The position numbers and the translations under genes were made by a program. The notes beneath the pieces are model-generated. The model searched no databases. It saw only the letters and a list, made by a program, of their open reading frames with translations, and had not been told where the DNA came from. Positions 1 to 39,805 of a DNA stretch of 39,805 nucleotides are shown here, in pieces. Positions within the stretch are counted from its first letter, which is position 1. Every line of letters begins with the position of its first letter. The DNA comes from a virus, in UHGV virus genome UHGV-0085625, one strand, 5' to 3'.

Positions 1-99
1 ATCATAATACAACAGCCGCCCTCCTCCCTGAGCTTCCAAGATATCAGAACTGTATGGTGGGATTCCTTGCTGCTTTGCCGTTTCTGAGAGCTTGGTATT
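1..99. repeat. Left terminal inverted repeat. It is the reverse complement of 39707..39805 (99 bp, single mismatch at position 56).
   Basis: Direct comparison of the window ends. Identity is exact over 55 bp, then one mismatch, then 43 more bp. It stops at position 99, 87 bp upstream of the XkdW-like gene. Confidence 0.9.
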
Positions 100-185
100 G
101 CGCACAATATGTAAGAAAATTCCGGGCCTGAAAGGGCCTTTTATAATACATAAAAATACAAATTATTAGAAAGGAAGGATGCCAA

Positions 186-473
186 ATGGAAAAAATCAAA
201 ATCCATGATACTGAATATGAAATCATCAGTATTATGCCGGTAGCCACAAACGTGCTGCAGATTGAATTTGTAGACACGGTTCCGGAAAAATGGGGAGATA
301 TCACCACATATACAGTTGGTGGGATGGAAGCCGGCTGCATCAGTGGATATGACACACTGTATCGTGCAGATGGTCAGATGATCTACCTGAGTAATGATGG
401 CAGTGTGTATGAGCCGCCAGAAGAGCAGGAGCTGATCAATAGGCCGATGCTGATCGAGGAGGCGGAAGGATAA
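186..473 (+). CDS. Small phage protein, XkdW-like by position (between tail fiber and lysis genes).
   Basis: 95-aa ORF with an AGGAAGG RBS. Its position matches PBSX gene order downstream of the tail fiber. Confidence 0.4.
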   Translation: MEKIKIHDTEYEIISIMPVATNVLQIEFVDTVPEKWGDITTYTVGGMEAGCISGYDTLYRADGQMIYLSNDGSVYEPPEEQELINRPMLIEEAEG

Positions 474-763
474 TGGAATACATACAGACGATCCTTGCGA
501 TTTGCGGAGGAATAAGTATCATAGGAGGAGCTGGTGCGGTTATCGTTAAGGTAATCAAGCCGGCTTTTCGCCTGACTGCGAGGGTGCAGAAATTAGAGGA
601 GCATTCAGACAAGGATTACAAAAGACTTGTCGCATTGGAGACTATGCAAAAACAGCAGTCTAAGAGTCTTGCAGCTCTGCTCAATCATCAGATCACTGGT
701 AATGGGATAGACACGATGAAGCAGATTCGAGACGAGCTGTTGGAATCTATTATAGACCAGTAG
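473..763 (+). CDS. Small membrane protein with a coiled coil (XkdX/XhlA-like, lysis-associated).
   Basis: N-terminal hydrophobic helix then a coiled-coil segment. ATGA start/stop overlap with the upstream gene. Sits immediately upstream of the holin. Confidence 0.4.
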   Translation: MEYIQTILAICGGISIIGGAGAVIVKVIKPAFRLTARVQKLEEHSDKDYKRLVALETMQKQQSKSLAALLNHQITGNGIDTMKQIRDELLESIIDQ

Positions 764-780
764 AAAGGAGGTGAGGAGCT

Positions 781-1011
781 ATGCTTAAAAACTGTGTATT
801 CCGAGCTGATGTGGATACCCGTCAGTGGATCCATGCGGCAGGCAGGAGAGCCATCAAGACCATGGCGCAGACATTTGTCGCAACCATCGGATCGGCAGCA
901 GTCATGGGAGAGGTCAACTGGCCTATGGTAGCCAGCGCATCCGTGTTGTCTGGCATCCTGTCGGTGGCAACGTCCATCGCAGGACTTCCGGAGCTGCCAG
1001 CCAAGACCTGA
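781..1011 (+). CDS. Holin.
   Basis: 76 aa with two hydrophobic helices and a GGAGGTGAG RBS. Located upstream of the endolysin. Confidence 0.6.
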   Translation: MLKNCVFRADVDTRQWIHAAGRRAIKTMAQTFVATIGSAAVMGEVNWPMVASASVLSGILSVATSIAGLPELPAKT

Positions 1012-1104
1012 GAGGAGGTGATCCGTAGGTCTCCCGATCCGGTCAGGGTCAGAGCCGGAAGGAACTACTATACAGCATTTAGAAGAAAGAGAGGATAAGA
1101 AACT

Positions 1105-1308
1105 ATGGCAAATTTAACAGGAAAACATCAGGACAAAATTCCAGGGATGGGAGGATACGTAAATGCAGGCCCAGATCTGCAACCCAAACAGCCGACACCG
1201 TATTTATACGATGCTCCGTGTGATGTACCGCATCCGGACAAGCATCAGAGTGGCGTTGGTGGTCCGTCTGATCGCAATAACAACGGTGTGGACGACAGCG
1301 GGGAGTAA
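1105..1308 (+). CDS. Hypothetical Pro/Gly/Asp-rich small protein.
   Basis: ORF with an AGAGAGGA RBS. Low-complexity composition, so the coding status is uncertain. Confidence 0.25.
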   Translation: MANLTGKHQDKIPGMGGYVNAGPDLQPKQPTPYLYDAPCDVPHPDKHQSGVGGPSDRNNNGVDDSGE

Positions 1309-1443
1309 AGCTGTGCGACGTCGCAACGTAGATAGGCCCCGGGATGCTCCTGAGGCCTATATTTTGATTGCGGCATAACTGCTGCTGTGCTATAATGCTG
1401 ATGTTACCGCCCCTATACTGGGAACAGAGAGGGGGTGTACAAC

Positions 1444-1530
1444 ATGGATCATGTTCTATCTTTTATTGTCGCTGTTGCGGCTGGTGTAGCCTGCCACTAC
1501 ATCATCAAATGGTTGGACAGCGATAAGTAA
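1444..1530 (+). CDS. Type I toxin-like 28-aa hydrophobic peptide (Fst/Ldr-like): MDHVLSFIVAVAAGVACHYIIKWLDSDK.
   Basis: Strong RBS (AGAGGGGGTG). Upstream TGcTATAAT extended -10 at 1388..1396. Single transmembrane helix with a charged C-terminus. Followed by a bidirectional terminator. Paralogous to the peptide at 2764..2847. Confidence 0.6.
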   Translation: MDHVLSFIVAVAAGVACHYIIKWLDSDK

Positions 1531-1582
1531 TCGGTAACCAGCCTGCGGGGTTAAGCCTTCCCGTAAAAAATAGGAATAGAAA

Positions 1583-1618
1583 ACCCGAAGGTGTACCAGA
1601 CCTCCGGGTTTTCGTTTG
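1583..1618. terminator. Bidirectional rho-independent terminator shared by the toxin mRNA and the convergent sRNA.
   Basis: 9-bp stem ACCCGAAGG/CCTCCGGGT with one mismatch, flanked by an A-run upstream and a T-run downstream. Confidence 0.6.
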
Positions 1619-1652
1619 TTGTCCAACATGGACTTGTTCTATCTTTTTGCCT
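1583..1652 (-). ncRNA. Predicted antitoxin sRNA for the type I TA locus 1 (RNAII-like).
   Basis: Minus-strand promoter TTGCAA(1687..1682)-N17-TATAAT(1664..1659). The transcript would contain the reverse complement of 1624..1648, which is a near copy of the toxin translation-initiation region 1440..1466. It would end at the shared terminator. Confidence 0.45.
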
Positions 1653-1748
1653 ACTGGCATTATAGCATATGCAGATTTTAATTGCAAGATACCTAAAAGT
1701 GGTTTTGTCCGGTTTTGTACCGGGCATTTTTTATTTGGAGAAAATACT

Positions 1749-2615
1749 ATGGAAAATACAGTAAAGAAACTGATCGACCAGGCCGCCCACTGGATTGGAT
1801 ATCTGGAAAAGAAAAGCAACGCCCATCTGGATGATTTTACCGTTAACGCCGGAAGTGGAAACTATACCTGCTTTGCAAGAGATTACAAGGAGCACACAGG
1901 ACAGAACCTGCAGGCCCAGCCATGGTGCGCTATGTTTGTATCAGAGGTATTTGCACAGACATTCGGATTGGAGACCGCCAAAAAGCTGTTGGGCGGCAAT
2001 CTGTACCATTATTGTCCGACAGGAGCCAATCAGTTTAAGAGGGCGGGCCGCTGGAGTTGGATTCCGGAGCCTGGAGCAGTGATCTTCTTCACCAACGGCC
2101 AGAGGGCTTATCACACAGGGATTGTGATCGAGGTAACATCCACCCGGGTCAAGACTATTGAGGGCAATACCTCAGGAGCTTCCGGCGTGATCGAAAACGG
2201 CGGCGGAGTGTGTCAGAAGTCCTACAGCAAGTCTTATGGGAAAATTCTGGGGTATGGTCTGCCGGACTGGTCTTTAGTATCAATGGAAGAGCAGGAAAAG
2301 AAATCCGGCTGGCAGCAGGAAGATGGTGGCTGGAGGTATTATCTTGGCAATGGTCAGCCGGTTCGAAATGACTGGTACTGGCATGAGGACAAGTGGTACT
2401 GGTTTGACGGCGCCGGCATGATGGTGTTCAATGTCTGGTATAAGTACAAGGATCATTGGTACTATCTGGGCGCTGACGGCGCCATGGTAACAGGCCAGCA
2501 GACCATCGACGGCAAGTGGTATATCATGGACGATCAGGGCCGGATGGTTGTGGAGCCGGTGACGCTTACTCCAGATCAGGATGGAGCGCTACAGTGGCCG
2601 GGACTGGCGGAGTAG
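1749..2615 (+). CDS. Endolysin: CHAP-domain peptidase/amidase plus C-terminal CW_binding_1 (choline-binding-like) repeats.
   Basis: Conserved Cys (QPWCAMF) and His (YHTGIVIEV) of a CHAP domain. Tandem GW/YY aromatic repeats follow. Start ATG 1749 with a GGAG RBS. The longer six-frame ORF starting at 1647 uses a TTG inside the TA repeat and is rejected. Confidence 0.85.
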   Translation: MENTVKKLIDQAAHWIGYLEKKSNAHLDDFTVNAGSGNYTCFARDYKEHTGQNLQAQPWCAMFVSEVFAQTFGLETAKKLLGGNLYHYCPTGANQFKRAGRWSWIPEPGAVIFFTNGQRAYHTGIVIEVTSTRVKTIEGNTSGASGVIENGGGVCQKSYSKSYGKILGYGLPDWSLVSMEEQEKKSGWQQEDGGWRYYLGNGQPVRNDWYWHEDKWYWFDGAGMMVFNVWYKYKDHWYYLGADGAMVTGQQTIDGKWYIMDDQGRMVVEPVTLTPDQDGALQWPGLAE

Positions 2616-2642
2616 AGAGTATACAAAGAAAGTATGATGTTC

Positions 2643-2680
2643 ACCCTCTGTTGAGAAAACAGCGGAGGGATTTTTTATTT
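2643..2680 (+). terminator. Rho-independent terminator after the endolysin gene.
   Basis: CCCTC...GAGGG stem followed by TTTTTT. Confidence 0.5.
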
Positions 2681-2763
2681 GCCAAAAAGTGGTGGAAAGC
2701 CGCATGATGCTGTGGTATTATAAATGTGCTGCCGTACCTCCAGCAGAAGGGAGGTGATTCTAC

Positions 2764-2847
2764 ATGAACGATAATATTTCAGCATTTATTATCTCTGTCG
2801 CAGCAAGTGTGGTTGGCTACTACATATGCAAATGGCTGGATAGATGA
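2764..2847 (+). CDS. Type I toxin-like 27-aa peptide, paralog of 1444..1530: MNDNISAFIISVAASVVGYYICKWLDR.
   Basis: GGGAGGTGA RBS. TGgTATTAT extended -10 upstream. Same hydrophobic-plus-KWLD architecture. Followed by a bidirectional terminator. Confidence 0.6.
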   Translation: MNDNISAFIISVAASVVGYYICKWLDR

Positions 2848-2898
2848 TGAACAGGCGGCAACAGCCTAAACGGATTGGCTCTCCGTAAAGAGCAAGAA

Positions 2899-2935
2899 AA
2901 ACCCCAGAGATGGCACCTCCGGGGTTTTTCGTTTT
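2899..2935. terminator. Bidirectional terminator of TA locus 2.
   Basis: CCCCAGAG/CTCCGGGG stem with one mismatch, A-run and T-run flanks. Confidence 0.6.
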
Positions 2936-2972
2936 GTTCTACATGAACTCTTTCAGCATTTATTTGGCTAAG
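2899..2972 (-). ncRNA. Predicted antitoxin sRNA for TA locus 2.
   Basis: Minus-strand promoter TTGACT(3004..2999)-N16-TATTAT(2982..2977). The transcript would contain the complement of 2935..2964, a near copy of the toxin translation-initiation region 2755..2789. Confidence 0.45.
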
Positions 2973-3360
2973 ATTATAATATGCCACTTCCGAGGAAAAG
3001 TCAACCGTTTCTTTTTGACCTGTGGAAAATCATAAAAGATAAAAAGGTAGGCAGTGTCAACCATTTGTCTACCTTGAGCAGATTCGTCTATAATATATAT
3101 GATGATACTATAGGTTTACAGATTTTCGGAAATGTAGATATATATTAGTAAATAAAGGGCTGTAGATGATTCTATAGCATACATAAATCATGCAAAATGT
3201 TACAGCTAAGCTTGGGTAATAACCCAATGGTTGGCGCTACTGTAGCTGTAGCTGTTTCGATTGAAGAAGCTGCAAAAGAAGGCAGATTCTAAGAAATCCA
3301 GTAAAATCAAGGATTTAAGCAGTACGGAAAAGTATACAAAAGTAGGAAAATGCACATAAC

Positions 3361-3410
3361 TTGTTTACTACTTGTTTATTATTTGATTACCGTATTTGTT
3401 TACCGTCAGG
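3361..3410. promoter_or_regulatory. Putative attP arm-type repeats (TTGTTTAC/TTGTTTAT x3), immediately 3' of int.
   Basis: Three direct repeats of TTGTTTA(C/T) sit between the int stop and the AT-rich region 3000..3360. Which part is the core attP cannot be told from this window alone. Confidence 0.3.
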
Positions 3411-3443
3411 TAGGGCTGAAAATTGGCCCTACCTGATTTTTTC
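3407..3443 (+). terminator. Plus-strand rho-independent terminator overlapping the int 3' end.
   Basis: 10-bp perfect stem CAGGTAGGGC/GCCCTACCTG followed by TTTTTT. It would block read-through from the lysis/TA region into antisense int. Confidence 0.6.
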
Positions 3444-4679
3444 AAGATCTGATCGCAGCCATTCCAGATCCCGGAGGGTGTAAACGGATTCTGTGATATC
3501 CTGGATTTTATGCCCCACCATCTCCTTTAACGCATATTCATCAACTTCGGCTTTCTTTGCCCTGGTGACGAAGGTATTTCGGGGATCATGAGGGCGGTGC
3601 TCTGGATTGAGATTAAGCGCTGCCATCACAGCCTTGAAACGATAGCTGTATTTATCATAGGTAATTTTATAAGAGCCGGCATGGGTTTGCCCCTTATCAT
3701 TAAAGAGGTATGGGCTTCCCAGAGACATGGCAATATCATAATTCTGTTTTACCAAGTCTCGGATTCTGGTATGGATTGGGACAATACGCTGCTTACCAGC
3801 ATCCGTTTTTATTCCGGCCTGCATATACCATTCTTCGAGATTGATCTCATCCAAACGGAGCAGGGCAAGTTCCTGAGGTCTCCATCCCATATAACATTGA
3901 ATCAGGATCCAGTCTATGTATTTCACTTTCCCGACATTTTCCCATAGGATGTTAAGCTCATTGTCTGAGAAGGGGATGTGGCTTCGCTTCGACGCTTCTT
4001 TTTCTTTCATAATGTCTTCCGATATATCAAATGTTCTGGCATAGTTCACGGTCACAATTTCATATTCCAGTGCATAGTCATACATCAAATTAAAGAGAGA
4101 TTTTATCCGTGCCTTTGTACCGGCGCTGGGAAATACCTTCTCACCTTTCTTTTTTCCGCGTGTTTCGATGCGGTATCCTTCGTCCATAACTCCCTTTATA
4201 TGCCTTGCCCGTACATCTTTTGCCCGCATCCGGTAGATGCTGGAACAGTAGGCCCAGGCGGATGTGATCGTACGAGCATAGCTTTCATCACAGGTGCTCA
4301 GGTAGGTATCGGTCCATTTTTCATAGAGTTCTTCAACGAGAATATCATCTTTAAGATCGTAAGGATTGCGGTTATAATCTATCAGGGCCTGATAAGCTTC
4401 GTTGTAAGTTGGAAAATAAGCTTTGGGCTTCAGCGGTTTCAGTATGGGTTTATTGAATTCTGTTTTTCCAACGCAGACTCGAGTCCAAAAGGGATTGCGC
4501 AGATTTTTGCCTTTTATTTCTGTGATGCTTCCGAAACCATTAGGCAGCCGTTTTCGTCTGGCACGTTTTTTATAATTGTTCTGGATAACCGTTCGATTCA
4601 ACGGATAACCGCAATGGGGGCAGGCCAGGGCCTTGTCACTGACTTGTAGCTGACATTCCGGACATTGAATCAGTGCCAT
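3429..4679 (-). CDS. int: Phage integrase (tyrosine recombinase) with an N-terminal zinc ribbon.
   Basis: CPECQ..CPHCG zinc ribbon. C-terminal catalytic residues HRPHDPRNTF..R and GHKIQDITESVYT (the R-H-R-Y set). AAGGAGG RBS. Confidence 0.9.
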   Translation of the reverse strand: MALIQCPECQLQVSDKALACPHCGYPLNRTVIQNNYKKRARRKRLPNGFGSITEIKGKNLRNPFWTRVCVGKTEFNKPILKPLKPKAYFPTYNEAYQALIDYNRNPYDLKDDILVEELYEKWTDTYLSTCDESYARTITSAWAYCSSIYRMRAKDVRARHIKGVMDEGYRIETRGKKKGEKVFPSAGTKARIKSLFNLMYDYALEYEIVTVNYARTFDISEDIMKEKEASKRSHIPFSDNELNILWENVGKVKYIDWILIQCYMGWRPQELALLRLDEINLEEWYMQAGIKTDAGKQRIVPIHTRIRDLVKQNYDIAMSLGSPYLFNDKGQTHAGSYKITYDKYSYRFKAVMAALNLNPEHRPHDPRNTFVTRAKKAEVDEYALKEMVGHKIQDITESVYTLRDLEWLRSDLEKIR

Positions 4680-4859
4680 AATTATTCCTCCTTATTGTTG
4701 CGACGTCGCACATTTTTGGGTATAAAAAATACACCTGTACAGGTGTAAGGAGGTATGGTACAATATGGGTGTTGAGATCATATTGTATTTGGCCTCCGTG
4801 GCCTGTACAGAATTTATCTAAAAGCCGTTCCTGTTGGCGCAGGGGCGGTTTTTGCGTTA

Positions 4860-6131
4860 TTAAGCAGACTGTTCCTGTTTTAAAATTTCAAGAGTTTCAT
4901 TATATTCTTTAGCCACTGGAATTCGTGTGAATTTGACTGTATTATTAAAATTTTCTTTAACTACCTTTTCTATATCATCCAAAGATACTTTAAAAAATTC
5001 TTTTCTTAAATTTACTCGATTTACACTTTGTTTTTCAAAAGCTTGATGTAAAGCTGTTTCAAGAGCAGGGGCATCGTCCGAGAATATCATGGCGTGTACA
5101 TCAAATTCAAAGGGGACAGAAGCACTTCCAAGTTCTTTTATACGATCCATAGGCTCTAGGCGACGTGTCATTCCTATTTTATATACATCCTGACCAAAAG
5201 AGCCAAGATTAGAAATAATATAGACATAACCTGCACGAGCATTGGCCTCACGTTCCAGAACGGTTGCTTTGTCAGCTTCTAATTGTTTTAACTTATCATT
5301 TAATTCTTTGATTTTATCGATGTATAATTGTTTTTCCACATCATCTTGGGTTTTTTGCATATACTGTATAAGACGATTGATTTCATTGGAACATTGGGTC
5401 TGGTCTTTTTCGAGTTTGGCCTTTTGACGTTCTATTTCTCTTCGAACCTTCTCTTCCTCTATCATTTGCTCTTTGATAGCCTTTTGCTGTTCGCGTTCCT
5501 GCTCTTTTTTTAATTCATATGTGTAAACAAGATTCAGTTCATCTAATTTATATTGTAGGAGTTTCTGATTCAGTTGTACATTATCAACGTCAAATAATTT
5601 ATTGAGAGTTTCAAAGGATTTTGTTATTTTGTTTCTTGCAGAATCAATGGTTTTAATGGAAAGATTTAATAAAACATTATCGCATTCAGCATTAAAGCAG
5701 CGCAGTATCTGTTTGGTATTGGCATTTAACATTTTTTTAGGAGAATTTCCGTATGTCTTTATAAAATTGGAATTTTTGATATAATTTTGCTCCTCCAATT
5801 TTAGAACAGCTAAATTATTTTTGCATTCTTCAGATGAAATCCCATCATAATCAGTAAAACAATAATGCTGGCACAAAACATCACCTTCTAAGACATTGAT
5901 TGCATCACATAGATTATTGTAGTCTGTTTTTTTATTATCAATTTCCTTTTCAAGATTAGTGATTTTATTATTTAAGGAATCGATATCCCCATATTTTTTT
6001 TCCAGTTTATTATTTTCAATCATTTGTAATGTGAGCAATACTATTCCTACAATAATAGAAATAATAGAGGGCCAAAACATAAATAGAATACAAATAAACC
6101 ATGTTTGAAGATACCACTTTCTTTTTTTCAT
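4860..6131 (-). CDS. Membrane-anchored coiled-coil protein with C-terminal DUF4041 and T5orf172 (GIY-YIG-like) domains. Candidate defense or superinfection-exclusion moron.
   Basis: N-terminal transmembrane helix, a long KE-rich coiled coil, and a C-terminal GYVYIISN...YKIGMTRR...PFEFD...LHQAF motif typical of T5orf172. AT-rich gene lying between int and the immA/immR pair. Confidence 0.7.
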   Translation of the reverse strand: MKKRKWYLQTWFICILFMFWPSIISIIVGIVLLTLQMIENNKLEKKYGDIDSLNNKITNLEKEIDNKKTDYNNLCDAINVLEGDVLCQHYCFTDYDGISSEECKNNLAVLKLEEQNYIKNSNFIKTYGNSPKKMLNANTKQILRCFNAECDNVLLNLSIKTIDSARNKITKSFETLNKLFDVDNVQLNQKLLQYKLDELNLVYTYELKKEQEREQQKAIKEQMIEEEKVRREIERQKAKLEKDQTQCSNEINRLIQYMQKTQDDVEKQLYIDKIKELNDKLKQLEADKATVLEREANARAGYVYIISNLGSFGQDVYKIGMTRRLEPMDRIKELGSASVPFEFDVHAMIFSDDAPALETALHQAFEKQSVNRVNLRKEFFKVSLDDIEKVVKENFNNTVKFTRIPVAKEYNETLEILKQEQSA

Positions 6132-6173
6132 ACCACATACCTCTTTTGCTTTTATTTATTAAAACGCCATTGG

Positions 6174-6623
6174 CTATTTTAATCTCAATTCAATCAATTC
6201 TTTTTGATAACCCAATACACGTGCTGCCTGTTCGATCGTATAGTCCTGATATCTGAAATATTCATATAGAACTTCATCGGAAATTAAAAATTCAACGGCA
6301 AATTTGTTGGCTTCCTGCTCTTTACGCGAATTAAGAAAGAGAGTTTTATGCTTTATGAAATAGCAGTTTTCACGAGGGTGAAGAATTGCATGACCTAATT
6401 CATGCGCCATGACAAATAAGCGCTCATTTCCTTCAAGATTTTCATTTATCCAGATATATTTATTACGCTTTAGATACATATAGCATCCTGATCGCGTGCC
6501 GATATCACCAATTGCAACTTCAATTCCGAGTGCTTCAGCTAAAGTAAAAGGATCGTTTGTCTGATATTTTTTTATGTAATAAGCAACTTTCTTTTTAATC
6601 GTGTTATTCAAGGCTGGACTCAC
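6174..6623 (-). CDS. immA: ImmA/IrrE-family metallopeptidase (anti-repressor protease).
   Basis: HEXXH motif (MAHELGHAILH). Immediately downstream of, and co-oriented with, the XRE repressor. Confidence 0.8.
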   Translation of the reverse strand: MSPALNNTIKKKVAYYIKKYQTNDPFTLAEALGIEVAIGDIGTRSGCYMYLKRNKYIWINENLEGNERLFVMAHELGHAILHPRENCYFIKHKTLFLNSRKEQEANKFAVEFLISDEVLYEYFRYQDYTIEQAARVLGYQKELIELRLK

Positions 6624-7049
6624 CTACTTTTTATTTTTGTTGCCATATTTTACTTTGTTCTTTACTTTTAATCTATGTAACATAAGATCCACTTGGCCTA
6701 AAAAGAGTTCGATATCATCATCAGGTATATCTTCCCCATCATACGCAGCAGGCCCTAAATCTTTATTAAGTAATTTTTCTCTTAGCGAATCAAGATCCTT
6801 TTTTATATCTCTTTCATCTCTGGCGGTTAACATAGGGGGCTTTTCTTTTATCATATCATTATTTCCAGTTGTTAGATAGTCTAATGTTACGCCAAAATAG
6901 TCAGCTATCTTTTGCAGCTTATCATTTTTAGGTTTACTTCGCCCACTTTTCCAATCAGAGAAAGTAGATTTTGTAATTCCGGTTGCTTTTACAACGTCAG
7001 AATCTTTAACACCTTTTTCATTTCGTAACTTGCAATAAATTTCGTACAT
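6624..7049 (-). CDS. immR: XRE-family HTH repressor (ImmR/CI-like).
   Basis: HTH TGITKSTFSDWKSGRS. AAGGAG RBS. Start ATG at 7049, so the six-frame ORF is trimmed. Divergent from cro. Confidence 0.8.
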   Translation of the reverse strand: MYEIYCKLRNEKGVKDSDVVKATGITKSTFSDWKSGRSKPKNDKLQKIADYFGVTLDYLTTGNNDMIKEKPPMLTARDERDIKKDLDSLREKLLNKDLGPAAYDGEDIPDDDIELFLGQVDLMLHRLKVKNKVKYGNKNKK

Positions 7050-7090
7050 AATGAACTCCTTAAAAGTTTGAAAATCCGTACAAAAAACTA

Positions 7091-7119
7091 TTGACAAGTT
7101 CTGAAATCCGTCTTATAAT
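7091..7119 (+). promoter_or_regulatory. Consensus sigma-70 promoter TTGACA-N17-TATAAT (lytic, rightward, PR-like).
   Basis: TTGACA 7091..7096, TATAAT 7114..7119. The flanking operator-like repeats AAAGTTCGGAAA(T/G) occur at 7128..7140 and 7219..7231. An inverted copy GATTTCCGAAC lies at 7196..7206. Confidence 0.75.
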
Positions 7120-7184
7120 ACAAATACAAAGTTCGGAAATCAAAACAGCCAAGTGTTGTTTGTTATTTTATGTCTGGTAAATGT

Positions 7185-7212
7185 ATTATAACTGATTTCC
7201 GAACTAAAATCA
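7185..7212 (-). promoter_or_regulatory. Leftward promoter TTGATT-N17-TATAAT for immR, face-to-face with PR.
   Basis: Read on the minus strand: TTGATT (7212..7207), 17-nt spacer, TATAAT (7190..7185). The two promoters converge with overlapping transcripts, a coliphage 186/P2-like arrangement. Confidence 0.6.
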
Positions 7213-7239
7213 ATAGAAAAGTTCGGAAAGGAGAAAAAT

Positions 7240-7440
7240 ATGTATGAAAAATATGTTACATTACGAGATAAAAGAAATGTGACAGATTACAGAGTATCAA
7301 TAGATACTGGAATTACGAAGTCTACTTTTTCTGATTGGAAGAGTGGTCGAAGTAATCCAAAACTGGATAAACTTCTTATCCTCGCCAAGTATTTTGATGT
7401 TCCGGTGGAGTATTTTGCAGAGACTGAGGACGGGAGGTGA
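7240..7440 (+). CDS. cro: Cro-like XRE HTH protein.
   Basis: 66 aa. Its HTH is nearly identical to that of ImmR (TGITKSTFSDWKSGRSNPK). GGAGAAAAATATG RBS. Confidence 0.7.
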   Translation: MYEKYVTLRDKRNVTDYRVSIDTGITKSTFSDWKSGRSNPKLDKLLILAKYFDVPVEYFAETEDGR

Positions 7441-7445
7441 GAGCA

Positions 7446-7783
7446 TGACAGAGAGCGTAATACAACTGACTCAGGCGAAGGAAATAGGAGAGCATATAGC
7501 TCGTATGCTTATGAGTGAGAATTCTGTACCCGAGTTTGGAGAGAAAGGCGTTCCGGTGGCCGTTGCAGCACGGGTTTTCGGGAAGGATGCTACTTGGATT
7601 CAGGCAGGAATCATTTCTGGATGGCTGCCTATTGGAATAGCGACTCAGGACAAACGGCAGGTTACAGATCTTAAACAGATGGAATCAGGAAAAAGAACCA
7701 ATTACTATATCAGTCCCAAAAAGTTATGGGAGTGGACTGGGTACATATGGAGAGGAGAAGAAAATGCAAGCAGAAGCAATTAA
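7446..7783 (+). CDS. Hypothetical early protein.
   Basis: ORF with a GGAGGTGAG RBS. No recognisable motif. Confidence 0.5.
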
Positions 7784-7985
7784 GTATCAGCCCCCAGTGG
7801 AGGACGTTGTAATCACTCAGGAGGAAGAGAAGCAGATCCTGAAGCTGGGCCGGATCGCTGGGGAGCAGCTCAGACAGAGCCATAAGGATGTGCGCCTGTT
7901 TGGTCGGCTGTCTACGGTGATGGCATTCCTCTTGGGGATGGAGACGGTGCTGCTATTGGTGGCCTGTGGGATTGTGACACTGTGA
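7764..7985 (+). CDS. Hypothetical small protein with a C-terminal transmembrane helix.
   Basis: ORF with a hydrophobic C-terminus. Confidence 0.4.
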   Translation: MQAEAIKYQPPVEDVVITQEEEKQILKLGRIAGEQLRQSHKDVRLFGRLSTVMAFLLGMETVLLLVACGIVTL

Positions 7986-8002
7986 AAGGAGGTGAGAAAA
8001 GG

Positions 8003-8197
8003 ATGGTTAGAGGAGCAAAGACAATAGCGGAATTTAAGATCCGTAAACATCTGGAAAAACTGGAAGAGAGAGGCCTTGTGATGGACAATATATCATTTGA
8101 GATGAAGAGCCAGAATGAAGCAGAGCTGACAGATGTGAATGGAGACAAACTGAGATTGATCTACGATCAGGAAACACGGACGGTTATAGAAATATGA
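8003..8197 (+). CDS. Hypothetical early protein.
   Basis: ORF with a GGAGGTG RBS 8 nt upstream of ATG 8003. Confidence 0.45.
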   Translation: MVRGAKTIAEFKIRKHLEKLEERGLVMDNISFEMKSQNEAELTDVNGDKLRLIYDQETRTVIEI

Positions 8198-8305
8198 GGG
8201 AGAGGAAAAGAATAAAAAAGGACCTGCACAGCGGCAACTGTGGCAGGCCCAGAAAATAAAAAATCAACACCCTCTATTATAAGGGAGAATGAGAGAGGAA
8301 ACAAG

Positions 8306-8506
8306 ATGGCAAACAGAAAAAATGATGTTTTTTGTGCGGACAACCAGTATGAAGAGGCTCTGATGCTTATGGGACGGGTCAATGCGCTGGCCGGAATTAT
8401 CCAGGCAAGCAAGTATACGATGATTGAATGTGAGACTGTGGCGGCAGTGCTGGGCTTTGAACTGGCTGAGAAGAAAGATAAGGGACAGGGAGGAAAAGCA
8501 GAATGA
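8306..8506 (+). CDS. Hypothetical early protein.
   Basis: ORF. Internal start chosen at MANRKN, which has an RBS. Confidence 0.4.
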   Translation: MANRKNDVFCADNQYEEALMLMGRVNALAGIIQASKYTMIECETVAAVLGFELAEKKDKGQGGKAE

Positions 8507-8703
8507 AAGTAAAGGTAAAAGAACTGGTTCCGGGACAGGTGATCCGGGTAGAGTACGGGGATTACGAAAACTGGGTTAATTTCCAGGTAGATGCAGTAAA
8601 ACCGGATGGAAGATATATCAATGTGGACTGCCACGCAGGCAGCATATATACAACCTTGGCGTTGGAGCCGGAGGAGATTGTGGAGGTAGTGGAAAATGCC
8701 TAA
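8503..8703 (+). CDS. Hypothetical early protein.
   Basis: ORF translationally coupled to the upstream gene (ATGA overlap). Confidence 0.45.
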   Translation: MKVKVKELVPGQVIRVEYGDYENWVNFQVDAVKPDGRYINVDCHAGSIYTTLALEPEEIVEVVENA

Positions 8704-8914
8704 CGTGATTATGGTCAGGAAGCCCAAGGGCATGAAAATCAACCGGGATGTACACGGGGATGCAGTGATAAAGATCAACTCAGAAGCGGCGGATACCCTG
8801 GAGCGGCTCCTCCGTGAAGCGCGGGGAAGCCTGTCAGTAAAGGAACTGGCATCCAGCATGATTAAATATGCGTCCAATGACACAATCATTAAGATTGAGG
8901 AGGATATGGAATGA
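8696..8914 (+). CDS. Hypothetical early protein.
   Basis: ORF overlapping its neighbours, typical of operon packing. Confidence 0.45.
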   Translation: MPNVIMVRKPKGMKINRDVHGDAVIKINSEAADTLERLLREARGSLSVKELASSMIKYASNDTIIKIEEDME

Positions 8915-9567
8915 ACATACATGAGAAACTGCAGCAGGTACAATCTGATTTGAAGGCTCCCAAGAACCAGTACAACAAATTTGGCGGTTATAATTATCGG
9001 AATTGTGAAGATATCCAGGAGGCAGTGAAGCCGCTCCTGAAAGCAGTGAAGGCGGCGCTGGTGGTGGGGGATGAGTTAGTATTGATTGGAGATCGGTATT
9101 ACATAAAGGCCACTGCTAGGTTCATAGACTGCGAATCTGGAGAAACTGTGGAAAATACGGCATATGCCCGTGAAGAACAGGAAAAAAAGGGCATGGACGT
9201 TTCACAGGTTACTGGCAGTACGAGCAGCTATGCCAGGAAATATGCACTGAATGGCCTGTTTTGCATTGATGATGTAAAGGATGCAGATAATCAGAATAAT
9301 GCCTCCGGGGGAACGGGGAAAGGGACATCTAAGGGCAGCAGGAAAAATGACGCACGGAAAGTCCAGGGACAGGCAGGAAAGGTTACGGAAGCTATGATAC
9401 GTACGTTGCAGTCTATGACAGAACGTTACAGTGCCAAGGGCCTTAAGATGGATAAAATCCTTTCCATGTATAAGTTGACTGCAATTACGGATATGGATAC
9501 AGAGCAGTATAAGGACTGCATGGAAAAGTTGAAGTTATACGAAAAAGAGGGAGGAGCCAAAGAATGA
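8911..9567 (+). CDS. erf: ERF-family single-strand annealing protein.
   Basis: N-terminal APKNQYNKFGGYNYRNCEDI...VKPLLK...LIGDRYY...QVTGSTSSYARKYALNGLF motif, characteristic of P22 Erf. Confidence 0.85.
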   Translation: MNIHEKLQQVQSDLKAPKNQYNKFGGYNYRNCEDIQEAVKPLLKAVKAALVVGDELVLIGDRYYIKATARFIDCESGETVENTAYAREEQEKKGMDVSQVTGSTSSYARKYALNGLFCIDDVKDADNQNNASGGTGKGTSKGSRKNDARKVQGQAGKVTEAMIRTLQSMTERYSAKGLKMDKILSMYKLTAITDMDTEQYKDCMEKLKLYEKEGGAKE

Positions 9568-9989
9568 ATAATGTTCAGTTGGTCGGGAGATTGACCAGAG
9601 ACCCGGAAGTCCGTTACTTGGACAATGGATCTACAGTAACAAGATTTACCCTTGCAGTGGACTGAAGAATAAAAAAGGAAGGGGGAGAAAACGCTGATTT
9701 TATTTCCTGTGTAGCATTTGGAAAAACAGCGGAATTTCTGGAAAAATGGTTCTTTAAAGGCCAGCGGCTGGGCCTGACTGGCCGGATACAGACAGGATCT
9801 TATACAAATCAGGAAGGAAAAAAAGTCTATACAACAGATGTTGTGGTGGACACAGCAGAATTTGTAGAAAGCAGGAGTGGATCCAGTAAACAGGGGGACA
9901 GGCAGGCCCAATTCCAGGGAAAAGATATAGGAGATGGGTTCATGGATATTCCGGATGATGTAGAAGACGAAGAATTGCCGTTTAACTAG
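9564..9989 (+). CDS. ssb: Single-stranded DNA-binding protein interrupted by an in-frame TGA at 9663..9665. Either a pseudogene or a read-through site.
   Basis: The N-terminus (MNNVQLVGRLTRDPEVRYLDNGSTVTRFTLAVD) and the rest of the OB fold (ADFISCVAFGKTAEF...GRIQTGSY...KVYTTDVVVD) are in the same frame, separated only by the TGA. It falls where an Arg (CGA) is usually found. The C-terminal acidic tail DDVEDEELPF is present. Confidence 0.7.
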
Positions 9990-9999
9990 AGGTGGCTGC

Positions 10000-10512
10000 A
10001 TGAATATACAGATTGACTCAAGGGAAAAAGCGAGGGCAATCCGAGTGATTGTAGAGGAATTTGACCGCCGGGGCGTGGATCATTTCGTATCAAAGCTGTA
10101 TGTGGGGGATTATATGAATTATGATAATCCCCGTCTGATTATAGACAGGAAACAGAACCTGACAGAGCTGTGCAGCAATGTGTGCCAGGGACACAGCCGG
10201 TTTCGGAATGAAATACTGCGGGCACAGGAGCATGGAATACAAATGATAATCCTGTGTGAACATGGGAAAGGGATTGAACAGCTGGAGGATGTGATATGGT
10301 GGGATAATCCACGCCGGCATAAGCGGTTTGTAGATCCAGAGACAGGCCAGTGGACAGAGCGTGAGACAAAAGCAATCACAGGGGACAAGCTGTATAAGAT
10401 ATTGCGCACATTCCAGGAAAAGTATGGATGCCTTTTTCTGTTCTGCGATAAGAAGGATACGGGAAAACGGATCATTGAGCTTTTGGGCGGTGATAGATGT
10501 GGATTGCAGTGA
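10000..10512 (+). CDS. ERCC4-domain (XPF/Mus81-like) nuclease.
   Basis: VGDY....IIDRK motif, the GDY...ERK signature of ERCC4 nucleases. Confidence 0.55.
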   Translation: MNIQIDSREKARAIRVIVEEFDRRGVDHFVSKLYVGDYMNYDNPRLIIDRKQNLTELCSNVCQGHSRFRNEILRAQEHGIQMIILCEHGKGIEQLEDVIWWDNPRRHKRFVDPETGQWTERETKAITGDKLYKILRTFQEKYGCLFLFCDKKDTGKRIIELLGGDRCGLQ

Positions 10513-11032
10513 GATTAAGAATACATACAGTATGCGCGATATCGTGGAGCGTTATGGGTTCCATCCGAACCGTGCCGGCTTTATCAGCTGCCCATTCCAC
10601 CAGGGGGACAGAACCCCGTCCTTGAAGGTGTATGAAAAAGACTACCACTGCCATGCCTGCGGGGCAAACGGGGATATTTTTACGTTTGTTCAGGAAATAG
10701 AGGGCGTTTCATTCAAAGAAGCATTCCTGAGCCTGGGAGGCACATACCGGCCCTGCAGCCGGATTGCATCCCAGAGGCGGAGGGAACAGATAAAAAGGGA
10801 ACGGGAAGAGCAGCGTGAGGCGGAGCGGGAAAGAACCGCCTGGAAATGGAGCCGTCTGGGCGAAGTCTGCCGGACCCTCCGGATGCTGGACAGGCTGATC
10901 CCTGGTATGGAGCCGTATTCGGAGGTCTGGGAGGCAGCAGTCAGCCTGAGGGAGAGGAACCGCTATTATTACGAGATACTGGCATTTGGAACGAAACAGG
11001 AACAGGAGGAAATGAGAAACAGGGATGGATGA
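10487..11032 (+). CDS. CHC2 zinc-finger (primase N-terminal-like) protein.
   Basis: IVERYGF...CPFHQGDRTPSLKV...YHCHACGANGD matches the DnaG-type zf-CHC2 pattern. The start is uncertain (GTG 10487 or ATG 10535). Confidence 0.55.
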   Translation, partial: AVIDVDCSEIKNTYSMRDIVERYGFHPNRAGFISCPFHQGDRTPSLKVYEKDYHCHACGANGDIFTFVQEIEGVSFKEAFLSLGGTYRPCSRIASQRRREQIKREREEQREAERERTAWKWSRLGEVCRTLRMLDRLIPGMEPYSEVWEAAVSLRERNRYYYEILAFGTKQEQEEMRNRDG

Positions 11033-12866
11033 GATCAGGAAGGAGTACAGCAGGGAAGAATTTAATACAGAAGAGCCATACCGTCTCCTGTTTGAACATA
11101 AGGACAATGGGTTTGCATACCTGCAGCTTTATAATGACTTGAATGCAAACGCAGAACGTGTCGGGTTCAGGCGTTTCGGGACCATGGTAAAGGCATATAT
11201 GAAACAGCACGAAGAACGCAGGAGCGGGCTGAGCAGCGTGGTAAATAACCTGACGGATTTTAAGGACCAGCCCATTGAACTGCTGACCGGAGACTGGATT
11301 GCCAATGATGACGGGATCCTCCGGAGGAACGGCGAACAGGGGATGGATGTTGCCTGTGTGCACCCGATCCTGCCCGTGCAGCGCCTGGTAAATATTGATG
11401 ACGGGACCGTGCGGCTGCGGATTATGTTTCGGAGGGATTTCCGCGGCTGGCGGGAGGTGATTGCCAATAAAAGCACCCTTTTCAGTTCCAGGGAGATCAA
11501 GAAGCTGGCAGATAAGGACATTTCGGTTTCGGACAAGAATGCAGCCTTCCTGGTGGAATACCTTCAGGACTTGGAGGATCTGAACCATAACACCATCCCG
11601 GAGGCCCAGTCCGTGAGCCATCTGGGATGGACATCCAACGGGCTGTTCAGTCCGTATATGGAAAACCTGGAGTTTGACGGCCTGGAGAACTTTCGGAAAG
11701 TGTTTGAATCGGTGCACCCTTATGGAGATTATGAGAAATGGCTCGGCGTGGCAAGAAAAGTCAGGCAGGCAGGATCGGCGGCGAGGATCGCTCTGGCAGC
11801 AGCCTTTGCATCAATCGTTATTAAAGCCATTGGAAAGCTGAATTTCCTCCTGCATTTGTGGGGCGGATCTGGAACAGGAAAGACAGTGGCACAGCTTCTG
11901 GCAGTTTCTGTATGGGCTGACCCAAATGACGGGGCCGGGTATCTCCAGACATTTAACGGCACCCTTGTAGGCCTAGAGCAGCTGGCCGGTTTTGTGAACA
12001 ACCTGCCCCTGATACTGGATGAATTCCAGCTTGTGAAAGATAAAAAATCCTTTGAACAAACCGTATATATGCTGTGTGAAGGAATTGGGAAGACAAGAGG
12101 GGCAAAAGCCGGAGGCTTACAGAAGACCCCTACATGGAAGAACTGCACTATTACATCAGGAGAATCCCCCATTACCCATGCTGCATCCGGTGCGGGTGCG
12201 GTAAACCGTATCATAGAAATTGAGTGCAGGGAGATGCTGTTTGAGGATGCAGTTGAGGTATTGGATGTGATCCGGTCTAACTATGGGTATGCCGGGAAAC
12301 TGTTCATGGCATTTATGTCCACCGATCAGGCAAAAGAAAAGGCAGCCGGCCTCTATAAGCAGTTTTACCGTGATATAGGGACATCCAGCACGGAAAAACA
12401 GACCATGGCAGCTGCAATCCTGCTGACAGCCGATGCGCTGTCTACGGAATGGATCTTCTGCGATGGCAGGGGTTTGACGGTTGGGGATATAGAACCATAC
12501 CTCCATTCCAGGGAGGCGGTAGATATCGGTGCCCGCGGATATGAATATATCCAGGATTTTTATGTCAGCAATGCTGCCAGGTTTGACCCCAGCGCAGATC
12601 CCTGCTACGGCTCTGTATCCGGTGATGAGGTGCGTATAATCAAGAGCGTGTTTGAGCGCATCTGTGAAGAAGGGGGATACAATCCCAGAGCGTTGCTGTC
12701 ATGGCTGGATCAGGCGGGAAGGCTGTCAAAAGGGAAGGATAACCTGTATAAATCTGCCAAGGTCAATGGAAAGGCGGCCCGGTGTGCGTGTATCAACATG
12801 GCTGAGAAGATTTACCCGCAGGAAGAATTTATCCCTGTGGAGGACGGCGAACTGCCGTTTAAATGA
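11025..12866 (+). CDS. DUF927-type replicative helicase/primase-associated protein (P4-alpha/D5-like NTPase).
   Basis: Walker A motif LWGGSGTGKT. 613 aa. Directly upstream of the iteron-rich putative ori. Confidence 0.7.
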   Translation: MDEIRKEYSREEFNTEEPYRLLFEHKDNGFAYLQLYNDLNANAERVGFRRFGTMVKAYMKQHEERRSGLSSVVNNLTDFKDQPIELLTGDWIANDDGILRRNGEQGMDVACVHPILPVQRLVNIDDGTVRLRIMFRRDFRGWREVIANKSTLFSSREIKKLADKDISVSDKNAAFLVEYLQDLEDLNHNTIPEAQSVSHLGWTSNGLFSPYMENLEFDGLENFRKVFESVHPYGDYEKWLGVARKVRQAGSAARIALAAAFASIVIKAIGKLNFLLHLWGGSGTGKTVAQLLAVSVWADPNDGAGYLQTFNGTLVGLEQLAGFVNNLPLILDEFQLVKDKKSFEQTVYMLCEGIGKTRGAKAGGLQKTPTWKNCTITSGESPITHAASGAGAVNRIIEIECREMLFEDAVEVLDVIRSNYGYAGKLFMAFMSTDQAKEKAAGLYKQFYRDIGTSSTEKQTMAAAILLTADALSTEWIFCDGRGLTVGDIEPYLHSREAVDIGARGYEYIQDFYVSNAARFDPSADPCYGSVSGDEVRIIKSVFERICEEGGYNPRALLSWLDQAGRLSKGKDNLYKSAKVNGKAARCACINMAEKIYPQEEFIPVEDGELPFK

Positions 12867-12869
12867 AGC

Positions 12870-13165
12870 CGTTACAGAATCCTGAGGCAGGGTTACAATT
12901 TAAAAAACGTATTTTGTAACCGGAAAATCCAGTGTTTATGCGGGTTTGAGGGGTGCGGTTACAAAGTTACAAAAGTTACAGGTTTTTTATAAGCTTATAG
13001 GAAGGCATATGTATGTGAAAGAAGTCAGACAATTTAATCATCTATGTGCCTCGCGCGTATAGGGAAAAAAGTGTTGTAACCTTGTAACTTTGTAACTGGT
13101 CATAAAAAAGCCAGTATTTATGCGGGTTTGAGGCCTATCATTTGGTTACATGAAGCTGTAACGCA
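12870..13165. repeat. Putative origin of replication: at least 11 GTTACA/TGTAAC iterons in opposed arrays plus a 22-bp direct repeat.
   Basis: GTTACAAA x3 at 12958..12982 and TTGTAAC x3 at 13075..13096 in inverted orientation. A GGTTACAA-N15-TTGTAACC palindrome at 12891..12921. Direct repeats CCAGT(G/A)TTTATGCGGGTTTGAGG at 12929..12951 and 13111..13133. An AT-rich spacer lies between the arrays. Confidence 0.55.
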
Positions 13166-13185
13166 TTGTGACGACAGGAGGAAAA

Positions 13186-13455
13186 ATGGATAATAAAACT
13201 ATATCAGATATCTTCGTGGATGTCTATAACCGGTTCTGGATGAAATGGCGTGACCGTGTGCCGCCAGAAGATTCAGGGGAATGGGATGTACTGAGAGCGG
13301 AAGCAGATGCAATCAAGGAAAAGTACGGGAACCATATGGTTCGGAAGTGGGAAGGTACATCCCCTACAACGGAGGAAGAGCCGGTAGCGTCTCCACTTGT
13401 TAATTTTGTTATGGATGAACTGGAGGCCAGAAGCAGAAAGGGGCAGAAGAAATGA
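13186..13455 (+). CDS. Hypothetical protein.
   Basis: ORF. Start chosen at MDNKTISD. Confidence 0.4.
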   Translation: MDNKTISDIFVDVYNRFWMKWRDRVPPEDSGEWDVLRAEADAIKEKYGNHMVRKWEGTSPTTEEEPVASPLVNFVMDELEARSRKGQKK

Positions 13456-13595
13456 AACAGCCAAAGAGTGAACCGGTCTATATCTGCAGCATATGCGGGA
13501 AGGATATAGCCGGGGATCATGTATATATCAAAACAAGGAGAGGAACAGAGCTGCATATCCATTATGGGTGTATGCCGGTAAGGAAAGGAGAATAG
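13452..13595 (+). CDS. Small Cys-containing protein (47 aa).
   Basis: ATGA-coupled ORF with a CxxC...HxxxC pattern. Confidence 0.3.
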   Translation: MKQPKSEPVYICSICGKDIAGDHVYIKTRRGTELHIHYGCMPVRKGE

Positions 13596-13597
13596 CC

Positions 13598-13753
13598 ATG
13601 GCTAAGATTTTGATGCAGGGAAAAGAAAGATTTATGTGCCCAGTATGTGAGAATGAGATGATTAAGCTGGGGCAGAATTACTGCCAGATATGCGGTGAGG
13701 CACTTGAGTGGGAGGAGGAAGGCGAGAATGAAGAGATTAACACAGAAAGATGA
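13598..13753 (+). CDS. Small zinc-ribbon protein (CPVC...CQIC).
   Basis: AAGGAAAGGAG RBS. Two CxxC pairs. Confidence 0.45.
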   Translation: MAKILMQGKERFMCPVCENEMIKLGQNYCQICGEALEWEEEGENEEINTER

Positions 13754-14021
13754 GCAGGGAAATATGCTGAAAGAACTGAATGAGGAGCAGTGCAAGCACC
13801 GCTGGATTCCCGTGGAGGAGAGACTGCCGGAAGAGGATAATTATATTCTACTATCGTTCAGCAATTTCTCTCTTCCGCTGATTGGAAGATATGAGGCTGA
13901 TAATGATGGTGGAGGAGCATTCTATCTGGGCGATAATGATGAGGGAGATACCTGTCTATCAGAGGATCTGTATGTTAATGCCTGGCAGCCGCTGCCGGAG
14001 CAATACCGGCCAGAGGAGTGA
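13728..14021 (+). CDS. DUF551-like phage protein.
   Basis: C-terminal W(Q/M)PLPE(Q/P)Y motif typical of DUF551. Confidence 0.45.
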   Translation: MKRLTQKDEQGNMLKELNEEQCKHRWIPVEERLPEEDNYILLSFSNFSLPLIGRYEADNDGGGAFYLGDNDEGDTCLSEDLYVNAWQPLPEQYRPEE

Positions 14022-14036
14022 GTTTCTCCCAAGGAA

Positions 14037-14207
14037 TTACTTGGTATCCTTGGGAGCACAGAGGGCCTGATGTGCAGCCATAGTGGCCAGAGAGTCACCG
14101 ATCTGTACAAAAATGGAACTGATCAGGGCGATCTCTTCTGGAGACTTGCCATCGGCAATACAGCAGGCCAGAGCAGAAATCGTTATTGTAAGTTCACAAG
14201 AATCCAT
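14037..14207 (-). CDS. Small hypothetical protein (56 aa) on the opposite strand, at a GC-to-AT transition.
   Basis: Minus-strand ORF MDSCELTITISALACCIADGKSPEEIALISSIFVQIGDSLATMAAHQALCAPKDTK with a GAGGTGAT RBS. Missed by the six-frame track because it falls under the 60-aa cut-off. Confidence 0.45.
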   Translation of the reverse strand: MDSCELTITISALACCIADGKSPEEIALISSIFVQIGDSLATMAAHQALCAPKDTK

Positions 14208-14280
14208 GATATCACCTCAGGATAGTATATGTGTTGATATCATGTATAGAACAGAATTAAGATTTAATGGAGAAAGTAAT

Positions 14281-14556
14281 ATGGCAGAAATAAAACTAAC
14301 TGATAGCATAGGGTATGCCGACTATTTACATATCATTTTTGGAAAAAAACATGTAACACATTTTACCAGCGAGGGAAAAGAGCTAACTACAACGTTTGCT
14401 GAAGTTATGAATATTGCAAAAAAGAATGGTTATGACCCCCAAAAAGACGGAATAATTATTCTCTTAGCGGAAAGTCCTTTAAGTGGAAAAGTTTTTCAAT
14501 ACGGAAACTATGGAGATTTCTGGGTGGAACACGGAACAACAAAAGGATATGCTTAA
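14281..14556 (+). CDS. Hypothetical 91-aa protein, first gene of the AT-rich moron.
   Basis: GGAG RBS. AT-rich codon usage unlike the flanking genes. Confidence 0.5.
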   Translation: MAEIKLTDSIGYADYLHIIFGKKHVTHFTSEGKELTTTFAEVMNIAKKNGYDPQKDGIIILLAESPLSGKVFQYGNYGDFWVEHGTTKGYA

Positions 14557-14592
14557 AATTAAGGTATTCAACAAAGGGAGGAAACGCCAATA

Positions 14593-15474
14593 ATGGGCAT
14601 GGATGAACATATGCTTGCCTGCATCAAGGCATTAGCTGAAAACAGAATACAGGATGCAAAGAATGAAGCAATATGCTGTTGCATCAACGATAACACAAAA
14701 AAGAATGCTTCAAGGACGGATTACTACAAAAAGCTGTTGGAAAATGGAAGTGTGAATTTGTTTGAAGTCCCTATGAATCTTAAAGGACTGATTAATATGC
14801 AGGATGTGTCGGACTTTAAAGAGGACAGATACTATCTTGGGCATCAGCAGGCTGAACTCTTTCGTAAGATCGAAGCAGGTGTAAGAGCAACCACAAAGAT
14901 GCTGGAATACGGAATCCCCTATACGAACAGCACTCTTATTTACGGGGACCCAGGAACAGGCAAGACAGAATTTGCCCGGTATGTTGCATTCAAACTTGGA
15001 CTGCCGTATGCATATCTGAATTTTTCGTATCTGATTGATTCCCACTTGGGACAGACTGCAAAGAATCTGAGCCGTATATTTGATTACTGCAAAGGTCAGA
15101 AATGTGTACTGATGCTGGATGAAGTGGATTGCATTGGACTGGAACGTGGAAATGATACTGGTGCAGATGGAGAACTTGGCAGGACCACGATAGCGTTAAT
15201 GCAGGCTTTGGATGGATTAGTAGATGGTCAGATTATTATTGCTGCCACAAATAGATGCGACCGACTGGACAAGGCTTTGCTTCGGAGATTTCGACAACAG
15301 GTAGAGTTTTACTGTTTTGATAAAAATGAAAGACTTGCCATGATTGAAACGTATATGAATAGCGTGGAACCATCATTTCTTACGGATGATATAAGGCGGT
15401 ATTCAGAAGAAAAACATACACAGGCAGAAACCGTGAAATATCTTATTGAAAAAATAGTCGAAAAAGTTAAGTAA
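14593..15474 (+). CDS. Classical-clade AAA+ ATPase (SpoVK/CbbX/Ycf46-like).
   Basis: Walker A GDPGTGKT, Walker B VLMLDEVD, second region of homology with Arg fingers ATNRCDRLDKALLRRF. Upstream L.GLI...V motif as in SpoVK/CbbX. About 41% GC against roughly 50% for the flanking genes. Confidence 0.85.
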   Translation: MGMDEHMLACIKALAENRIQDAKNEAICCCINDNTKKNASRTDYYKKLLENGSVNLFEVPMNLKGLINMQDVSDFKEDRYYLGHQQAELFRKIEAGVRATTKMLEYGIPYTNSTLIYGDPGTGKTEFARYVAFKLGLPYAYLNFSYLIDSHLGQTAKNLSRIFDYCKGQKCVLMLDEVDCIGLERGNDTGADGELGRTTIALMQALDGLVDGQIIIAATNRCDRLDKALLRRFRQQVEFYCFDKNERLAMIETYMNSVEPSFLTDDIRRYSEEKHTQAETVKYLIEKIVEKVK

Positions 15475-15499
15475 ACTGACATTTAGAGGAGAAAACATA

Positions 15500-15685
15500 A
15501 TGTACAAGAATCATGAAGGATATCCAGATCCGGCCGCAGGAGCTGCGATCTGGGAAGCGGACAGGCCGCCAGAAGATTACCGCAAAGCCGTCCGCATGAT
15601 GCTCTTCACCGCGAAATGCATGGGCTACCATGTGGAGGATACGATCCGGTTAAGAGACGAGAAGACAGGGAGGGTATGGCCGTGA
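15500..15685 (+). CDS. Hypothetical protein.
   Basis: ORF with an RBS. Confidence 0.4.
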   Translation: MYKNHEGYPDPAAGAAIWEADRPPEDYRKAVRMMLFTAKCMGYHVEDTIRLRDEKTGRVWP

Positions 15686-15819
15686 ATGTACTTAAGAGCG
15701 TAGTGATTATCCTGTGGGCCATAACGGGGACGGTCAATCTGATCCAAGGCAACATTGACCGCAGGGATTACCTGATGGTCTGGGGCTCCCTGATGGCGGT
15801 GCTGATGATCTGGAGGTGA
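15676..15819 (+). CDS. Small membrane protein.
   Basis: Two hydrophobic helices. Overlaps the upstream gene. Confidence 0.4.
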   Translation: MAVNVLKSVVIILWAITGTVNLIQGNIDRRDYLMVWGSLMAVLMIWR

Positions 15820-15823
15820 TGTT

Positions 15824-16054
15824 ATGCCGGGGCCAGTATATTATGACCTGTACGATTGTGGGAAGCTTGTGGGACGGTACAGCGGCATTGAGTTGCAAAA
15901 GAGATTTGGTTGGAAGTGCAGGCCACAGGTCGATAAGTACAGTGATATGGGGATCCTGTACCAGAAGAGGTACCTGATTGTCCGGGTAGAAACAGAGATG
16001 TGGGCGGCTGAGTGGGATGAGGCCAGACAGAGGATTTTGAGGGCGAGGAGGTGA
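15824..16054 (+). CDS. Hypothetical protein.
   Basis: ORF. Confidence 0.4.
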   Translation: MPGPVYYDLYDCGKLVGRYSGIELQKRFGWKCRPQVDKYSDMGILYQKRYLIVRVETEMWAAEWDEARQRILRARR

Positions 16055-16485
16055 TACCGTTGGACAAGCAGATTTTGGAGCAGTACATAGATGCCTGCGA
16101 GCTGATTAAGGACACCAAGGAGGAGATCGGGAAGTTGCGTAAGCGCCGCAGGCAGATACAGAAGGATAGTGTCAAAGGGTCGGCACAGGAGTTTCCCTAC
16201 ACGTTGCAGACCTACCATCTGGAGGGACTTGGGTATGCTACCGTTAAAGATCCGGATGAGTTGGACCGTATGGAGGAGCTGTTGGCGGAGCGGATCCGAA
16301 ATGCAGAGAGAATCAAGCGCCAAGTGGAAACATGGCTCAATACAGTTTCACCCAGGATGCAGCGGATTATCCGGTACAGGGTGTTTGATGATATGACTTG
16401 GGAACAGGTTGCAATGCGAATGGGAAGAAGGGCAACAGGAGAGAGCGTTAAAAAAGAATTTCAGAGATTTTTAGAAGTGGCTTAA
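16051..16485 (+). CDS. Late-gene transcriptional regulator (sigma-70 region-4-like, ArpU/RinA-type).
   Basis: C-terminal HTH RIIRYRVFDDMTWEQVAMRMG resembling sigma region 4. Sits immediately upstream of the packaging genes. Confidence 0.5.
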   Translation: MIPLDKQILEQYIDACELIKDTKEEIGKLRKRRRQIQKDSVKGSAQEFPYTLQTYHLEGLGYATVKDPDELDRMEELLAERIRNAERIKRQVETWLNTVSPRMQRIIRYRVFDDMTWEQVAMRMGRRATGESVKKEFQRFLEVA

Positions 16486-16661
16486 AATTTGTCCCGTTTG
16501 TCCTGAATGTCCCACTTCAAAATGTTATAGTGTACCATGAAGCCAAAGGCATACAGCCGGCGGCTTTCATACTTACCGAAATGTCGGCCGCCAGGTGTTA
16601 CAGCCGGGTGGTCGGTTCGTCTGGCTCTGGTTCCATCCCAGGGCTGGACGCCCCCTTCTCC

Positions 16662-16734
16662 GGATCTTTAGCTCAGTTGGTAGAGCAGGTGGCTGTTAAT
16701 CACCGTGTCCCAGGTTCGATTCCTGGAGGATCCG
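16662..16734 (+). tRNA. tRNA-Asn (anticodon GTT).
   Basis: Hand-folded cloverleaf. Acceptor GGATCTT/AGGATCC, D-arm GCTC-AGTTGGTA-GAGC, anticodon loop CTGTTAA, T-arm CCAGG-TTCGATT-CCTGG. 73 nt, CCA not encoded. Confidence 0.9.
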
Positions 16735-16837
16735 TTGGTTTTTCTTTTGCATGATTTTTCTCCTTTGGAGAGGCTCCTGCTTCAGCGGGGGCTTTTCTTT
16801 TTATCAACATATTGTGGATAATGTGGGGATAAGTACA

Positions 16838-16918
16838 AGATATTGAAATGGAGGTGGCTTCGGCTGCCTCTTTTTCTATACCAAAAACAAACACGAACGA
16901 GAGGTGGCCTTAGCTGCC
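16838..16918 (+). terminator. Two tandem rho-independent terminators (UUCG-loop hairpins) before the packaging operon.
   Basis: GAGGTGGC-TTCG-GCTGCCTC + TTTTT at 16838..16865. AGGTGGC-CTTA-GCTGCCT + TTTTTT at 16891..16918. Confidence 0.55.
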
Positions 16919-16957
16919 TTTTTTGATTTCAGAAATACAGTCAGATAGGAAGGTGAG

Positions 16958-17446
16958 GTGATGGCAAACAATGGTAACTTAAGACGTTTAAGCCCGAGCG
17001 AAGCTCGAGAATATGGACGCAGAGGAGGAAAAGCATCCGGCGAATCACGGCGTAGGAAGGCCGACTTTCGGAAGATATTGAATGCCCTTCTCACGGCTGA
17101 AATAGACAATCCAGAATGGACGCCGCTGCTGGAGGCATTAGGACTGGACAGCACCTTGGAATCAGCCGTCAACGCAGCCATTATCCGGGAGGCTCTGGCG
17201 GGAGATGTAAAAGCTTATATTGCTATCCGCGACACCTTAGGACAGACCACAAAGTCAGAAGCGGACTTGGAGGAGCAGAAGATACGAACGGCAGCAGCCA
17301 AGGCAAAGACTGGACAGGATGTTGAGGAAGAACCGGAAGACGATGGATTCCTTCAGGCATTTAATGATGCTGCCGATGAAGACTGGCCTGATTTTACAGA
17401 AGAAGCGGAGAACGCAGACGATGAAGAGGAAACGACCGATATTTAA
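16958..17446 (+). CDS. terS: Terminase small subunit.
   Basis: Basic N-terminus, acidic C-terminus, and position immediately upstream of terL, which it overlaps. Confidence 0.5.
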   Translation: MMANNGNLRRLSPSEAREYGRRGGKASGESRRRKADFRKILNALLTAEIDNPEWTPLLEALGLDSTLESAVNAAIIREALAGDVKAYIAIRDTLGQTTKSEADLEEQKIRTAAAKAKTGQDVEEEPEDDGFLQAFNDAADEDWPDFTEEAENADDEEETTDI

Positions 17447-18722
17447 ATTTCAGAAATTCTCCCGTAAGCAGCGCCAGGTATTTACCTGGTGGGCTGATTC
17501 AAGTCCGGTAAAGGACGCGGAAGGGATTATAGCAGACGGAGCTATCCGATCCGGAAAGACTGTAAGCATGTCATTGTCTTATGTAATGTGGGCTATGGAA
17601 CGGTTTGACGGAGAAAACTTCATCATGGCCGGAAAGACCATCAGCTCTTTTAAGCGTAATGTATTGCAGAATCTGAAGCTTATGCTTACCAGTCGGGGAT
17701 ATAAGTGGATTTACCATATCTCTGGAGATCTTCCCAACATGCTGGAAGTTACCAGGAAAGGTAAGACAAATTATTTTTTCATATTCGGTGGAAAAGATGA
17801 AGGATCCCAGGATCTGGTTCAAGGTATTACGGCAGCAGGTGCCTTCTTTGATGAGGTGGCATTGATGCCGGAATCATTTGTGAACCAGGCAACAGGACGT
17901 CTTTCGGTGGAAGGCTCTAAGATGTGGTTTAACTGCAATCCAGCGGGCCCTGTGCACTGGTTCAAAGTAAATTGGATTGACAAGCGCAGAGATAAAAAGC
18001 TTCTTTATCTGCATTTTACAATGGATGATAACCTGTCTTTGTCTGAGAAGACTAAGGCCAGATACCGCAGTATGTATGTCGGCGTTTTCTACCTGCGGTA
18101 TATCAAGGGGCTATGGAAAGCCGCTGAGGGCCTGATTTATACCATGTTTACAGATGATAATCTGTACACGGACGATCAACGCCCGGTGGCGCTGAAAAGC
18201 ACAGCGGTTCGGGGTATTGCAGTGGACTATGGCACCACGAACCCCTGTGTATTTTTGGATATCTGGGACGATGGACAGACATTGTGGGTTGATCGGGAAT
18301 ATCGTTGGGACAGCCGATCAGAAGAGGCCAGGCGCAGCCCTAACCCACAGAGAACAGACTCCCAGTATGCAGATGATATGGCAGAGTTCATGGGGAACAG
18401 GCCAGAGGAACAGTGCGAGATCATTGTGGATCCCTCTGCCGCGTCTTTTATAGCCGAGCTGCAGGGGCGTGGCTATTATGTGAAGCTGGCAGATAACGAG
18501 GTAATAGATGGCATTCGGATCGTATCCACTCTTCTGGCTAAGCGTAGCATCAGGATCAACCGTAAATGCAGGGGGCTGACTGGGGAAATGCAGTCTTATG
18601 TGTGGGATGATAAGGCGGCAGAACGCGGAGAGGAAAAGCCGGTGAAACAGCAGGACCATGGGCCGGACGCCCTACGGTATTACTGTAAGACAAAACTACC
18701 AAAATGGAGGATAGCATCATGA
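17424..18722 (+). CDS. terL: Terminase large subunit (PBSX/XtmB-like).
   Basis: Walker A GAIRSGKT. C-terminal nuclease-like region. 433 aa from ATG 17424. Confidence 0.9.
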   Translation, partial: KRKRPIFKFQKFSRKQRQVFTWWADSSPVKDAEGIIADGAIRSGKTVSMSLSYVMWAMERFDGENFIMAGKTISSFKRNVLQNLKLMLTSRGYKWIYHISGDLPNMLEVTRKGKTNYFFIFGGKDEGSQDLVQGITAAGAFFDEVALMPESFVNQATGRLSVEGSKMWFNCNPAGPVHWFKVNWIDKRRDKKLLYLHFTMDDNLSLSEKTKARYRSMYVGVFYLRYIKGLWKAAEGLIYTMFTDDNLYTDDQRPVALKSTAVRGIAVDYGTTNPCVFLDIWDDGQTLWVDREYRWDSRSEEARRSPNPQRTDSQYADDMAEFMGNRPEEQCEIIVDPSAASFIAELQGRGYYVKLADNEVIDGIRIVSTLLAKRSIRINRKCRGLTGEMQSYVWDDKAAERGEEKPVKQQDHGPDALRYYCKTKLPKWRIAS

Positions 18723-18961
18723 ATAAAGAAGAGAAGAAGGATATTCCATATGGATATGAACGGATTACATACTCCCGGTGCGGGGACAGCGAGGCATTGG
18801 AGATTCTTCGGCCTGCTTCTGATAATGCGGGGCAGGAATCCAGGATACTGTCTCCAGATATAACGGTGAGCCTTGAAACAAAAAGTGGTTTATCCGCTTC
18901 GGAAATAGCGGACAGATTGAAACAGATATTAGCCGAACAGGCTAATGGAGGGAGAAAATAA
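18719..18961 (+). CDS. Hypothetical small protein between terminase and portal.
   Basis: ATGA-coupled to terL. GGAGGA RBS. Confidence 0.45.
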   Translation: MNKEEKKDIPYGYERITYSRCGDSEALEILRPASDNAGQESRILSPDITVSLETKSGLSASEIADRLKQILAEQANGGRK

Positions 18962-18963
18962 TT

Positions 18964-20415
18964 ATGTCCAAGAGAAGAAACACCCGCCGTACACGGGCAG
19001 ACACAACACAGGCATCCACAGTTACGATGGATGCCTTTTCTAATCCTGCGGCCCGGATTGGATTCGGTACCATGGATCTTTTGCAGGCGACAGAATATCC
19101 CCTGACCCGTATGACCCAGAACTACCAGCTCCTAACCAGTCTGTACCGGGATAACTGGATTGTTCAGAACATCGTAGCTACAATCCCCAATGATATGATC
19201 CGAAAATGGTATGAGATCAGATCGGGTATCGCTCCGGAATATATCGACCAGATGGCCCGCTTAGAACGGACCACCCAGCTGCGAAAGAAATTGCTGACAG
19301 GCTTGTGCTGGGGGAGGCTGTATGGTGGTGCAGTTGGAGTGATTCTTATCAGGGGACAAAATGATATGTCCCAGCCTCTGGATTTGGACAGCATAATGCC
19401 CGGGAGCTTCCTGGGATTGCAGATTCTGGACCGGTGGAGTGGTGTATATCCGGAAAGTGATGTGGTAACAGATCCGTCCGATCCTGATTTTGGACTGCCG
19501 GATTATTATATTATCCGGGATGAGACTACAGGCCAGACGGCTGTGCGTGTGCATCACAGCAGGGTGATCCGGTTCATTGGGCGGGAGCTGCCGTGGCTGG
19601 AACAGGTGGCTGAACAGTATTGGGGAGAGTCGGAGCTGGAGGCGATTTACAGCGAGGTTGTCAAGCGGGACAATGTATCCGGTAATATTGCAGCGCTGAC
19701 TTTCCGGGCAAATGTCAACTATCTCGAAGCGGATGGACTGGATCAGCTGCTGGGGACGGCAAATACAGAGATGCAGCGCAGGTTCTGGAACCTGATGCAG
19801 GCCCAGGCAATCATGGAAAGCAACTTCGGAACCCGCATCATCAACAAGGGCGACGCCATGCACAATGTCCAGTATACGTTTACCGGCCTTGCTGATGTGT
19901 ATGACAGAGTGATGATGGATGTGGCAGGTGCAGCCAGAACACCGGTCACGAAGCTCTTCGGGCGCTCGCCTGCTGGGATGAATGCTACTGGCGAATCTGA
20001 TATGCGTAATTATTATGATTACATAGACGGCCTGCGGGAAACAGATTTCCGGGCTATCATTGAGAGACTACTGCCGATTATGGCATTATCGGCCTGGGGA
20101 CAGATACCGGATGATTTGGAGATTGATTTTCCACCCATGCAGACCCCAGATGCCAAGGAAACTGCGGAGATTGCAGAACGCAAAACGAATGCAATTCTGG
20201 CGGTATACCAAAATGATCTGATCGATTCTGCTACTGCACAGCAGGAACTCCAGACACTGACCGAAGAAACCGGAATGTTTGGAAAAATCACGGACGAAAG
20301 CATCGAGGCGGGCAGAGGTCAGACTTACAGCAGTTCCAGAGCGATGCAGGATCCTCTGATGGGCTTAGAGCTTCCACGGGAACCAGCATCAGGCAATGAG
20401 GGGGATTTTGAATGA
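18964..20415 (+). CDS. Portal protein (Mu gp29/DUF935-like).
   Basis: 483 aa between terminase and MuF. The call rests mainly on this conserved gene order. Confidence 0.75.
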   Translation: MSKRRNTRRTRADTTQASTVTMDAFSNPAARIGFGTMDLLQATEYPLTRMTQNYQLLTSLYRDNWIVQNIVATIPNDMIRKWYEIRSGIAPEYIDQMARLERTTQLRKKLLTGLCWGRLYGGAVGVILIRGQNDMSQPLDLDSIMPGSFLGLQILDRWSGVYPESDVVTDPSDPDFGLPDYYIIRDETTGQTAVRVHHSRVIRFIGRELPWLEQVAEQYWGESELEAIYSEVVKRDNVSGNIAALTFRANVNYLEADGLDQLLGTANTEMQRRFWNLMQAQAIMESNFGTRIINKGDAMHNVQYTFTGLADVYDRVMMDVAGAARTPVTKLFGRSPAGMNATGESDMRNYYDYIDGLRETDFRAIIERLLPIMALSAWGQIPDDLEIDFPPMQTPDAKETAEIAERKTNAILAVYQNDLIDSATAQQELQTLTEETGMFGKITDESIEAGRGQTYSSSRAMQDPLMGLELPREPASGNEGDFE

Positions 20416-21911
20416 CACGGCAGATGAAGATCCTTCTACCAGATCGGGCAGATGTAACGGCTTATATGCGTATGCTGTTTTTGCGGACAGAGCAGGAAAT
20501 CATAAATGTGATCAACCGTAAGCGGTCGGTGGGCCATGTAGATTATGCTGAGGTAGCTGCTCTGGAACGTGTCCAGAAGATTCTGCAAAGTATGATAGAT
20601 CAGTCCTGGGCCTATGTCCCGACGATGATAGAAAAGATATTCTACCATTCGGATAAGGATGCTTCGGGTTACTCGAATGCCCGGAAGATGACTGAGACAT
20701 TCTCAGCGCCCCGGATTGCTATTATACAGCAGTTGACTGATAATCTTCTGGGTGAGCTTACAGAGGCCTCAGAAACAGCTTATGAGAGCGTACGGAAGGT
20801 CTACACGATTGCGAGACTGGAGGCTGATCCCTTCCGGGAAACAGCACTTAAAAAGGTATTGCGCAAGGAGGCAGCAGGAACTCCATGGATCAACAGCAGT
20901 CAGGCCATGGTACAGGAGATGCAGAATAAGGGGATTACCGCTTTTGTGGATAAGGCGGGGCGAAAGTGGTCTTTGCAGAGCTATGGGAACATGGCTGTCC
21001 GCACAACAGCCCGTCAGGCCCAGGTGGCAGCCCTTCTTACGGCTGACGATTACGATCTGTGGCAGATCGTGAAGGTTGGAAGCACCTGCAAGGTATGCGC
21101 GGCTCTGGAGGGAAGAGTGTACAGTAAAAGCGGAATGAACCCGGACTATCCTCCGTTGTCTCTGGCTTTCGGGAAGGTAGATCCGGATGGGGCGGATGAT
21201 CTGACGAATACCTACCTGAATATTCATCCTAACTGCCTTCATTCATTGGTTAAATATACAACGATAGGAAAGACAGAAAAGCAGATCCAGAAGGATAAGG
21301 ATTTTTCCAATCCTGAAAAGAATCCTATTGACCGGGATCCCCGGACGAAGAAGCAGATCAAGGCTTATCGGGAGAAGGAGCGGAACCGGCAGAGGCTTTT
21401 GCGGGATATGAGGCAGCATAAGGAATATAGGGCTGTTTTAGGGGAGGAAGTACCGAAAGATTTTGCAAAGTTCCAGAAAATGAAGTATACTGAAGGTGAA
21501 AAAATTGAGGTACTTAGAAAAAAAGTTGAAAATCTGGAAAAGTCCCGCAAATTCAAAGAAAAATTAAAAGATGGATCTATAAACATAGCTGTAAGAAATG
21601 TGAAACAGCAGGAACATATTCAGGGAACTAAAAAGTGGAGACAAAGGGTACGTTCTGATTTGGAAACCAAAGGAACAGCACCAGATATGTTCTATAAAAG
21701 TGTGGATGTTCAGAAGCTGGTGGATGAATATTCTGGGACAGGAGAATTTGAATTCCGTAAGAATCAGCAGTACCCTATTGAATACATCAGCGCAAAAGAA
21801 CCGATTGGAAGGTACTTTAACCTTGGAAAAGGAAGATACGAAGAAACAAAGCGTTTTGCAATTCGTTATTCCAGCAAGGGCGTACACCTGCATCCGGTAA
21901 AGGAGGTTTGA
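20412..21911 (+). CDS. Head morphogenesis protein (MuF/SPP1 gp7 family) with an AT-rich about 200-aa C-terminal extension.
   Basis: MuF core AFVDKAGRKWSLQSYGNMAVRTTARQA...CKVCAALEGRVY. The C-terminal 200 aa are Lys-rich and markedly AT-richer than the core. Confidence 0.8.
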   Translation: MTRQMKILLPDRADVTAYMRMLFLRTEQEIINVINRKRSVGHVDYAEVAALERVQKILQSMIDQSWAYVPTMIEKIFYHSDKDASGYSNARKMTETFSAPRIAIIQQLTDNLLGELTEASETAYESVRKVYTIARLEADPFRETALKKVLRKEAAGTPWINSSQAMVQEMQNKGITAFVDKAGRKWSLQSYGNMAVRTTARQAQVAALLTADDYDLWQIVKVGSTCKVCAALEGRVYSKSGMNPDYPPLSLAFGKVDPDGADDLTNTYLNIHPNCLHSLVKYTTIGKTEKQIQKDKDFSNPEKNPIDRDPRTKKQIKAYREKERNRQRLLRDMRQHKEYRAVLGEEVPKDFAKFQKMKYTEGEKIEVLRKKVENLEKSRKFKEKLKDGSINIAVRNVKQQEHIQGTKKWRQRVRSDLETKGTAPDMFYKSVDVQKLVDEYSGTGEFEFRKNQQYPIEYISAKEPIGRYFNLGKGRYEETKRFAIRYSSKGVHLHPVKEV

Positions 21912-21913
21912 TT

Positions 21914-22147
21914 ATGTACAGGGCTAAGATATCACCAAACTTAAAGAAGATATTTGAAAAGGGAGAACGCGGAGAGGTATTAACGCTGTTGTTAGCAGAT
22001 GGCAGGCGCGTTAAATGTAGACTTGAGATGCTCACATATGCCAATAAATCAGATACAGATGATACGGATGTTATGGTTGCCCGAATAAAGTATGGAGATG
22101 GCAACGGAGAGTTGCTGGCAGAGGAAGATATAAAAGAGGTCTTATAA
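21914..22147 (+). CDS. Small protein tightly coupled to the MuF C-terminal extension (immunity-like position).
   Basis: AGGAGG RBS inside the MuF 3' end. ATG lies 3 nt after the MuF stop. 77 aa. Followed by a terminator. Confidence 0.5.
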   Translation: MYRAKISPNLKKIFEKGERGEVLTLLLADGRRVKCRLEMLTYANKSDTDDTDVMVARIKYGDGNGELLAEEDIKEVL

Positions 22148-22294
22148 TACAGCGGAGAGAGCTATAGTGTATACTTTGCTACAGAGTTAAGATAAGCAAA
22201 AATAATTGAGGAGAAATACCACCAGTCAGAAATGGCCGGTGGTTTTTTGTACCCATTTTTAGCGTTGCGACGTCGCAACAGGAAGGAGTACACA

Positions 22295-22471
22295 ATGAGT
22301 AGATTTCTAAACTGGCTGAAACGGTTCTTTTGCAGGGCGAATCCTGAATGTGAGCACCTGTATAGAAAGCACTGGTGCCGCCGCTATGGCCCTTATGGCG
22401 GGTATGTGAGGCGGTGTACGAAGTGCGGAAAGGAAACAGAGAGATGCTTGCATATTACGGATACACCATAA
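22295..22471 (+). CDS. Small zinc-ribbon protein.
   Basis: GGAAGGAG RBS. CxxC motifs. Preceded by the 16-bp GACGTC palindrome. Confidence 0.4.
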   Translation: MSRFLNWLKRFFCRANPECEHLYRKHWCRRYGPYGGYVRRCTKCGKETERCLHITDTP

Positions 22472-23667
22472 GCCCCAATCAGATTGAAACTGGAGAGGGC
22501 TTTTTGATTTGCAGAAATGTTCCGATTGCCCGGACTGGAGACCAGGAGTATCTGGGGCGGGAGCTGGGACTTTCTGGTGCTGATGCAGAAAAGGTGGTAA
22601 TCGTTCATCGGCCACCTGAGGAAGTATTTTCTGAGGCTGCTCTGGCAAGTTTTGAAGGGAAACCGACAACGGACGATCATCCGCCGGAGCTTCTTACCCC
22701 GGATACTGTGAGCATGTACGAAAAGGGTCATGCTCAGAATATCAGGAAAGGGACTGACGAATGGGAAGGTTATGTAATTGCAGACCTGCATATCCATGAC
22801 CGAAGCCTGATTGATGCGATCCAGCAGGGGAAGAGGGAGATCAGCTGCGGGTATGAGTGCGAATATGTTTCGGACGGTTCCGGAGCATTCTGCCAAAAGA
22901 ATATAAGAGGGAATCACATTGCGGTCGTAAACCGGGGAAGAGCCGGGAAGCGGGCCGCAATTTTAGATTCAGATACATTAAAAAAAGAACAGGCTGAGAA
23001 GCCGGAAAGGAAAGCTATGAAAAAGAATGGGTTATTTTTCAAACTCTTCGGGCAGGCCGTAAAGGATAAAAGCCCGGAGGAAATTGAACAGCTGGCTATG
23101 GATGCGGCAGATGCATTTGAGGAAGAGGACTCTTCCGGCGGCGGTGATGGAACAGAGCCAGGCAAAAAGGAAAAAGAGGGTACCGCTCAGACGGTACAGG
23201 ATTCCGCTTTTTTAACGGCTCTGGATCAGAAAATCGACAGATTATTAAACCTGTTTGATGAAGCTGCAAAGGAAAAACCAGAAGAGGATCCGATGGATGC
23301 AGCTATCCGGAAGCTGGAGGGGAAAGAGGAAGAAAAAGAGGAAAAGAAGGAAGCCAAAGTAGTTCCGGCAGAGGGAAGCGGTGAACAGGCCCCTACAGTG
23401 GACAAGGCTTTGGCCGCTGCTCTTTTAAAGGCTGCAAGGCCTGCTGTAGCTGCGATCAAAGATGAAAAGGAGCGCAAGGCGGTATCGGATGCCCTGATCG
23501 CCTGCGTAACAGGATCCGGAGCTGACGGGGATATTGCAAAGCTTATGAAGGCAGCCCAGCATAATGCACAGAATGCAGCGGATCATAAGCCTGATGCAGA
23601 TTTAAGCAGGCTGCAGAGCGCTTATGACAAAATGAATCCGCATAAGAATGGAGGTACACAGGAATGA
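22444..23667 (+). CDS. Prohead protease/scaffold (Mu gpI/DUF2213-like) with a KE-rich scaffold domain.
   Basis: N-terminal domain GHAQNIRKG...IAVVNRGRAG. C-terminal charged low-complexity scaffold. Lies between MuF and the capsid gene. Confidence 0.55.
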   Translation: MLAYYGYTISPNQIETGEGFLICRNVPIARTGDQEYLGRELGLSGADAEKVVIVHRPPEEVFSEAALASFEGKPTTDDHPPELLTPDTVSMYEKGHAQNIRKGTDEWEGYVIADLHIHDRSLIDAIQQGKREISCGYECEYVSDGSGAFCQKNIRGNHIAVVNRGRAGKRAAILDSDTLKKEQAEKPERKAMKKNGLFFKLFGQAVKDKSPEEIEQLAMDAADAFEEEDSSGGGDGTEPGKKEKEGTAQTVQDSAFLTALDQKIDRLLNLFDEAAKEKPEEDPMDAAIRKLEGKEEEKEEKKEAKVVPAEGSGEQAPTVDKALAAALLKAARPAVAAIKDEKERKAVSDALIACVTGSGADGDIAKLMKAAQHNAQNAADHKPDADLSRLQSAYDKMNPHKNGGTQE

Positions 23668-24173
23668 GAGGACAGACAATCGGAAAAACAATGCCGCACG
23701 GATACGCCGGAAGTTATTCCAGACAGCCGGATATGATCGTGGATTCCCATCCTCTGGAGGGAGATGCCGCAGTAGTATTCGGACAGGCTGTAGTTTATGG
23801 GACAGCTGGTGCAGTGGTTCCCTTCGGCGGCAGCAGCACCGCAGATCAGTTTGTGGGTGTGGCAGCCAGAGAGATTAAATCCGCTACGGATTATCTGAAC
23901 CAGAACGCCGGAGGATATCAGCCAGGAGAGGCTGTGCCTGTATTAAAGCGTGGTCGGATCAACGTAATCTGCCAGAAAGGAACCCCGGCTATCAGAGGAA
24001 AGGTATATGTCCGTACTAAAGCAAACGGAAGTCATCCAAAGGCTTTGGTAGGGGGATTTGAGGCAGAGGCAGACAGTGAAAATACTGTAGAATTGACAAA
24101 TGTTCAGTGGAGAGGAAACGCTGATGCAAACGGCGTGGCTGAACTGAGTATCCTGACAATGATTAACGCATAA
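23664..24173 (+). CDS. Head decoration/structural protein (DUF2190-like).
   Basis: Position between protease and major capsid. Gly-rich composition. Confidence 0.45.
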   Translation: MRGQTIGKTMPHGYAGSYSRQPDMIVDSHPLEGDAAVVFGQAVVYGTAGAVVPFGGSSTADQFVGVAAREIKSATDYLNQNAGGYQPGEAVPVLKRGRINVICQKGTPAIRGKVYVRTKANGSHPKALVGGFEAEADSENTVELTNVQWRGNADANGVAELSILTMINA

Positions 24174-24184
24174 GGAGGATCAAA

Positions 24185-25234
24185 ATGGTATTTCAGAATG
24201 TAGGTACAATGGATTTAGGCATGCAGGTAGCACGGGGCGCTGGTGGGAGTGCCACTGGCGGAAACGCTGCTCGCATGACAATGGATGCCGCCGGGATTGC
24301 TTCCGGACAGGCATTTTTAACATCAGAGCTGGAAAAAAGAGATACGTTAGTGAGAACACCGCTGACCAGCGTTACATACGCCCGTGATATTCCTATGAGA
24401 GTGGGAGGAGGCTGGGCTGAATTTGTCAGCGCTATGCAGGTAGGATACGGCACTGCCGGAGGCTCTGGCGATAATCTGCATCACGCCGGAGGTGCGAACG
24501 GTATCCCCATGATCCAGGCGAATTTTGAGAAGGGGATGTATAAGTCCCACATGGTAGCCATGGGAACCCGCGTCATGTGGATTGATATGCAGAGAGGCAA
24601 TATGACAGGCCGCAATCTTGACAGCCTGCTTAGGGATGGCCTGCGCCTGACATATGATAAACATATGGAGGAAAACACATATGCAGGATTCAAGCGCTAC
24701 GGAACCACCGGCCTGTTAAACAATGCGGATGTTACGATCACCAGTGCAGCTGCTACAGGATCTTCCAGCGGCACTACATTTAAGAGTAAGACGCCGGATC
24801 AGATTCTGGATGATATCAATACGGCCATCCTGGTAGCCTGGGCGGCGGCAGAATATGACCGGGATGCAATCCCGAACCATATCATTATGCCGTATGAACA
24901 GTTTAATTATCTGGCAACCACCAGAGTGAGCGATCTGGCAGAAAAGACGATCCTTGCTTTCCTTCTGGAAAACAATGTGGCAAAGCAGAACGGAGTGGAT
25001 CTGTATATTGGCGCCACATCCTGGTGTAAGGGTGCAGGAGCCAGTAAAAAGGACCGTATGGCAGTGTACTGCAATAAAGAGCGTTATCTCGCTATGGATG
25101 AACTTGCACCGTTAACCCGTGCCATGACAGGGCCGAACACAGAGCAGTTCTGCTATGACACGGCATATGCGGCCAATGTGTCTGAGGTAGAGGTATTCTA
25201 CGATCAGACTGTATTGTATGTAGATGGAATTTAA
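24185..25234 (+). CDS. Major capsid protein (Mu gpT/DUF2184-like).
   Basis: 349 aa at the expected position for the capsid gene. Strong RBS AAGGAGGAT. Confidence 0.7.
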   Translation: MVFQNVGTMDLGMQVARGAGGSATGGNAARMTMDAAGIASGQAFLTSELEKRDTLVRTPLTSVTYARDIPMRVGGGWAEFVSAMQVGYGTAGGSGDNLHHAGGANGIPMIQANFEKGMYKSHMVAMGTRVMWIDMQRGNMTGRNLDSLLRDGLRLTYDKHMEENTYAGFKRYGTTGLLNNADVTITSAAATGSSSGTTFKSKTPDQILDDINTAILVAWAAAEYDRDAIPNHIIMPYEQFNYLATTRVSDLAEKTILAFLLENNVAKQNGVDLYIGATSWCKGAGASKKDRMAVYCNKERYLAMDELAPLTRAMTGPNTEQFCYDTAYAANVSEVEVFYDQTVLYVDGI

Positions 25235-25246
25235 GGGAGGTACAGG

Positions 25247-25552
25247 ATGTTTATCATTTCAAAAAACAGATTTCTTATTCCGAGGGATGGGGCAGATCCC
25301 TATGTAATTCCGAAGGATTATATCGGAGAAATTCCGGAGGACGTGGCAGGGCATTGGCTCATTGCGGCTGCGATTGAGTCCGGTATGATCGCCACTCCTC
25401 AGGGCAGGAAGGATAAACAGCTGGAAACTGCGGACGAGGCGGCTGCAGAAAAGGCAGAAAGGGCAGACATTCGCCCAGATACGCAGGAAAATGCGGCAGA
25501 AGCGGTTCGGGAAGATGAAAAGCCTTCTGGAAAGAAAAATACAAAGAAATAA
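25247..25552 (+). CDS. Hypothetical acidic head-associated protein.
   Basis: ORF with an RBS. Confidence 0.4.
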   Translation: MFIISKNRFLIPRDGADPYVIPKDYIGEIPEDVAGHWLIAAAIESGMIATPQGRKDKQLETADEAAAEKAERADIRPDTQENAAEAVREDEKPSGKKNTKK

Positions 25553-25564
25553 GGAGATGATGGT

Positions 25565-26086
25565 ATGGGGACAATCTATGATGCGTTTCACAGTGCAAAA
25601 TCGACAGCTGCAAATATTCCTCAGCCAGGGGAGCAGGGTTCCTATACCATCCCTGCTTTTCTGGAGGATTTCCCACAGTTTTGTCAGGAAGAATATACGG
25701 TCATGGGCTCAGGAGAGATCCGGCGTAAAAGCCTGATCCCGGAAACCATGCTTCAGACATTCGTAGACCAGGCAAATGACAGTGTATTGCCATCCCGATG
25801 GGGGAGTATGTGGCGGTATGCAGTGGGGCTGTATGTAGCACATTTTTCCACGATGTACCTTAAAACGTATTCGCCATGTTCCCAGAGCACTGGACAGGCA
25901 GCAGGGAATGCAGAGCAAAAGGGCGTTGTAAAAACAGTGTCCATGGGTGATACCTCTGTCAGTTATGACAACAGCGCTGTGACAGCGGGAACCGAAAAAT
26001 GGGGAAGCTGGAATACCACCCAGTACGGCTCCCAGCTGGTCACAATGGCCCGTATGGTAGGAATGGGAGGTATGTATGCTATTTGA
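25565..26086 (+). CDS. Head-tail connector/adaptor (DUF4054-like).
   Basis: Position and size. Confidence 0.4.
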
Positions 26087-26477
26087 TAATCCTATTTTTG
26101 CCGGGTGGTATACGGATACCGTTGATATCTACAGAGTGTCAGCTCAGAAACAGGGGAATGTGACCCGGCAGGAACGGCAGAAAGTAAACACGGTTCCTGT
26201 TTTATGCCGAATCTACAGCCCAAAGAAGGACGGCCCTGTGATGACGGATAATGCATCCAGAGAACGGGCATCAGAGAAATTAGCCTGTGACTTGTCTGTG
26301 GATATCCGGGCGGGAGATGAGCTGCAGGTGATACGAGGCGGAGCACTGGGACATGCAAACCAGCCGGAACGGTATGTGGCCGGAGCACCGGTGGCCTATT
26401 ATGATCCAGTAGGCGGGGGAATGACCGGTCTGGAGCATAAAGAAGTTGGGCTGCTGAAAGACAATGTTGTGAGGTGA
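26076..26477 (+). CDS. Head-tail joining protein.
   Basis: Position only. Confidence 0.35.
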
Positions 26478-26481
26478 TTAG

Positions 26482-26979
26482 ATGTCAAGTTTTGGTGCTC
26501 AGATGAGGAAAAGGTTAAATGAACTGCGCAAGGCCGGGCAGGACGTATCAAAGATCATGGCAGAGGTGGCAGAGGGCGCCACGATTGAGGCTATACGGGT
26601 GGCGACAGAGAATACACCGCCCAATGATGGAACGATTGCGGGAACCAATATGCGGTCGGGGGATATGGCCCAGCACTGGGCTACGGACAGCCAGACAACG
26701 CCTATTGTTTCGGGGGGAAGCGTGCGGACAGAATTAAACAATCATATGCAGTATGCTTCCTATGTGAATGACGGTCATCGTGTGGACAAGCATTTTGTTC
26801 CGGGCCTGATTAAGAACGGTTCTCTTTTGGAACGGTCTCCAGACGGCTCAGGCGGTCTGATGGTCGGTACAAAGACTACCTATGTGAAAGGAAAATACAT
26901 GAAGCAGAAAGCAATCGGAAAATACCGCTCTGTGGTCCGTATTGAGCTGGATAAGCGGGTAAGGGAGGCGTTCAAATGA
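26482..26979 (+). CDS. Neck protein (HK97 gp10-like).
   Basis: Position only. Confidence 0.35.
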   Translation: MSSFGAQMRKRLNELRKAGQDVSKIMAEVAEGATIEAIRVATENTPPNDGTIAGTNMRSGDMAQHWATDSQTTPIVSGGSVRTELNNHMQYASYVNDGHRVDKHFVPGLIKNGSLLERSPDGSGGLMVGTKTTYVKGKYMKQKAIGKYRSVVRIELDKRVREAFK

Positions 26980-27428
26980 CTTTTACATTGGATCATATTG
27001 TAAACAGCCTTGCAGGCGTCCTTACTTCCAGATACCCGACGTATCCGGTTTATGACAGTCCCAATCCCCAGGGAACAGAACCACCCTGCTTTTTTATTTT
27101 TTTCATGCCCTCTACCATAGAGGGGCAGGTGGGGGAGCGGTTCCTGCGTGATCTGGGTGTGGACATTGTGTTTGTTCAGGAACGTAACATTGTTAATGCC
27201 AACGCAGAGATTCTCCAGATTGCAGATTATCTGGATTCGGTACTGGAATTGTTCCCTTATTCAGATGGAGGCAGTGAAACAGCATGGATACGGACCTATG
27301 AGAGGCAGTGGCAGACGGAAGACGGGGAGCTGCATTATCAATTTCACATCAGGGAACGGGTGCGGCTGCCGGAGGAAGGAAATCCAATGCAGGAAATGGA
27401 GGAACGTTATGGCATCAAAGGCAAATAA
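26976..27428 (+). CDS. Tail completion/neck protein.
   Basis: Position only. Confidence 0.35.
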   Translation: MTFTLDHIVNSLAGVLTSRYPTYPVYDSPNPQGTEPPCFFIFFMPSTIEGQVGERFLRDLGVDIVFVQERNIVNANAEILQIADYLDSVLELFPYSDGGSETAWIRTYERQWQTEDGELHYQFHIRERVRLPEEGNPMQEMEERYGIKGK

Positions 27429-27621
27429 GAGTACAGAGTCTAAGTCTACTGTTGCGACGCCGCACAAAAGAGACGGACAAAAATACTCCACCAGTAAACT
27501 GTTGAAAAGCAAGCATTTGGCCGGGTATCAGCGGGATTTTGCCAGGGTGATCCTGACAGAACCAGAATATACTATCGAAGAGGCAAGAAAGCTTTTAGAT
27601 GAGAGATTAAAGGACAAATAA
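27409..27621 (+). CDS. Small Lys-rich protein.
   Basis: ORF overlapping the upstream gene. Contains the imperfect palindrome at 27451..27465. Followed by a bidirectional terminator. Confidence 0.35.
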   Translation: MASKANKSTESKSTVATPHKRDGQKYSTSKLLKSKHLAGYQRDFARVILTEPEYTIEEARKLLDERLKDK

Positions 27622-27651
27622 AAAGCCGCCCATTTAGGACGGCCTTTAGGA

Positions 27652-28083
27652 TTATGCCCGGAGCTTTGCAAGGAGGGCTTCCTGGAGAGTTTGAGAAAAG
27701 TTGATGCCCTGCTCCAAGGCGGCTTTGTTTAACCATGCCGGAATGGACAGGGTCTTTTTTACAGATTTCTCAAAGTGCTCTTTTGCATAAGCTTCCACAT
27801 CGACAGACACCATGTTTATAAAGTAAGAAGGAATGGGAGAATCTTCATAAAATTCTTTTAGCTGTGCTTCTACAGAGAGGGTATTCATTTCGGAAGCAGT
27901 TGGGATTGGTTCATTTTCTTTTTTGCAGTCATAAAGATAGCCTGCCAGACAGTCTACAGCCATTTCCATAGCATCTTCTAAAGTATCTCCACAGGTAGCA
28001 AGCCAGTTAAGATCGGGGAAGAAAATAGAGTAGCCGTTTTCTTCTTTGCAGAAACAAGCTGGATACACAGATAACATATACAT
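27652..28083 (-). CDS. hicB: HicB antitoxin (RNase-H-like N-domain plus C-terminal RHH/HTH).
   Basis: YSIFFPDLNWLATCGDTLEDAMEMAVDCLAGYL motif of HicB. Directly downstream of hicA. Confidence 0.85.
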   Translation of the reverse strand: MYMLSVYPACFCKEENGYSIFFPDLNWLATCGDTLEDAMEMAVDCLAGYLYDCKKENEPIPTASEMNTLSVEAQLKEFYEDSPIPSYFINMVSVDVEAYAKEHFEKSVKKTLSIPAWLNKAALEQGINFSQTLQEALLAKLRA

Positions 28084-28107
28084 ACCTCCTGTTTTAGGGT
28101 GGCAGGG

Positions 28108-28296
28108 CTATTTCAGCCCCGCCTGTTTTAAGATGGAATTTTCAGTGCCTTTTGGCAATTCTTTTGAATGAAAAGGAATCGTAACTTTTCCTGATTTTGT
28201 CGGGTGTGTATAATGCCGGTGGGATCCGGTCTGAGATTTAAACACCCAACCATCGGAGAGGATGATTCTTTCCATTTCGATTGGCTTTTTGGGCAT
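28108..28296 (-). CDS. hicA: HicA mRNA-interferase toxin.
   Basis: 62 aa with GSHRHYTHP...GKVTIPFH...GT..SILKQAG, the YcfA/HicA signature. Confidence 0.8.
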   Translation of the reverse strand: MPKKPIEMERIILSDGWVFKSQTGSHRHYTHPTKSGKVTIPFHSKELPKGTENSILKQAGLK

Positions 28297-28327
28297 TTCC
28301 TATTCCTCCTTACAATCAGTATTATAC

Positions 28328-28357
28328 CACGCAATACGTATAAAAGCAATACGTATT
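28328..28357. promoter_or_regulatory. Two direct repeats GCAATACGTAT(A/T), each containing the palindrome ATACGTAT, in the hicA/sheath divergent region. Putative HicB operators.
   Basis: Repeats at 28330..28340 and 28345..28355, upstream of hicA on the minus strand. Confidence 0.45.
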
Positions 28358-28378
28358 ATACAGAAAGAGAGGTCAAAA

Positions 28379-29734
28379 ATGGCAGGAGGCACATGGACAA
28401 GCCAGAACAAAGCCCAGCCGGGTGTATACATCAACACCAAGTCGCAGGGCAACATCAGGGCAAATATTGGAACACGGGGGATTGTAGCGATCGCAGAACC
28501 TCTTTCCTGGGGACCGTCAGGGATTGTACAGACGATTATCCCAGGAGAGGATCTGACACCATATATCGGCTACGATATTACAAGTGAAAAAGCGCTGTTC
28601 CTCAGGGAAATGATGAAGGGAAGCGATACCACGGCAGGGCCATCAAAAATCCTTCTATACCGCCCCAAAGGAACCAGTGGGGCAAAAGCAACTGCAACAA
28701 TCGGGACATTGACCGCAACGGCTGTGTATGACGGTGTACGGGGAAATGATATTGCCATTATTATTTCGGCGGATCCGGATGAAGAAAAGACTTTCCAGGT
28801 CGCAACTGTAGTTGATGGATCTGTGAGAGATGAACAGACAGTCAAGACGGCAGAAGAGCTTGTAGGGAATGTGTGGGTTGTATTTAGCGGATCCGGAGAG
28901 CTTGAAGCGACCGCAGGGAAAAAGTTGACAGGAGGAAAGGACCCTACTGTAGCAACCACGGATTATGCCGCATGGCTCACGGCAATGGAGCCATATAAGT
29001 TTGATGTAATGGTCTATGACGGTGAGGATAAGACAACGATTCAGGCAGTAGCTGCTTTTGTCAAGCGTGTCTCAAACAATGTGGGACTGAAATGTCAGGC
29101 GGTTATGGCCGATGCTTCTGTATCAAATAGTGAGTGGGTAATTTCAGTCAAGAACGGAGTTAAGCTGGACGATGGAACCGTATTAACTCCGCAGCAAGCA
29201 ACGTGGTGGTTAGGCGGAGCAGAGGCAGGAGCGTTGTATAACCAGTCCCTGACCTATTCTCGTTATCCCAACGCGCTGGAAGCCTGCCCGAAGCTGACGG
29301 ATGCGCAGATCGAAGAGGCAATTAAGGCCGGGGAAATTGTTTTTATTGATACCTTTGACAAAGTTAAGGTATGCACAGATATTAACACATTTACCAGCTT
29401 TGCAGTGGATAAGGGTGAGGAATATTCCAAAAACCGTGTTATGCGGGTGCTGAATCAGTTCTGCAATGATGTATATGAGCATTTCAGTAATTATTTCATC
29501 GGCAAGGTAAGTAATGATGAGACCGGCCGCAGCCTGCTAAAAGGCTGGATTGTAGGGTATCTGAACGATATGCAGGCAAATAGCGGTGTCCAGAACTTTG
29601 AGGCTGAGGATGTAACGGTGGAGGCCGGAAATAGCATTGATGCAGTTCTGATCGCCGTGAAAATCCAGCCGGTGGACAGCATCGAGAAGATCTTCATGAC
29701 GGTTACAGTATCTGTAAACGTTGAAGCAGAATAG
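28379..29734 (+). CDS. Tail sheath protein.
   Basis: 451 aa. Start at MAGGTWTSQNKAQPGVYIN, a typical sheath N-terminus. Followed by the tube gene. Confidence 0.85.
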   Translation: MAGGTWTSQNKAQPGVYINTKSQGNIRANIGTRGIVAIAEPLSWGPSGIVQTIIPGEDLTPYIGYDITSEKALFLREMMKGSDTTAGPSKILLYRPKGTSGAKATATIGTLTATAVYDGVRGNDIAIIISADPDEEKTFQVATVVDGSVRDEQTVKTAEELVGNVWVVFSGSGELEATAGKKLTGGKDPTVATTDYAAWLTAMEPYKFDVMVYDGEDKTTIQAVAAFVKRVSNNVGLKCQAVMADASVSNSEWVISVKNGVKLDDGTVLTPQQATWWLGGAEAGALYNQSLTYSRYPNALEACPKLTDAQIEEAIKAGEIVFIDTFDKVKVCTDINTFTSFAVDKGEEYSKNRVMRVLNQFCNDVYEHFSNYFIGKVSNDETGRSLLKGWIVGYLNDMQANSGVQNFEAEDVTVEAGNSIDAVLIAVKIQPVDSIEKIFMTVTVSVNVEAE

Positions 29735-29744
29735 GAGGTAGTAC

Positions 29745-30215
29745 ATGAGCTTTTTACTTGAACGGGACGCCCTAAATGGAAAGGCAGGAAGCGGGTTCAT
29801 GACAATTGATGGCGAAAACCATGAGATGTTTGGACTAAAAAAATTTGATTCCAATGCAGAATTTCAGGAATCTGACTTTAAGGTAGTAGGGACCCGTCTG
29901 GTCCAGAAAAAGACTACGGGCGTATCTCTGACAGGTTCCATGACCATTTATTATGGAACGCCGCATTTCCTGCGAATGCTTCAGGATTATTTGAAGACAG
30001 GGAAGTTACCATATTTTACGATCCAGATCACAAATGATGATCCATCTTCCACGGTAGGGACGCAGACAGTGGTATTTTACAATGTAAAACTTCAGAAACT
30101 CCCCATTTCATCTCTGGATGCAGACGCTGATTTTCTGGAGATGGAAGTAGGATTTTCTTACACAAATATCGAGGTTCTGAATTGGTTTAAAGACCCGGAA
30201 CAGTTAGGAGGTTGA
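29745..30215 (+). CDS. Tail tube protein (XkdM-like).
   Basis: 156 aa immediately after the sheath gene. Confidence 0.7.
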   Translation: MSFLLERDALNGKAGSGFMTIDGENHEMFGLKKFDSNAEFQESDFKVVGTRLVQKKTTGVSLTGSMTIYYGTPHFLRMLQDYLKTGKLPYFTIQITNDDPSSTVGTQTVVFYNVKLQKLPISSLDADADFLEMEVGFSYTNIEVLNWFKDPEQLGG

Positions 30216-30222
30216 AATTATT

Positions 30223-30648
30223 ATGGGAGATATTAAAGCATTCCTGCTTCCGCCGGTTATGGAGGAAACGAAAGAGGTAGTAATTACAAAAAGAGCAGTA
30301 GGGGAGGATGGCAAGCCAGTACCGTTTGTGATTCGTGTAATTGATCAGGAGACGAATAACCGTCTGATTAAGCAGGCTACTCGAAAGAGCAAGATGAATG
30401 GCCAGCTGATCCGGGAACTTGATGATGATAAGTACGGAAAGCTGTTAGTAGGAGCCTGTGTTGTAAGCCCTAATTTTAAGGATTCCGAATTATGCGCACA
30501 TTACAAAGTAGTGGATCCGCTGGATGTACCAGGGCGTATGTTGACTGTTGGGGAGTACAACCGATTAGTCAGGGAGATCAAGAAGATCAATGATTTAGTG
30601 ACCGATGATGAAGAACTGAGTGAACTGGATGAAGAAGCAAAAAACTAG
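30223..30648 (+). CDS. Tail assembly chaperone (XkdN-like), short form.
   Basis: Lies between tube and tape measure. The slippery heptamer A_AAA_AAC at 30639..30645 sits immediately before its stop. Confidence 0.55.
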   Translation: MGDIKAFLLPPVMEETKEVVITKRAVGEDGKPVPFVIRVIDQETNNRLIKQATRKSKMNGQLIRELDDDKYGKLLVGACVVSPNFKDSELCAHYKVVDPLDVPGRMLTVGEYNRLVREIKKINDLVTDDEELSELDEEAKN

Positions 30649-30809
30649 TAGCGGAAAATACCATGACGGTACAGCTTATGCAAAGAATGCTGTGTGATCA
30701 TGGTATTTTCCCAAGTGAAGTTATGAATCTGAGAATACAGGAACGGCTTCTTATGGCGGCTCTTCTGGAGAAAGAACATAAAGAGATCAAGAAAAAGACA
30801 AGGGGGTAA
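30639..30809 (+). CDS. -1 frameshift extension of the tail assembly chaperone (G-T-like long form).
   Basis: The -1 frame is open from the slippery site through 30809 (KKLVAENTMTVQLMQ...KKKTRG) and ends 2 nt before the tape-measure start. Confidence 0.45.
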   Translation, partial: KKLVAENTMTVQLMQRMLCDHGIFPSEVMNLRIQERLLMAALLEKEHKEIKKKTRG

Positions 30810-30811
30810 AA

Positions 30812-32851
30812 TTGATGGGGAAAATAAATGAAACACTTACATTGACAGATCAGTTTTCTTCCTCTTTCCATACATTCATCAATCTGGGGGAGCAGGCTCT
30901 TTCAAGCCTGATTTCTGTCAACAATGGCATAACAGATCTGGCCTCACAGTCTGCCCGTGAATCGGAGAAAACCAGACAGTCCATTGATGGAGTAACACAG
31001 AGTATCAATCAGATGTCCGATGCACTCCAGTATATTTCTGTACAGGGAATGAATGAGATCAAACAGACGATCCAGCAGATTGATGTAAATCAGCGGAATC
31101 ATACAGAAGAAACCAAACGGACAGGCAGAGCAGCAGGTGATCTTCTTCGGACATTCCGCCAGATCGCAGTAGCAACTGGTGCGGTAAGTTTGGTAAGATC
31201 CTTCTTAGGGGTTGCTGATCAGCAGACACAGATTACAGCCCGCCTGAATTTAATGAATGATGGGCTTCAGTCCACAGCCGAATTGCAGGATATGATCTAT
31301 GTGTCGGCGCAGCGTACCCGGTCTGCATATGATGCTACGGCACAGGTGGTAGCTGGCCTGGGACAGCGTGCCGGTAAGGCATTTTCCTCCAGTGTAGAGA
31401 TTGTCCAGTTTGCGGAAAACTTAAATAAGCAGTTTAAGATTGCAGGTGCATCGCAGCAGGAGATTTCCTCAGCATCCCTGCAGCTGACCCAGGCAATGGG
31501 TGCTGGTGTGCTCCGCGGTGAGGAATTGAATGCAATCTTTGAGGCAGCGCCCAATATCATCCAAACGATTGCGGATTACCTGGGAGAGGACATAGGTAAA
31601 ATCCGGGATATGGCATCAGAGGGACAGATTACGGCAGAAGTAGTAAAAAATGCTATGCTGAAAGCGACGGATGAGATAGATGCACAATTTCAAGAGATGC
31701 CTATGACACTGGCAGAAGCTTTTACCATGGGAAAAAACGCAATTCAAAAAAACTTGCAGGATAGCTTTTCTGGATGGAGTGAATTCTTGAATTCAGACGA
31801 AGGTCAGCAGGCTATTATGCAGGCAATTACCTTGTTCACAGTTCTTGCACAGATAGGAGTTGGGACGTTATCTGCGATTGGTCAGGGCGCTTTGTGGGTA
31901 TCCAATAATCTGGATTTTATTTTACCTATATTGGCGGCAATAGGGGTGGCGCTTGTCATATTGAATGGACAAGCGATTTTAGCAGGCATGGCCAATGTAG
32001 GAAGTGCATTGGCATCAGCTGCAGCCTGGGCGGCAGCAAACTGGCAGATATTACTGCTGATAGCTGTTTTTTCAGCAGCCCTGATTGCCGCCCAACAATT
32101 TGGATTCGGAATGCAGGAAGTCGGGAGCTTTGTTGGACAAATTTTAGGATTGCTGTATGCAGTCGGCTACAATGTCTTTGCATCTCTCTGGAATGTGATT
32201 GCTGCATTTGCGGAGTTCTTTGCGAATGTTTGGAACGATCCTCTGGGAGCGACCGCCCGGTTATTTTTTGATGTATTTGATACAATTTTGGGAATTGTCG
32301 AAACAACAGCCGGAGCCATTGATGCACTTTTGGGAACGGATATGGCCAGTGTTGTATCCGGATTCCGCGGCAAGATGTCCGGCTGGGTTGATGATACATT
32401 CGGAGAAAATGCAGTCCAGATCAAACGTATGTCAGAACTCGATGTGGTTGCGACGTCGCAACAATGGGGGGATGTTGGTGCAAGTCTGGGGGCTAAGCTG
32501 GACAACATGGATCTCAGCCTGGAGTCATTGACGGATAATCTGGGAGGCCTGAATGGTTTTGACGCATCATCTATCCCAACTGTGGACAACCTTGGAGACA
32601 TTGGCAAGGTTGGGAAAGTCGGCAAGATCGAAGATGATGTAAAGCTTTCCGATGAAGATATCAAGATCTACAGGGATTTGGCAGAACGCCGCTATATGAA
32701 TAACATAGAGCTTCAGACTATGGCGCCGCAGATCCATGTGTCCATTCCGGAAAGCGCTGCCAAGAATCTGACTGCCAGTGATATTGCGGATAAATTGAAA
32801 GCGATCCTGATCGAACAGGCTGCTGCCGGAACAGCAGTATCGCACGGATAG
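30812..32851 (+). CDS. Tail tape measure protein.
   Basis: 679 aa. Coiled-coil N-terminus, central hydrophobic Gly/Ala-rich helices, and position. Confidence 0.9.
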   Translation: MMGKINETLTLTDQFSSSFHTFINLGEQALSSLISVNNGITDLASQSARESEKTRQSIDGVTQSINQMSDALQYISVQGMNEIKQTIQQIDVNQRNHTEETKRTGRAAGDLLRTFRQIAVATGAVSLVRSFLGVADQQTQITARLNLMNDGLQSTAELQDMIYVSAQRTRSAYDATAQVVAGLGQRAGKAFSSSVEIVQFAENLNKQFKIAGASQQEISSASLQLTQAMGAGVLRGEELNAIFEAAPNIIQTIADYLGEDIGKIRDMASEGQITAEVVKNAMLKATDEIDAQFQEMPMTLAEAFTMGKNAIQKNLQDSFSGWSEFLNSDEGQQAIMQAITLFTVLAQIGVGTLSAIGQGALWVSNNLDFILPILAAIGVALVILNGQAILAGMANVGSALASAAAWAAANWQILLLIAVFSAALIAAQQFGFGMQEVGSFVGQILGLLYAVGYNVFASLWNVIAAFAEFFANVWNDPLGATARLFFDVFDTILGIVETTAGAIDALLGTDMASVVSGFRGKMSGWVDDTFGENAVQIKRMSELDVVATSQQWGDVGASLGAKLDNMDLSLESLTDNLGGLNGFDASSIPTVDNLGDIGKVGKVGKIEDDVKLSDEDIKIYRDLAERRYMNNIELQTMAPQIHVSIPESAAKNLTASDIADKLKAILIEQAAAGTAVSHG

Positions 32852-32860
32852 GAGGATGGG

Positions 32861-33583
32861 ATGGGACAGCTTAAAAATACAACTTCCATCTATCTGAAAT
32901 TTGGAAGTACAAAGATCCGGATACCGGTCAATCCGGAGGAGATTGAAATTAAATATCCAAGCAATAACAAGAAACAGGATATCATCGGCGTGGGAGAGGT
33001 TGTTGTGCAGAAGCGGCCAGGCTTAAGAGAAGTTTCCTGGAAAGGCTTTTTCCCTGGCGAGAATAGTGCAGATCCTTATATCAATAAGGGCGCAAAAAGC
33101 CCGCAGTGGTATGAGAAGCAGATCAGTAAGGCAATGAAGGGCAAACAGAAGGGGCGGCTTATTATCAGCCGCTCGGATCTGTACGATACAAATATGCGCT
33201 GTATTATCAGTCAATTCGAGACTACCGATAAGGGTGGAGAGCCGGGAGATATGTACTATTCGCTGGAGCTGCAGGAGTACAGGGATTACGCTCCGCAAAC
33301 CGTCAGCATCGTTACAACCCCGCCTCCGGCGTCCGGAGGAGAACCGGTTCAAAGCGATGCATCCACAGAGCAGCAGAGGGCAGTGGAAACGCCGGTGCTG
33401 CGGGTAGGGGCGTCTGTAGTGGTAAATGGGGAATACTGTTATGACAGCTACGGCGGAAAGCCTCATGGTACAGCGAATAATATAAGCACTACCGTGACAC
33501 GGATTGTCTCCGGAAATCCTTATCCGGTTCATGTTGGCTCTTATGGATGGGTACAGGAAAGCCAGCTTCAGATAACAGGGTGA
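32861..33583 (+). CDS. XkdP-like tail protein.
   Basis: PBSX gene order after the tape measure. Confidence 0.45.
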   Translation: MGQLKNTTSIYLKFGSTKIRIPVNPEEIEIKYPSNNKKQDIIGVGEVVVQKRPGLREVSWKGFFPGENSADPYINKGAKSPQWYEKQISKAMKGKQKGRLIISRSDLYDTNMRCIISQFETTDKGGEPGDMYYSLELQEYRDYAPQTVSIVTTPPPASGGEPVQSDASTEQQRAVETPVLRVGASVVVNGEYCYDSYGGKPHGTANNISTTVTRIVSGNPYPVHVGSYGWVQESQLQITG

Positions 33584-33588
33584 TTCGT

Positions 33589-34614
33589 ATGAGCAGTATA
33601 ACATTACAGGTCCAGACAACGGAACCGGCTCCAGGTGGGGCCACACAGACAGTAATTACAGATTACGCGACCACAGCCCGGGAAATTGAACTTATAACAG
33701 AGCGGTTTGATACACCGGGCTCCCTCACCTTTACCTGTCTGGAAGACAGCGGGGTCGCTATTCCGGAAGGGAGCTCCGTAGAGTTTTCCGTGGAAGGGGT
33801 AAAGATGTTTAAAGGGTATATTTTTACCGCAGAACGTAATAAGGACGGAGAGGTGTCATATACGGCCAGAGATCAGCTGAGATACCTGAAAGCGAATGCC
33901 AGTTATCTGTTCCAGAATATGACCCTGCCCCAGATCATCGGGCAGATCGCAGCGGATTTTGGCCTGAAAGTGGGGGCCATGGAGGATGCGGGTTATGCGT
34001 TCCCGTATCTGGACAAGGAAAATGAGGGATGTCTGGATATTATATTTGACGCCCTGGCCCAAACGATTGTGCAGACCGGAAAGATCTATAATTTCTATGA
34101 TAATTGCGGAGAGCTGTGTCTGACGGAAGCAAAGAATATGTTCATTACTACGCTTTTGGGAGATAAAAGCCTGGTAACAGATTATACCTATAAGCGGGAT
34201 ATTGACAGCAATACATATAACCGCGTGAAGCTGGTGCGTAAAAATAAGAACAGCGGCCGGACGGATGCCTATATACATGAGGACAGCGATACCATTAAGA
34301 AATGGGGTCTGCTCCAGTATTATGATGAGGTAGACGAAAATCTGAACGAAGCCCAGATCGATGAGATGTGTAGGCAGTATCTGCAATATTACAACCGGGT
34401 GCTGCAAACATTATCGCTGGATTCGATTGGTATTCCGGGTCTTCGGGCCGGGATGATTATTCCGGTGAGGATCGGGGCTGTGGATGGCCTTGCTGTTTCA
34501 CGGCTTATGATAGCAGAAAAGGTAACACATACCTTTGAGGGGGATGAACACGATCATACCATGAGTATTGAAGTGAAAGACTTTGGACAGTTGGGAGGAA
34601 TAAATATTGTCTAA
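33589..34614 (+). CDS. XkdQ/gpD-like baseplate hub protein.
   Basis: Gene order. 342 aa from ATG 33589. Confidence 0.5.
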   Translation: MSSITLQVQTTEPAPGGATQTVITDYATTAREIELITERFDTPGSLTFTCLEDSGVAIPEGSSVEFSVEGVKMFKGYIFTAERNKDGEVSYTARDQLRYLKANASYLFQNMTLPQIIGQIAADFGLKVGAMEDAGYAFPYLDKENEGCLDIIFDALAQTIVQTGKIYNFYDNCGELCLTEAKNMFITTLLGDKSLVTDYTYKRDIDSNTYNRVKLVRKNKNSGRTDAYIHEDSDTIKKWGLLQYYDEVDENLNEAQIDEMCRQYLQYYNRVLQTLSLDSIGIPGLRAGMIIPVRIGAVDGLAVSRLMIAEKVTHTFEGDEHDHTMSIEVKDFGQLGGINIV

Positions 34615-34915
34615 TCTATTAGGTGTAATGCAGGAAATCATGCAGGAAAATCAGAAAGCAATGAAGCCTACGGAGGTTGCGTTCGGAACTGTGGCTACGG
34701 TATCGCCTCTTTCCATTCTGGTAGACGGAACCTCCCAGCCCAAGCCGGAGGCCGGACTGATCCTTACAGAATCCGTAATCCCGAAGACCGTTCAGGTGCA
34801 GGGAGGCGGTGGAGGGGCCGTTGCAGTCAATAAAGGGCTGGCTGTAGGGGACAAGGTTGTTATGCTGCGGGTTTCCCGTGGGAACCGTTACATTGTCCTT
34901 TCCAAGGCACAGTAA
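34607..34915 (+). CDS. XkdR-like (DUF2577) baseplate protein.
   Basis: Gene order and size. Confidence 0.4.
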   Translation: MSNLLGVMQEIMQENQKAMKPTEVAFGTVATVSPLSILVDGTSQPKPEAGLILTESVIPKTVQVQGGGGGAVAVNKGLAVGDKVVMLRVSRGNRYIVLSKAQ

Positions 34916-34924
34916 GGAGGAAGT

Positions 34925-35326
34925 ATGGCAACATTACCCGATGGCGTAGGTCTGGATGCATCCTTAAAGCATATAGAGCAGCCTACAAACACATTCCTGA
35001 TCGACTGGTCTTCCAGACAGATTTCCGGGATGGACGAGGGACTGGGAGCTATGAGGCAGGCGGTAGAAATTATTCTACAGAATGAGCGCTTCCGCTGGCA
35101 GATCTATGACAGCAATTTTGGGACTGAACTGGAGGATTTGGTCGGAGAAGAATATGATTATATTGTAAGTGAGCTTCCCCGCAGGATCGAGGAGGCTTTT
35201 TCTTTGGATAACAGGATTTTATCAGTGGAGAATTTTAAATGCTTGGAACAGAACAGTGGAATTCTGACAGTATCATTTGACGTTGTAACTGTATACGGGA
35301 CTTTTTCAGAGGAGGTGGAAATGTGA
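34925..35326 (+). CDS. XkdS-like (gp25/W-like) baseplate wedge protein.
   Basis: Gene order and size. Confidence 0.45.
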   Translation: MATLPDGVGLDASLKHIEQPTNTFLIDWSSRQISGMDEGLGAMRQAVEIILQNERFRWQIYDSNFGTELEDLVGEEYDYIVSELPRRIEEAFSLDNRILSVENFKCLEQNSGILTVSFDVVTVYGTFSEEVEM

Positions 35327-36471
35327 TTGATTTTAAAGGATATACCCAAAAGGCAATACAGACGCAGTTGTTAGGACGGGTATCTGATAAGATCGACAGG
35401 CGTCAGGGAAGTATCATCCAGACTGCGCTTGGACCGGTTGCCTGGTATCTGGAAGGCTTGTATATGCTGTTGTCACAGGTACAGGAAAATGCTTATGCAG
35501 GTACTGCAGTAGGGGAGTATCTGGATTATGTCTGTGCGGAACGCAACATAGTCCGGAAAGCGCCTACTCCGGCGGTACGGCAGGGGACATTCAACGTGGA
35601 GATTCCCGAAGGATCCCTGTTTAAGACCATCAACGGGGCAGCATCTGTCATATTTAGGAGCGGTGGACTGATAAGCAGCGAAAAAGACCGGTATGTGTAT
35701 GAAATGACCTGTTCAGTGCCGGGAACCATAGGAAATTCTTATACCGGCAATATGCTTCCCATTACGGCGGTTTCCGGCCTTACAAGTGCAGAGCTTGGGG
35801 AAATTAAAACTCCGGGGTCAGATGAGGAAAACGATGATTCCCTGCGGGCACGGTTTTTCGAGAGTTTCGATGTGGCTTCCTTTGGCGGAAATATAGCTGC
35901 TTACAGAAACACAATCCTTGCCATTGAAGGAGTAGGAGCTGTGCAGGTATATCCTGCATGGAAGGGCGGGGGAACGGTGCTGTGCAGCATTCTGGACAGT
36001 GAATTAACACCGGCAGAGAGCGGACTTGTTGCACAGGTGCAAAAAGCAATCTGTCCTCCGGAGCAGGGCGGATCTGAACCTTCAGGAAATGGTTACGGCA
36101 TGGCGCCCATTGGAGCAGCAGTGACGATCACAACAGCGACGAATCTGACCCTTAACATATCCGTATCAATTCAGCTGGCGGCTACGGTAAGGATTGGAGC
36201 AGAAGCCTACCAGGAACAGATTGAGCAGAAAATACAGGCGTATTTATTATCTGTGTGCAGGACCTGGGGGAATGCGATCAAAGGGCAGAAAATCGAATAT
36301 GTGGTAGCCGTGTATGCATCCAGGATCGTGGCATCTATCTTGGAAATCCCGGATATTGTCAATGTTACGGATGTTTTAATCAATGGATCTTCAGGAGATC
36401 TGACATTGACAGAGACCGCGCAATTGCAGCAGATTCCTTCTCTTGGGGAGGTGACGGTTCATGAAAATTGA
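35323..36471 (+). CDS. Baseplate J-like protein (XkdT).
   Basis: 382 aa at the XkdT position in the PBSX-like tail gene order. Confidence 0.7.
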   Translation: MIDFKGYTQKAIQTQLLGRVSDKIDRRQGSIIQTALGPVAWYLEGLYMLLSQVQENAYAGTAVGEYLDYVCAERNIVRKAPTPAVRQGTFNVEIPEGSLFKTINGAASVIFRSGGLISSEKDRYVYEMTCSVPGTIGNSYTGNMLPITAVSGLTSAELGEIKTPGSDEENDDSLRARFFESFDVASFGGNIAAYRNTILAIEGVGAVQVYPAWKGGGTVLCSILDSELTPAESGLVAQVQKAICPPEQGGSEPSGNGYGMAPIGAAVTITTATNLTLNISVSIQLAATVRIGAEAYQEQIEQKIQAYLLSVCRTWGNAIKGQKIEYVVAVYASRIVASILEIPDIVNVTDVLINGSSGDLTLTETAQLQQIPSLGEVTVHEN

Positions 36472-36982
36472 TTTAATGCAGACACTTCCGGAATATTTCC
36501 GTGAGATCCTGGAATTTAAGGAGCTTATGAAAACGGATCAGGCTGTGCTTGCAGAGTTGGAGGCCAATATAGAGCAGATCCGAAAAAATTTTTATATCCA
36601 AACAGCAGATGAGTCTACATTGGCACAGAAAGAGGCACTGTTTGATATATTTGCATCTCCAGGTGAAACAATTGAATATCGCAGGCAGAGATTATTACAG
36701 AAATACAACACGATCGTCCCGTTTTCTATCGACTTTTTGATGGATCAGTTAAAGGAATTGTTTGGAGAAGATTTTACCCTCAGTGTAGATGCCGTGGCCT
36801 GTAAGCTGGAGATTTCGGTTACATCTTCGAGATATGGGGCGGTTGATCTGCTGTATAACCTGCTCTGGGATGTTATACCGGCGCATATAGAGATACATGC
36901 AAATCAGCAGGTTAATAATTATAGTTCCGCAGGACTATATATTGGCGGTGTCATGTCCAGTGCATTTATGCAGACAATATAG
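36461..36982 (+). CDS. XkdU-like (gpI/DUF2313) baseplate protein.
   Basis: Gene order. Confidence 0.45.
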   Translation: MKIDLMQTLPEYFREILEFKELMKTDQAVLAELEANIEQIRKNFYIQTADESTLAQKEALFDIFASPGETIEYRRQRLLQKYNTIVPFSIDFLMDQLKELFGEDFTLSVDAVACKLEISVTSSRYGAVDLLYNLLWDVIPAHIEIHANQQVNNYSSAGLYIGGVMSSAFMQTI

Positions 36983-36991
36983 GAGGCTATT

Positions 36992-38224
36992 ATGGGAGTA
37001 TATAAAAAAGCAGTCATTACAGAAGCGGGAGAAGCATTGGCAGCCAGAGCGGTGTCTGGTGAGGTTACGATACAGTTTTCCCATGCAGGAACATCATCGT
37101 ATGCATATTCCGAAGGTACAAACTTAAAAAAACTGACAGAACTTCAGGATGTGAAACAGACGGTGATTCCATCTAATGTGCAAATCGCAAATGATACACT
37201 GATTAGTATCCGAACGATGTTTGATAATAGTGAGATCACGCAGGAATATCTGATACAAAATGTGGGTATCTATGCGTCAGATGGGGAAACGGAGATATTG
37301 TTTGCAGTCTGCCAAGCGACCACTCCGGATCAGATGCCCGCTTTCAATGGAGTTGCCCCTTCGTCTTTTATTTATAATGTTCAGATCAGCATAGCTCAGG
37401 CGGATCAGCTGTCTATTTCAATCAATACAGCAGGTGTAGCTACTGTACAGGACGTGCTTGATCTGGAGAAAAAAATGGAAGAGAAGAAAATGGATTCTTC
37501 TGGTGGTGATGCATCTGATACAGTGGCATCAGTAGAAGAACCAAATTCGGAGGAAGAAAAGTATCCAGATATTGGTAGCAAGGGAAGTATGAAAAACATT
37601 CTGGGAAATTTATACCGATGGGTTAAGACTTTGAAGGCAGATAAGGTTGATTCCGCAGGCGGCGACACAGCAGAAACGGTGATTTCGGCGTTTGAAGCAT
37701 CTTCTGAGAACTTTCCGGTGCCGGCCGTCAAGGAAAAGGCAAAGACCAGATGGGGAAAAGTAAAGAAGTTTTGCGAAGATTTTAAGGCATGGATGACTGG
37801 CGTATGCCTGTTGGGGCATATTGTCAATAACTGTGTCACAAACAACCCTAACCTGCCGCTTTCGGCGGCTCAGGGTAAGGCCTTGATGGACCTTTATACT
37901 GTGCTCAATACCAAGCAAAATGAGGCTGATAGAAATATCGAACTTTTAACTACAGGCATTTCTCCAAAAGATAACGATATCCTAAACTGGTTAATCGCGG
38001 ACGGGCATAGAAGAACTATCTGGAAAATAAAAGGTAGCTCTATGGTTGGGGCACCAAATAACACAAGCGAATGGTGCTGTTTGAATTTTTTGGAAAATAC
38101 AAAATCTCGTGGAATTGCAATATGCTTTGAATACGGTGGAACAGCTGTCAAATACAGGTCTTACTTCAAGGAAAATGGTGGGGTCAAATGGCACGGACCG
38201 GATTGGGTGGATATTCATTCCTAA
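36992..38224 (+). CDS. Tail fiber/receptor-binding protein (XkdV-like N-terminus, AT-rich variable C-terminus).
   Basis: Conserved N-terminus MGVYKKAVITEAGEALAARAVSGEVT. The C-terminal half shifts to AT-rich. Confidence 0.65.
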   Translation: MGVYKKAVITEAGEALAARAVSGEVTIQFSHAGTSSYAYSEGTNLKKLTELQDVKQTVIPSNVQIANDTLISIRTMFDNSEITQEYLIQNVGIYASDGETEILFAVCQATTPDQMPAFNGVAPSSFIYNVQISIAQADQLSISINTAGVATVQDVLDLEKKMEEKKMDSSGGDASDTVASVEEPNSEEEKYPDIGSKGSMKNILGNLYRWVKTLKADKVDSAGGDTAETVISAFEASSENFPVPAVKEKAKTRWGKVKKFCEDFKAWMTGVCLLGHIVNNCVTNNPNLPLSAAQGKALMDLYTVLNTKQNEADRNIELLTTGISPKDNDILNWLIADGHRRTIWKIKGSSMVGAPNNTSEWCCLNFLENTKSRGIAICFEYGGTAVKYRSYFKENGGVKWHGPDWVDIHS

Positions 38225-38248
38225 ATCAGAGATTCATGTGTGGAAGTA

Positions 38249-38524
38249 TTATTTTGTGACAAGTGTTTTTACTATGCCATTTACATCTAACTTTAATTGC
38301 ATATCTGTATCCAGAAACAAAACAACACCTCCGGTCTTATAACAGTCTAAATACATACTTGGCCTTGCATCAGGGTTAATATCCGTTCGAGCTCTGATGG
38401 TAAAAGCAGCATTATCTACCCTTGCACCAAATAGGCCAGAATCTAAAAACTGCTGCTTTGTAAAGGTATTAGATTCGTCTTTTTTAGAGGCCTTGGTATT
38501 GCGCACATTAAAGCAGTCTACCAT
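38249..38524 (-). CDS. Hypothetical 91-aa ORF convergent with the tail fiber gene. Its first codons contain the 17-bp repeat CCTTGGTATTGCGCACA.
   Basis: Minus-strand ORF. Its N-terminal codons overlap the 38491..38507 repeat, which also occurs at 88..104. Could be a remnant or alternative fiber-tip cassette. Confidence 0.3.
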   Translation of the reverse strand: MVDCFNVRNTKASKKDESNTFTKQQFLDSGLFGARVDNAAFTIRARTDINPDARPSMYLDCYKTGGVVLFLDTDMQLKLDVNGIVKTLVTK

Positions 38525-38577
38525 ATATGCATCCCTCTGCCTTAGAATTAAGGTATCAATATAAGGAGGATGCGTGT

Positions 38578-39573
38578 ATGGATGAGATCAAATTAAAAGA
38601 TGATCTGATGGCAAGACTGGCCCGTGAGCTGGAACGGCCTGTTCTGCAGGTGATTGATGGAGCATTATCGGCAGTGTTGCGGGATTATGATGTTAGTAAG
38701 AGGGAAACGGGACTGAGCACAGAGGTGGTAAGCTGGCCGGAATATGATATTTTTATGTCCCGCATGATCTTCGGTGGCTATTCCAAGAGTACCATTCGGC
38801 AGTATGGGACATTTTTAAGAGAGCTGTTGGTTTATGTCGGTAAGTCTGTGCAGGAGATTACAGGGGATGATATTGTATCCTGTCTTAATGCCTATGCAGA
38901 GGCCCGGCAGATCAGCGGCAGTACCAAGGACCATAAGCGCCTGATCTGTAGCAGCTTCTTCACGTTCTTGCATGACCGGGGCTATATAAGCCGTAATCCT
39001 ATGGCTACTATAGACCCGATTAAGTATGTAGCTGAGGTGCGGGAGGCGCTGAACAGCCGCGAGGTGGAGAAGATGCGGATAGCCTGCGGAGAAAATATCC
39101 GGGATAATCTGGTACTGGAACTATTTCTCGCTACCGGCTGCCGTGTGTCTGAGGTGGTCGGAATGCGGGTGGAAGAGATTGATCTGGAAAGCGGATCTGT
39201 GAAGGTACTGGGAAAAGGCCAGAAGGAGAGGATTGTATTCTTTTCGGATAGGGCGCTGGAATATTTGGAGCGGTATTTGGATGGGCGCCGGTCTGGATCC
39301 GTGATCCTCTCCCTGCGATCTCCGCATCAGGGATTAAAAAAGAACGCTCTGGAGAATGTAATCCGGGCCATAGCACAGCGAGCGGGGATTACCAAGCGGG
39401 TATTTCCGCATTTACTTCGCCATACTTTTGCGACGAGAGCTCTTAATAAGGGGATGCCGCTCCCTACTCTGTGCGATATCATGGGTCATGCCAGCACAGA
39501 GACGACCCGGATTTATGCTAAAAACAGTCAAGGTCGGCTGAAATACGAATATGATATGTATGCAGCATCATAG
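38578..39573 (+). CDS. XerC/XerD-like site-specific tyrosine recombinase (second recombinase, distinct from int).
   Basis: AAGGAGG RBS. N-terminal SAM-like domain. Catalytic box HLLRHTFATRAL...GHASTETTRIYAKNS (R-H-R-Y). 134 bp upstream of the right terminal inverted repeat. Confidence 0.9.
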   Translation: MDEIKLKDDLMARLARELERPVLQVIDGALSAVLRDYDVSKRETGLSTEVVSWPEYDIFMSRMIFGGYSKSTIRQYGTFLRELLVYVGKSVQEITGDDIVSCLNAYAEARQISGSTKDHKRLICSSFFTFLHDRGYISRNPMATIDPIKYVAEVREALNSREVEKMRIACGENIRDNLVLELFLATGCRVSEVVGMRVEEIDLESGSVKVLGKGQKERIVFFSDRALEYLERYLDGRRSGSVILSLRSPHQGLKKNALENVIRAIAQRAGITKRVFPHLLRHTFATRALNKGMPLPTLCDIMGHASTETTRIYAKNSQGRLKYEYDMYAAS

Positions 39574-39706
39574 GTGATAGATTCTGATTGATTTTTTTAG
39601 CCTGCCAGAAGGGAGGCTTATTTGCTGTGCGCCTCTTGCTGGGTTGCGCCCAGTAGGGAATTGTACGGAATAGTTATACAGAGGGGGATTAGAGGCTGTA
39701 GGGCAT

Positions 39707-39805
39707 AATACCAAGCTCTCAGAAACGGCAAAGCAGCAAGGAATCCCACTATACAGTTCTGATATCTTGGAAGCTCAGGGAGGAGGGCGGCTGTTGTATT
39801 ATGAT
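39707..39805. repeat. Right terminal inverted repeat (reverse complement of 1..99).
   Basis: See the left repeat. Downstream of the recombinase terminator-like hairpin at about 39596..39622. Confidence 0.9.

What the first reader, a model, noticed from the sequence alone, without database searches (positions are those of the whole stretch)
1..104. 99-bp terminal inverted repeats, a second tyrosine recombinase and a 17-bp direct repeat point to a hidden invertible or mobile segment
Positions 1..99 are the reverse complement of 39707..39805 with one mismatch at position 56. There are exactly 55 identical bases outside the mismatch at both ends. That is what a k=55 de Bruijn assembler produces when a contig runs into a longer two-copy inverted repeat whose copies differ by one SNP. 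On that reading the true repeat probably continues beyond the window, and unseen DNA lies between the two copies. An XerC/D-like recombinase (38578..39573), distinct from the phage integrase, sits 134 bp inside the right repeat. A 17-bp sequence CCTTGGTATTGCGCACA straddles the inner edge of the left repeat (88..104). It recurs in direct orientation at 38491..38507, in the first codons of a minus-strand ORF just upstream of the recombinase. In the circular genome these direct repeats bracket the recombinase plus inverted repeats plus the missing DNA, like attL/attR cores of an integrated element. The inverted repeats themselves resemble the arms of a Mu G / P1 C-type invertible segment or a shufflon, placed exactly between the tail fiber and xkdW-like genes, where host-range switching cassettes are found. 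A composite insertion sequence inserted here is the alternative explanation.
Basis: partly seen in the sequence, partly recalled or inferred. Interest (0 to 1): 0.8.

Follow-up and report, generated by a model that had tools for sequence, protein, structure and literature searches.

The report
Tail-fibre shufflon cassette repeated in tandem prophages
The matching contig ends are two inverted copies of a swappable tail-fibre tip cassette, one in each of two neighbouring gut-bacterial prophages; the cassette belongs to a recombinase-driven DNA-flipping system that probably changes which hosts the phage can attach to, a kind of system already known from other gut phages.

Summary
The 99-nt terminal inverted repeat is real, with one mismatch at position 56. 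It is the inner edge of a 787-bp repeat. A public 204-kb scaffold contains the whole window collinearly (0 mismatches in 11,228 nt; 5 in 10,473 nt) and runs past both ends. There the window is the 39.6 kb between two inverted, 99.75%-identical copies of a cassette. Each copy holds two convergent tail-fibre C-terminal modules (C and E). One copy lies in the tail-fibre locus of an upstream prophage X, the other in prophage Y, which fills most of the window. So there is no circular genome, no hidden segment between the ends and no attL/attR.

The "17-bp direct repeat" is 16 bp. It is two of four window copies of a crossover site: the arm TGTGYKY plus the invariant core AATACCAA. One copy sits inside the tail-fibre gene and all four share one reading frame. 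In about 30 related loci, many with the identical recombinase, the same modules are joined to every site arm, at all cassette positions and in both orientations.

This is a tyrosine-recombinase shufflon. It works like the R64 Rci and bifidophage Rin systems but is here found in Lachnospiraceae myophages.

The parts
1..91 (-). First 91 nt of tail-fibre C-terminal module C, allele G56 (..GIPPYSS..). It is the inner end of the cassette [E> <C] of the neighbouring prophage X.
   Evidence: The open frame NTK|LSETAKQQGIPPYSS runs off the left end. L049 9816-20288 equals window 1..10473 at 99.95% and continues upstream into module E and a 297-aa tail-fibre gene.
92..109 (-). Crossover site L4a: 8-bp core AATACCAA (92-99) plus arm TATTGTGCGC (100-109).
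   Evidence: Arm L4a was seen only in 2-site, recombinase-less loci (one search lists 12 loci with it; arrangement read in 9 of them).
110..3297 (+). Right arm of prophage X: two small ORFs (186-473, 473-763), holin 781-1011 and CHAP/choline-binding endolysin 1647-2615.
   Evidence: Pfam and PHROG hits. L043 and L048 match the window up to 3291 and then run into host genes ToxN/Asp23/NusB.
3252..3297 (.). att-like core at the junction of prophage X and prophage Y.
   Evidence: A 46-nt stretch recurs at the right end of prophage Y (L078 18878-18923, 95.7%); L043 and L048 diverge from the window here.
3429..4679 (-). Integrase of prophage Y, a tyrosine recombinase with an N-terminal zinc ribbon. 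It is distinct from the shufflon recombinase.
   Evidence: PF00589 E=1e-12, phrog_1.
36992..37906 (+). Constant N-terminal part of the tail-fibre gene (codons 1-305); the constant 308 residues end in ..LYTVLNTK, whose last codons are the core.
   Evidence: phrog_7037 tail fiber E=7e-30; PF12571 and PF22337 hits, both below their curated Pfam cut-offs. The same N-terminus carries C-termini giving proteins of 310-425 aa in loci with the identical baseplate neighbour.
37897..37914 (+). Crossover site L1 inside the tail-fibre gene: arm TACTGTGCTC plus core AATACCAA.
   Evidence: (I9).
37915..38224 (+). Module A (QNEADRNIE..HS*), the C-terminus currently fused to the tail fibre.
   Evidence: Module A is found joined to L1, L2, L3 and L4 arms in other loci.
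38249..38492 (-). Module B (ASKKDESNT..VTK*), a silent alternative C-terminus convergent with A.
   Evidence: L056 and L075 have L1|B and L2|A, the simple inversion of this cassette.
38493..38510 (-). Crossover site L2: core 38493-38500 plus arm 38501-38510.
   Evidence: Contigs L001, L002, L007 and L008 begin exactly at this core and L004, L005, L009 and L010 within one base of it.
38578..39573 (+). Shufflon recombinase: an Xer-like two-domain tyrosine recombinase of 331 aa. An alternative upstream ATG at 38527 gives 348 aa.
   Evidence: PF00589 2e-37 plus SAM-like N-domain. Best solved relatives are XerA 5hxy (2e-27) and XerD, with the R, K, HxxR, H and Y motifs aligned. AAGGAGG lies 8 nt before the 38578 ATG.
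39697..39714 (+). Crossover site L3: divergent arm GTAGGGCAT plus core AATACCAA.
   Evidence: L3 is joined to modules A, B, C, E, G and others in other samples.
39715..39805 (+). First 91 nt of module C, allele A (..GIPLYSS..). It is the start of prophage Y's cassette [C> <E].
   Evidence: L078 1-11228 equals window 28578..39805 with 0 mismatches and continues C> <E|L4b, then the lysis genes and host DNA.

Best explanation
The window is a linear stretch of a Lachnospiraceae-type chromosome that carries two tandem prophages. Positions 100-3297 are the lysis end of prophage X. Positions 3298-39706 are prophage Y, from its integrase to the third site of its tail-fibre shufflon.

Both prophages carry a near-identical 787-bp cassette. 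It consists of two convergent tail-fibre C-terminal modules, C (92 aa) and E (164 aa), bounded by the 8-bp core AATACCAA. In X the cassette lies as [E> <C] and in Y as [C> <E], so the two copies form a 39.6-kb-spaced inverted repeat. A k=55 assembler stopped 55 nt beyond the only SNP near the inner ends. That produced the 99-nt terminal inverted repeat.

The cassette belongs to a multiple-inversion system. An Xer-like tyrosine recombinase (38578-39573) is inferred to pair sites of opposite orientation. Each site has an arm TNNTGTGYKY on one side only, plus the non-palindromic core. The recombinase would exchange strands within the core and invert the DNA in between. This fuses the constant 308 residues of the tail fibre (ending ..LNTK) in frame to a different C-terminal module of about 80-165 aa, presumably changing receptor specificity.

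The canonical locus has six sites: L1+ cassette I L2- | rec | L3+ cassette II L6- . L5+ cassette III L4-. The window's Y prophage is most likely the four-site version, L1|A, L2|B, rec, L3|C, L4b|E.

Shown: the sites, the shared reading frame, the permuted junctions, and the scaffold that spans the window. Inferred: catalysis by this recombinase, ongoing switching, and the effect on host range.
For: - Four exact cores against 0.3 expected, all in the frame N-T-K.
- Scaffold_27 of ERZ28660952: L049 matches window 1..10473 with 5 mismatches and L078 matches 28578..39805 with 0 mismatches. Their spacing fits exactly (38,577 nt). The junctions and alleles are the same as in the window: L4a|C(Pro) on the left, and L1|A, L2|B, rec, L3|C(Leu) on the right.
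- The X and Y cassettes are 99.75% identical over 787 bp in inverted orientation. Identity ends at the cores, and one of the two mismatches is window position 56.
- Among loci with the identical 331-aa recombinase, modules A, B, C, E, G and H occupy different arms. Examples: L071 L1|A L2|B L3|E L6|C; L072 L1|E L2|C L3|A L6|B; L080 L1|C L2|E L3|A L4b|B; L075 L1|B L2|A.
- Each module class is found on 4-5 different arms.
- The recombinase segment itself is inverted relative to the tail fibre in L064 and L074.
- The base after the core travels with the module and the six bases before it travel with the arm, so exchange lies within AATACCAA.
- The arm is conserved on one side only.
- Recombinase-bearing contigs are unusually fragmented. 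140 of 151 blocks hold only contigs under 2 kb, and many contigs start or end exactly at cores.
- The catalytic motifs are intact.
Against: - No reads were available, so active switching within one clonal population is not shown. All permutations are between samples or assemblies.
- The window's own sample was not examined. Its arrangement is inferred from a near-identical scaffold.
- The 2-site loci with arm L4a show the same orientation in every copy seen, so they may be frozen.
- No promoter for the recombinase was found.
- The modules have no Pfam family, so receptor binding is inferred from their position only.
- Loci that look like deletions between direct sites exist (L054, L057, L058 and the four-site forms), so the system is not strictly inversion-only over evolutionary time.
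Confidence: 0.88

Rival explanations
1. The window is a circular phage genome, and its two ends flank an unseen invertible or mobile segment that lies between 39805 and 1.
For: The terminal inverted repeat has the k=55 signature. The lysis-to-integrase contiguity in the window looks like a circularised phage.
Against: Scaffold_27 holds the window collinearly. Left of position 1 it continues into a different myophage tail module (baseplate J 340 aa, tail fibre 297 aa). Right of 39805 it continues into Y's own lysis genes and host DNA. The lysis-integrase junction is an att-like core shared with Y's right end. Arm L4a occurs only in X-type 2-site loci.
Confidence: 0.04
2. There is one physical cassette seen in two orientations. 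A single [C,E] cassette between L3 and L4 flips in the sampled population, so both ends of the contig run into the same module C.
For: Shufflon cassettes are seen in both orientations after L3 in other samples (L001/3/5 versus L002/4).
Against: The SNP at 56 is linked to the junction: Pro allele with L4a, Leu allele with L3. Exactly this pairing exists as two separate copies in scaffold_27. Y-type loci that carry the recombinase use L4b or L4c, never L4a.
Confidence: 0.05
3. The permuted junctions arise from homologous recombination or gene conversion among related phages. The adjacent recombinase would then be an unrelated Xer-like or integrase gene.
For: All permutations are between samples. 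Recombinase-less loci still carry the sites (L054, L057, L058 and the X-type loci).
Against: Breakpoints always fall inside one 8-bp core flanked by about 10 bp of arm, which is too short for efficient homologous exchange. Loci with identical recombinase and flanks (99.9%) differ only by inversions bounded by cores. In all seven recombinase-bearing loci retrieved through the baseplate gene the recombinase sits between L2 and L3, and it does so in every other recombinase-bearing locus read.
Confidence: 0.06
4. An integrated element bracketed by the 16/17-bp direct repeat as attL/attR, or a composite insertion sequence.
For: Two direct copies of CTTGGTATTGCGCACA are present.
Against: The motif has four copies in both orientations. 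One lies in frame inside the tail-fibre gene. No transposase is present; the repeat encodes modules C and E only. No empty-site or multi-copy IS pattern was seen in the related loci.
Confidence: 0.01

Closest known systems
Rin shufflon of Bifidobacterium breve/longum prophages (Mavrich et al. 2018, PMC6109161); also reported in Eggerthella lenta prophages (PMC8778435)
   Same: It is phage-encoded. The tyrosine invertase is Xer-like and lacks an arm-binding domain. The crossover sites are short and asymmetric. A constant N-terminal receptor-binding or tail-fibre part is fused to alternative C-terminal segments. A separate canonical integrase lies elsewhere in the prophage.
   Different: The hosts are Actinobacteria and the tails are TP901-1/1358-like RBP systems, whereas here they are Lachnospiraceae myophages with a baseplate-J/Mu gp48-type baseplate. 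The rix core TTCCCTAACCC is absent here; the site here is TGTGYKY + AATACCAA. In Rin the Rv segments lie between Rc and rin. Here the recombinase sits between cassettes I and II and can itself be inverted, and the modules come as convergent pairs. Sequence relatedness to Rin was not tested.
R64/IncI1 plasmid shufflon (Rci recombinase, sfx sites, PilV adhesin)
   Same: It is a multiple-inversion system with a tyrosine recombinase. Its sites have a core plus one conserved arm only. It swaps in-frame C-termini of an adhesin that determines partner specificity.
   Different: The target is a conjugative pilus tip, not a phage tail fibre. Rci is only 25% identical over 260 aa (pairwise E=3e-6) and has an extra C-terminal domain. 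rci lies outside the shufflon. Rci is reported (from my own knowledge) not to delete between direct sites, whereas deletion-like derivatives are seen here.
Mu Gin/G segment, P1 Cin/C segment, p15B Min multiple-inversion system
   Same: Inversion switches tail-fibre C-termini between convergent alternative segments, with crossover inside the fibre gene. p15B Min has six sites and many permutations. P1 C has long inverted repeats.
   Different: Those use serine invertases with Fis and an enhancer. Here the enzyme is a tyrosine recombinase, and no resolvase-family gene lies in the locus.
XerC/XerD/XerA chromosome-dimer resolvases
   Same: They are the best sequence and structural relatives (XerA 5hxy 2e-27; NCBIfam XerA 217.5 bits) and share the two-domain architecture.
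   Different: The score is below every curated cut-off (XerA 220, XerD 329.6, XerC 335). The gene is phage-borne, sits between tail-fibre cassettes, and is associated with multiple inverted sites rather than a single dif.

Membership tests
Shufflon / multiple DNA-inversion system (generic definition) | Three or more short crossover sites in both orientations that delimit segments next to a site-specific recombinase gene | tested here: met
   The window has four exact cores (2 plus, 2 minus). Complete relatives have six, with the recombinase between L2 and L3.
Shufflon / multiple DNA-inversion system (generic definition) | The same segments occur in permuted order and orientation in otherwise identical DNA, with breakpoints at the sites | tested here: met
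   L071-L080 share the identical 331-aa recombinase but differ in which module sits on which arm. Breakpoints lie within AATACCAA.
Shufflon / multiple DNA-inversion system (generic definition) | Alternative C-terminal coding segments are fused in frame to one constant N-terminal part | tested here: met
   All modules read in frame from NT(K/N). Tail-fibre products of 310-425 aa share the same N-terminus.
Shufflon / multiple DNA-inversion system (generic definition) | Switching occurs within a clonal population and depends on the recombinase | not testable with these tools
   No reads or cultures were available. The only indirect sign is that assemblies break exactly at the cores in many samples.
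R64-type shufflon (Rci/sfx) | The recombinase is orthologous to Rci | tested here: not met
   25% identity over 260 aa to R64 Rci (L081 17003-18157), which is similarity at superfamily level only.
R64-type shufflon (Rci/sfx) | Asymmetric site: a core plus a conserved arm on one side only | tested here: met
   The information content of 35 distinct left arms is high at TGTG. The 61 distinct right sides are nearly unconserved.
Rin shufflon (bifidophage) | A phage-encoded Xer-like tyrosine invertase without an arm-type domain, distinct from the prophage integrase | tested here: met
   Only the SAM-like and catalytic domains are present. A separate 416-aa integrase lies at 3429-4679.
Rin shufflon (bifidophage) | 11-bp rix site TTCCCTAACCC, with Rv segments lying between Rc and rin | tested here: not met
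   No match with up to 1 mismatch. The recombinase lies between cassette I and cassette II.
Rin shufflon (bifidophage) | Recombinase sequence homology to Rin beyond the superfamily level | not tested
   No Rin sequence was available in the collections used.
Gin/Cin/Min serine-invertase tail-fibre switches | A serine (resolvase/invertase family) recombinase | tested here: not met
   The only recombinase in the locus is PF00589 tyrosine type.
XerC/XerD/XerA | Score above the curated family cut-off | tested here: not met
   XerA 217.5 against 220; XerD 169.6 against 329.6; XerC 165.2 against 335.15.
Composite transposon / insertion sequence | A transposase gene in or between the inverted repeats | tested here: not met
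   The full 787-bp repeat encodes modules C and E only. The modules have no Pfam hit.
   There are four copies in both orientations, one of them inside the tail-fibre ORF. The true att-like core is at 3252-3297.

The most novel reading that the evidence does not exclude
The cassettes may be horizontally traded units. Site-specific recombination at the two bounding cores, in the manner of recombinase-mediated cassette exchange, would move receptor-binding module pairs between different phage lineages and between co-resident prophages. Prophage Y's recombinase could also act in trans on the recombinase-less two-site locus of the neighbouring prophage X. It might even invert the 39.6 kb between oppositely oriented X and Y sites.

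The evidence is that cassettes are 99.7% identical between lineages whose flanks are only 85-96% identical, and the identity ends exactly at the cores.
Probability: 0.3. Interest if true: 0.65.

Novelty: new member of a known kind. Interest (0 to 1): 0.45.

Why it matters
- **Assembly.** It explains a recurrent assembly failure. Contigs of these common human-gut prophages break at the tail-fibre locus, and apparent terminal inverted repeats can be misread as circular genomes or mobile elements.
- **Biology.** It extends phage-encoded tyrosine-recombinase tail-fibre shufflons from Actinobacteria prophages (Rin) to Lachnospiraceae/Clostridia myophages.
- **Scale.** The system appears widespread: the recombinase is indexed in more than 300 collection blocks and the neighbouring baseplate gene in about 2,400.
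- **Module pool.** It carries a pool of at least 20 module types.
- **Consequences.** If switching is active, host range in gut temperate phages is more plastic than single assemblies suggest. Host-prediction or phage-engineering work could use the short site (about 18 bp) and the small recombinase as a cassette-swap tool.

Tried and rejected
- blastn of 36900-39805 against 50,697 phage records gave no match.
- tblastn of the recombinase found no phage above 60% identity. The best cultured relatives are Terrisporobacter phage TPELB_ph1 and C. perfringens phage phiCp-D (31-33%). Both carry the gene between the last tail gene and the holin, but no convincing inverted sites were found there.
- The promoter and terminator scan of 37800-39805 was at or below chance.
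- A Pfam scan of eight modules gave nothing.
- The first attempt to fetch R64 under AP005147 failed; NC_005014 worked.
- A circular-phage reading was held until and then abandoned. Arm L4a proved specific to X-type loci, and scaffold_27 spans the window.
- I considered that Y might hold two copies of C in one six-site shufflon, since L015 does carry duplicated B and m09 modules. I rejected this because the identical scaffold shows a four-site Y locus with one C.
- The viral-contig scan for the Leu allele gave no hit.

Full report
**1. Observation**

Positions 1..99 are the reverse complement of 39707..39805. There is one mismatch, at position 56 (G on the left, A on the right), so the outermost 55 bases are identical.

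The exact shared stretch is 16 nt, 91-106 = 38492-38507 (D8). A tyrosine recombinase ORF is present at 38527/38578-39573 (PF00589, E=2e-37).

The 9-mer AATACCAAG occurs exactly four times:
- 91-99 on the minus strand
- 37907-37915 on the plus strand
- 38492-38500 on the minus strand
- 39707-39715 on the plus strand

Only 0.30 copies are expected by chance, and no shuffle in 100 reached four.

**2. Anatomy in the window**

All four cores are read in the same frame as Asn-Thr-Lys:
- In the tail-fibre gene 36992-38224: ..LYTVLNTK|QNEAD.. (module A).
- On the minus strand at 38500: ..CFNVRNTK|ASKKD.. (module B, 38249-38492, convergent with A).
- At 39707: ..AVGHNTK|LSETAKQQGIPLYSS.., open to the right end.
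- On the minus strand at 99: ..HIVRNTK|LSETAKQQGIPPYSS.., open off the left end.

So the 99-nt repeat is the 8-bp core plus the first 91 nt of one tail-fibre C-terminal module (C), joined to two different left arms.

The tail-fibre identity rests on phrog_7037 (7e-30), on PF12571 and PF22337 matches that fall below their curated Pfam cut-offs, and on the baseplate J and Mu gp48-like genes upstream.

The recombinase has a SAM-like N-domain and a catalytic domain. It has no arm-binding domain. Its closest solved relatives are XerA (5hxy, 2e-27) and XerD, with the R, K, HxxR, H and Y motifs aligned. It scores below every curated Xer cut-off. A strong AAGGAGG precedes the ATG at 38578.

**3. Relatives show a shufflon**

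The exact recombinase protein is common in public assemblies. However, 140 of the 151 blocks that hold the 348-aa form have only contigs under 2 kb. Four of the ten contigs read begin exactly at the L2 core, four more within one base of it, and several stop just past the L3 core.

After L3 these near-identical contigs carry different modules. C is in the window, L002 and L004. E is in L001, L003, L005 and L006. B is in L008 and G in L007. The [C> <E] cassette appears in both orientations.

Complete loci came from IMG/VR and from chromosomal contigs of 0.05-1.5 Mb, some of them long-read polished. They give this canonical order:

tail fibre(L1+) cassette I (L2-) | recombinase | (L3+) cassette II (L6-) 61-bp spacer (L5+) cassette III (L4-) | two small ORFs, holin, lysin.

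Each cassette is a convergent pair of modules.

Loci that share the identical 331-aa recombinase differ in which module sits on which arm:

| Locus | Arrangement |
|---|---|
| L071 | L1\|A L2\|B L3\|E L6\|C L5\|H L4b\|G |
| L072 | L1\|E L2\|C L3\|A L6\|B |
| L080 | L1\|C L2\|E L3\|A L4b\|B |
| L075 | L1\|B L2\|A |

Further points:
- Each common module is found on four or five different arms.
- In L064 and L074 the recombinase segment is itself inverted relative to the tail-fibre gene.
- The base after AATACCAA (G or C) always travels with the module, and the six bases before it travel with the arm. Exchange is therefore confined to the 8-bp non-palindromic core.
- Across 35 distinct arms the consensus is TNNTGTGYKY. 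The 61 distinct module sides are essentially unconserved, so the site is asymmetric.
- Modules are 83-164 aa and have no Pfam family.
- Four-site loci exist (L048, L056, L073, L075, L078, L080), as do recombinase-less loci (L054, L057, L058). They have the structure expected from deletion between directly oriented sites.

**4. What the terminal repeat really is**

The left arm at 100-121 (L4a) occurs only in two-site, recombinase-less loci of a different myophage, here called X. X has a baseplate J of 340 aa and a tail fibre of 234-297 aa. One search lists twelve loci carrying this arm, and the nine whose arrangement was read are all two-site loci of this kind.

ENA ERZ28660952 scaffold_27 (203,954 nt) settles the matter:
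- L049 (scaffold 102108-122395) matches window 1-10473 with 5 mismatches.
- L078 (scaffold 140500-161495) matches window 28578-39805 with none.
- Their spacing equals the window distance (38,577 nt).
- The junctions and alleles are the window's own: L4a|C(Pro) on the left, and L1|A, L2|B, rec, L3|C(Leu) on the right.

In that scaffold, the DNA left of window position 1 is the rest of C, then E, then the tail-fibre and tail genes of prophage X. Right of 39805 lie the rest of C, E|L4b, a second copy of the small ORFs and holin, an 868-aa gene, an amidase lysin, and the host genes ToxN/Asp23/NusB.

The two cassettes are inverted relative to each other. They are 99.75% identical over 787 bp, core to core. 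The two differences are the ninth core base on the E side and window position 56. A k=55 graph therefore merges 55 nt beyond that SNP, which is exactly where the window ends.

Window 3252-3297 is an att-like core. It is repeated at prophage Y's right end, and single-prophage relatives diverge into host DNA there. This explains why lysis genes abut an integrase without any circularisation.

**5. Mechanism (inferred)**

The recombinase would bind the arm and core of two oppositely oriented sites. It would exchange strands within AATACCAA and invert the interval. This replaces the module fused to the constant 308 residues.

Successive inversions between different pairs move cassettes among positions I to III. 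They also flip the 61-bp spacer and the recombinase segment, and all of these states are observed.

Ongoing switching and an effect on host range are not shown here.

**6. Comparison and novelty**

Functionally this is a shufflon. Phage-encoded tyrosine-invertase shufflons acting on receptor-binding proteins are already described. Rin in Bifidobacterium prophages was called the first phage-encoded tyrosine-family invertase (PMC6109161), and Rin-type loci were later reported in Eggerthella lenta prophages (PMC8778435).

The present system differs in several ways:
- The host phylum and phage type differ.
- The site sequence differs; rix is absent.
- The recombinase is embedded in the shufflon and is itself invertible.
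- The cassette architecture is convergent.

It is not an Rci orthologue (25% identity). It is not a serine-invertase system.

Literature searches found no description of this Lachnospiraceae system, but the corpus is incomplete. I rate it a new member of a known kind.

Host assignment rests on four matches from the genome-collection scan: L011 (a Lachnospiraceae MAG, 89% recombinase identity), L012 (a Clostridia MAG, 77%), L013 (isolate Clostridium sp. AM58-1XD, 74%) and L014 (an uncultured Clostridium sp., 75%).

**7. Verdict**

The circular genome, hidden segment, attL/attR and insertion-sequence readings are wrong.

Noticed in passing
window 22264-22279, 32447-32462, 1312-1327, 4697-4712: The 16-bp perfect palindrome GTTGCGACGTCGCAAC occurs twice exactly and twice with 2 mismatches, against 0 expected by chance. 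One copy lies just upstream of the integrase start and one lies inside the tape-measure gene. Its function is unknown.
   Followed up: partly
window 27652-28083 (-) and 28108-28296 (-): A HicB/HicA toxin-antitoxin pair is inserted on the opposite strand between the tail-terminator and sheath genes. The Pfam assignment comes from the identical locus L052.
   Followed up: no
window 4860-6131 (-): A 423-aa protein with DUF4041 (labelled SNIPE in newer Pfam), T5orf172 and MUG113 nuclease-type domains lies next to the prophage integrase. It is a possible defence moron.
   Followed up: no
window 3252-3297; L078 18878-18923 and 19950-19994: A roughly 46-bp att-like core marks the junction of two tandem prophages. 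It recurs at the far end of prophage Y, and a third copy (84%) lies beyond the ToxN gene. This suggests that several elements use one attachment site.
   Followed up: partly
L072 13682-18225, L074 2785-7209, L076 13943-18367, L080 12996-17419; L078 13189-17612: Just beyond the window's right end, related prophages carry an 868-908-aa gene plus an RVT_1 reverse transcriptase between the holin and the lysin, which looks like a DGR. In L078, the scaffold identical to the window, no RVT_1 reverse transcriptase is called at that position and only short ORFs of 210, 148 and 99 aa without Pfam hits lie there, so the RT may be degraded. If so, the same phage lineage would have two separate diversification systems.
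   Followed up: no
L065 3908-4903 (Terrisporobacter phage TPELB_ph1); L066 3929-4906 (Clostridium phage phiCp-D): Cultured clostridial phages also carry an Xer-like 'integrase' (31-33% identity) between the last tail gene and the holin, and TPELB_ph1 additionally has a second annotated integrase elsewhere. No clear inverted crossover sites were found there.
   Followed up: partly
L054, L057, L058, L040; X-type loci L043-L050, L062, L067-L070: These are recombinase-less two- or four-site loci, plus one locus with a truncated recombinase (L040). They look like deletion derivatives between direct sites, that is, frozen shufflons. In every copy of the X-type [E,C] locus, E is the expressed module.
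   Followed up: partly
L015 11181-11781 versus window 37907-38507; L049 9128-9914 versus L078 11130-11916: Cassettes are 99.7% identical between phage lineages whose flanking tail-fibre, recombinase and lysis DNA is only 85-96% identical. The identity ends exactly at the cores, which implies horizontal cassette exchange.
   Followed up: partly

Follow-up and report, generated by a model that had tools for sequence, protein, structure and literature searches.

Predicted par/Fst-RNA II-type toxin-antitoxin modules beside the endolysin gene of a temperate Lachnospiraceae phage

Described type I systems and the two phage loci

The closest described system is the par locus of pAD1, a plasmid-borne module of Enterococcus faecalis, whose defining features were taken from Weaver 2020 (PMC7472228). 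Its convergent promoters share a bidirectional terminator, two direct repeats allow antisense pairing across the start codon, and RNA I has an SD-hiding 5' hairpin and a 5'-end helix. RNA II is ~40 nt long, and the toxin, Fst, is a ~30-aa peptide whose single transmembrane helix is accompanied by a charged tail. In Ldr/Rdl, unlike par, the sRNA is transcribed from the strand opposite the 5' portion of the toxin gene, and regulation follows the hok/sok pattern (PMC2887945, PMC7472228). SprA1/SprA1AS of Staphylococcus aureus (toxin PepA1) is Fst-type and lies on a mobile element. hokW-sokW of the E. coli O157 prophage Sp5 is a type I system within a temperate phage, but it belongs to the Hok/Sok family, has its sRNA opposite the 5' leader and works in a Gram-negative host; it gave faster lysis and doubled phage release (PMC8621323).

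The window analysed here, 39,805 nt of the virus genome UHGV-0085625, contains two loci (Table 1) in which convergent promoters, a shared terminator, direct repeats, an SD stem-loop and a 5'-end helix can be recognized from the sequence. Each very probably represents a type I toxin-antitoxin module of the par/Fst-RNA II type, carried by a temperate Lachnospiraceae phage. The first-pass annotation had called the loci Fst/Ldr-like, with the architecture of pAD1 par. The par architecture is supported by co-varying duplicates, a conserved antisense promoter, compensatory changes in the RNA I helices and relatives that score at the RF02442 level. The Ldr part of the label was dropped: the antisense promoter here is situated past the toxin gene's 3' end and the Ldr/Rdl sRNA lies opposite the 5' end, so the label was narrowed to Fst/RNA II-like. 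The type of system is already known; this branch of the Fst family is large and unannotated.

Table 1. Positions of the predicted parts of both loci and of neighbouring genes in the window.
Feature	Positions	Strand	Details
Holin (Phage_r1t_holin)	781..1011	+	context
Toxin-1 promoter, extended -10 TGcTATAAT	1388..1396	+	read directly; good -35 absent
Predicted RNA I-1, toxin mRNA, ~215 nt	1403..1617	+	fold z-score -3.7; putative ends
RNA I-1 5'-3' helix	GTTACCG (1403-1409) with CGGTAAC (1532-1538)	+	predicted fold; alignment A3 pair counts
RNA I-1 anti-SD/SD pair	CGCCCCT (1408-1414) with GGGGGTG (1431-1437)	+	predicted fold
Shine-Dalgarno of toxin-1, GGGGGTG	1431-1437	+	sequence
Locus 1 DRa, DRb	1436-1448, 1452-1464	+	SD end, start codon, codons 1-7; predicted RNA II-1 target
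Toxin-1 ORF	1444..1530	+	28 aa, MDHVLSFIVAVAAGVACHYIIKWLDSDK; single hydrophobic helix, then KWLD and charged tail
Predicted RNA II-1, antitoxin sRNA, ~80 nt	1572..1652	-	fold; putative ends
Locus 1 terminator, bidirectional intrinsic	1579..1613	both	common to RNA I-1 and RNA II-1
Locus 1 DRa', DRb'	1620-1632, 1635-1647	+	template of RNA II-1 5' tail
Antitoxin-1 promoter TTGCAA-N17-TATAAT, upstream TG	1659..1687	-	inside 27-nt motif GCATATGCTATAATGCCAGTAGGCAAA (1672..1646)
Endolysin, CHAP domain and choline-binding repeats	1749..2615	+	own terminator 2644-2669
Toxin-2 promoter TGGAAA-N17-TATTAT with TG	2693..2721	+	extended -10 TGgTATTAT at 2713-2721
Predicted RNA I-2, ~208 nt	2728..2935	+	fold z-score -3.8
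Shine-Dalgarno of toxin-2, GGGAGGTG		+	sequence
Locus 2 DRa, DRb	2758-2769, 2777-2790	+	
Toxin-2 ORF	2764..2847	+	27 aa, MNDNISAFIISVAASVVGYYICKWLDR
Predicted RNA II-2, ~80 nt	2889..2969	-	fold
Locus 2 terminator, bidirectional	2896..2930	both	
Locus 2 DRa', DRb'	2937-2948, 2951-2964	+	inter-block spacing 5 nt shorter than in toxin gene
Antitoxin-2 promoter TTGACT-N17-TATTAT	2976..3004	-	sequence
Tyrosine integrase	3429..4679	-	context

As had been annotated, each toxin gene has an extended -10 promoter and a strong ribosome-binding site and ends at a bidirectional terminator. Both terminators have an A-run before and a T-run after the stem and can therefore act on either strand. Minus-strand promoters were also found where they had been proposed. 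The first has the expected 17-nt spacer; in the second, the spacer first given as 16 nt is in fact also 17 nt long. Promoter-like sites in the region numbered 9 versus 4.3 expected, and terminator-like sites 8 versus 2.2 expected. A scan of the window with the invariant 27-nt motif found no orphan antitoxin copies. In its predicted fold, RNA II-1 has a terminator hairpin preceded by a 5' tail that lacks structure, and the minimum-free-energy fold of RNA I-2 places the SD inside a 5' hairpin and contains the 5'-3' helix.

The toxin translation-initiation regions had been described as duplicated past each terminator, and two-block copies were confirmed at both loci. Identity is 92% between DRa and DRa' and 100% between DRb and DRb' at locus 1, where the copy is 1 nt shorter than the original and out of frame, and 100% for both blocks at locus 2. 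Local alignment of start region and copy scored 40 and 37; shuffled sequence scored no higher than 20. When the sRNAs were folded and paired with the toxin start regions, as the first annotation had suggested, the predicted duplex of RNA II-1 with positions 1435-1471 had an energy of -36.2 kcal/mol (shuffled tails, -15.2 ± 2.7), and that of RNA II-2 with 2754-2791 had -32.9 kcal/mol, versus -15.9 and -17.0 kcal/mol for the crossed pairs. The two loci are thus predicted not to cross-react; their DR sequences differ, and they should act independently.

Peptides, RNAs and relatives

The two peptides, first described as paralogous, have 54% identity and KWLD in common. They represent two subfamilies, A (toxin-1, HYIIKWLD) and B (toxin-2, YYICKWLDR), the latter with relatives at four further loci (L010, L013, L014 and L080). 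Relatives were found by back-translated pattern scans at no fewer than 123 places in viral contigs and at least 392 in genomes, nearly all labelled Lachnospiraceae, and neither they nor the window ORFs were called by gene callers on any contig examined. The single helix and KWLD(S/R) tail read from the two window peptides hold for the family: a hydrophobic stretch of ~18 residues leads into invariant K, W, L and D, and the tails are DSDK or R. By sequence, the peptides have the layout of the Fst/Ldr superfamily, with a transmembrane helix, a conserved tryptophan and a charged C-terminal tail. Codon-position entropy among relatives was 6.8/2.7/12.1, a pattern that shows coding constraint on the toxin ORF. 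GTG or TTG starts, a likeness to par, are frequent (59/159 loci).

The family nevertheless differs from Fst, to which no peptide similarity could be detected by HMM. Fst has valine where the KWLD of the family has tryptophan. The helix motif of the family is A/S/T-XXX-G, with G nearly invariant, and at the position of the superfamily motif P/D/S/T-XXX-G(C) the window peptides read AVAAG (peptide 1) and SVAAS (peptide 2). No member has the PXXXG proline, which is essential for the toxicity of Fst and Lpt (PMC7472228). PepA1 retains PXXXGC, and SprA1/SprA1AS has no sequence-level match to the present family. Searches of Pfam and NCBIfam at E-values up to 10 gave no Fst-family model for 23 members, and neither window peptide matched the Fst models of either library. 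The family profile retrieved no PDB chain, and so none of the solved Fst, PepA1 and LdrD chains. Megablast of window positions 1-5000 against GenBank phages gave no match, and tblastn with peptide 2 gave weak matches only, in unannotated gut phage records.

Two other family assignments were considered and rejected. The prophage type I systems of Clostridioides difficile (NF047374, CD_typeI_toxin) share a Clostridia prophage setting, a small membrane toxin and an antisense RNA with the present loci; their toxins have ~50 aa and lysine-rich tails, and their cis-antisense RNAs overlap. The NF047374 model matched 4 of the 23 members weakly (best E 0.005, under the cut-off), probably through composition. 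Holin models gave sub-threshold, composition-level matches: phrog_6918, a PHROG holin, in 8/23 members (best E 0.025) and Pfam Phage_holin_6_1 in 3/23 (best E 0.12). An r1t-type holin is already present in the cassette.

The duplication of the start region was conserved among the relatives. The start-codon region recurs ~85 nt beyond the stop codon in 153 of 159 loci; the copy always spans only ~29 nt and keeps a fixed distance. Of 34 distinct start regions, 31 aligned best with their own copy, and mean alignment scores were 34.5 for cognate and 14.9 for non-cognate pairs. Copy and start region consist of two blocks with a small indel between them in 94 of 97 distinct start regions, and so the copy is no remnant of coding sequence. 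In 153/159 relatives an antisense promoter scored 9 or more out of 12. Its -35 and extended -10 line up between loci, as do the first bases transcribed from it, and the 27-nt antitoxin promoter motif was exact in 97/165 loci. Among 116 distinct relatives, 105 have TGnTAnnnT on the sense strand, 4-8 nt upstream of an invariant GTT.

The predicted RNA I helices also showed compensatory change. MAFFT had shifted the co-varying 3' arm of some classes into other columns, and the 5' helices were assessed by a register-free script and by a structure that we specified. The 5'-3' helix, whose 3' arm is the heptamer around or just after the toxin stop codon, was perfect in 93% of cognate loci versus 26% of non-cognate pairs. 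Its two arms co-vary in four classes (GTTACCG/CGGTAAC, GTTGTCC/GGACAAC, GTTGCTC/GAGCAAC and GTTGTCA/TGACAAC). Anti-SD and SD changed jointly from CCCC/GGGG to CUCC/GGAG (CG to UA in 14 sequences), and the terminator stem had compensatory changes in 7 of 9 pairs (alignment A3, helix 3). The whole specified structure was 83.8% paired versus 72.9% in shuffles, with a covariation score of 0.373 versus 0.174, a value reached by 0/500 shuffles. In single-sequence folds, SD pairing exceeded that of shuffled leaders by a modest margin (0.84 vs 0.73), and RNAalifold on the MAFFT alignment recovered a coding-region helix and the terminator and nothing else. The U-turn of par is not conserved: YUNR in the terminator loop was found in 16/89 RNA I loops and 7/89 RNA II loops, and in the window in the RNA II-1 loop only, as CUGG. 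This element is also absent from some homologues, according to Weaver 2020 (PMC7472228).

These data bear on whether the loci function at all. The copies might be decayed remnants of a tandem duplication, with promoter-like sites arising by chance in AT-rich intergenic DNA; in favour of this, the peptides are missing from curated HMM libraries and escaped the gene callers on the contigs examined. Against it stand the constant extent and distance of the copy, its co-variation with its cognate gene, the oriented, near-invariant promoter that follows it, the coding pattern of ORF substitutions and the compensatory helix changes. A non-functional origin is already contradicted by the comparative data, and we give it almost no credence.

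The covariance-model search that the first-pass annotation had proposed was positive for relatives but not for the window copies. RF02442 (SpF66) reached its gathering score of 42 in 8 of the 31 related loci scanned (42.6-61.7 bits, over the full model length); locus 2 scored below it at 2728-2939 (26.9 bits, E 0.0016), and the scan of locus 1 gave no match. Rfam labels this family as an sRNA only, F66 of Mann et al. 2012. Its consensus, as translated here, encodes ...ILYFVCKWLDGKE, with the same C-terminal motif as the present family. The SP2168-SP2169 interval of TIGR4 is, as we take it, the fcsR-adcA region. F66 is located between SP2168 and SP2169 (PMC3395615), and Fozo et al. 2010 sited Fst-A and Fst-B in the pneumococcal fcsR-adcA region (PMC2887945). 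Because SpF66 maps to the site of these loci, RF02442 is read here as a pneumococcal Fst-type toxin mRNA. Fst-A and Fst-B resemble the window loci in being tandem copies. Fst-B was shown to be toxic in E. coli and to have an antisense RNA of 65-75 nt (PMC2887945), near the ~80 nt predicted in the window; ~80 nt is about twice the length of RNA II of pAD1. The pneumococcal pair is chromosomal, between fcsR and adcA, whereas the window loci are phage-borne and lie in a lysis cassette. The same survey recorded a Clostridium bolteae 'Ldr/Fst-like' peptide (PMC2887945).

At the sequence and comparative level we show all the parts, how they co-vary and how they are predicted to pair; transcript ends, relative RNA stabilities, toxicity and biological role we infer. 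In the proposed mechanism, a weak promoter with an extended -10 and a poor -35 would give RNA I, a toxin mRNA of ~210 nt. This RNA would restrain its own translation through a 5' hairpin in which the SD is paired with an upstream anti-SD, and its extreme 5' end would pair with the heptamer just past the stop codon. A stronger convergent promoter would produce RNA II, an sRNA of ~80 nt that stops at the same bidirectional terminator. The 5' tail of RNA II is complementary to DRa and DRb, which take in the SD end, the start codon and the opening 7-9 codons, and its pairing, probably begun through the complementary terminator hairpins, would bar ribosome entry. Once the supply of RNA II ends, the 27-28-aa single-helix membrane peptide would be made and would damage the membrane. 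The loci most likely serve to stabilise the prophage, and they may also contribute to lysis or to phage exclusion.

Position beside the lysis genes

Locus 1 lies between holin and endolysin, and locus 2 follows the endolysin at the prophage end, the prophage-host junction being near 3292. The endolysin also occurs on metagenome contigs of 200-390 kb. A limited literature search found no earlier report of a type I system flanking a lysin or in a lysis module, and none on KWLD peptides. What is new, from comparison of contigs, is a repeated placement of the module between a holin gene and an endolysin gene. The order is not unique to the present phage and recurs with unrelated parts: the holins are phrog_1129, phrog_199, phrog_10091 and r1t types, and the endolysins CHAP, Phage_lysozyme and M15 types. 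In about one third of the non-redundant loci, a peptidoglycan hydrolase is the nearest large ORF on one side. The endolysin ATG lies 27-78 nt past the antitoxin -35 across cases (62 nt in the window), which leaves no room for a sigma-70 endolysin promoter; endolysin transcription must therefore cross the bidirectional terminator of the module and meet the RNA II promoter head-on. In the window, a second plus-strand terminator lies at 1706-1726.

An alternative reading is that the modules act within the lysis programme and serve addiction only in part or not at all; a peptide released late would help the holin, or RNA II would block the endolysin leader. The recurrent gene order with unrelated holins and endolysins, the frequent hydrolase neighbours and the short gap before the endolysin would fit this, as would the weak PHROG holin matches and the precedent of hokW-sokW from another type I family (PMC8621323). 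Against this, the modules each come with promoters and a terminator of their own, as a self-contained moron does, and many relatives adjoin non-lysis and non-phage genes. Locus 2 lies past the endolysin at the prophage end, where accessory genes are common, and the holin similarity is not significant. Wiring into lysis is in our judgement unlikely, and we think it equally unlikely that the lysis operon of these Lachnospiraceae phages uses the Fst-like module as a functional component and does not just carry it as a passenger. If it did, late read-through from the holin side would include the toxin ORF in the transcript and occlude the RNA II promoter; with RNA II silenced, the membrane peptide would be released to trigger or assist lysis. 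RNA II would then be a perfect antisense to the endolysin leader and could serve as a lysogeny-phase lock against leaky expression of the lysis genes.

The accessory-gene positions in the prophage and the host sigma-70-like promoters would also suit defence of the lysogen by abortive infection or superinfection exclusion, in which an invader would halt host transcription, the labile RNA II would disappear and the cell would die of the toxin before the invader's cycle is complete. A ToxN_toxin gene lies just past the attR junction in the integrated form, and phage exclusion by type I and type III systems (hok-sok against T4, and ToxIN) is cited in a passage of PMC8621323. Defence of this kind leaves the recurrent placement between holin and endolysin unexplained, and we rate it as rather improbable.

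Meaning for the Fst family

As par/Fst-RNA II-type modules, the loci add to the Fst/RNA II systems a large branch from a dominant human-gut bacterial group and its phages, one that gene finders have mostly missed and whose peptides are covered by no curated protein model. The Rfam 'SpF66 sRNA' family can be read as a type I toxin mRNA with a range that extends beyond Streptococcus. Two copies in one phage that are predicted not to cross-react form a natural pair for the study of antisense specificity, and the recurrent insertion between holin and endolysin offers a testable case of whether a type I system takes part in lysis control or is a stabilising rider.

Anatomy of the two loci and their phage context

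The first-pass annotation had claimed two type I toxin-antitoxin loci around the endolysin gene, and the two paralogous peptides, their extended -10 promoters and strong ribosome-binding sites (RBSs) were found where it had placed them. The peptides share 54% identity, with F, I, VAA, YI and KWLD common to both, and a G-rich Shine-Dalgarno (SD) sequence lies 5' of each ORF. The terminators and the duplicated initiation regions directly past them were also present at both loci, as two-block matches. Both opposite-strand promoter sequences are present; the one correction is that the spacer at locus 2 is N17, not N16 as claimed. From anatomy and comparative data together, the window is predicted to carry two par-like type I toxin-antitoxin modules that work independently of each other.

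Features of the two predicted modules and neighbouring phage genes
Feature	Position	Strand	Description
r1t-type holin	781-1011
67-aa ORF	between holin and locus 1
Toxin-1 extended -10	1388-1396	+	TGcTATAAT
Toxin-1 ORF	1444..1530	+	encodes MDHVLSFIVAVAAGVACHYIIKWLDSDK
Locus 1 terminator	1579-1613		long GC-rich hairpin flanked by A-run and T-run
Locus 1 start-region copy	1436-1448 = 1620-1632; 1452-1464 = 1635-1647		two blocks, directly 3' of hairpin
Antitoxin-1 promoter	1687..1659	-	TTGCAA-N17-TATAAT with TG, past repeats
Endolysin	1749-2615		CHAP plus choline-binding; between locus 1 and locus 2
Toxin-2 extended -10	2713-2721	+	TGgTATTAT
Toxin-2 ORF	2764..2847	+	encodes MNDNISAFIISVAASVVGYYICKWLDR
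Locus 2 terminator	2896-2930		long GC-rich hairpin flanked by A-run and T-run
Locus 2 start-region copy	2758-2769 = 2937-2948; 2777-2790 = 2951-2964		two blocks, directly 3' of hairpin
Antitoxin-2 promoter	3004..2976	-	TTGACT-N17-TATTAT, past repeats
Tyrosine integrase	3429-4679	opposite	past locus 2

The window holds the genome of a temperate phage, ~40 kb long and written from the lysis module on. An identical endolysin was found in 187 blocks of the assembly collection, and the same DNA occurred as an integrated prophage in contigs L161-L163 (94-394 kb), three of five places among the matches listed. Identity to these contigs stops at ~3292 and is followed by the host-like genes ToxN_toxin (a type III toxin-antitoxin toxin), Asp23, NusB and XseA; hence no further module separates locus 2 from the right end of the prophage. 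The attR-side junction lies near 3292 (window ~3197-3292; L161 ~5449-5544), and a 31-aa ORF that stops at this point apparently restores the 3' part of a host gene. Neither peptide was called by any gene caller on L161-L163. A 423-aa protein adjoining the integrase (4860-6131, minus strand), with SNIPE, T5orf172 and MUG113 domains in the gene call on contig L165, is possibly a nuclease with an accessory or defence role. A tRNA-Asn (GTT) gene is present in the phage itself (16661-16735, plus strand), and tRNA genes lie 0.6-3 kb downstream of the module in several relatives (tRNA or tmRNA at L001 5267-5340, L022 4654-4724, L023 5326-5408 and L074 6983-7281, the L074 tmRNA match being sub-threshold). 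These downstream genes are consistent with modules at prophage ends beside tRNA or tmRNA attachment sites.

Relatives, antisense copy and RNA structure

Searches with back-translated peptide patterns found at least 123 relatives in IMG/VR and at least 392 in one-genome-per-species bacterial contigs. Named organisms were nearly all Lachnospiraceae (Lachnoclostridium, Blautia, Dorea, Roseburia, Hungatella, Mediterraneibacter and Enterocloster). Clostridium bolteae, now placed in Enterocloster, is the source of an 'Ldr/Fst-like' peptide (Fozo et al. 2010) that may belong to this family. The locus 1 peptide belongs to a large subfamily A (…CHYIIKWLD…) and that of locus 2 to a small subfamily B (…YYICKWLDR…); 14 fetched loci held two module copies. 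Entropy by codon position was 6.8/2.7/12.1, and substitutions fell chiefly at third positions, which argues that the toxin ORF is under coding constraint. Start codons at the canonical position in L001-L160 were ATG (84 loci), GTG (33) and TTG (26). The downstream duplicate sometimes has ATG where the gene has GTG, as in the L060 group.

The antisense design was tested on the 159 loci with sufficient flanking DNA. A copy of the start region lay 64-94 nt past the stop codon in 153 of them, and 153 also had a minus-strand promoter with a score of 9 or more out of 12 (TG in 135 of these). Start regions vary between loci and each copy tracks its own gene: among 34 distinct start regions the cognate copy was the best partner for 31 and second-best for three (mean score 34.5 vs 14.9 for non-cognate copies). 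The copy is only ~29 nt long, and in 94 of 97 distinct cases a small indel, mostly of 1 nt, sets the spacing of its two blocks apart from that in the gene. The copy is accordingly a pairing element that has been maintained, complete with a bulge, and not a gene fragment in decay. On the minus strand the -35, 17-nt spacer, extended -10 and first transcribed bases were conserved. The 27-nt string GCATATGCTATAATGCCNNTAGGCAAA (1646-1672, minus strand), covering the antitoxin -10 region, the palindrome GCATATGC and the first transcribed bases, was exact in 97 of 165 loci (the window and 96 others), a conservation that exceeds the need of a promoter alone. Toxin codons were variable across the loci sharing it. 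In 105 of 116 relatives the sense promoter combined an extended -10 with a poor -35, consistent with a weaker toxin promoter.

Single-sequence folds placed the SD in a 5' hairpin of the predicted toxin mRNA (RNA I) at both window loci (z-scores -3.7 and -3.8). The 5'-terminal heptamer of the predicted transcript forms a helix with a second heptamer around the stop codon, and both arms co-change across relatives (GTTACCG/CGGTAAC in 90 loci, GTTGTCC/GGACAAC in 27, GTTGCTC/GAGCAAC in 11, GTTGTCA/TGACAAC in 8), with a perfect match in 93% of cognate vs 26% of non-cognate pairs. The anti-SD and SD also co-change (CCCC/GGGG to CUCC/GGAG). When these two helices and the terminator were tested together on a 61-sequence alignment, 83.8% was paired vs 72.9% in shuffles, and the covariation score of 0.373 (vs 0.174) was attained by none of 500 shuffles; every slid control scored lower. 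The loop of the SD-sequestering hairpin (window 1417-1430; columns 23-30 of the RNA I alignment A3) contains GG(T/C/G)AAC, not strictly conserved. This could be an alternative partner for the RNA I 5' end (GTTACC or GTTGTC), and, being local, might form first during transcription.

The proposed sRNA pairing with the toxin start was borne out in silico. Both predicted sRNAs fold as an open 5' tail plus terminator hairpin, and the cognate duplexes (tail 1 with 1435-1471, -36.2 kcal/mol; tail 2 with 2754-2791, -32.9 kcal/mol) were far stronger than the crossed pairs (-15.9 and -17.0 kcal/mol), which were not better than shuffled tails. The two modules should thus be without cross-talk, as modelled.

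Relation to the Fst family

Par-like loci have convergent promoters, a bidirectional terminator, DRa/DRb direct repeats, an SD-hiding hairpin and a 5'-end-hiding helix, and their toxins have a transmembrane helix, a conserved tryptophan, a charged tail and a P/D/S/T-XXX-G(C) motif (Weaver 2020, PMC7472228). All five RNA-level features were present in the window loci and relatives at the sequence level, in agreement with the pAD1 par architecture first suggested. The par U-turn is not conserved, and the toxin motif is A/S/T-XXX-G, without proline.

Curated protein models did not detect the peptides, and one public record names a family member just 'toxin'. In the covariance-model search RF02442 (SpF66_sRNA) matched eight related loci over its full length at 42.6-61.7 bits, and window locus 2 at 26.9 bits, under the gathering score of 42. 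The link to the known Fst family comes from the RNA. The RF02442 consensus encodes …ILYFVCKWLDGKE. We take the SP2168-SP2169 interval in TIGR4 to be the fcsR-adcA region. F66 lies between SP2168 and SP2169 (PMC3395615); tandem Fst-A and Fst-B were placed in the fcsR-adcA region, and a 65-75-nt antisense RNA and toxicity were demonstrated for Fst-B (Fozo et al. 2010, PMC2887945). The window loci are therefore classed as Fst/RNA II-type; the other half of the original 'Fst/Ldr-like' label was dropped, as the Ldr/Rdl sRNA lies opposite the toxin 5' end. The two modules belong to a branch of the Fst family, in Lachnospiraceae and phages, that had gone unannotated, with toxicity and RNA expression predicted for the window loci.

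Placement in lysis cassettes

Placement was counted over non-redundant loci from the nearest ORF of at least 90 aa on either side. The upstream ORF was a peptidoglycan hydrolase in ~20 of 103 loci (VanY/M15, Amidase_2, glucosaminidase, CHAP or ELLD), and the downstream ORF was a Phage_lysozyme or M15 endolysin in 15 of 109. In the endolysin-downstream loci the upstream gene was a holin, of several unrelated families, and the endolysin ATG lay 27-78 nt beyond the antitoxin -35, the window value being 62 nt. Past the antitoxin-1 promoter, and still ahead of the endolysin RBS, comes a second terminator-like plus-strand hairpin with a T-run (1706-1736; TGTCCGGTTTTGTACCGGGCA then TTTTTTATTT), and the hairpin TGTCCGGTTTTGTACCGGGCA is kept in L001, the closest relative. 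No sigma-70-like plus-strand promoter was found between the antitoxin -35 and the endolysin ATG. With the locus 1 terminator and the hairpin at 1706-1726, the endolysin thus sits behind two plus-strand terminators with no recognisable promoter, and its transcription presumably passes through the module's terminator.

A functional precedent comes from another family, in which hokW-sokW aids lysis by prophage Sp5 (PMC8621323). Many other relatives have unrelated genes as neighbours, so the family need not act in lysis, and we consider direct control of lysis by the modules unlikely. A limited literature search found no description of recurrent module insertion into lysis cassettes. The role is most likely prophage stabilisation or another accessory function.

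What the first reader, a model, noticed from the sequence alone, without database searches (positions are those of the whole stretch)
22264..22279. GACGTC-centred palindrome related to GTTGCGACGTCGCAAC recurs five times across the genome
Perfect 16-bp copies lie at 22264..22279, before a small zinc-ribbon gene and the head protease operon, and at 32447..32462, inside the tape-measure coding sequence. A third perfect 16-bp copy, the variant GTTGCGACGCCGCAAC (GACGCC for GACGTC), lies at 27450..27465. The two 15-bp partials, GTGCGACGTCGCAAC at 1313..1327 (5 nt after a small ORF) and GTTGCGACGTCGCAC at 4697..4711 (in the int 5'UTR, 18 nt from its start codon), also share the GCGACGTCGC core. A 16-mer this long recurring by chance in 40 kb is very unlikely. 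It could be a binding site for a phage regulator such as the late activator or an Xis-like factor, a conserved RNA hairpin (6-bp stem, ACGU loop), or a methylation or anti-restriction motif.
Basis: seen in the sequence. Interest (0 to 1): 0.55.

Follow-up and report, generated by a model that had tools for sequence, protein, structure and literature searches.

The report
Shared palindrome marking phage module boundaries
A 16-base perfect palindrome seen several times in this gut phage is shared by well over a hundred related Lachnospiraceae phages, where it sits where gene modules begin or end and marks the points at which those phages have swapped modules.

Summary
Perfect GTTGCGACGTCGCAAC lies at 22264 and 32447. 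The 15-nt forms at 1313 and 4697 are correct. The "third perfect copy" is actually GTTGCGACGCCGCAC (27451-27465), and it lies inside a small gene.

The motif is neither chance nor a host REP element, and it is not the CI/Cro operator. IMG/VR holds more than 115 stretches with the exact 16-mer (capped), against 11 for a control palindrome with identical dinucleotide content. Bacterial genome hits are mostly Lachnospiraceae/Clostridia, 1-3 stretches per genome, usually next to phage or mobile-element genes.

The usual setting is [terminator]-[T-rich GTACCC box]-palindrome-AGRAAGGAG ribosome-binding site-ATG. This holds before many unrelated genes, including the head protease/Zn-ribbon genes and integrases. 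It also occurs between a stop codon and a terminator, and in frame (VATSQ) in variable protein linkers.

Flanks on the two sides recombine independently, with the break exactly at the palindrome. Variants keep the dyad through compensatory changes, and the central ACGT changes only by transitions.

Best reading (about 40%): a portable hairpin-plus-ribosome-binding-site boundary element that also serves as the crossover point for module exchange. The closest known analogue is the PeSL cassette of T4-like phages. No trans-acting factor was identified.

The parts
1313..1327 (+). Site 1: 15-nt form GTGCGACGTCGCAAC (one T missing from the left arm). It lies between the stop of small ORF 1105-1308 and a terminator-like hairpin, ahead of the CHAP endolysin gene (1647-2615).
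   Evidence: The same arrangement (small gene, palindrome, hairpin, ribosome-binding site, lysin) recurs in at least 9 other phage loci (flank clusters 1/2) and in L157.
1332..1365 (+). Terminator-like hairpin ATAGGCC...GGCCTAT followed by ATTTT, 4 nt downstream of site 1.
   Evidence: Sequence; RNA fold.
4697..4711 (-). Site 2: reads GTGCGACGTCGCAAC on the minus (integrase sense) strand, 17 nt upstream of the integrase ATG (4679). It is followed by the ribosome-binding site TAAGGAGG (4686-4693).
   Evidence: A palindrome 19-44 nt upstream of integrases only 26-31% identical to this one was seen in L109, L178, L160 and L174.
4712..4747 (-). Upstream partner of site 2 on the minus strand: hairpin TACACCTGTACAGGTGTA (4747-4730), then the box TTTTTTATACCCAAAAAT (4729-4712).
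22219..22263 (+). Upstream partner of site 3: terminator-like hairpin CCACCAG...CCGGTGG (22219-22242), then the box TTTTTTGTACCCATTTTTAG (22243-22262).
   Evidence: The box gives 100% 20-nt matches in Agathobacter, Coprococcus and Lachnospiraceae phages, where it precedes late genes without the palindrome.
22264..22279 (+). Site 3: perfect GTTGCGACGTCGCAAC. It directly abuts the ribosome-binding site AGGAAGGAG (22280-22288), 15 nt before the ATG (22295) of the 58-aa Zn-ribbon ORF. That ORF overlaps the start of the head maturation protease gene (22444-23667).
   Evidence: Conserved at this position in relatives. All but one of 33 informative unique upstream sequences of the Zn-ribbon gene family carry the core.
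27451..27465 (+). Site 4: degenerate copy GTTGCGACGCCGCAC. It is in frame (V-A-T-P-H) at codons 15-19 of the small gene 27409-27621, the first gene after the head module.
   Evidence: Relatives carry GTTGCGACGTCGCAAC (L244, VATSQ), GACATC (L256), GATGTC (L236) and GTTGCGACGTCGCAC (L238, L240) at the same place.
32447..32462 (+). Site 5: perfect copy in frame (VATSQQ) in a variable six-residue segment of the tape measure protein (30812-32851).
   Evidence: Homologues align without an indel but read GATAAE, YGTSQS or SATAKQ. The 90%-identical relative L357 reads GTTGCAACATCGCAAC: same peptide, palindrome lost.

Best explanation
The five sites are local copies of a dispersed, hairpin-forming perfect palindrome (core TTGCGACGTCGCAA, usually GTTGCGACGTCGCAAC). 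It is shared by a large group of temperate phages and prophages of gut Lachnospiraceae. It is a module-boundary element that sits where one expression unit ends and the next begins. The typical order is [intrinsic terminator]-[T-rich GTACCC box]-palindrome-strong ribosome-binding site (AGRAAGGAG)-start codon. Shown here: the motif is real, enriched and specific to mobile elements. It takes this position in front of many unrelated genes. Its dyad is kept through compensatory changes. The DNA on its two sides has been reassorted among phages with the break exactly at the palindrome. Inferred: in non-coding copies it acts in cis on the mRNA as a 6-bp, 4-nt-loop hairpin abutting the ribosome-binding site. 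That hairpin would give the downstream module a protected or insulated 5' end, whatever lies upstream. Also inferred: because the same 16-25 nt sits at many boundaries in phages that meet in the same hosts, it serves as the short-homology or copy-choice crossover point for exchange of modules, accessory cassettes and protein domains. The phage carries an Erf-type annealing protein (8911-9567). In-frame copies (frame VATSQ, as in the tape measure and the small tail gene) are the same sequence tolerated in variable peptide segments, either as joints or as decaying copies. No trans-acting binding factor has been identified.
For: Not chance within the window.

Lineage-wide: more than 115 IMG/VR stretches (capped) against 11 for a palindrome with identical dinucleotide content.

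Host range: about 70 of 120 genome hits are Lachnospiraceae/Clostridia, 1-3 stretches per genome, with a single stretch listed from a 2.2-Mb contig. These hits lie next to a CI-like repressor, integrase, PcfJ, Abi, a DnaC-like protein, toxin-antitoxin genes, terminase and portal genes.

Anatomy: 47 distinct upstream contexts have the palindrome followed at 0-8 nt by a ribosome-binding site, with a start codon 12-19 nt from its end. 19 of these have a T-run within 25 nt upstream.

Positional conservation: sites 1-4 recur in relatives.

Mosaic junctions: 504 half-flanks fall into 359 clusters. Upstream types {3, 5, 16, 50} combine with downstream genes {0, 6}. Pairwise identities include 35% upstream with 97% downstream, 91/11, 92/30 and 49/100. 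The same pattern occurs inside genes (L012, L040, L061, L074). A YafQ toxin-antitoxin cassette is flanked by two perfect copies.

Dyad preserved: 6 of 11 distinct two-mismatch variants are perfectly compensated palindromes, against about 2% expected. 4 of 6 stem pairs covary, and 0 of 500 shuffles reach the observed score. Compensated variants coexist with canonical copies in the same locus (L024, L217), which argues against a changed protein specificity.

Sense strand: non-coding single-arm variants are wobble-compatible on the sense strand. Examples are L278 (U5.G12) and L253 (G1.U16) beside L247 (A1-U16).
Against: There is no transcript data. The RNA-level role is inferred from position only.

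The exact sequence, including the self-complementary ACGT centre, is conserved far more than a generic hairpin needs. This points to sequence-specific recognition or to identity by descent.

Site 1 lies upstream of its terminator, not in a 5' UTR.

Coding copies are common (67 of 205 low-GC instances in frame VATSQ). At least one arose in place without an indel (tape measure), which an mRNA-leader function does not explain.

Compensatory changes also occur in coding copies. They could come from quasi-palindrome template-switch mutation rather than from selection.

The G.U evidence rests on about four non-coding cases, and two of three coding single-arm variants are disruptive.

No closely related pair differing by presence or absence of the element (an empty site) was found.
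Confidence: 0.4

Rival explanations
1. Operator-type DNA site. A dimeric DNA-binding protein, from the phage or the Lachnospiraceae host, binds the duplex palindrome. It then controls or blocks transcription entering module-leading genes (head, tail, lysis, integrase), as a small regulon.
For: Perfect dyad symmetry runs through the centre. The flanks show a weak symmetric Y-[16-mer]-R preference. The exact sequence is conserved across hundreds of contexts. There are a few sites per genome at operon starts, loosely like the Ogr sites of P2 (own knowledge). The half-site TTGCGA resembles the ComA box TTGCGG-N4-CCGCAA of LuxR/sigma-r4-type HTH proteins (own knowledge). The phage has a sigma-r4/Alt-like protein at 16051-16485.
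Against: The palindrome abuts the ribosome-binding site and often a terminator T-run, so there is no room for a downstream promoter. It is not the CI/Cro operator, which is AAGTTCGGAAAT in four copies at 7097-7232. No copy lies upstream of terS. Symmetric double substitutions coexist with canonical copies in one genome, which a single binding protein would not favour. No protein shared by all carriers was found. The Zn-ribbon gene is absent between the palindrome and the protease gene in L247, L253 and L255. The early multi-domain protein family that carries linker copies is absent from this window.
Confidence: 0.2
2. Dedicated recombination site. The palindrome, as duplex or extruded hairpin, is recognised or cut by a phage or host enzyme. 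It is the programmed crossover or integration site for modules and accessory cassettes.
For: Breakpoints fall exactly at the palindrome, in intergenic and in-frame contexts. A YafQ toxin-antitoxin cassette is flanked by two perfect copies, both followed by CGC, as expected after integration of a circle carrying one site. HicAB, XRE and small-gene cassettes lie next to copies, often beside the integrase. The predominance of one reading frame among coding copies would keep swaps in frame. The window encodes Erf, an ERCC4-type nuclease and a T5orf172 (GIY-YIG-like) protein.
Against: The site is too short and too symmetric for known tyrosine or serine recombinase core sites (own knowledge). Five unoriented sites in one genome would be scrambled by an active site-specific enzyme. 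No enzyme was found to co-occur. No empty-site polymorphism was found. Four of the seven close HicB relatives have no copy within 2.5 kb. The tape measure copy arose without any insertion.
Confidence: 0.15
3. Genome-wide DNA signal comparable to parS, Chi or uptake sequences. A motif needed in a few copies per genome for some DNA transaction (replication, organisation, packaging or protection), placed wherever the sequence can be tolerated.
For: The pattern of copies near terminators plus one preferred, benign reading frame in poorly conserved protein segments is what uptake sequences show (own knowledge). The tape measure copy was created in place by substitutions. Copies sit in acidic linkers of an early multi-domain protein with an HTH-like N-terminal domain, reminiscent of the lambda ori inside gene O. 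L046 has eight CGACGTCG-centred palindromes in 450 bp next to a DnaB-like helicase gene.
Against: No ParB, initiator or other cognate protein was found in the window. All sites here lie in the late and integrase regions, not the replication module. The tape measure copy is lost by synonymous changes in a 90%-identical relative. The tight juxtaposition to ribosome-binding sites is left unexplained.
Confidence: 0.1
4. Methylation or restriction-related motif centred on GACGTC.
For: GACGTC occurs 5 times in the window against 7.7 expected, and 4 of those lie inside the motif. All centre variants are transitions, with CpG-to-TpG/CpA changes the most frequent, as expected if the CpG is methylated.
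Against: The conserved unit is 14-16 bp, far longer than Type II or methyltransferase sites. No methyltransferase gene was found in the window. The position at gene boundaries and the flank mosaicism are not explained.
Confidence: 0.04
5. Chance recurrence, or a host REP-like chromosomal repeat picked up by the phage.
For: None beyond the fact that scattered unrelated taxa also have single chance hits. One Lachnospiraceae hit lies in the housekeeping gene aroA.
Against: (0 of 100 shuffles). (control palindrome gives 11 hits against more than 115). (1-3 stretches per genome; one stretch listed from a 2.2-Mb contig). (mobile-element contexts).
Confidence: 0.01

Closest known systems
PeSL (promoter-early stem-loop) mobile regulatory cassettes of T4-like phages (Arbiol et al. 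2010, PMC2839356; Comeau et al. 2014, PMC4122927)
   Same: A short conserved regulatory motif containing a stem-loop, repeated at the boundaries of variable genes. The flanking genes differ between related phages, and the motif is the proposed crossover point for modular shuffling.
   Different: The sequence, host group (gut Firmicutes temperate phages) and composition all differ. Here the unit is a 16-bp perfect palindrome fused to a ribosome-binding site, often after a terminator and a GTACCC box. No promoter was demonstrated. Copies also occur in frame inside proteins, at apparent domain joints. Minicircle intermediates were not examined.
Linker or boundary sequences postulated for lambdoid phage modules (Susskind and Botstein modular theory; boundary sequences in HK620/lambdoid comparisons; own knowledge)
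   Same: Short shared sequences at module junctions that allow homologous exchange between otherwise unrelated neighbours.
   Different: In lambdoid phages such linkers are weak, heterogeneous and disputed. Here a single exact 16-mer recurs in hundreds of contexts.
5'-terminal stabiliser hairpins and ribosome-binding-site-proximal stem-loops of Firmicutes mRNAs (e.g. the aprE leader, ermC/SP82 stabilisers; own knowledge)
   Same: A short stable hairpin immediately 5' of a strong ribosome-binding site. In those cases it protects against 5'-to-3' decay.
   Different: Those hairpins have no shared sequence. Here the sequence itself is conserved, the 5' ends are unmapped, and some copies are coding or lie upstream of a terminator.
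parS/ParB-type sites and DNA uptake sequences
   Same: 16-bp palindrome (parS). A few dispersed copies, tolerated inside genes in a preferred frame and in poorly conserved peptide segments (uptake sequences).
   Different: No ParB or uptake machinery is involved. The sequence is unrelated to TGTTNCACGTGAAACA. The motif is strongly coupled to ribosome-binding sites and terminators.
REP/BIME elements with RAYT transposases
   Same: Palindromic and extragenic, often after genes.
   Different: REPs are imperfect, 20-40 nt, present in tens to hundreds of copies per host chromosome, and carry a conserved 5' tetranucleotide. This motif is perfect, 16 bp, rare in chromosomes and linked to mobile elements.

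Membership tests
PeSL-like mobile regulatory cassette / module-boundary motif | The same short motif is repeated at boundaries of variable genes in many related phages. | tested here: met
PeSL-like mobile regulatory cassette / module-boundary motif | Flanking DNA is reassorted between phages, with the motif as the junction. | tested here: met
   four-gamete patterns; identity drops from 91-100% to 11-35% at the palindrome; three unrelated upstream flanks joined to one downstream gene.
PeSL-like mobile regulatory cassette / module-boundary motif | Composite of a promoter plus a stem-loop or terminator. | tested here: inconclusive
   Terminator-like hairpins and a conserved T-rich GTACCC box accompany many copies. 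No sigma-70-type promoter fits between the terminator and the ribosome-binding site, and no transcription start data exist.
PeSL-like mobile regulatory cassette / module-boundary motif | Excised circular intermediates formed by recombination between motifs. | not testable with these tools
   Needs PCR or long reads on infected cells. A toxin-antitoxin cassette flanked by two copies is compatible with this.
Conserved RNA hairpin | Base pairs are maintained by compensatory changes. | tested here: met
   (4 of 6 pairs covary; 0 of 500 shuffles reach the score). Caveat: a DNA hairpin, or template-switch correction of quasi-palindromes, would give the same result.
Conserved RNA hairpin | The loop is free to vary, and G.U pairs are tolerated on the transcribed strand only. 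| tested here: inconclusive
   The centre shows only transitions of ACGT. About 4 non-coding cases are wobble-compatible on the sense strand, and 2 of 3 coding cases are not.
Known Rfam RNA family | Match to a curated covariance model. | tested here: not met
   Only a tRNA passes in the window, and nothing relevant appears at sites 2 and 3 even at E<=1.
Intrinsic terminator | A GC-rich hairpin followed directly by a U-run. | tested here: not met
   The palindrome is followed by purine-rich ribosome-binding-site sequence or by coding sequence. Separate terminator-like hairpins lie beside it.
CI/Cro operator of this phage | Repeated sites in the cI-cro intergenic region. | tested here: not met
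   That region carries AAGTTCGGAAAT in four copies and no copy of the palindrome.
Host REP/BIME element | Tens to hundreds of copies per host chromosome, in intergenic positions. | tested here: not met
   1-3 stretches per Lachnospiraceae genome among those listed, and one stretch listed from a 2.2-Mb contig.
parS/ParB partition or KorB-type system | A cognate ParB-family protein is encoded, and the site matches the parS consensus. | tested here: not met
   No ParB-like domain was found in any ORF scanned. The sequence differs from TGTTNCACGTGAAACA (own knowledge).
Site-specific recombination site (integron attC, lox/dif/hix type) | Two recombinase-binding arms around a 6-8 bp (tyrosine) or 2 bp (serine) crossover region, 26-34 bp or longer, with a dedicated recombinase. 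| tested here: not met
   The unit is 14-16 bp and does not extend beyond that more than chance allows. No recombinase beyond the phage integrase was found. Biochemical recognition is not testable here.
Restriction-modification or methylation site | A 4-8 bp specific target with a cognate methyltransferase. | tested here: inconclusive
   The conserved unit is 14-16 bp and no methyltransferase gene is in the window. CpG-type transitions dominate the centre variants. Methylation itself is not testable here.

The most novel reading that the evidence does not exclude
The palindrome is a genuine recombination linker for a whole community of gut Lachnospiraceae phages. It would be a hairpin-forming site at which a phage or host activity (copy-choice at the hairpin, an annealing protein, or an unidentified nuclease) preferentially joins DNA. 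Through it, head, tail, lysis and lysogeny modules are swapped, toxin-antitoxin and defence cassettes are captured, and protein domains are exchanged in frame (always through the VATSQ reading). This would be a concrete molecular form of the linkers postulated in Botstein's modular theory.
Probability: 0.15. Interest if true: 0.85.

Novelty: new variant of a known kind. Interest (0 to 1): 0.6.

Why it matters
Mosaicism is the central fact of temperate-phage evolution, but defined crossover sequences have rarely been pinned down. Here one exact 16-mer marks the joints between modules, accessory cassettes and even protein domains across a large group of human-gut Lachnospiraceae phages. That makes the question directly testable through crosses, reporter mutants, and mapping of RNA ends and DNA breaks.

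It would also give a practical marker for module boundaries in gut virome annotation. It could serve as a natural portable hairpin-plus-ribosome-binding-site part for engineering phages of these hard-to-study hosts. If it is instead bound by a protein, it defines an unknown regulon shared by many gut prophages.

Tried and rejected
- **No close relative in GenBank phages.** The 22.8-kb late region gave no near match. A 32-nt query spanning the palindrome and ribosome-binding site found a single unannotated 5-kb record.
- **Literature.** No paper contains the 16-mer or the 14-mer. The 24 papers containing the 10-mer are unrelated. The Heliusvirales paper mentions no motif, palindrome or recombination.
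- **CI/Cro operator.** Rejected.
- **Longer palindrome.** The dyad does not extend beyond 16 bp more than chance allows.
- **Anti-ribosome-binding-site pairing.** The fold of site 3 pairs the GTACCC box with the ribosome-binding site. The pairing partners are not conserved in L237 or L278, so I did not adopt this.
- **Zn-ribbon protein as universal binder.** The palindrome precedes the protease gene directly in relatives that lack that ORF.
- **Early multi-domain protein whose linkers carry copies.** It is absent from the window and has no Pfam or functional PHROG assignment.
- **HicB operator idea.** Four of seven close HicB relatives lack any copy nearby, and site 4 lies downstream of hicB.
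- **Empty-site search.** Requiring both flanks conserved with the palindrome absent found nothing.
- **Tracing palindrome-flanked cassettes to other contexts.** Nothing found among the loci held.
- **Rfam.** No family matches.
- **Not run.** I did not run the protein homology, structure or metagenome searches, because none would have identified a binding partner with confidence.
Full report
**1. What is in the window**

The window is a roughly 40-kb temperate myovirus-type genome of a Firmicutes host, annotated.

- Lysogeny and early genes: integrase 3429-4679(-), DUF4041/T5orf172 gene 4860-6131(-), ImmA-like and CI-like genes 6174-7097(-), cro-like 7240-7440.
- Replication and recombination: Erf 8911-9567, ERCC4-type nuclease 10000-10512, primase/DUF927 helicase 10361-12866.
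- Regulation and packaging: sigma-r4/Alt-like regulator 16051-16485, terminase large subunit 17319-18722, portal 18964-20415.
- Head and tail: head maturation protease 22444-23667, major head protein 24185-25234, HicAB on the minus strand 27652-28296, sheath, tube, tape measure 30812-32851, baseplate genes.
- Lysis: holin 781-1011 and CHAP/choline-binding endolysin 1647-2615.

**2. The observation**

- Perfect GTTGCGACGTCGCAAC lies at 22264 and 32447.
- GTGCGACGTCGCAAC lies at 1313 and GTTGCGACGTCGCAC at 4697.
- The reported third perfect copy is wrong. The sequence is GTTGCGACGCCGCAC at 27451-27465.
- That copy is in frame (VATPH) near the start of a small gene, 27409-27621.
- None of 100 shuffles gave any match to the 16-mer at up to 2 mismatches.
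- The window has a normal number of perfect palindromes of at least 12 bp (11 against 8.6 expected), but four of them are this motif.

**3. It is a lineage-wide element, not a host repeat**

Most come from gut-metagenome contigs of 20-45 kb with 40-50% GC.
- A control palindrome with the same dinucleotide content and the same GACGTC centre (GCGTTGACGTCAACGC) gave 11 stretches.
- In one genome per bacterial species, about 70 of the 120 returned stretches are Lachnospiraceae or other Clostridia. The rest are scattered taxa at about the chance level for 596 Gb.
- Carriers show one to three stretches each, and a 2.2-Mb Lachnospiraceae contig contributed only one.
- The neighbouring genes are phage or mobile-element genes: terminase, portal, integrase, CI-like repressor, DnaC-like protein, PcfJ, Abi and toxin-antitoxin genes. 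One evident chance hit lies in aroA.
- The sequence is absent from the searchable literature and from Rfam.

**4. Where it sits**

Among 205 exact copies in low-GC loci, 83 are non-coding. Another 67 are read as VATSQ inside long ORFs, and the rest fall in the other two frames, where many of the ORFs look spurious.

*Non-coding copies.*
- In 47 distinct upstream contexts the palindrome is followed at 0-8 nt by a ribosome-binding site, most often AGGAAGGAG or AGAAAGGAG.
- A start codon lies 12-19 nt from the end of the palindrome.
- The downstream genes are unrelated to one another: Zn-ribbon ORF, head protease, integrases, XRE regulators and others.
- 19 of the 47 contexts have a T-run within 25 nt upstream.
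- Sites 2 and 3 of the window have exactly this layout: hairpin plus T-run, then a box TTTTTT(G/A)TACCCA(T/A)..., then the palindrome, ribosome-binding site and ATG.
- The box is a separate conserved motif. Agathobacter, Coprococcus and Lachnospiraceae phages in GenBank have terminator-box-ribosome-binding site before their portal and tape measure genes, with no palindrome. Some relatives of this phage have the same arrangement (L244, L245, L259).
- Site 1 is a second recurrent type: stop codon, palindrome, terminator, ribosome-binding site, endolysin.

*Positional conservation.*
- Site 3 is kept in relatives whose protease is only 55-60% identical. Their variants are GATGTC, GACATC, GATATC and ATTGCGACGCCGCAAT.
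- In 80 loci of the Zn-ribbon gene family there are 35 distinct upstream sequences, two of them cut off by contig ends. All but one of the other 33 carry the core, commonly as ATTGCGACGTCGCAAA.
- Site 4 is kept at the head-tail boundary in L236, L238, L240, L244 and L256. In L248 it appears as a non-coding terminator-box-palindrome-ribosome-binding site version.
- Integrases only 26-31% identical to this one have a copy 19-44 nt upstream of their start.

**5. Mosaic junctions**

- The 504 half-flanks of exact copies fall into 359 sequence clusters.
- Where clusters recur, they recombine freely across the palindrome. Four upstream types pair with the Zn-ribbon gene, and three of them also pair with a second, unrelated downstream gene.
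- Upstream/downstream identities for pairs of loci:

| Pair | Upstream | Downstream |
|---|---|---|
| L005 / L058 | 35% | 97% |
| L005 / L017 | 91% | 11% |
| L058 / L047 | 92% | 30% |
| L017 / L047 | 49% | 100% |

- Similarity ends at the first base outside the palindrome.
- The same pattern holds inside genes. Around VATSQQ, the N-terminal contexts NAVKKQPEES and EDLIEDETEC combine with the C-terminal contexts KEPTALPNGG and NAKQDSTTIR.
- These coding copies lie in acidic linkers of an early multi-domain protein family (phrog_15077, unknown function) that this window lacks.
- In L140 a YafQ toxin-antitoxin cassette with its own promoter-like sequence is bracketed by two perfect copies, each followed by CGC.
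- No closely related pair differing only by presence or absence of the element was found.

**6. How the sequence varies**

- In 456 kb of relatives not selected for the motif, all 15 TTGCG-N4-CGCAA sites have centres that are ACGT or a transition of it. Control arrangements occur 0-3 times.
- In 1.85 Mb of low-GC loci, 6 of 11 distinct two-mismatch variants are perfectly compensated palindromes, against about 2% expected.
- On the 26 distinct variants, 4 of 6 stem pairs show changes on both sides, and no shuffle of 500 reaches the observed covariation.
- Compensated variants sit beside canonical copies in the same locus (L024, L217). This speaks for intra-strand pairing, or a palindrome-restoring mutation process, rather than a changed protein specificity.
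- The few single-arm changes in non-coding copies are wobble-compatible on the sense strand: L278 (U.G), L253 (G.U) next to L247 (A-U), L163 and L224. In coding copies two of three are disruptive.
- The dyad does not extend beyond 16 bp. The outer G-C pair is dispensable, and the flanks show a Y-[16-mer]-R preference.

**7. The coding copies**

- The tape measure copy aligns without an indel to homologues that read GATAAE, YGTSQS, SATAKQ and similar in a variable six-residue segment. It was therefore made in place or by a short conversion patch.
- A 90%-identical relative keeps the peptide VATSQ but has lost the palindrome through two synonymous CpG-to-CpA changes. No purifying selection on the DNA is visible there.
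- The nearest relatives of the tape measure differ on the two sides of the site: 76-79% upstream against 57-58% downstream for L360, L372 and L399, but about 71% on both sides for L361. This hints at a nearby recombination boundary without placing it exactly.
- Site 4, by contrast, is old and retained.

**8. Interpretation**

The shown facts are:
- a mobile-element-specific, hairpin-capable palindrome;
- a fixed position at expression-unit boundaries;
- a preserved dyad;
- flank reassortment at the motif.

The most economical mechanism is a portable boundary cassette (hairpin plus strong ribosome-binding site, often with a terminator and box). It would act in cis on the mRNA leader, and its shared sequence would be the crossover point for module exchange. 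This is functionally like the PeSL cassettes of T4-like phages (PMC2839356, PMC4122927). I give this about 40%.

It leaves three things open: why the exact sequence is so strongly conserved, why site 1 lies before its terminator, and why coding copies arise de novo.

The rivals and my estimates are:

| Reading | Estimate |
|---|---|
| Duplex operator for an unknown dimeric protein | about 20% |
| Dedicated recombination or cassette-integration site | about 15% |
| parS-, Chi- or uptake-like genomic signal | about 10% |
| Methylation-related motif | about 4% |
| Chance or host repeat | about 1% |

The CI/Cro operator is excluded.

**9. Verdict**

The finding is real and more general than described, with one transcription error. 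It is a previously undescribed, widespread boundary palindrome of gut Lachnospiraceae phages. In kind it is closest to known mobile regulatory cassettes, so I rate it a new variant of a known kind. The mechanism is unresolved and can be settled by standard transcript-end mapping, compensatory-mutation reporters, binding assays and phage crosses.

Noticed in passing
window 1-99 and 39707-39805: The two ends of the window are a roughly 99-nt inverted repeat of each other, with one mismatch at position 56. They lie next to tail-fibre-like ORFs (38527-39573 on +, 44-355 on -). This could be an invertible fibre segment, or a contig broken inside an inverted repeat.
   Followed up: partly
window 22243-22262 (+) and 4712-4729 (-); L408 1494-1520; L410: The box TTTTTTGTACCCATTTTTAG is a conserved motif in its own right. 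It gives 100% 20-nt matches in Agathobacter, Coprococcus and Lachnospiraceae 'NatCom' (Heliusvirales) phages. In the one genome examined it follows a terminator-like hairpin and directly abuts the ribosome-binding site of the portal and tape measure genes, without the palindrome. It may be a late-promoter or processing element.
   Followed up: partly
window 16661-16735 and 16767-16922: A tRNA-Asn(GTT) lies between the sigma-r4/Alt-like regulator and the small terminase gene, so ORF 16530-16754 is probably not a gene. It is followed by three tandem terminator-like hairpins just upstream of terS.
   Followed up: no
window 7097-7232: Four copies of AAGTTCGGAAAT (one inverted) lie in the cI-cro intergenic region, around a perfect TTGACA-17-TATAAT promoter. 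These are the likely CI/Cro operators.
   Followed up: partly
window 27652-28296 (-): A HicA/HicB toxin-antitoxin moron with its own terminator (27621-27647) is inserted on the opposite strand between the first tail-module gene and the sheath gene.
   Followed up: partly
window 20412-21911: The minor capsid protein (Phage_min_cap2) carries a C-terminal Ntox50 toxin domain.
   Followed up: no
L046 1660-2090 (IMGVR_UViG_2795386125_000006): About eight different palindromes, all centred on CGACGTCG but with different self-complementary arms, lie within 450 bp. They sit inside an ORF just downstream of a DnaB-like helicase gene, and each is read as x-A-T-S-x. This looks like an origin-like array of binding sites or hairpins.
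   Followed up: partly
L140 5896-6567: A YafQ-type toxin-antitoxin cassette is bracketed by two perfect copies of the 16-mer, both followed by CGC. Two further variant copies lie in the same 8-kb stretch.
   Followed up: partly
window, whole: Many 6-bp palindromes are absent or strongly depleted: ACGCGT, AGTACT, CCTAGG, GCGCGC, GCTAGC, GTCGAC, TCGCGA and TCTAGA all occur 0 times against 6-11 expected. TCCGGA is 4-fold enriched (32 against 7.7). This suggests restriction avoidance and possibly another motif.
   Followed up: no
L003, L019, L023, L030, L040, L043, L074, L084, L121, L142 (ORFs containing the palindrome): This is a family of large early phage proteins (phrog_15077, no Pfam domain). 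The N-terminal domain is conserved and HTH-like (IGYxLKxIRD...FGxSKSxxSRF). The middle and C-terminal domains are highly variable and Cys-rich, and are joined by acidic linkers that carry one to three copies of the palindrome. One member has an RNA polymerase alpha CTD-like domain.
   Followed up: partly
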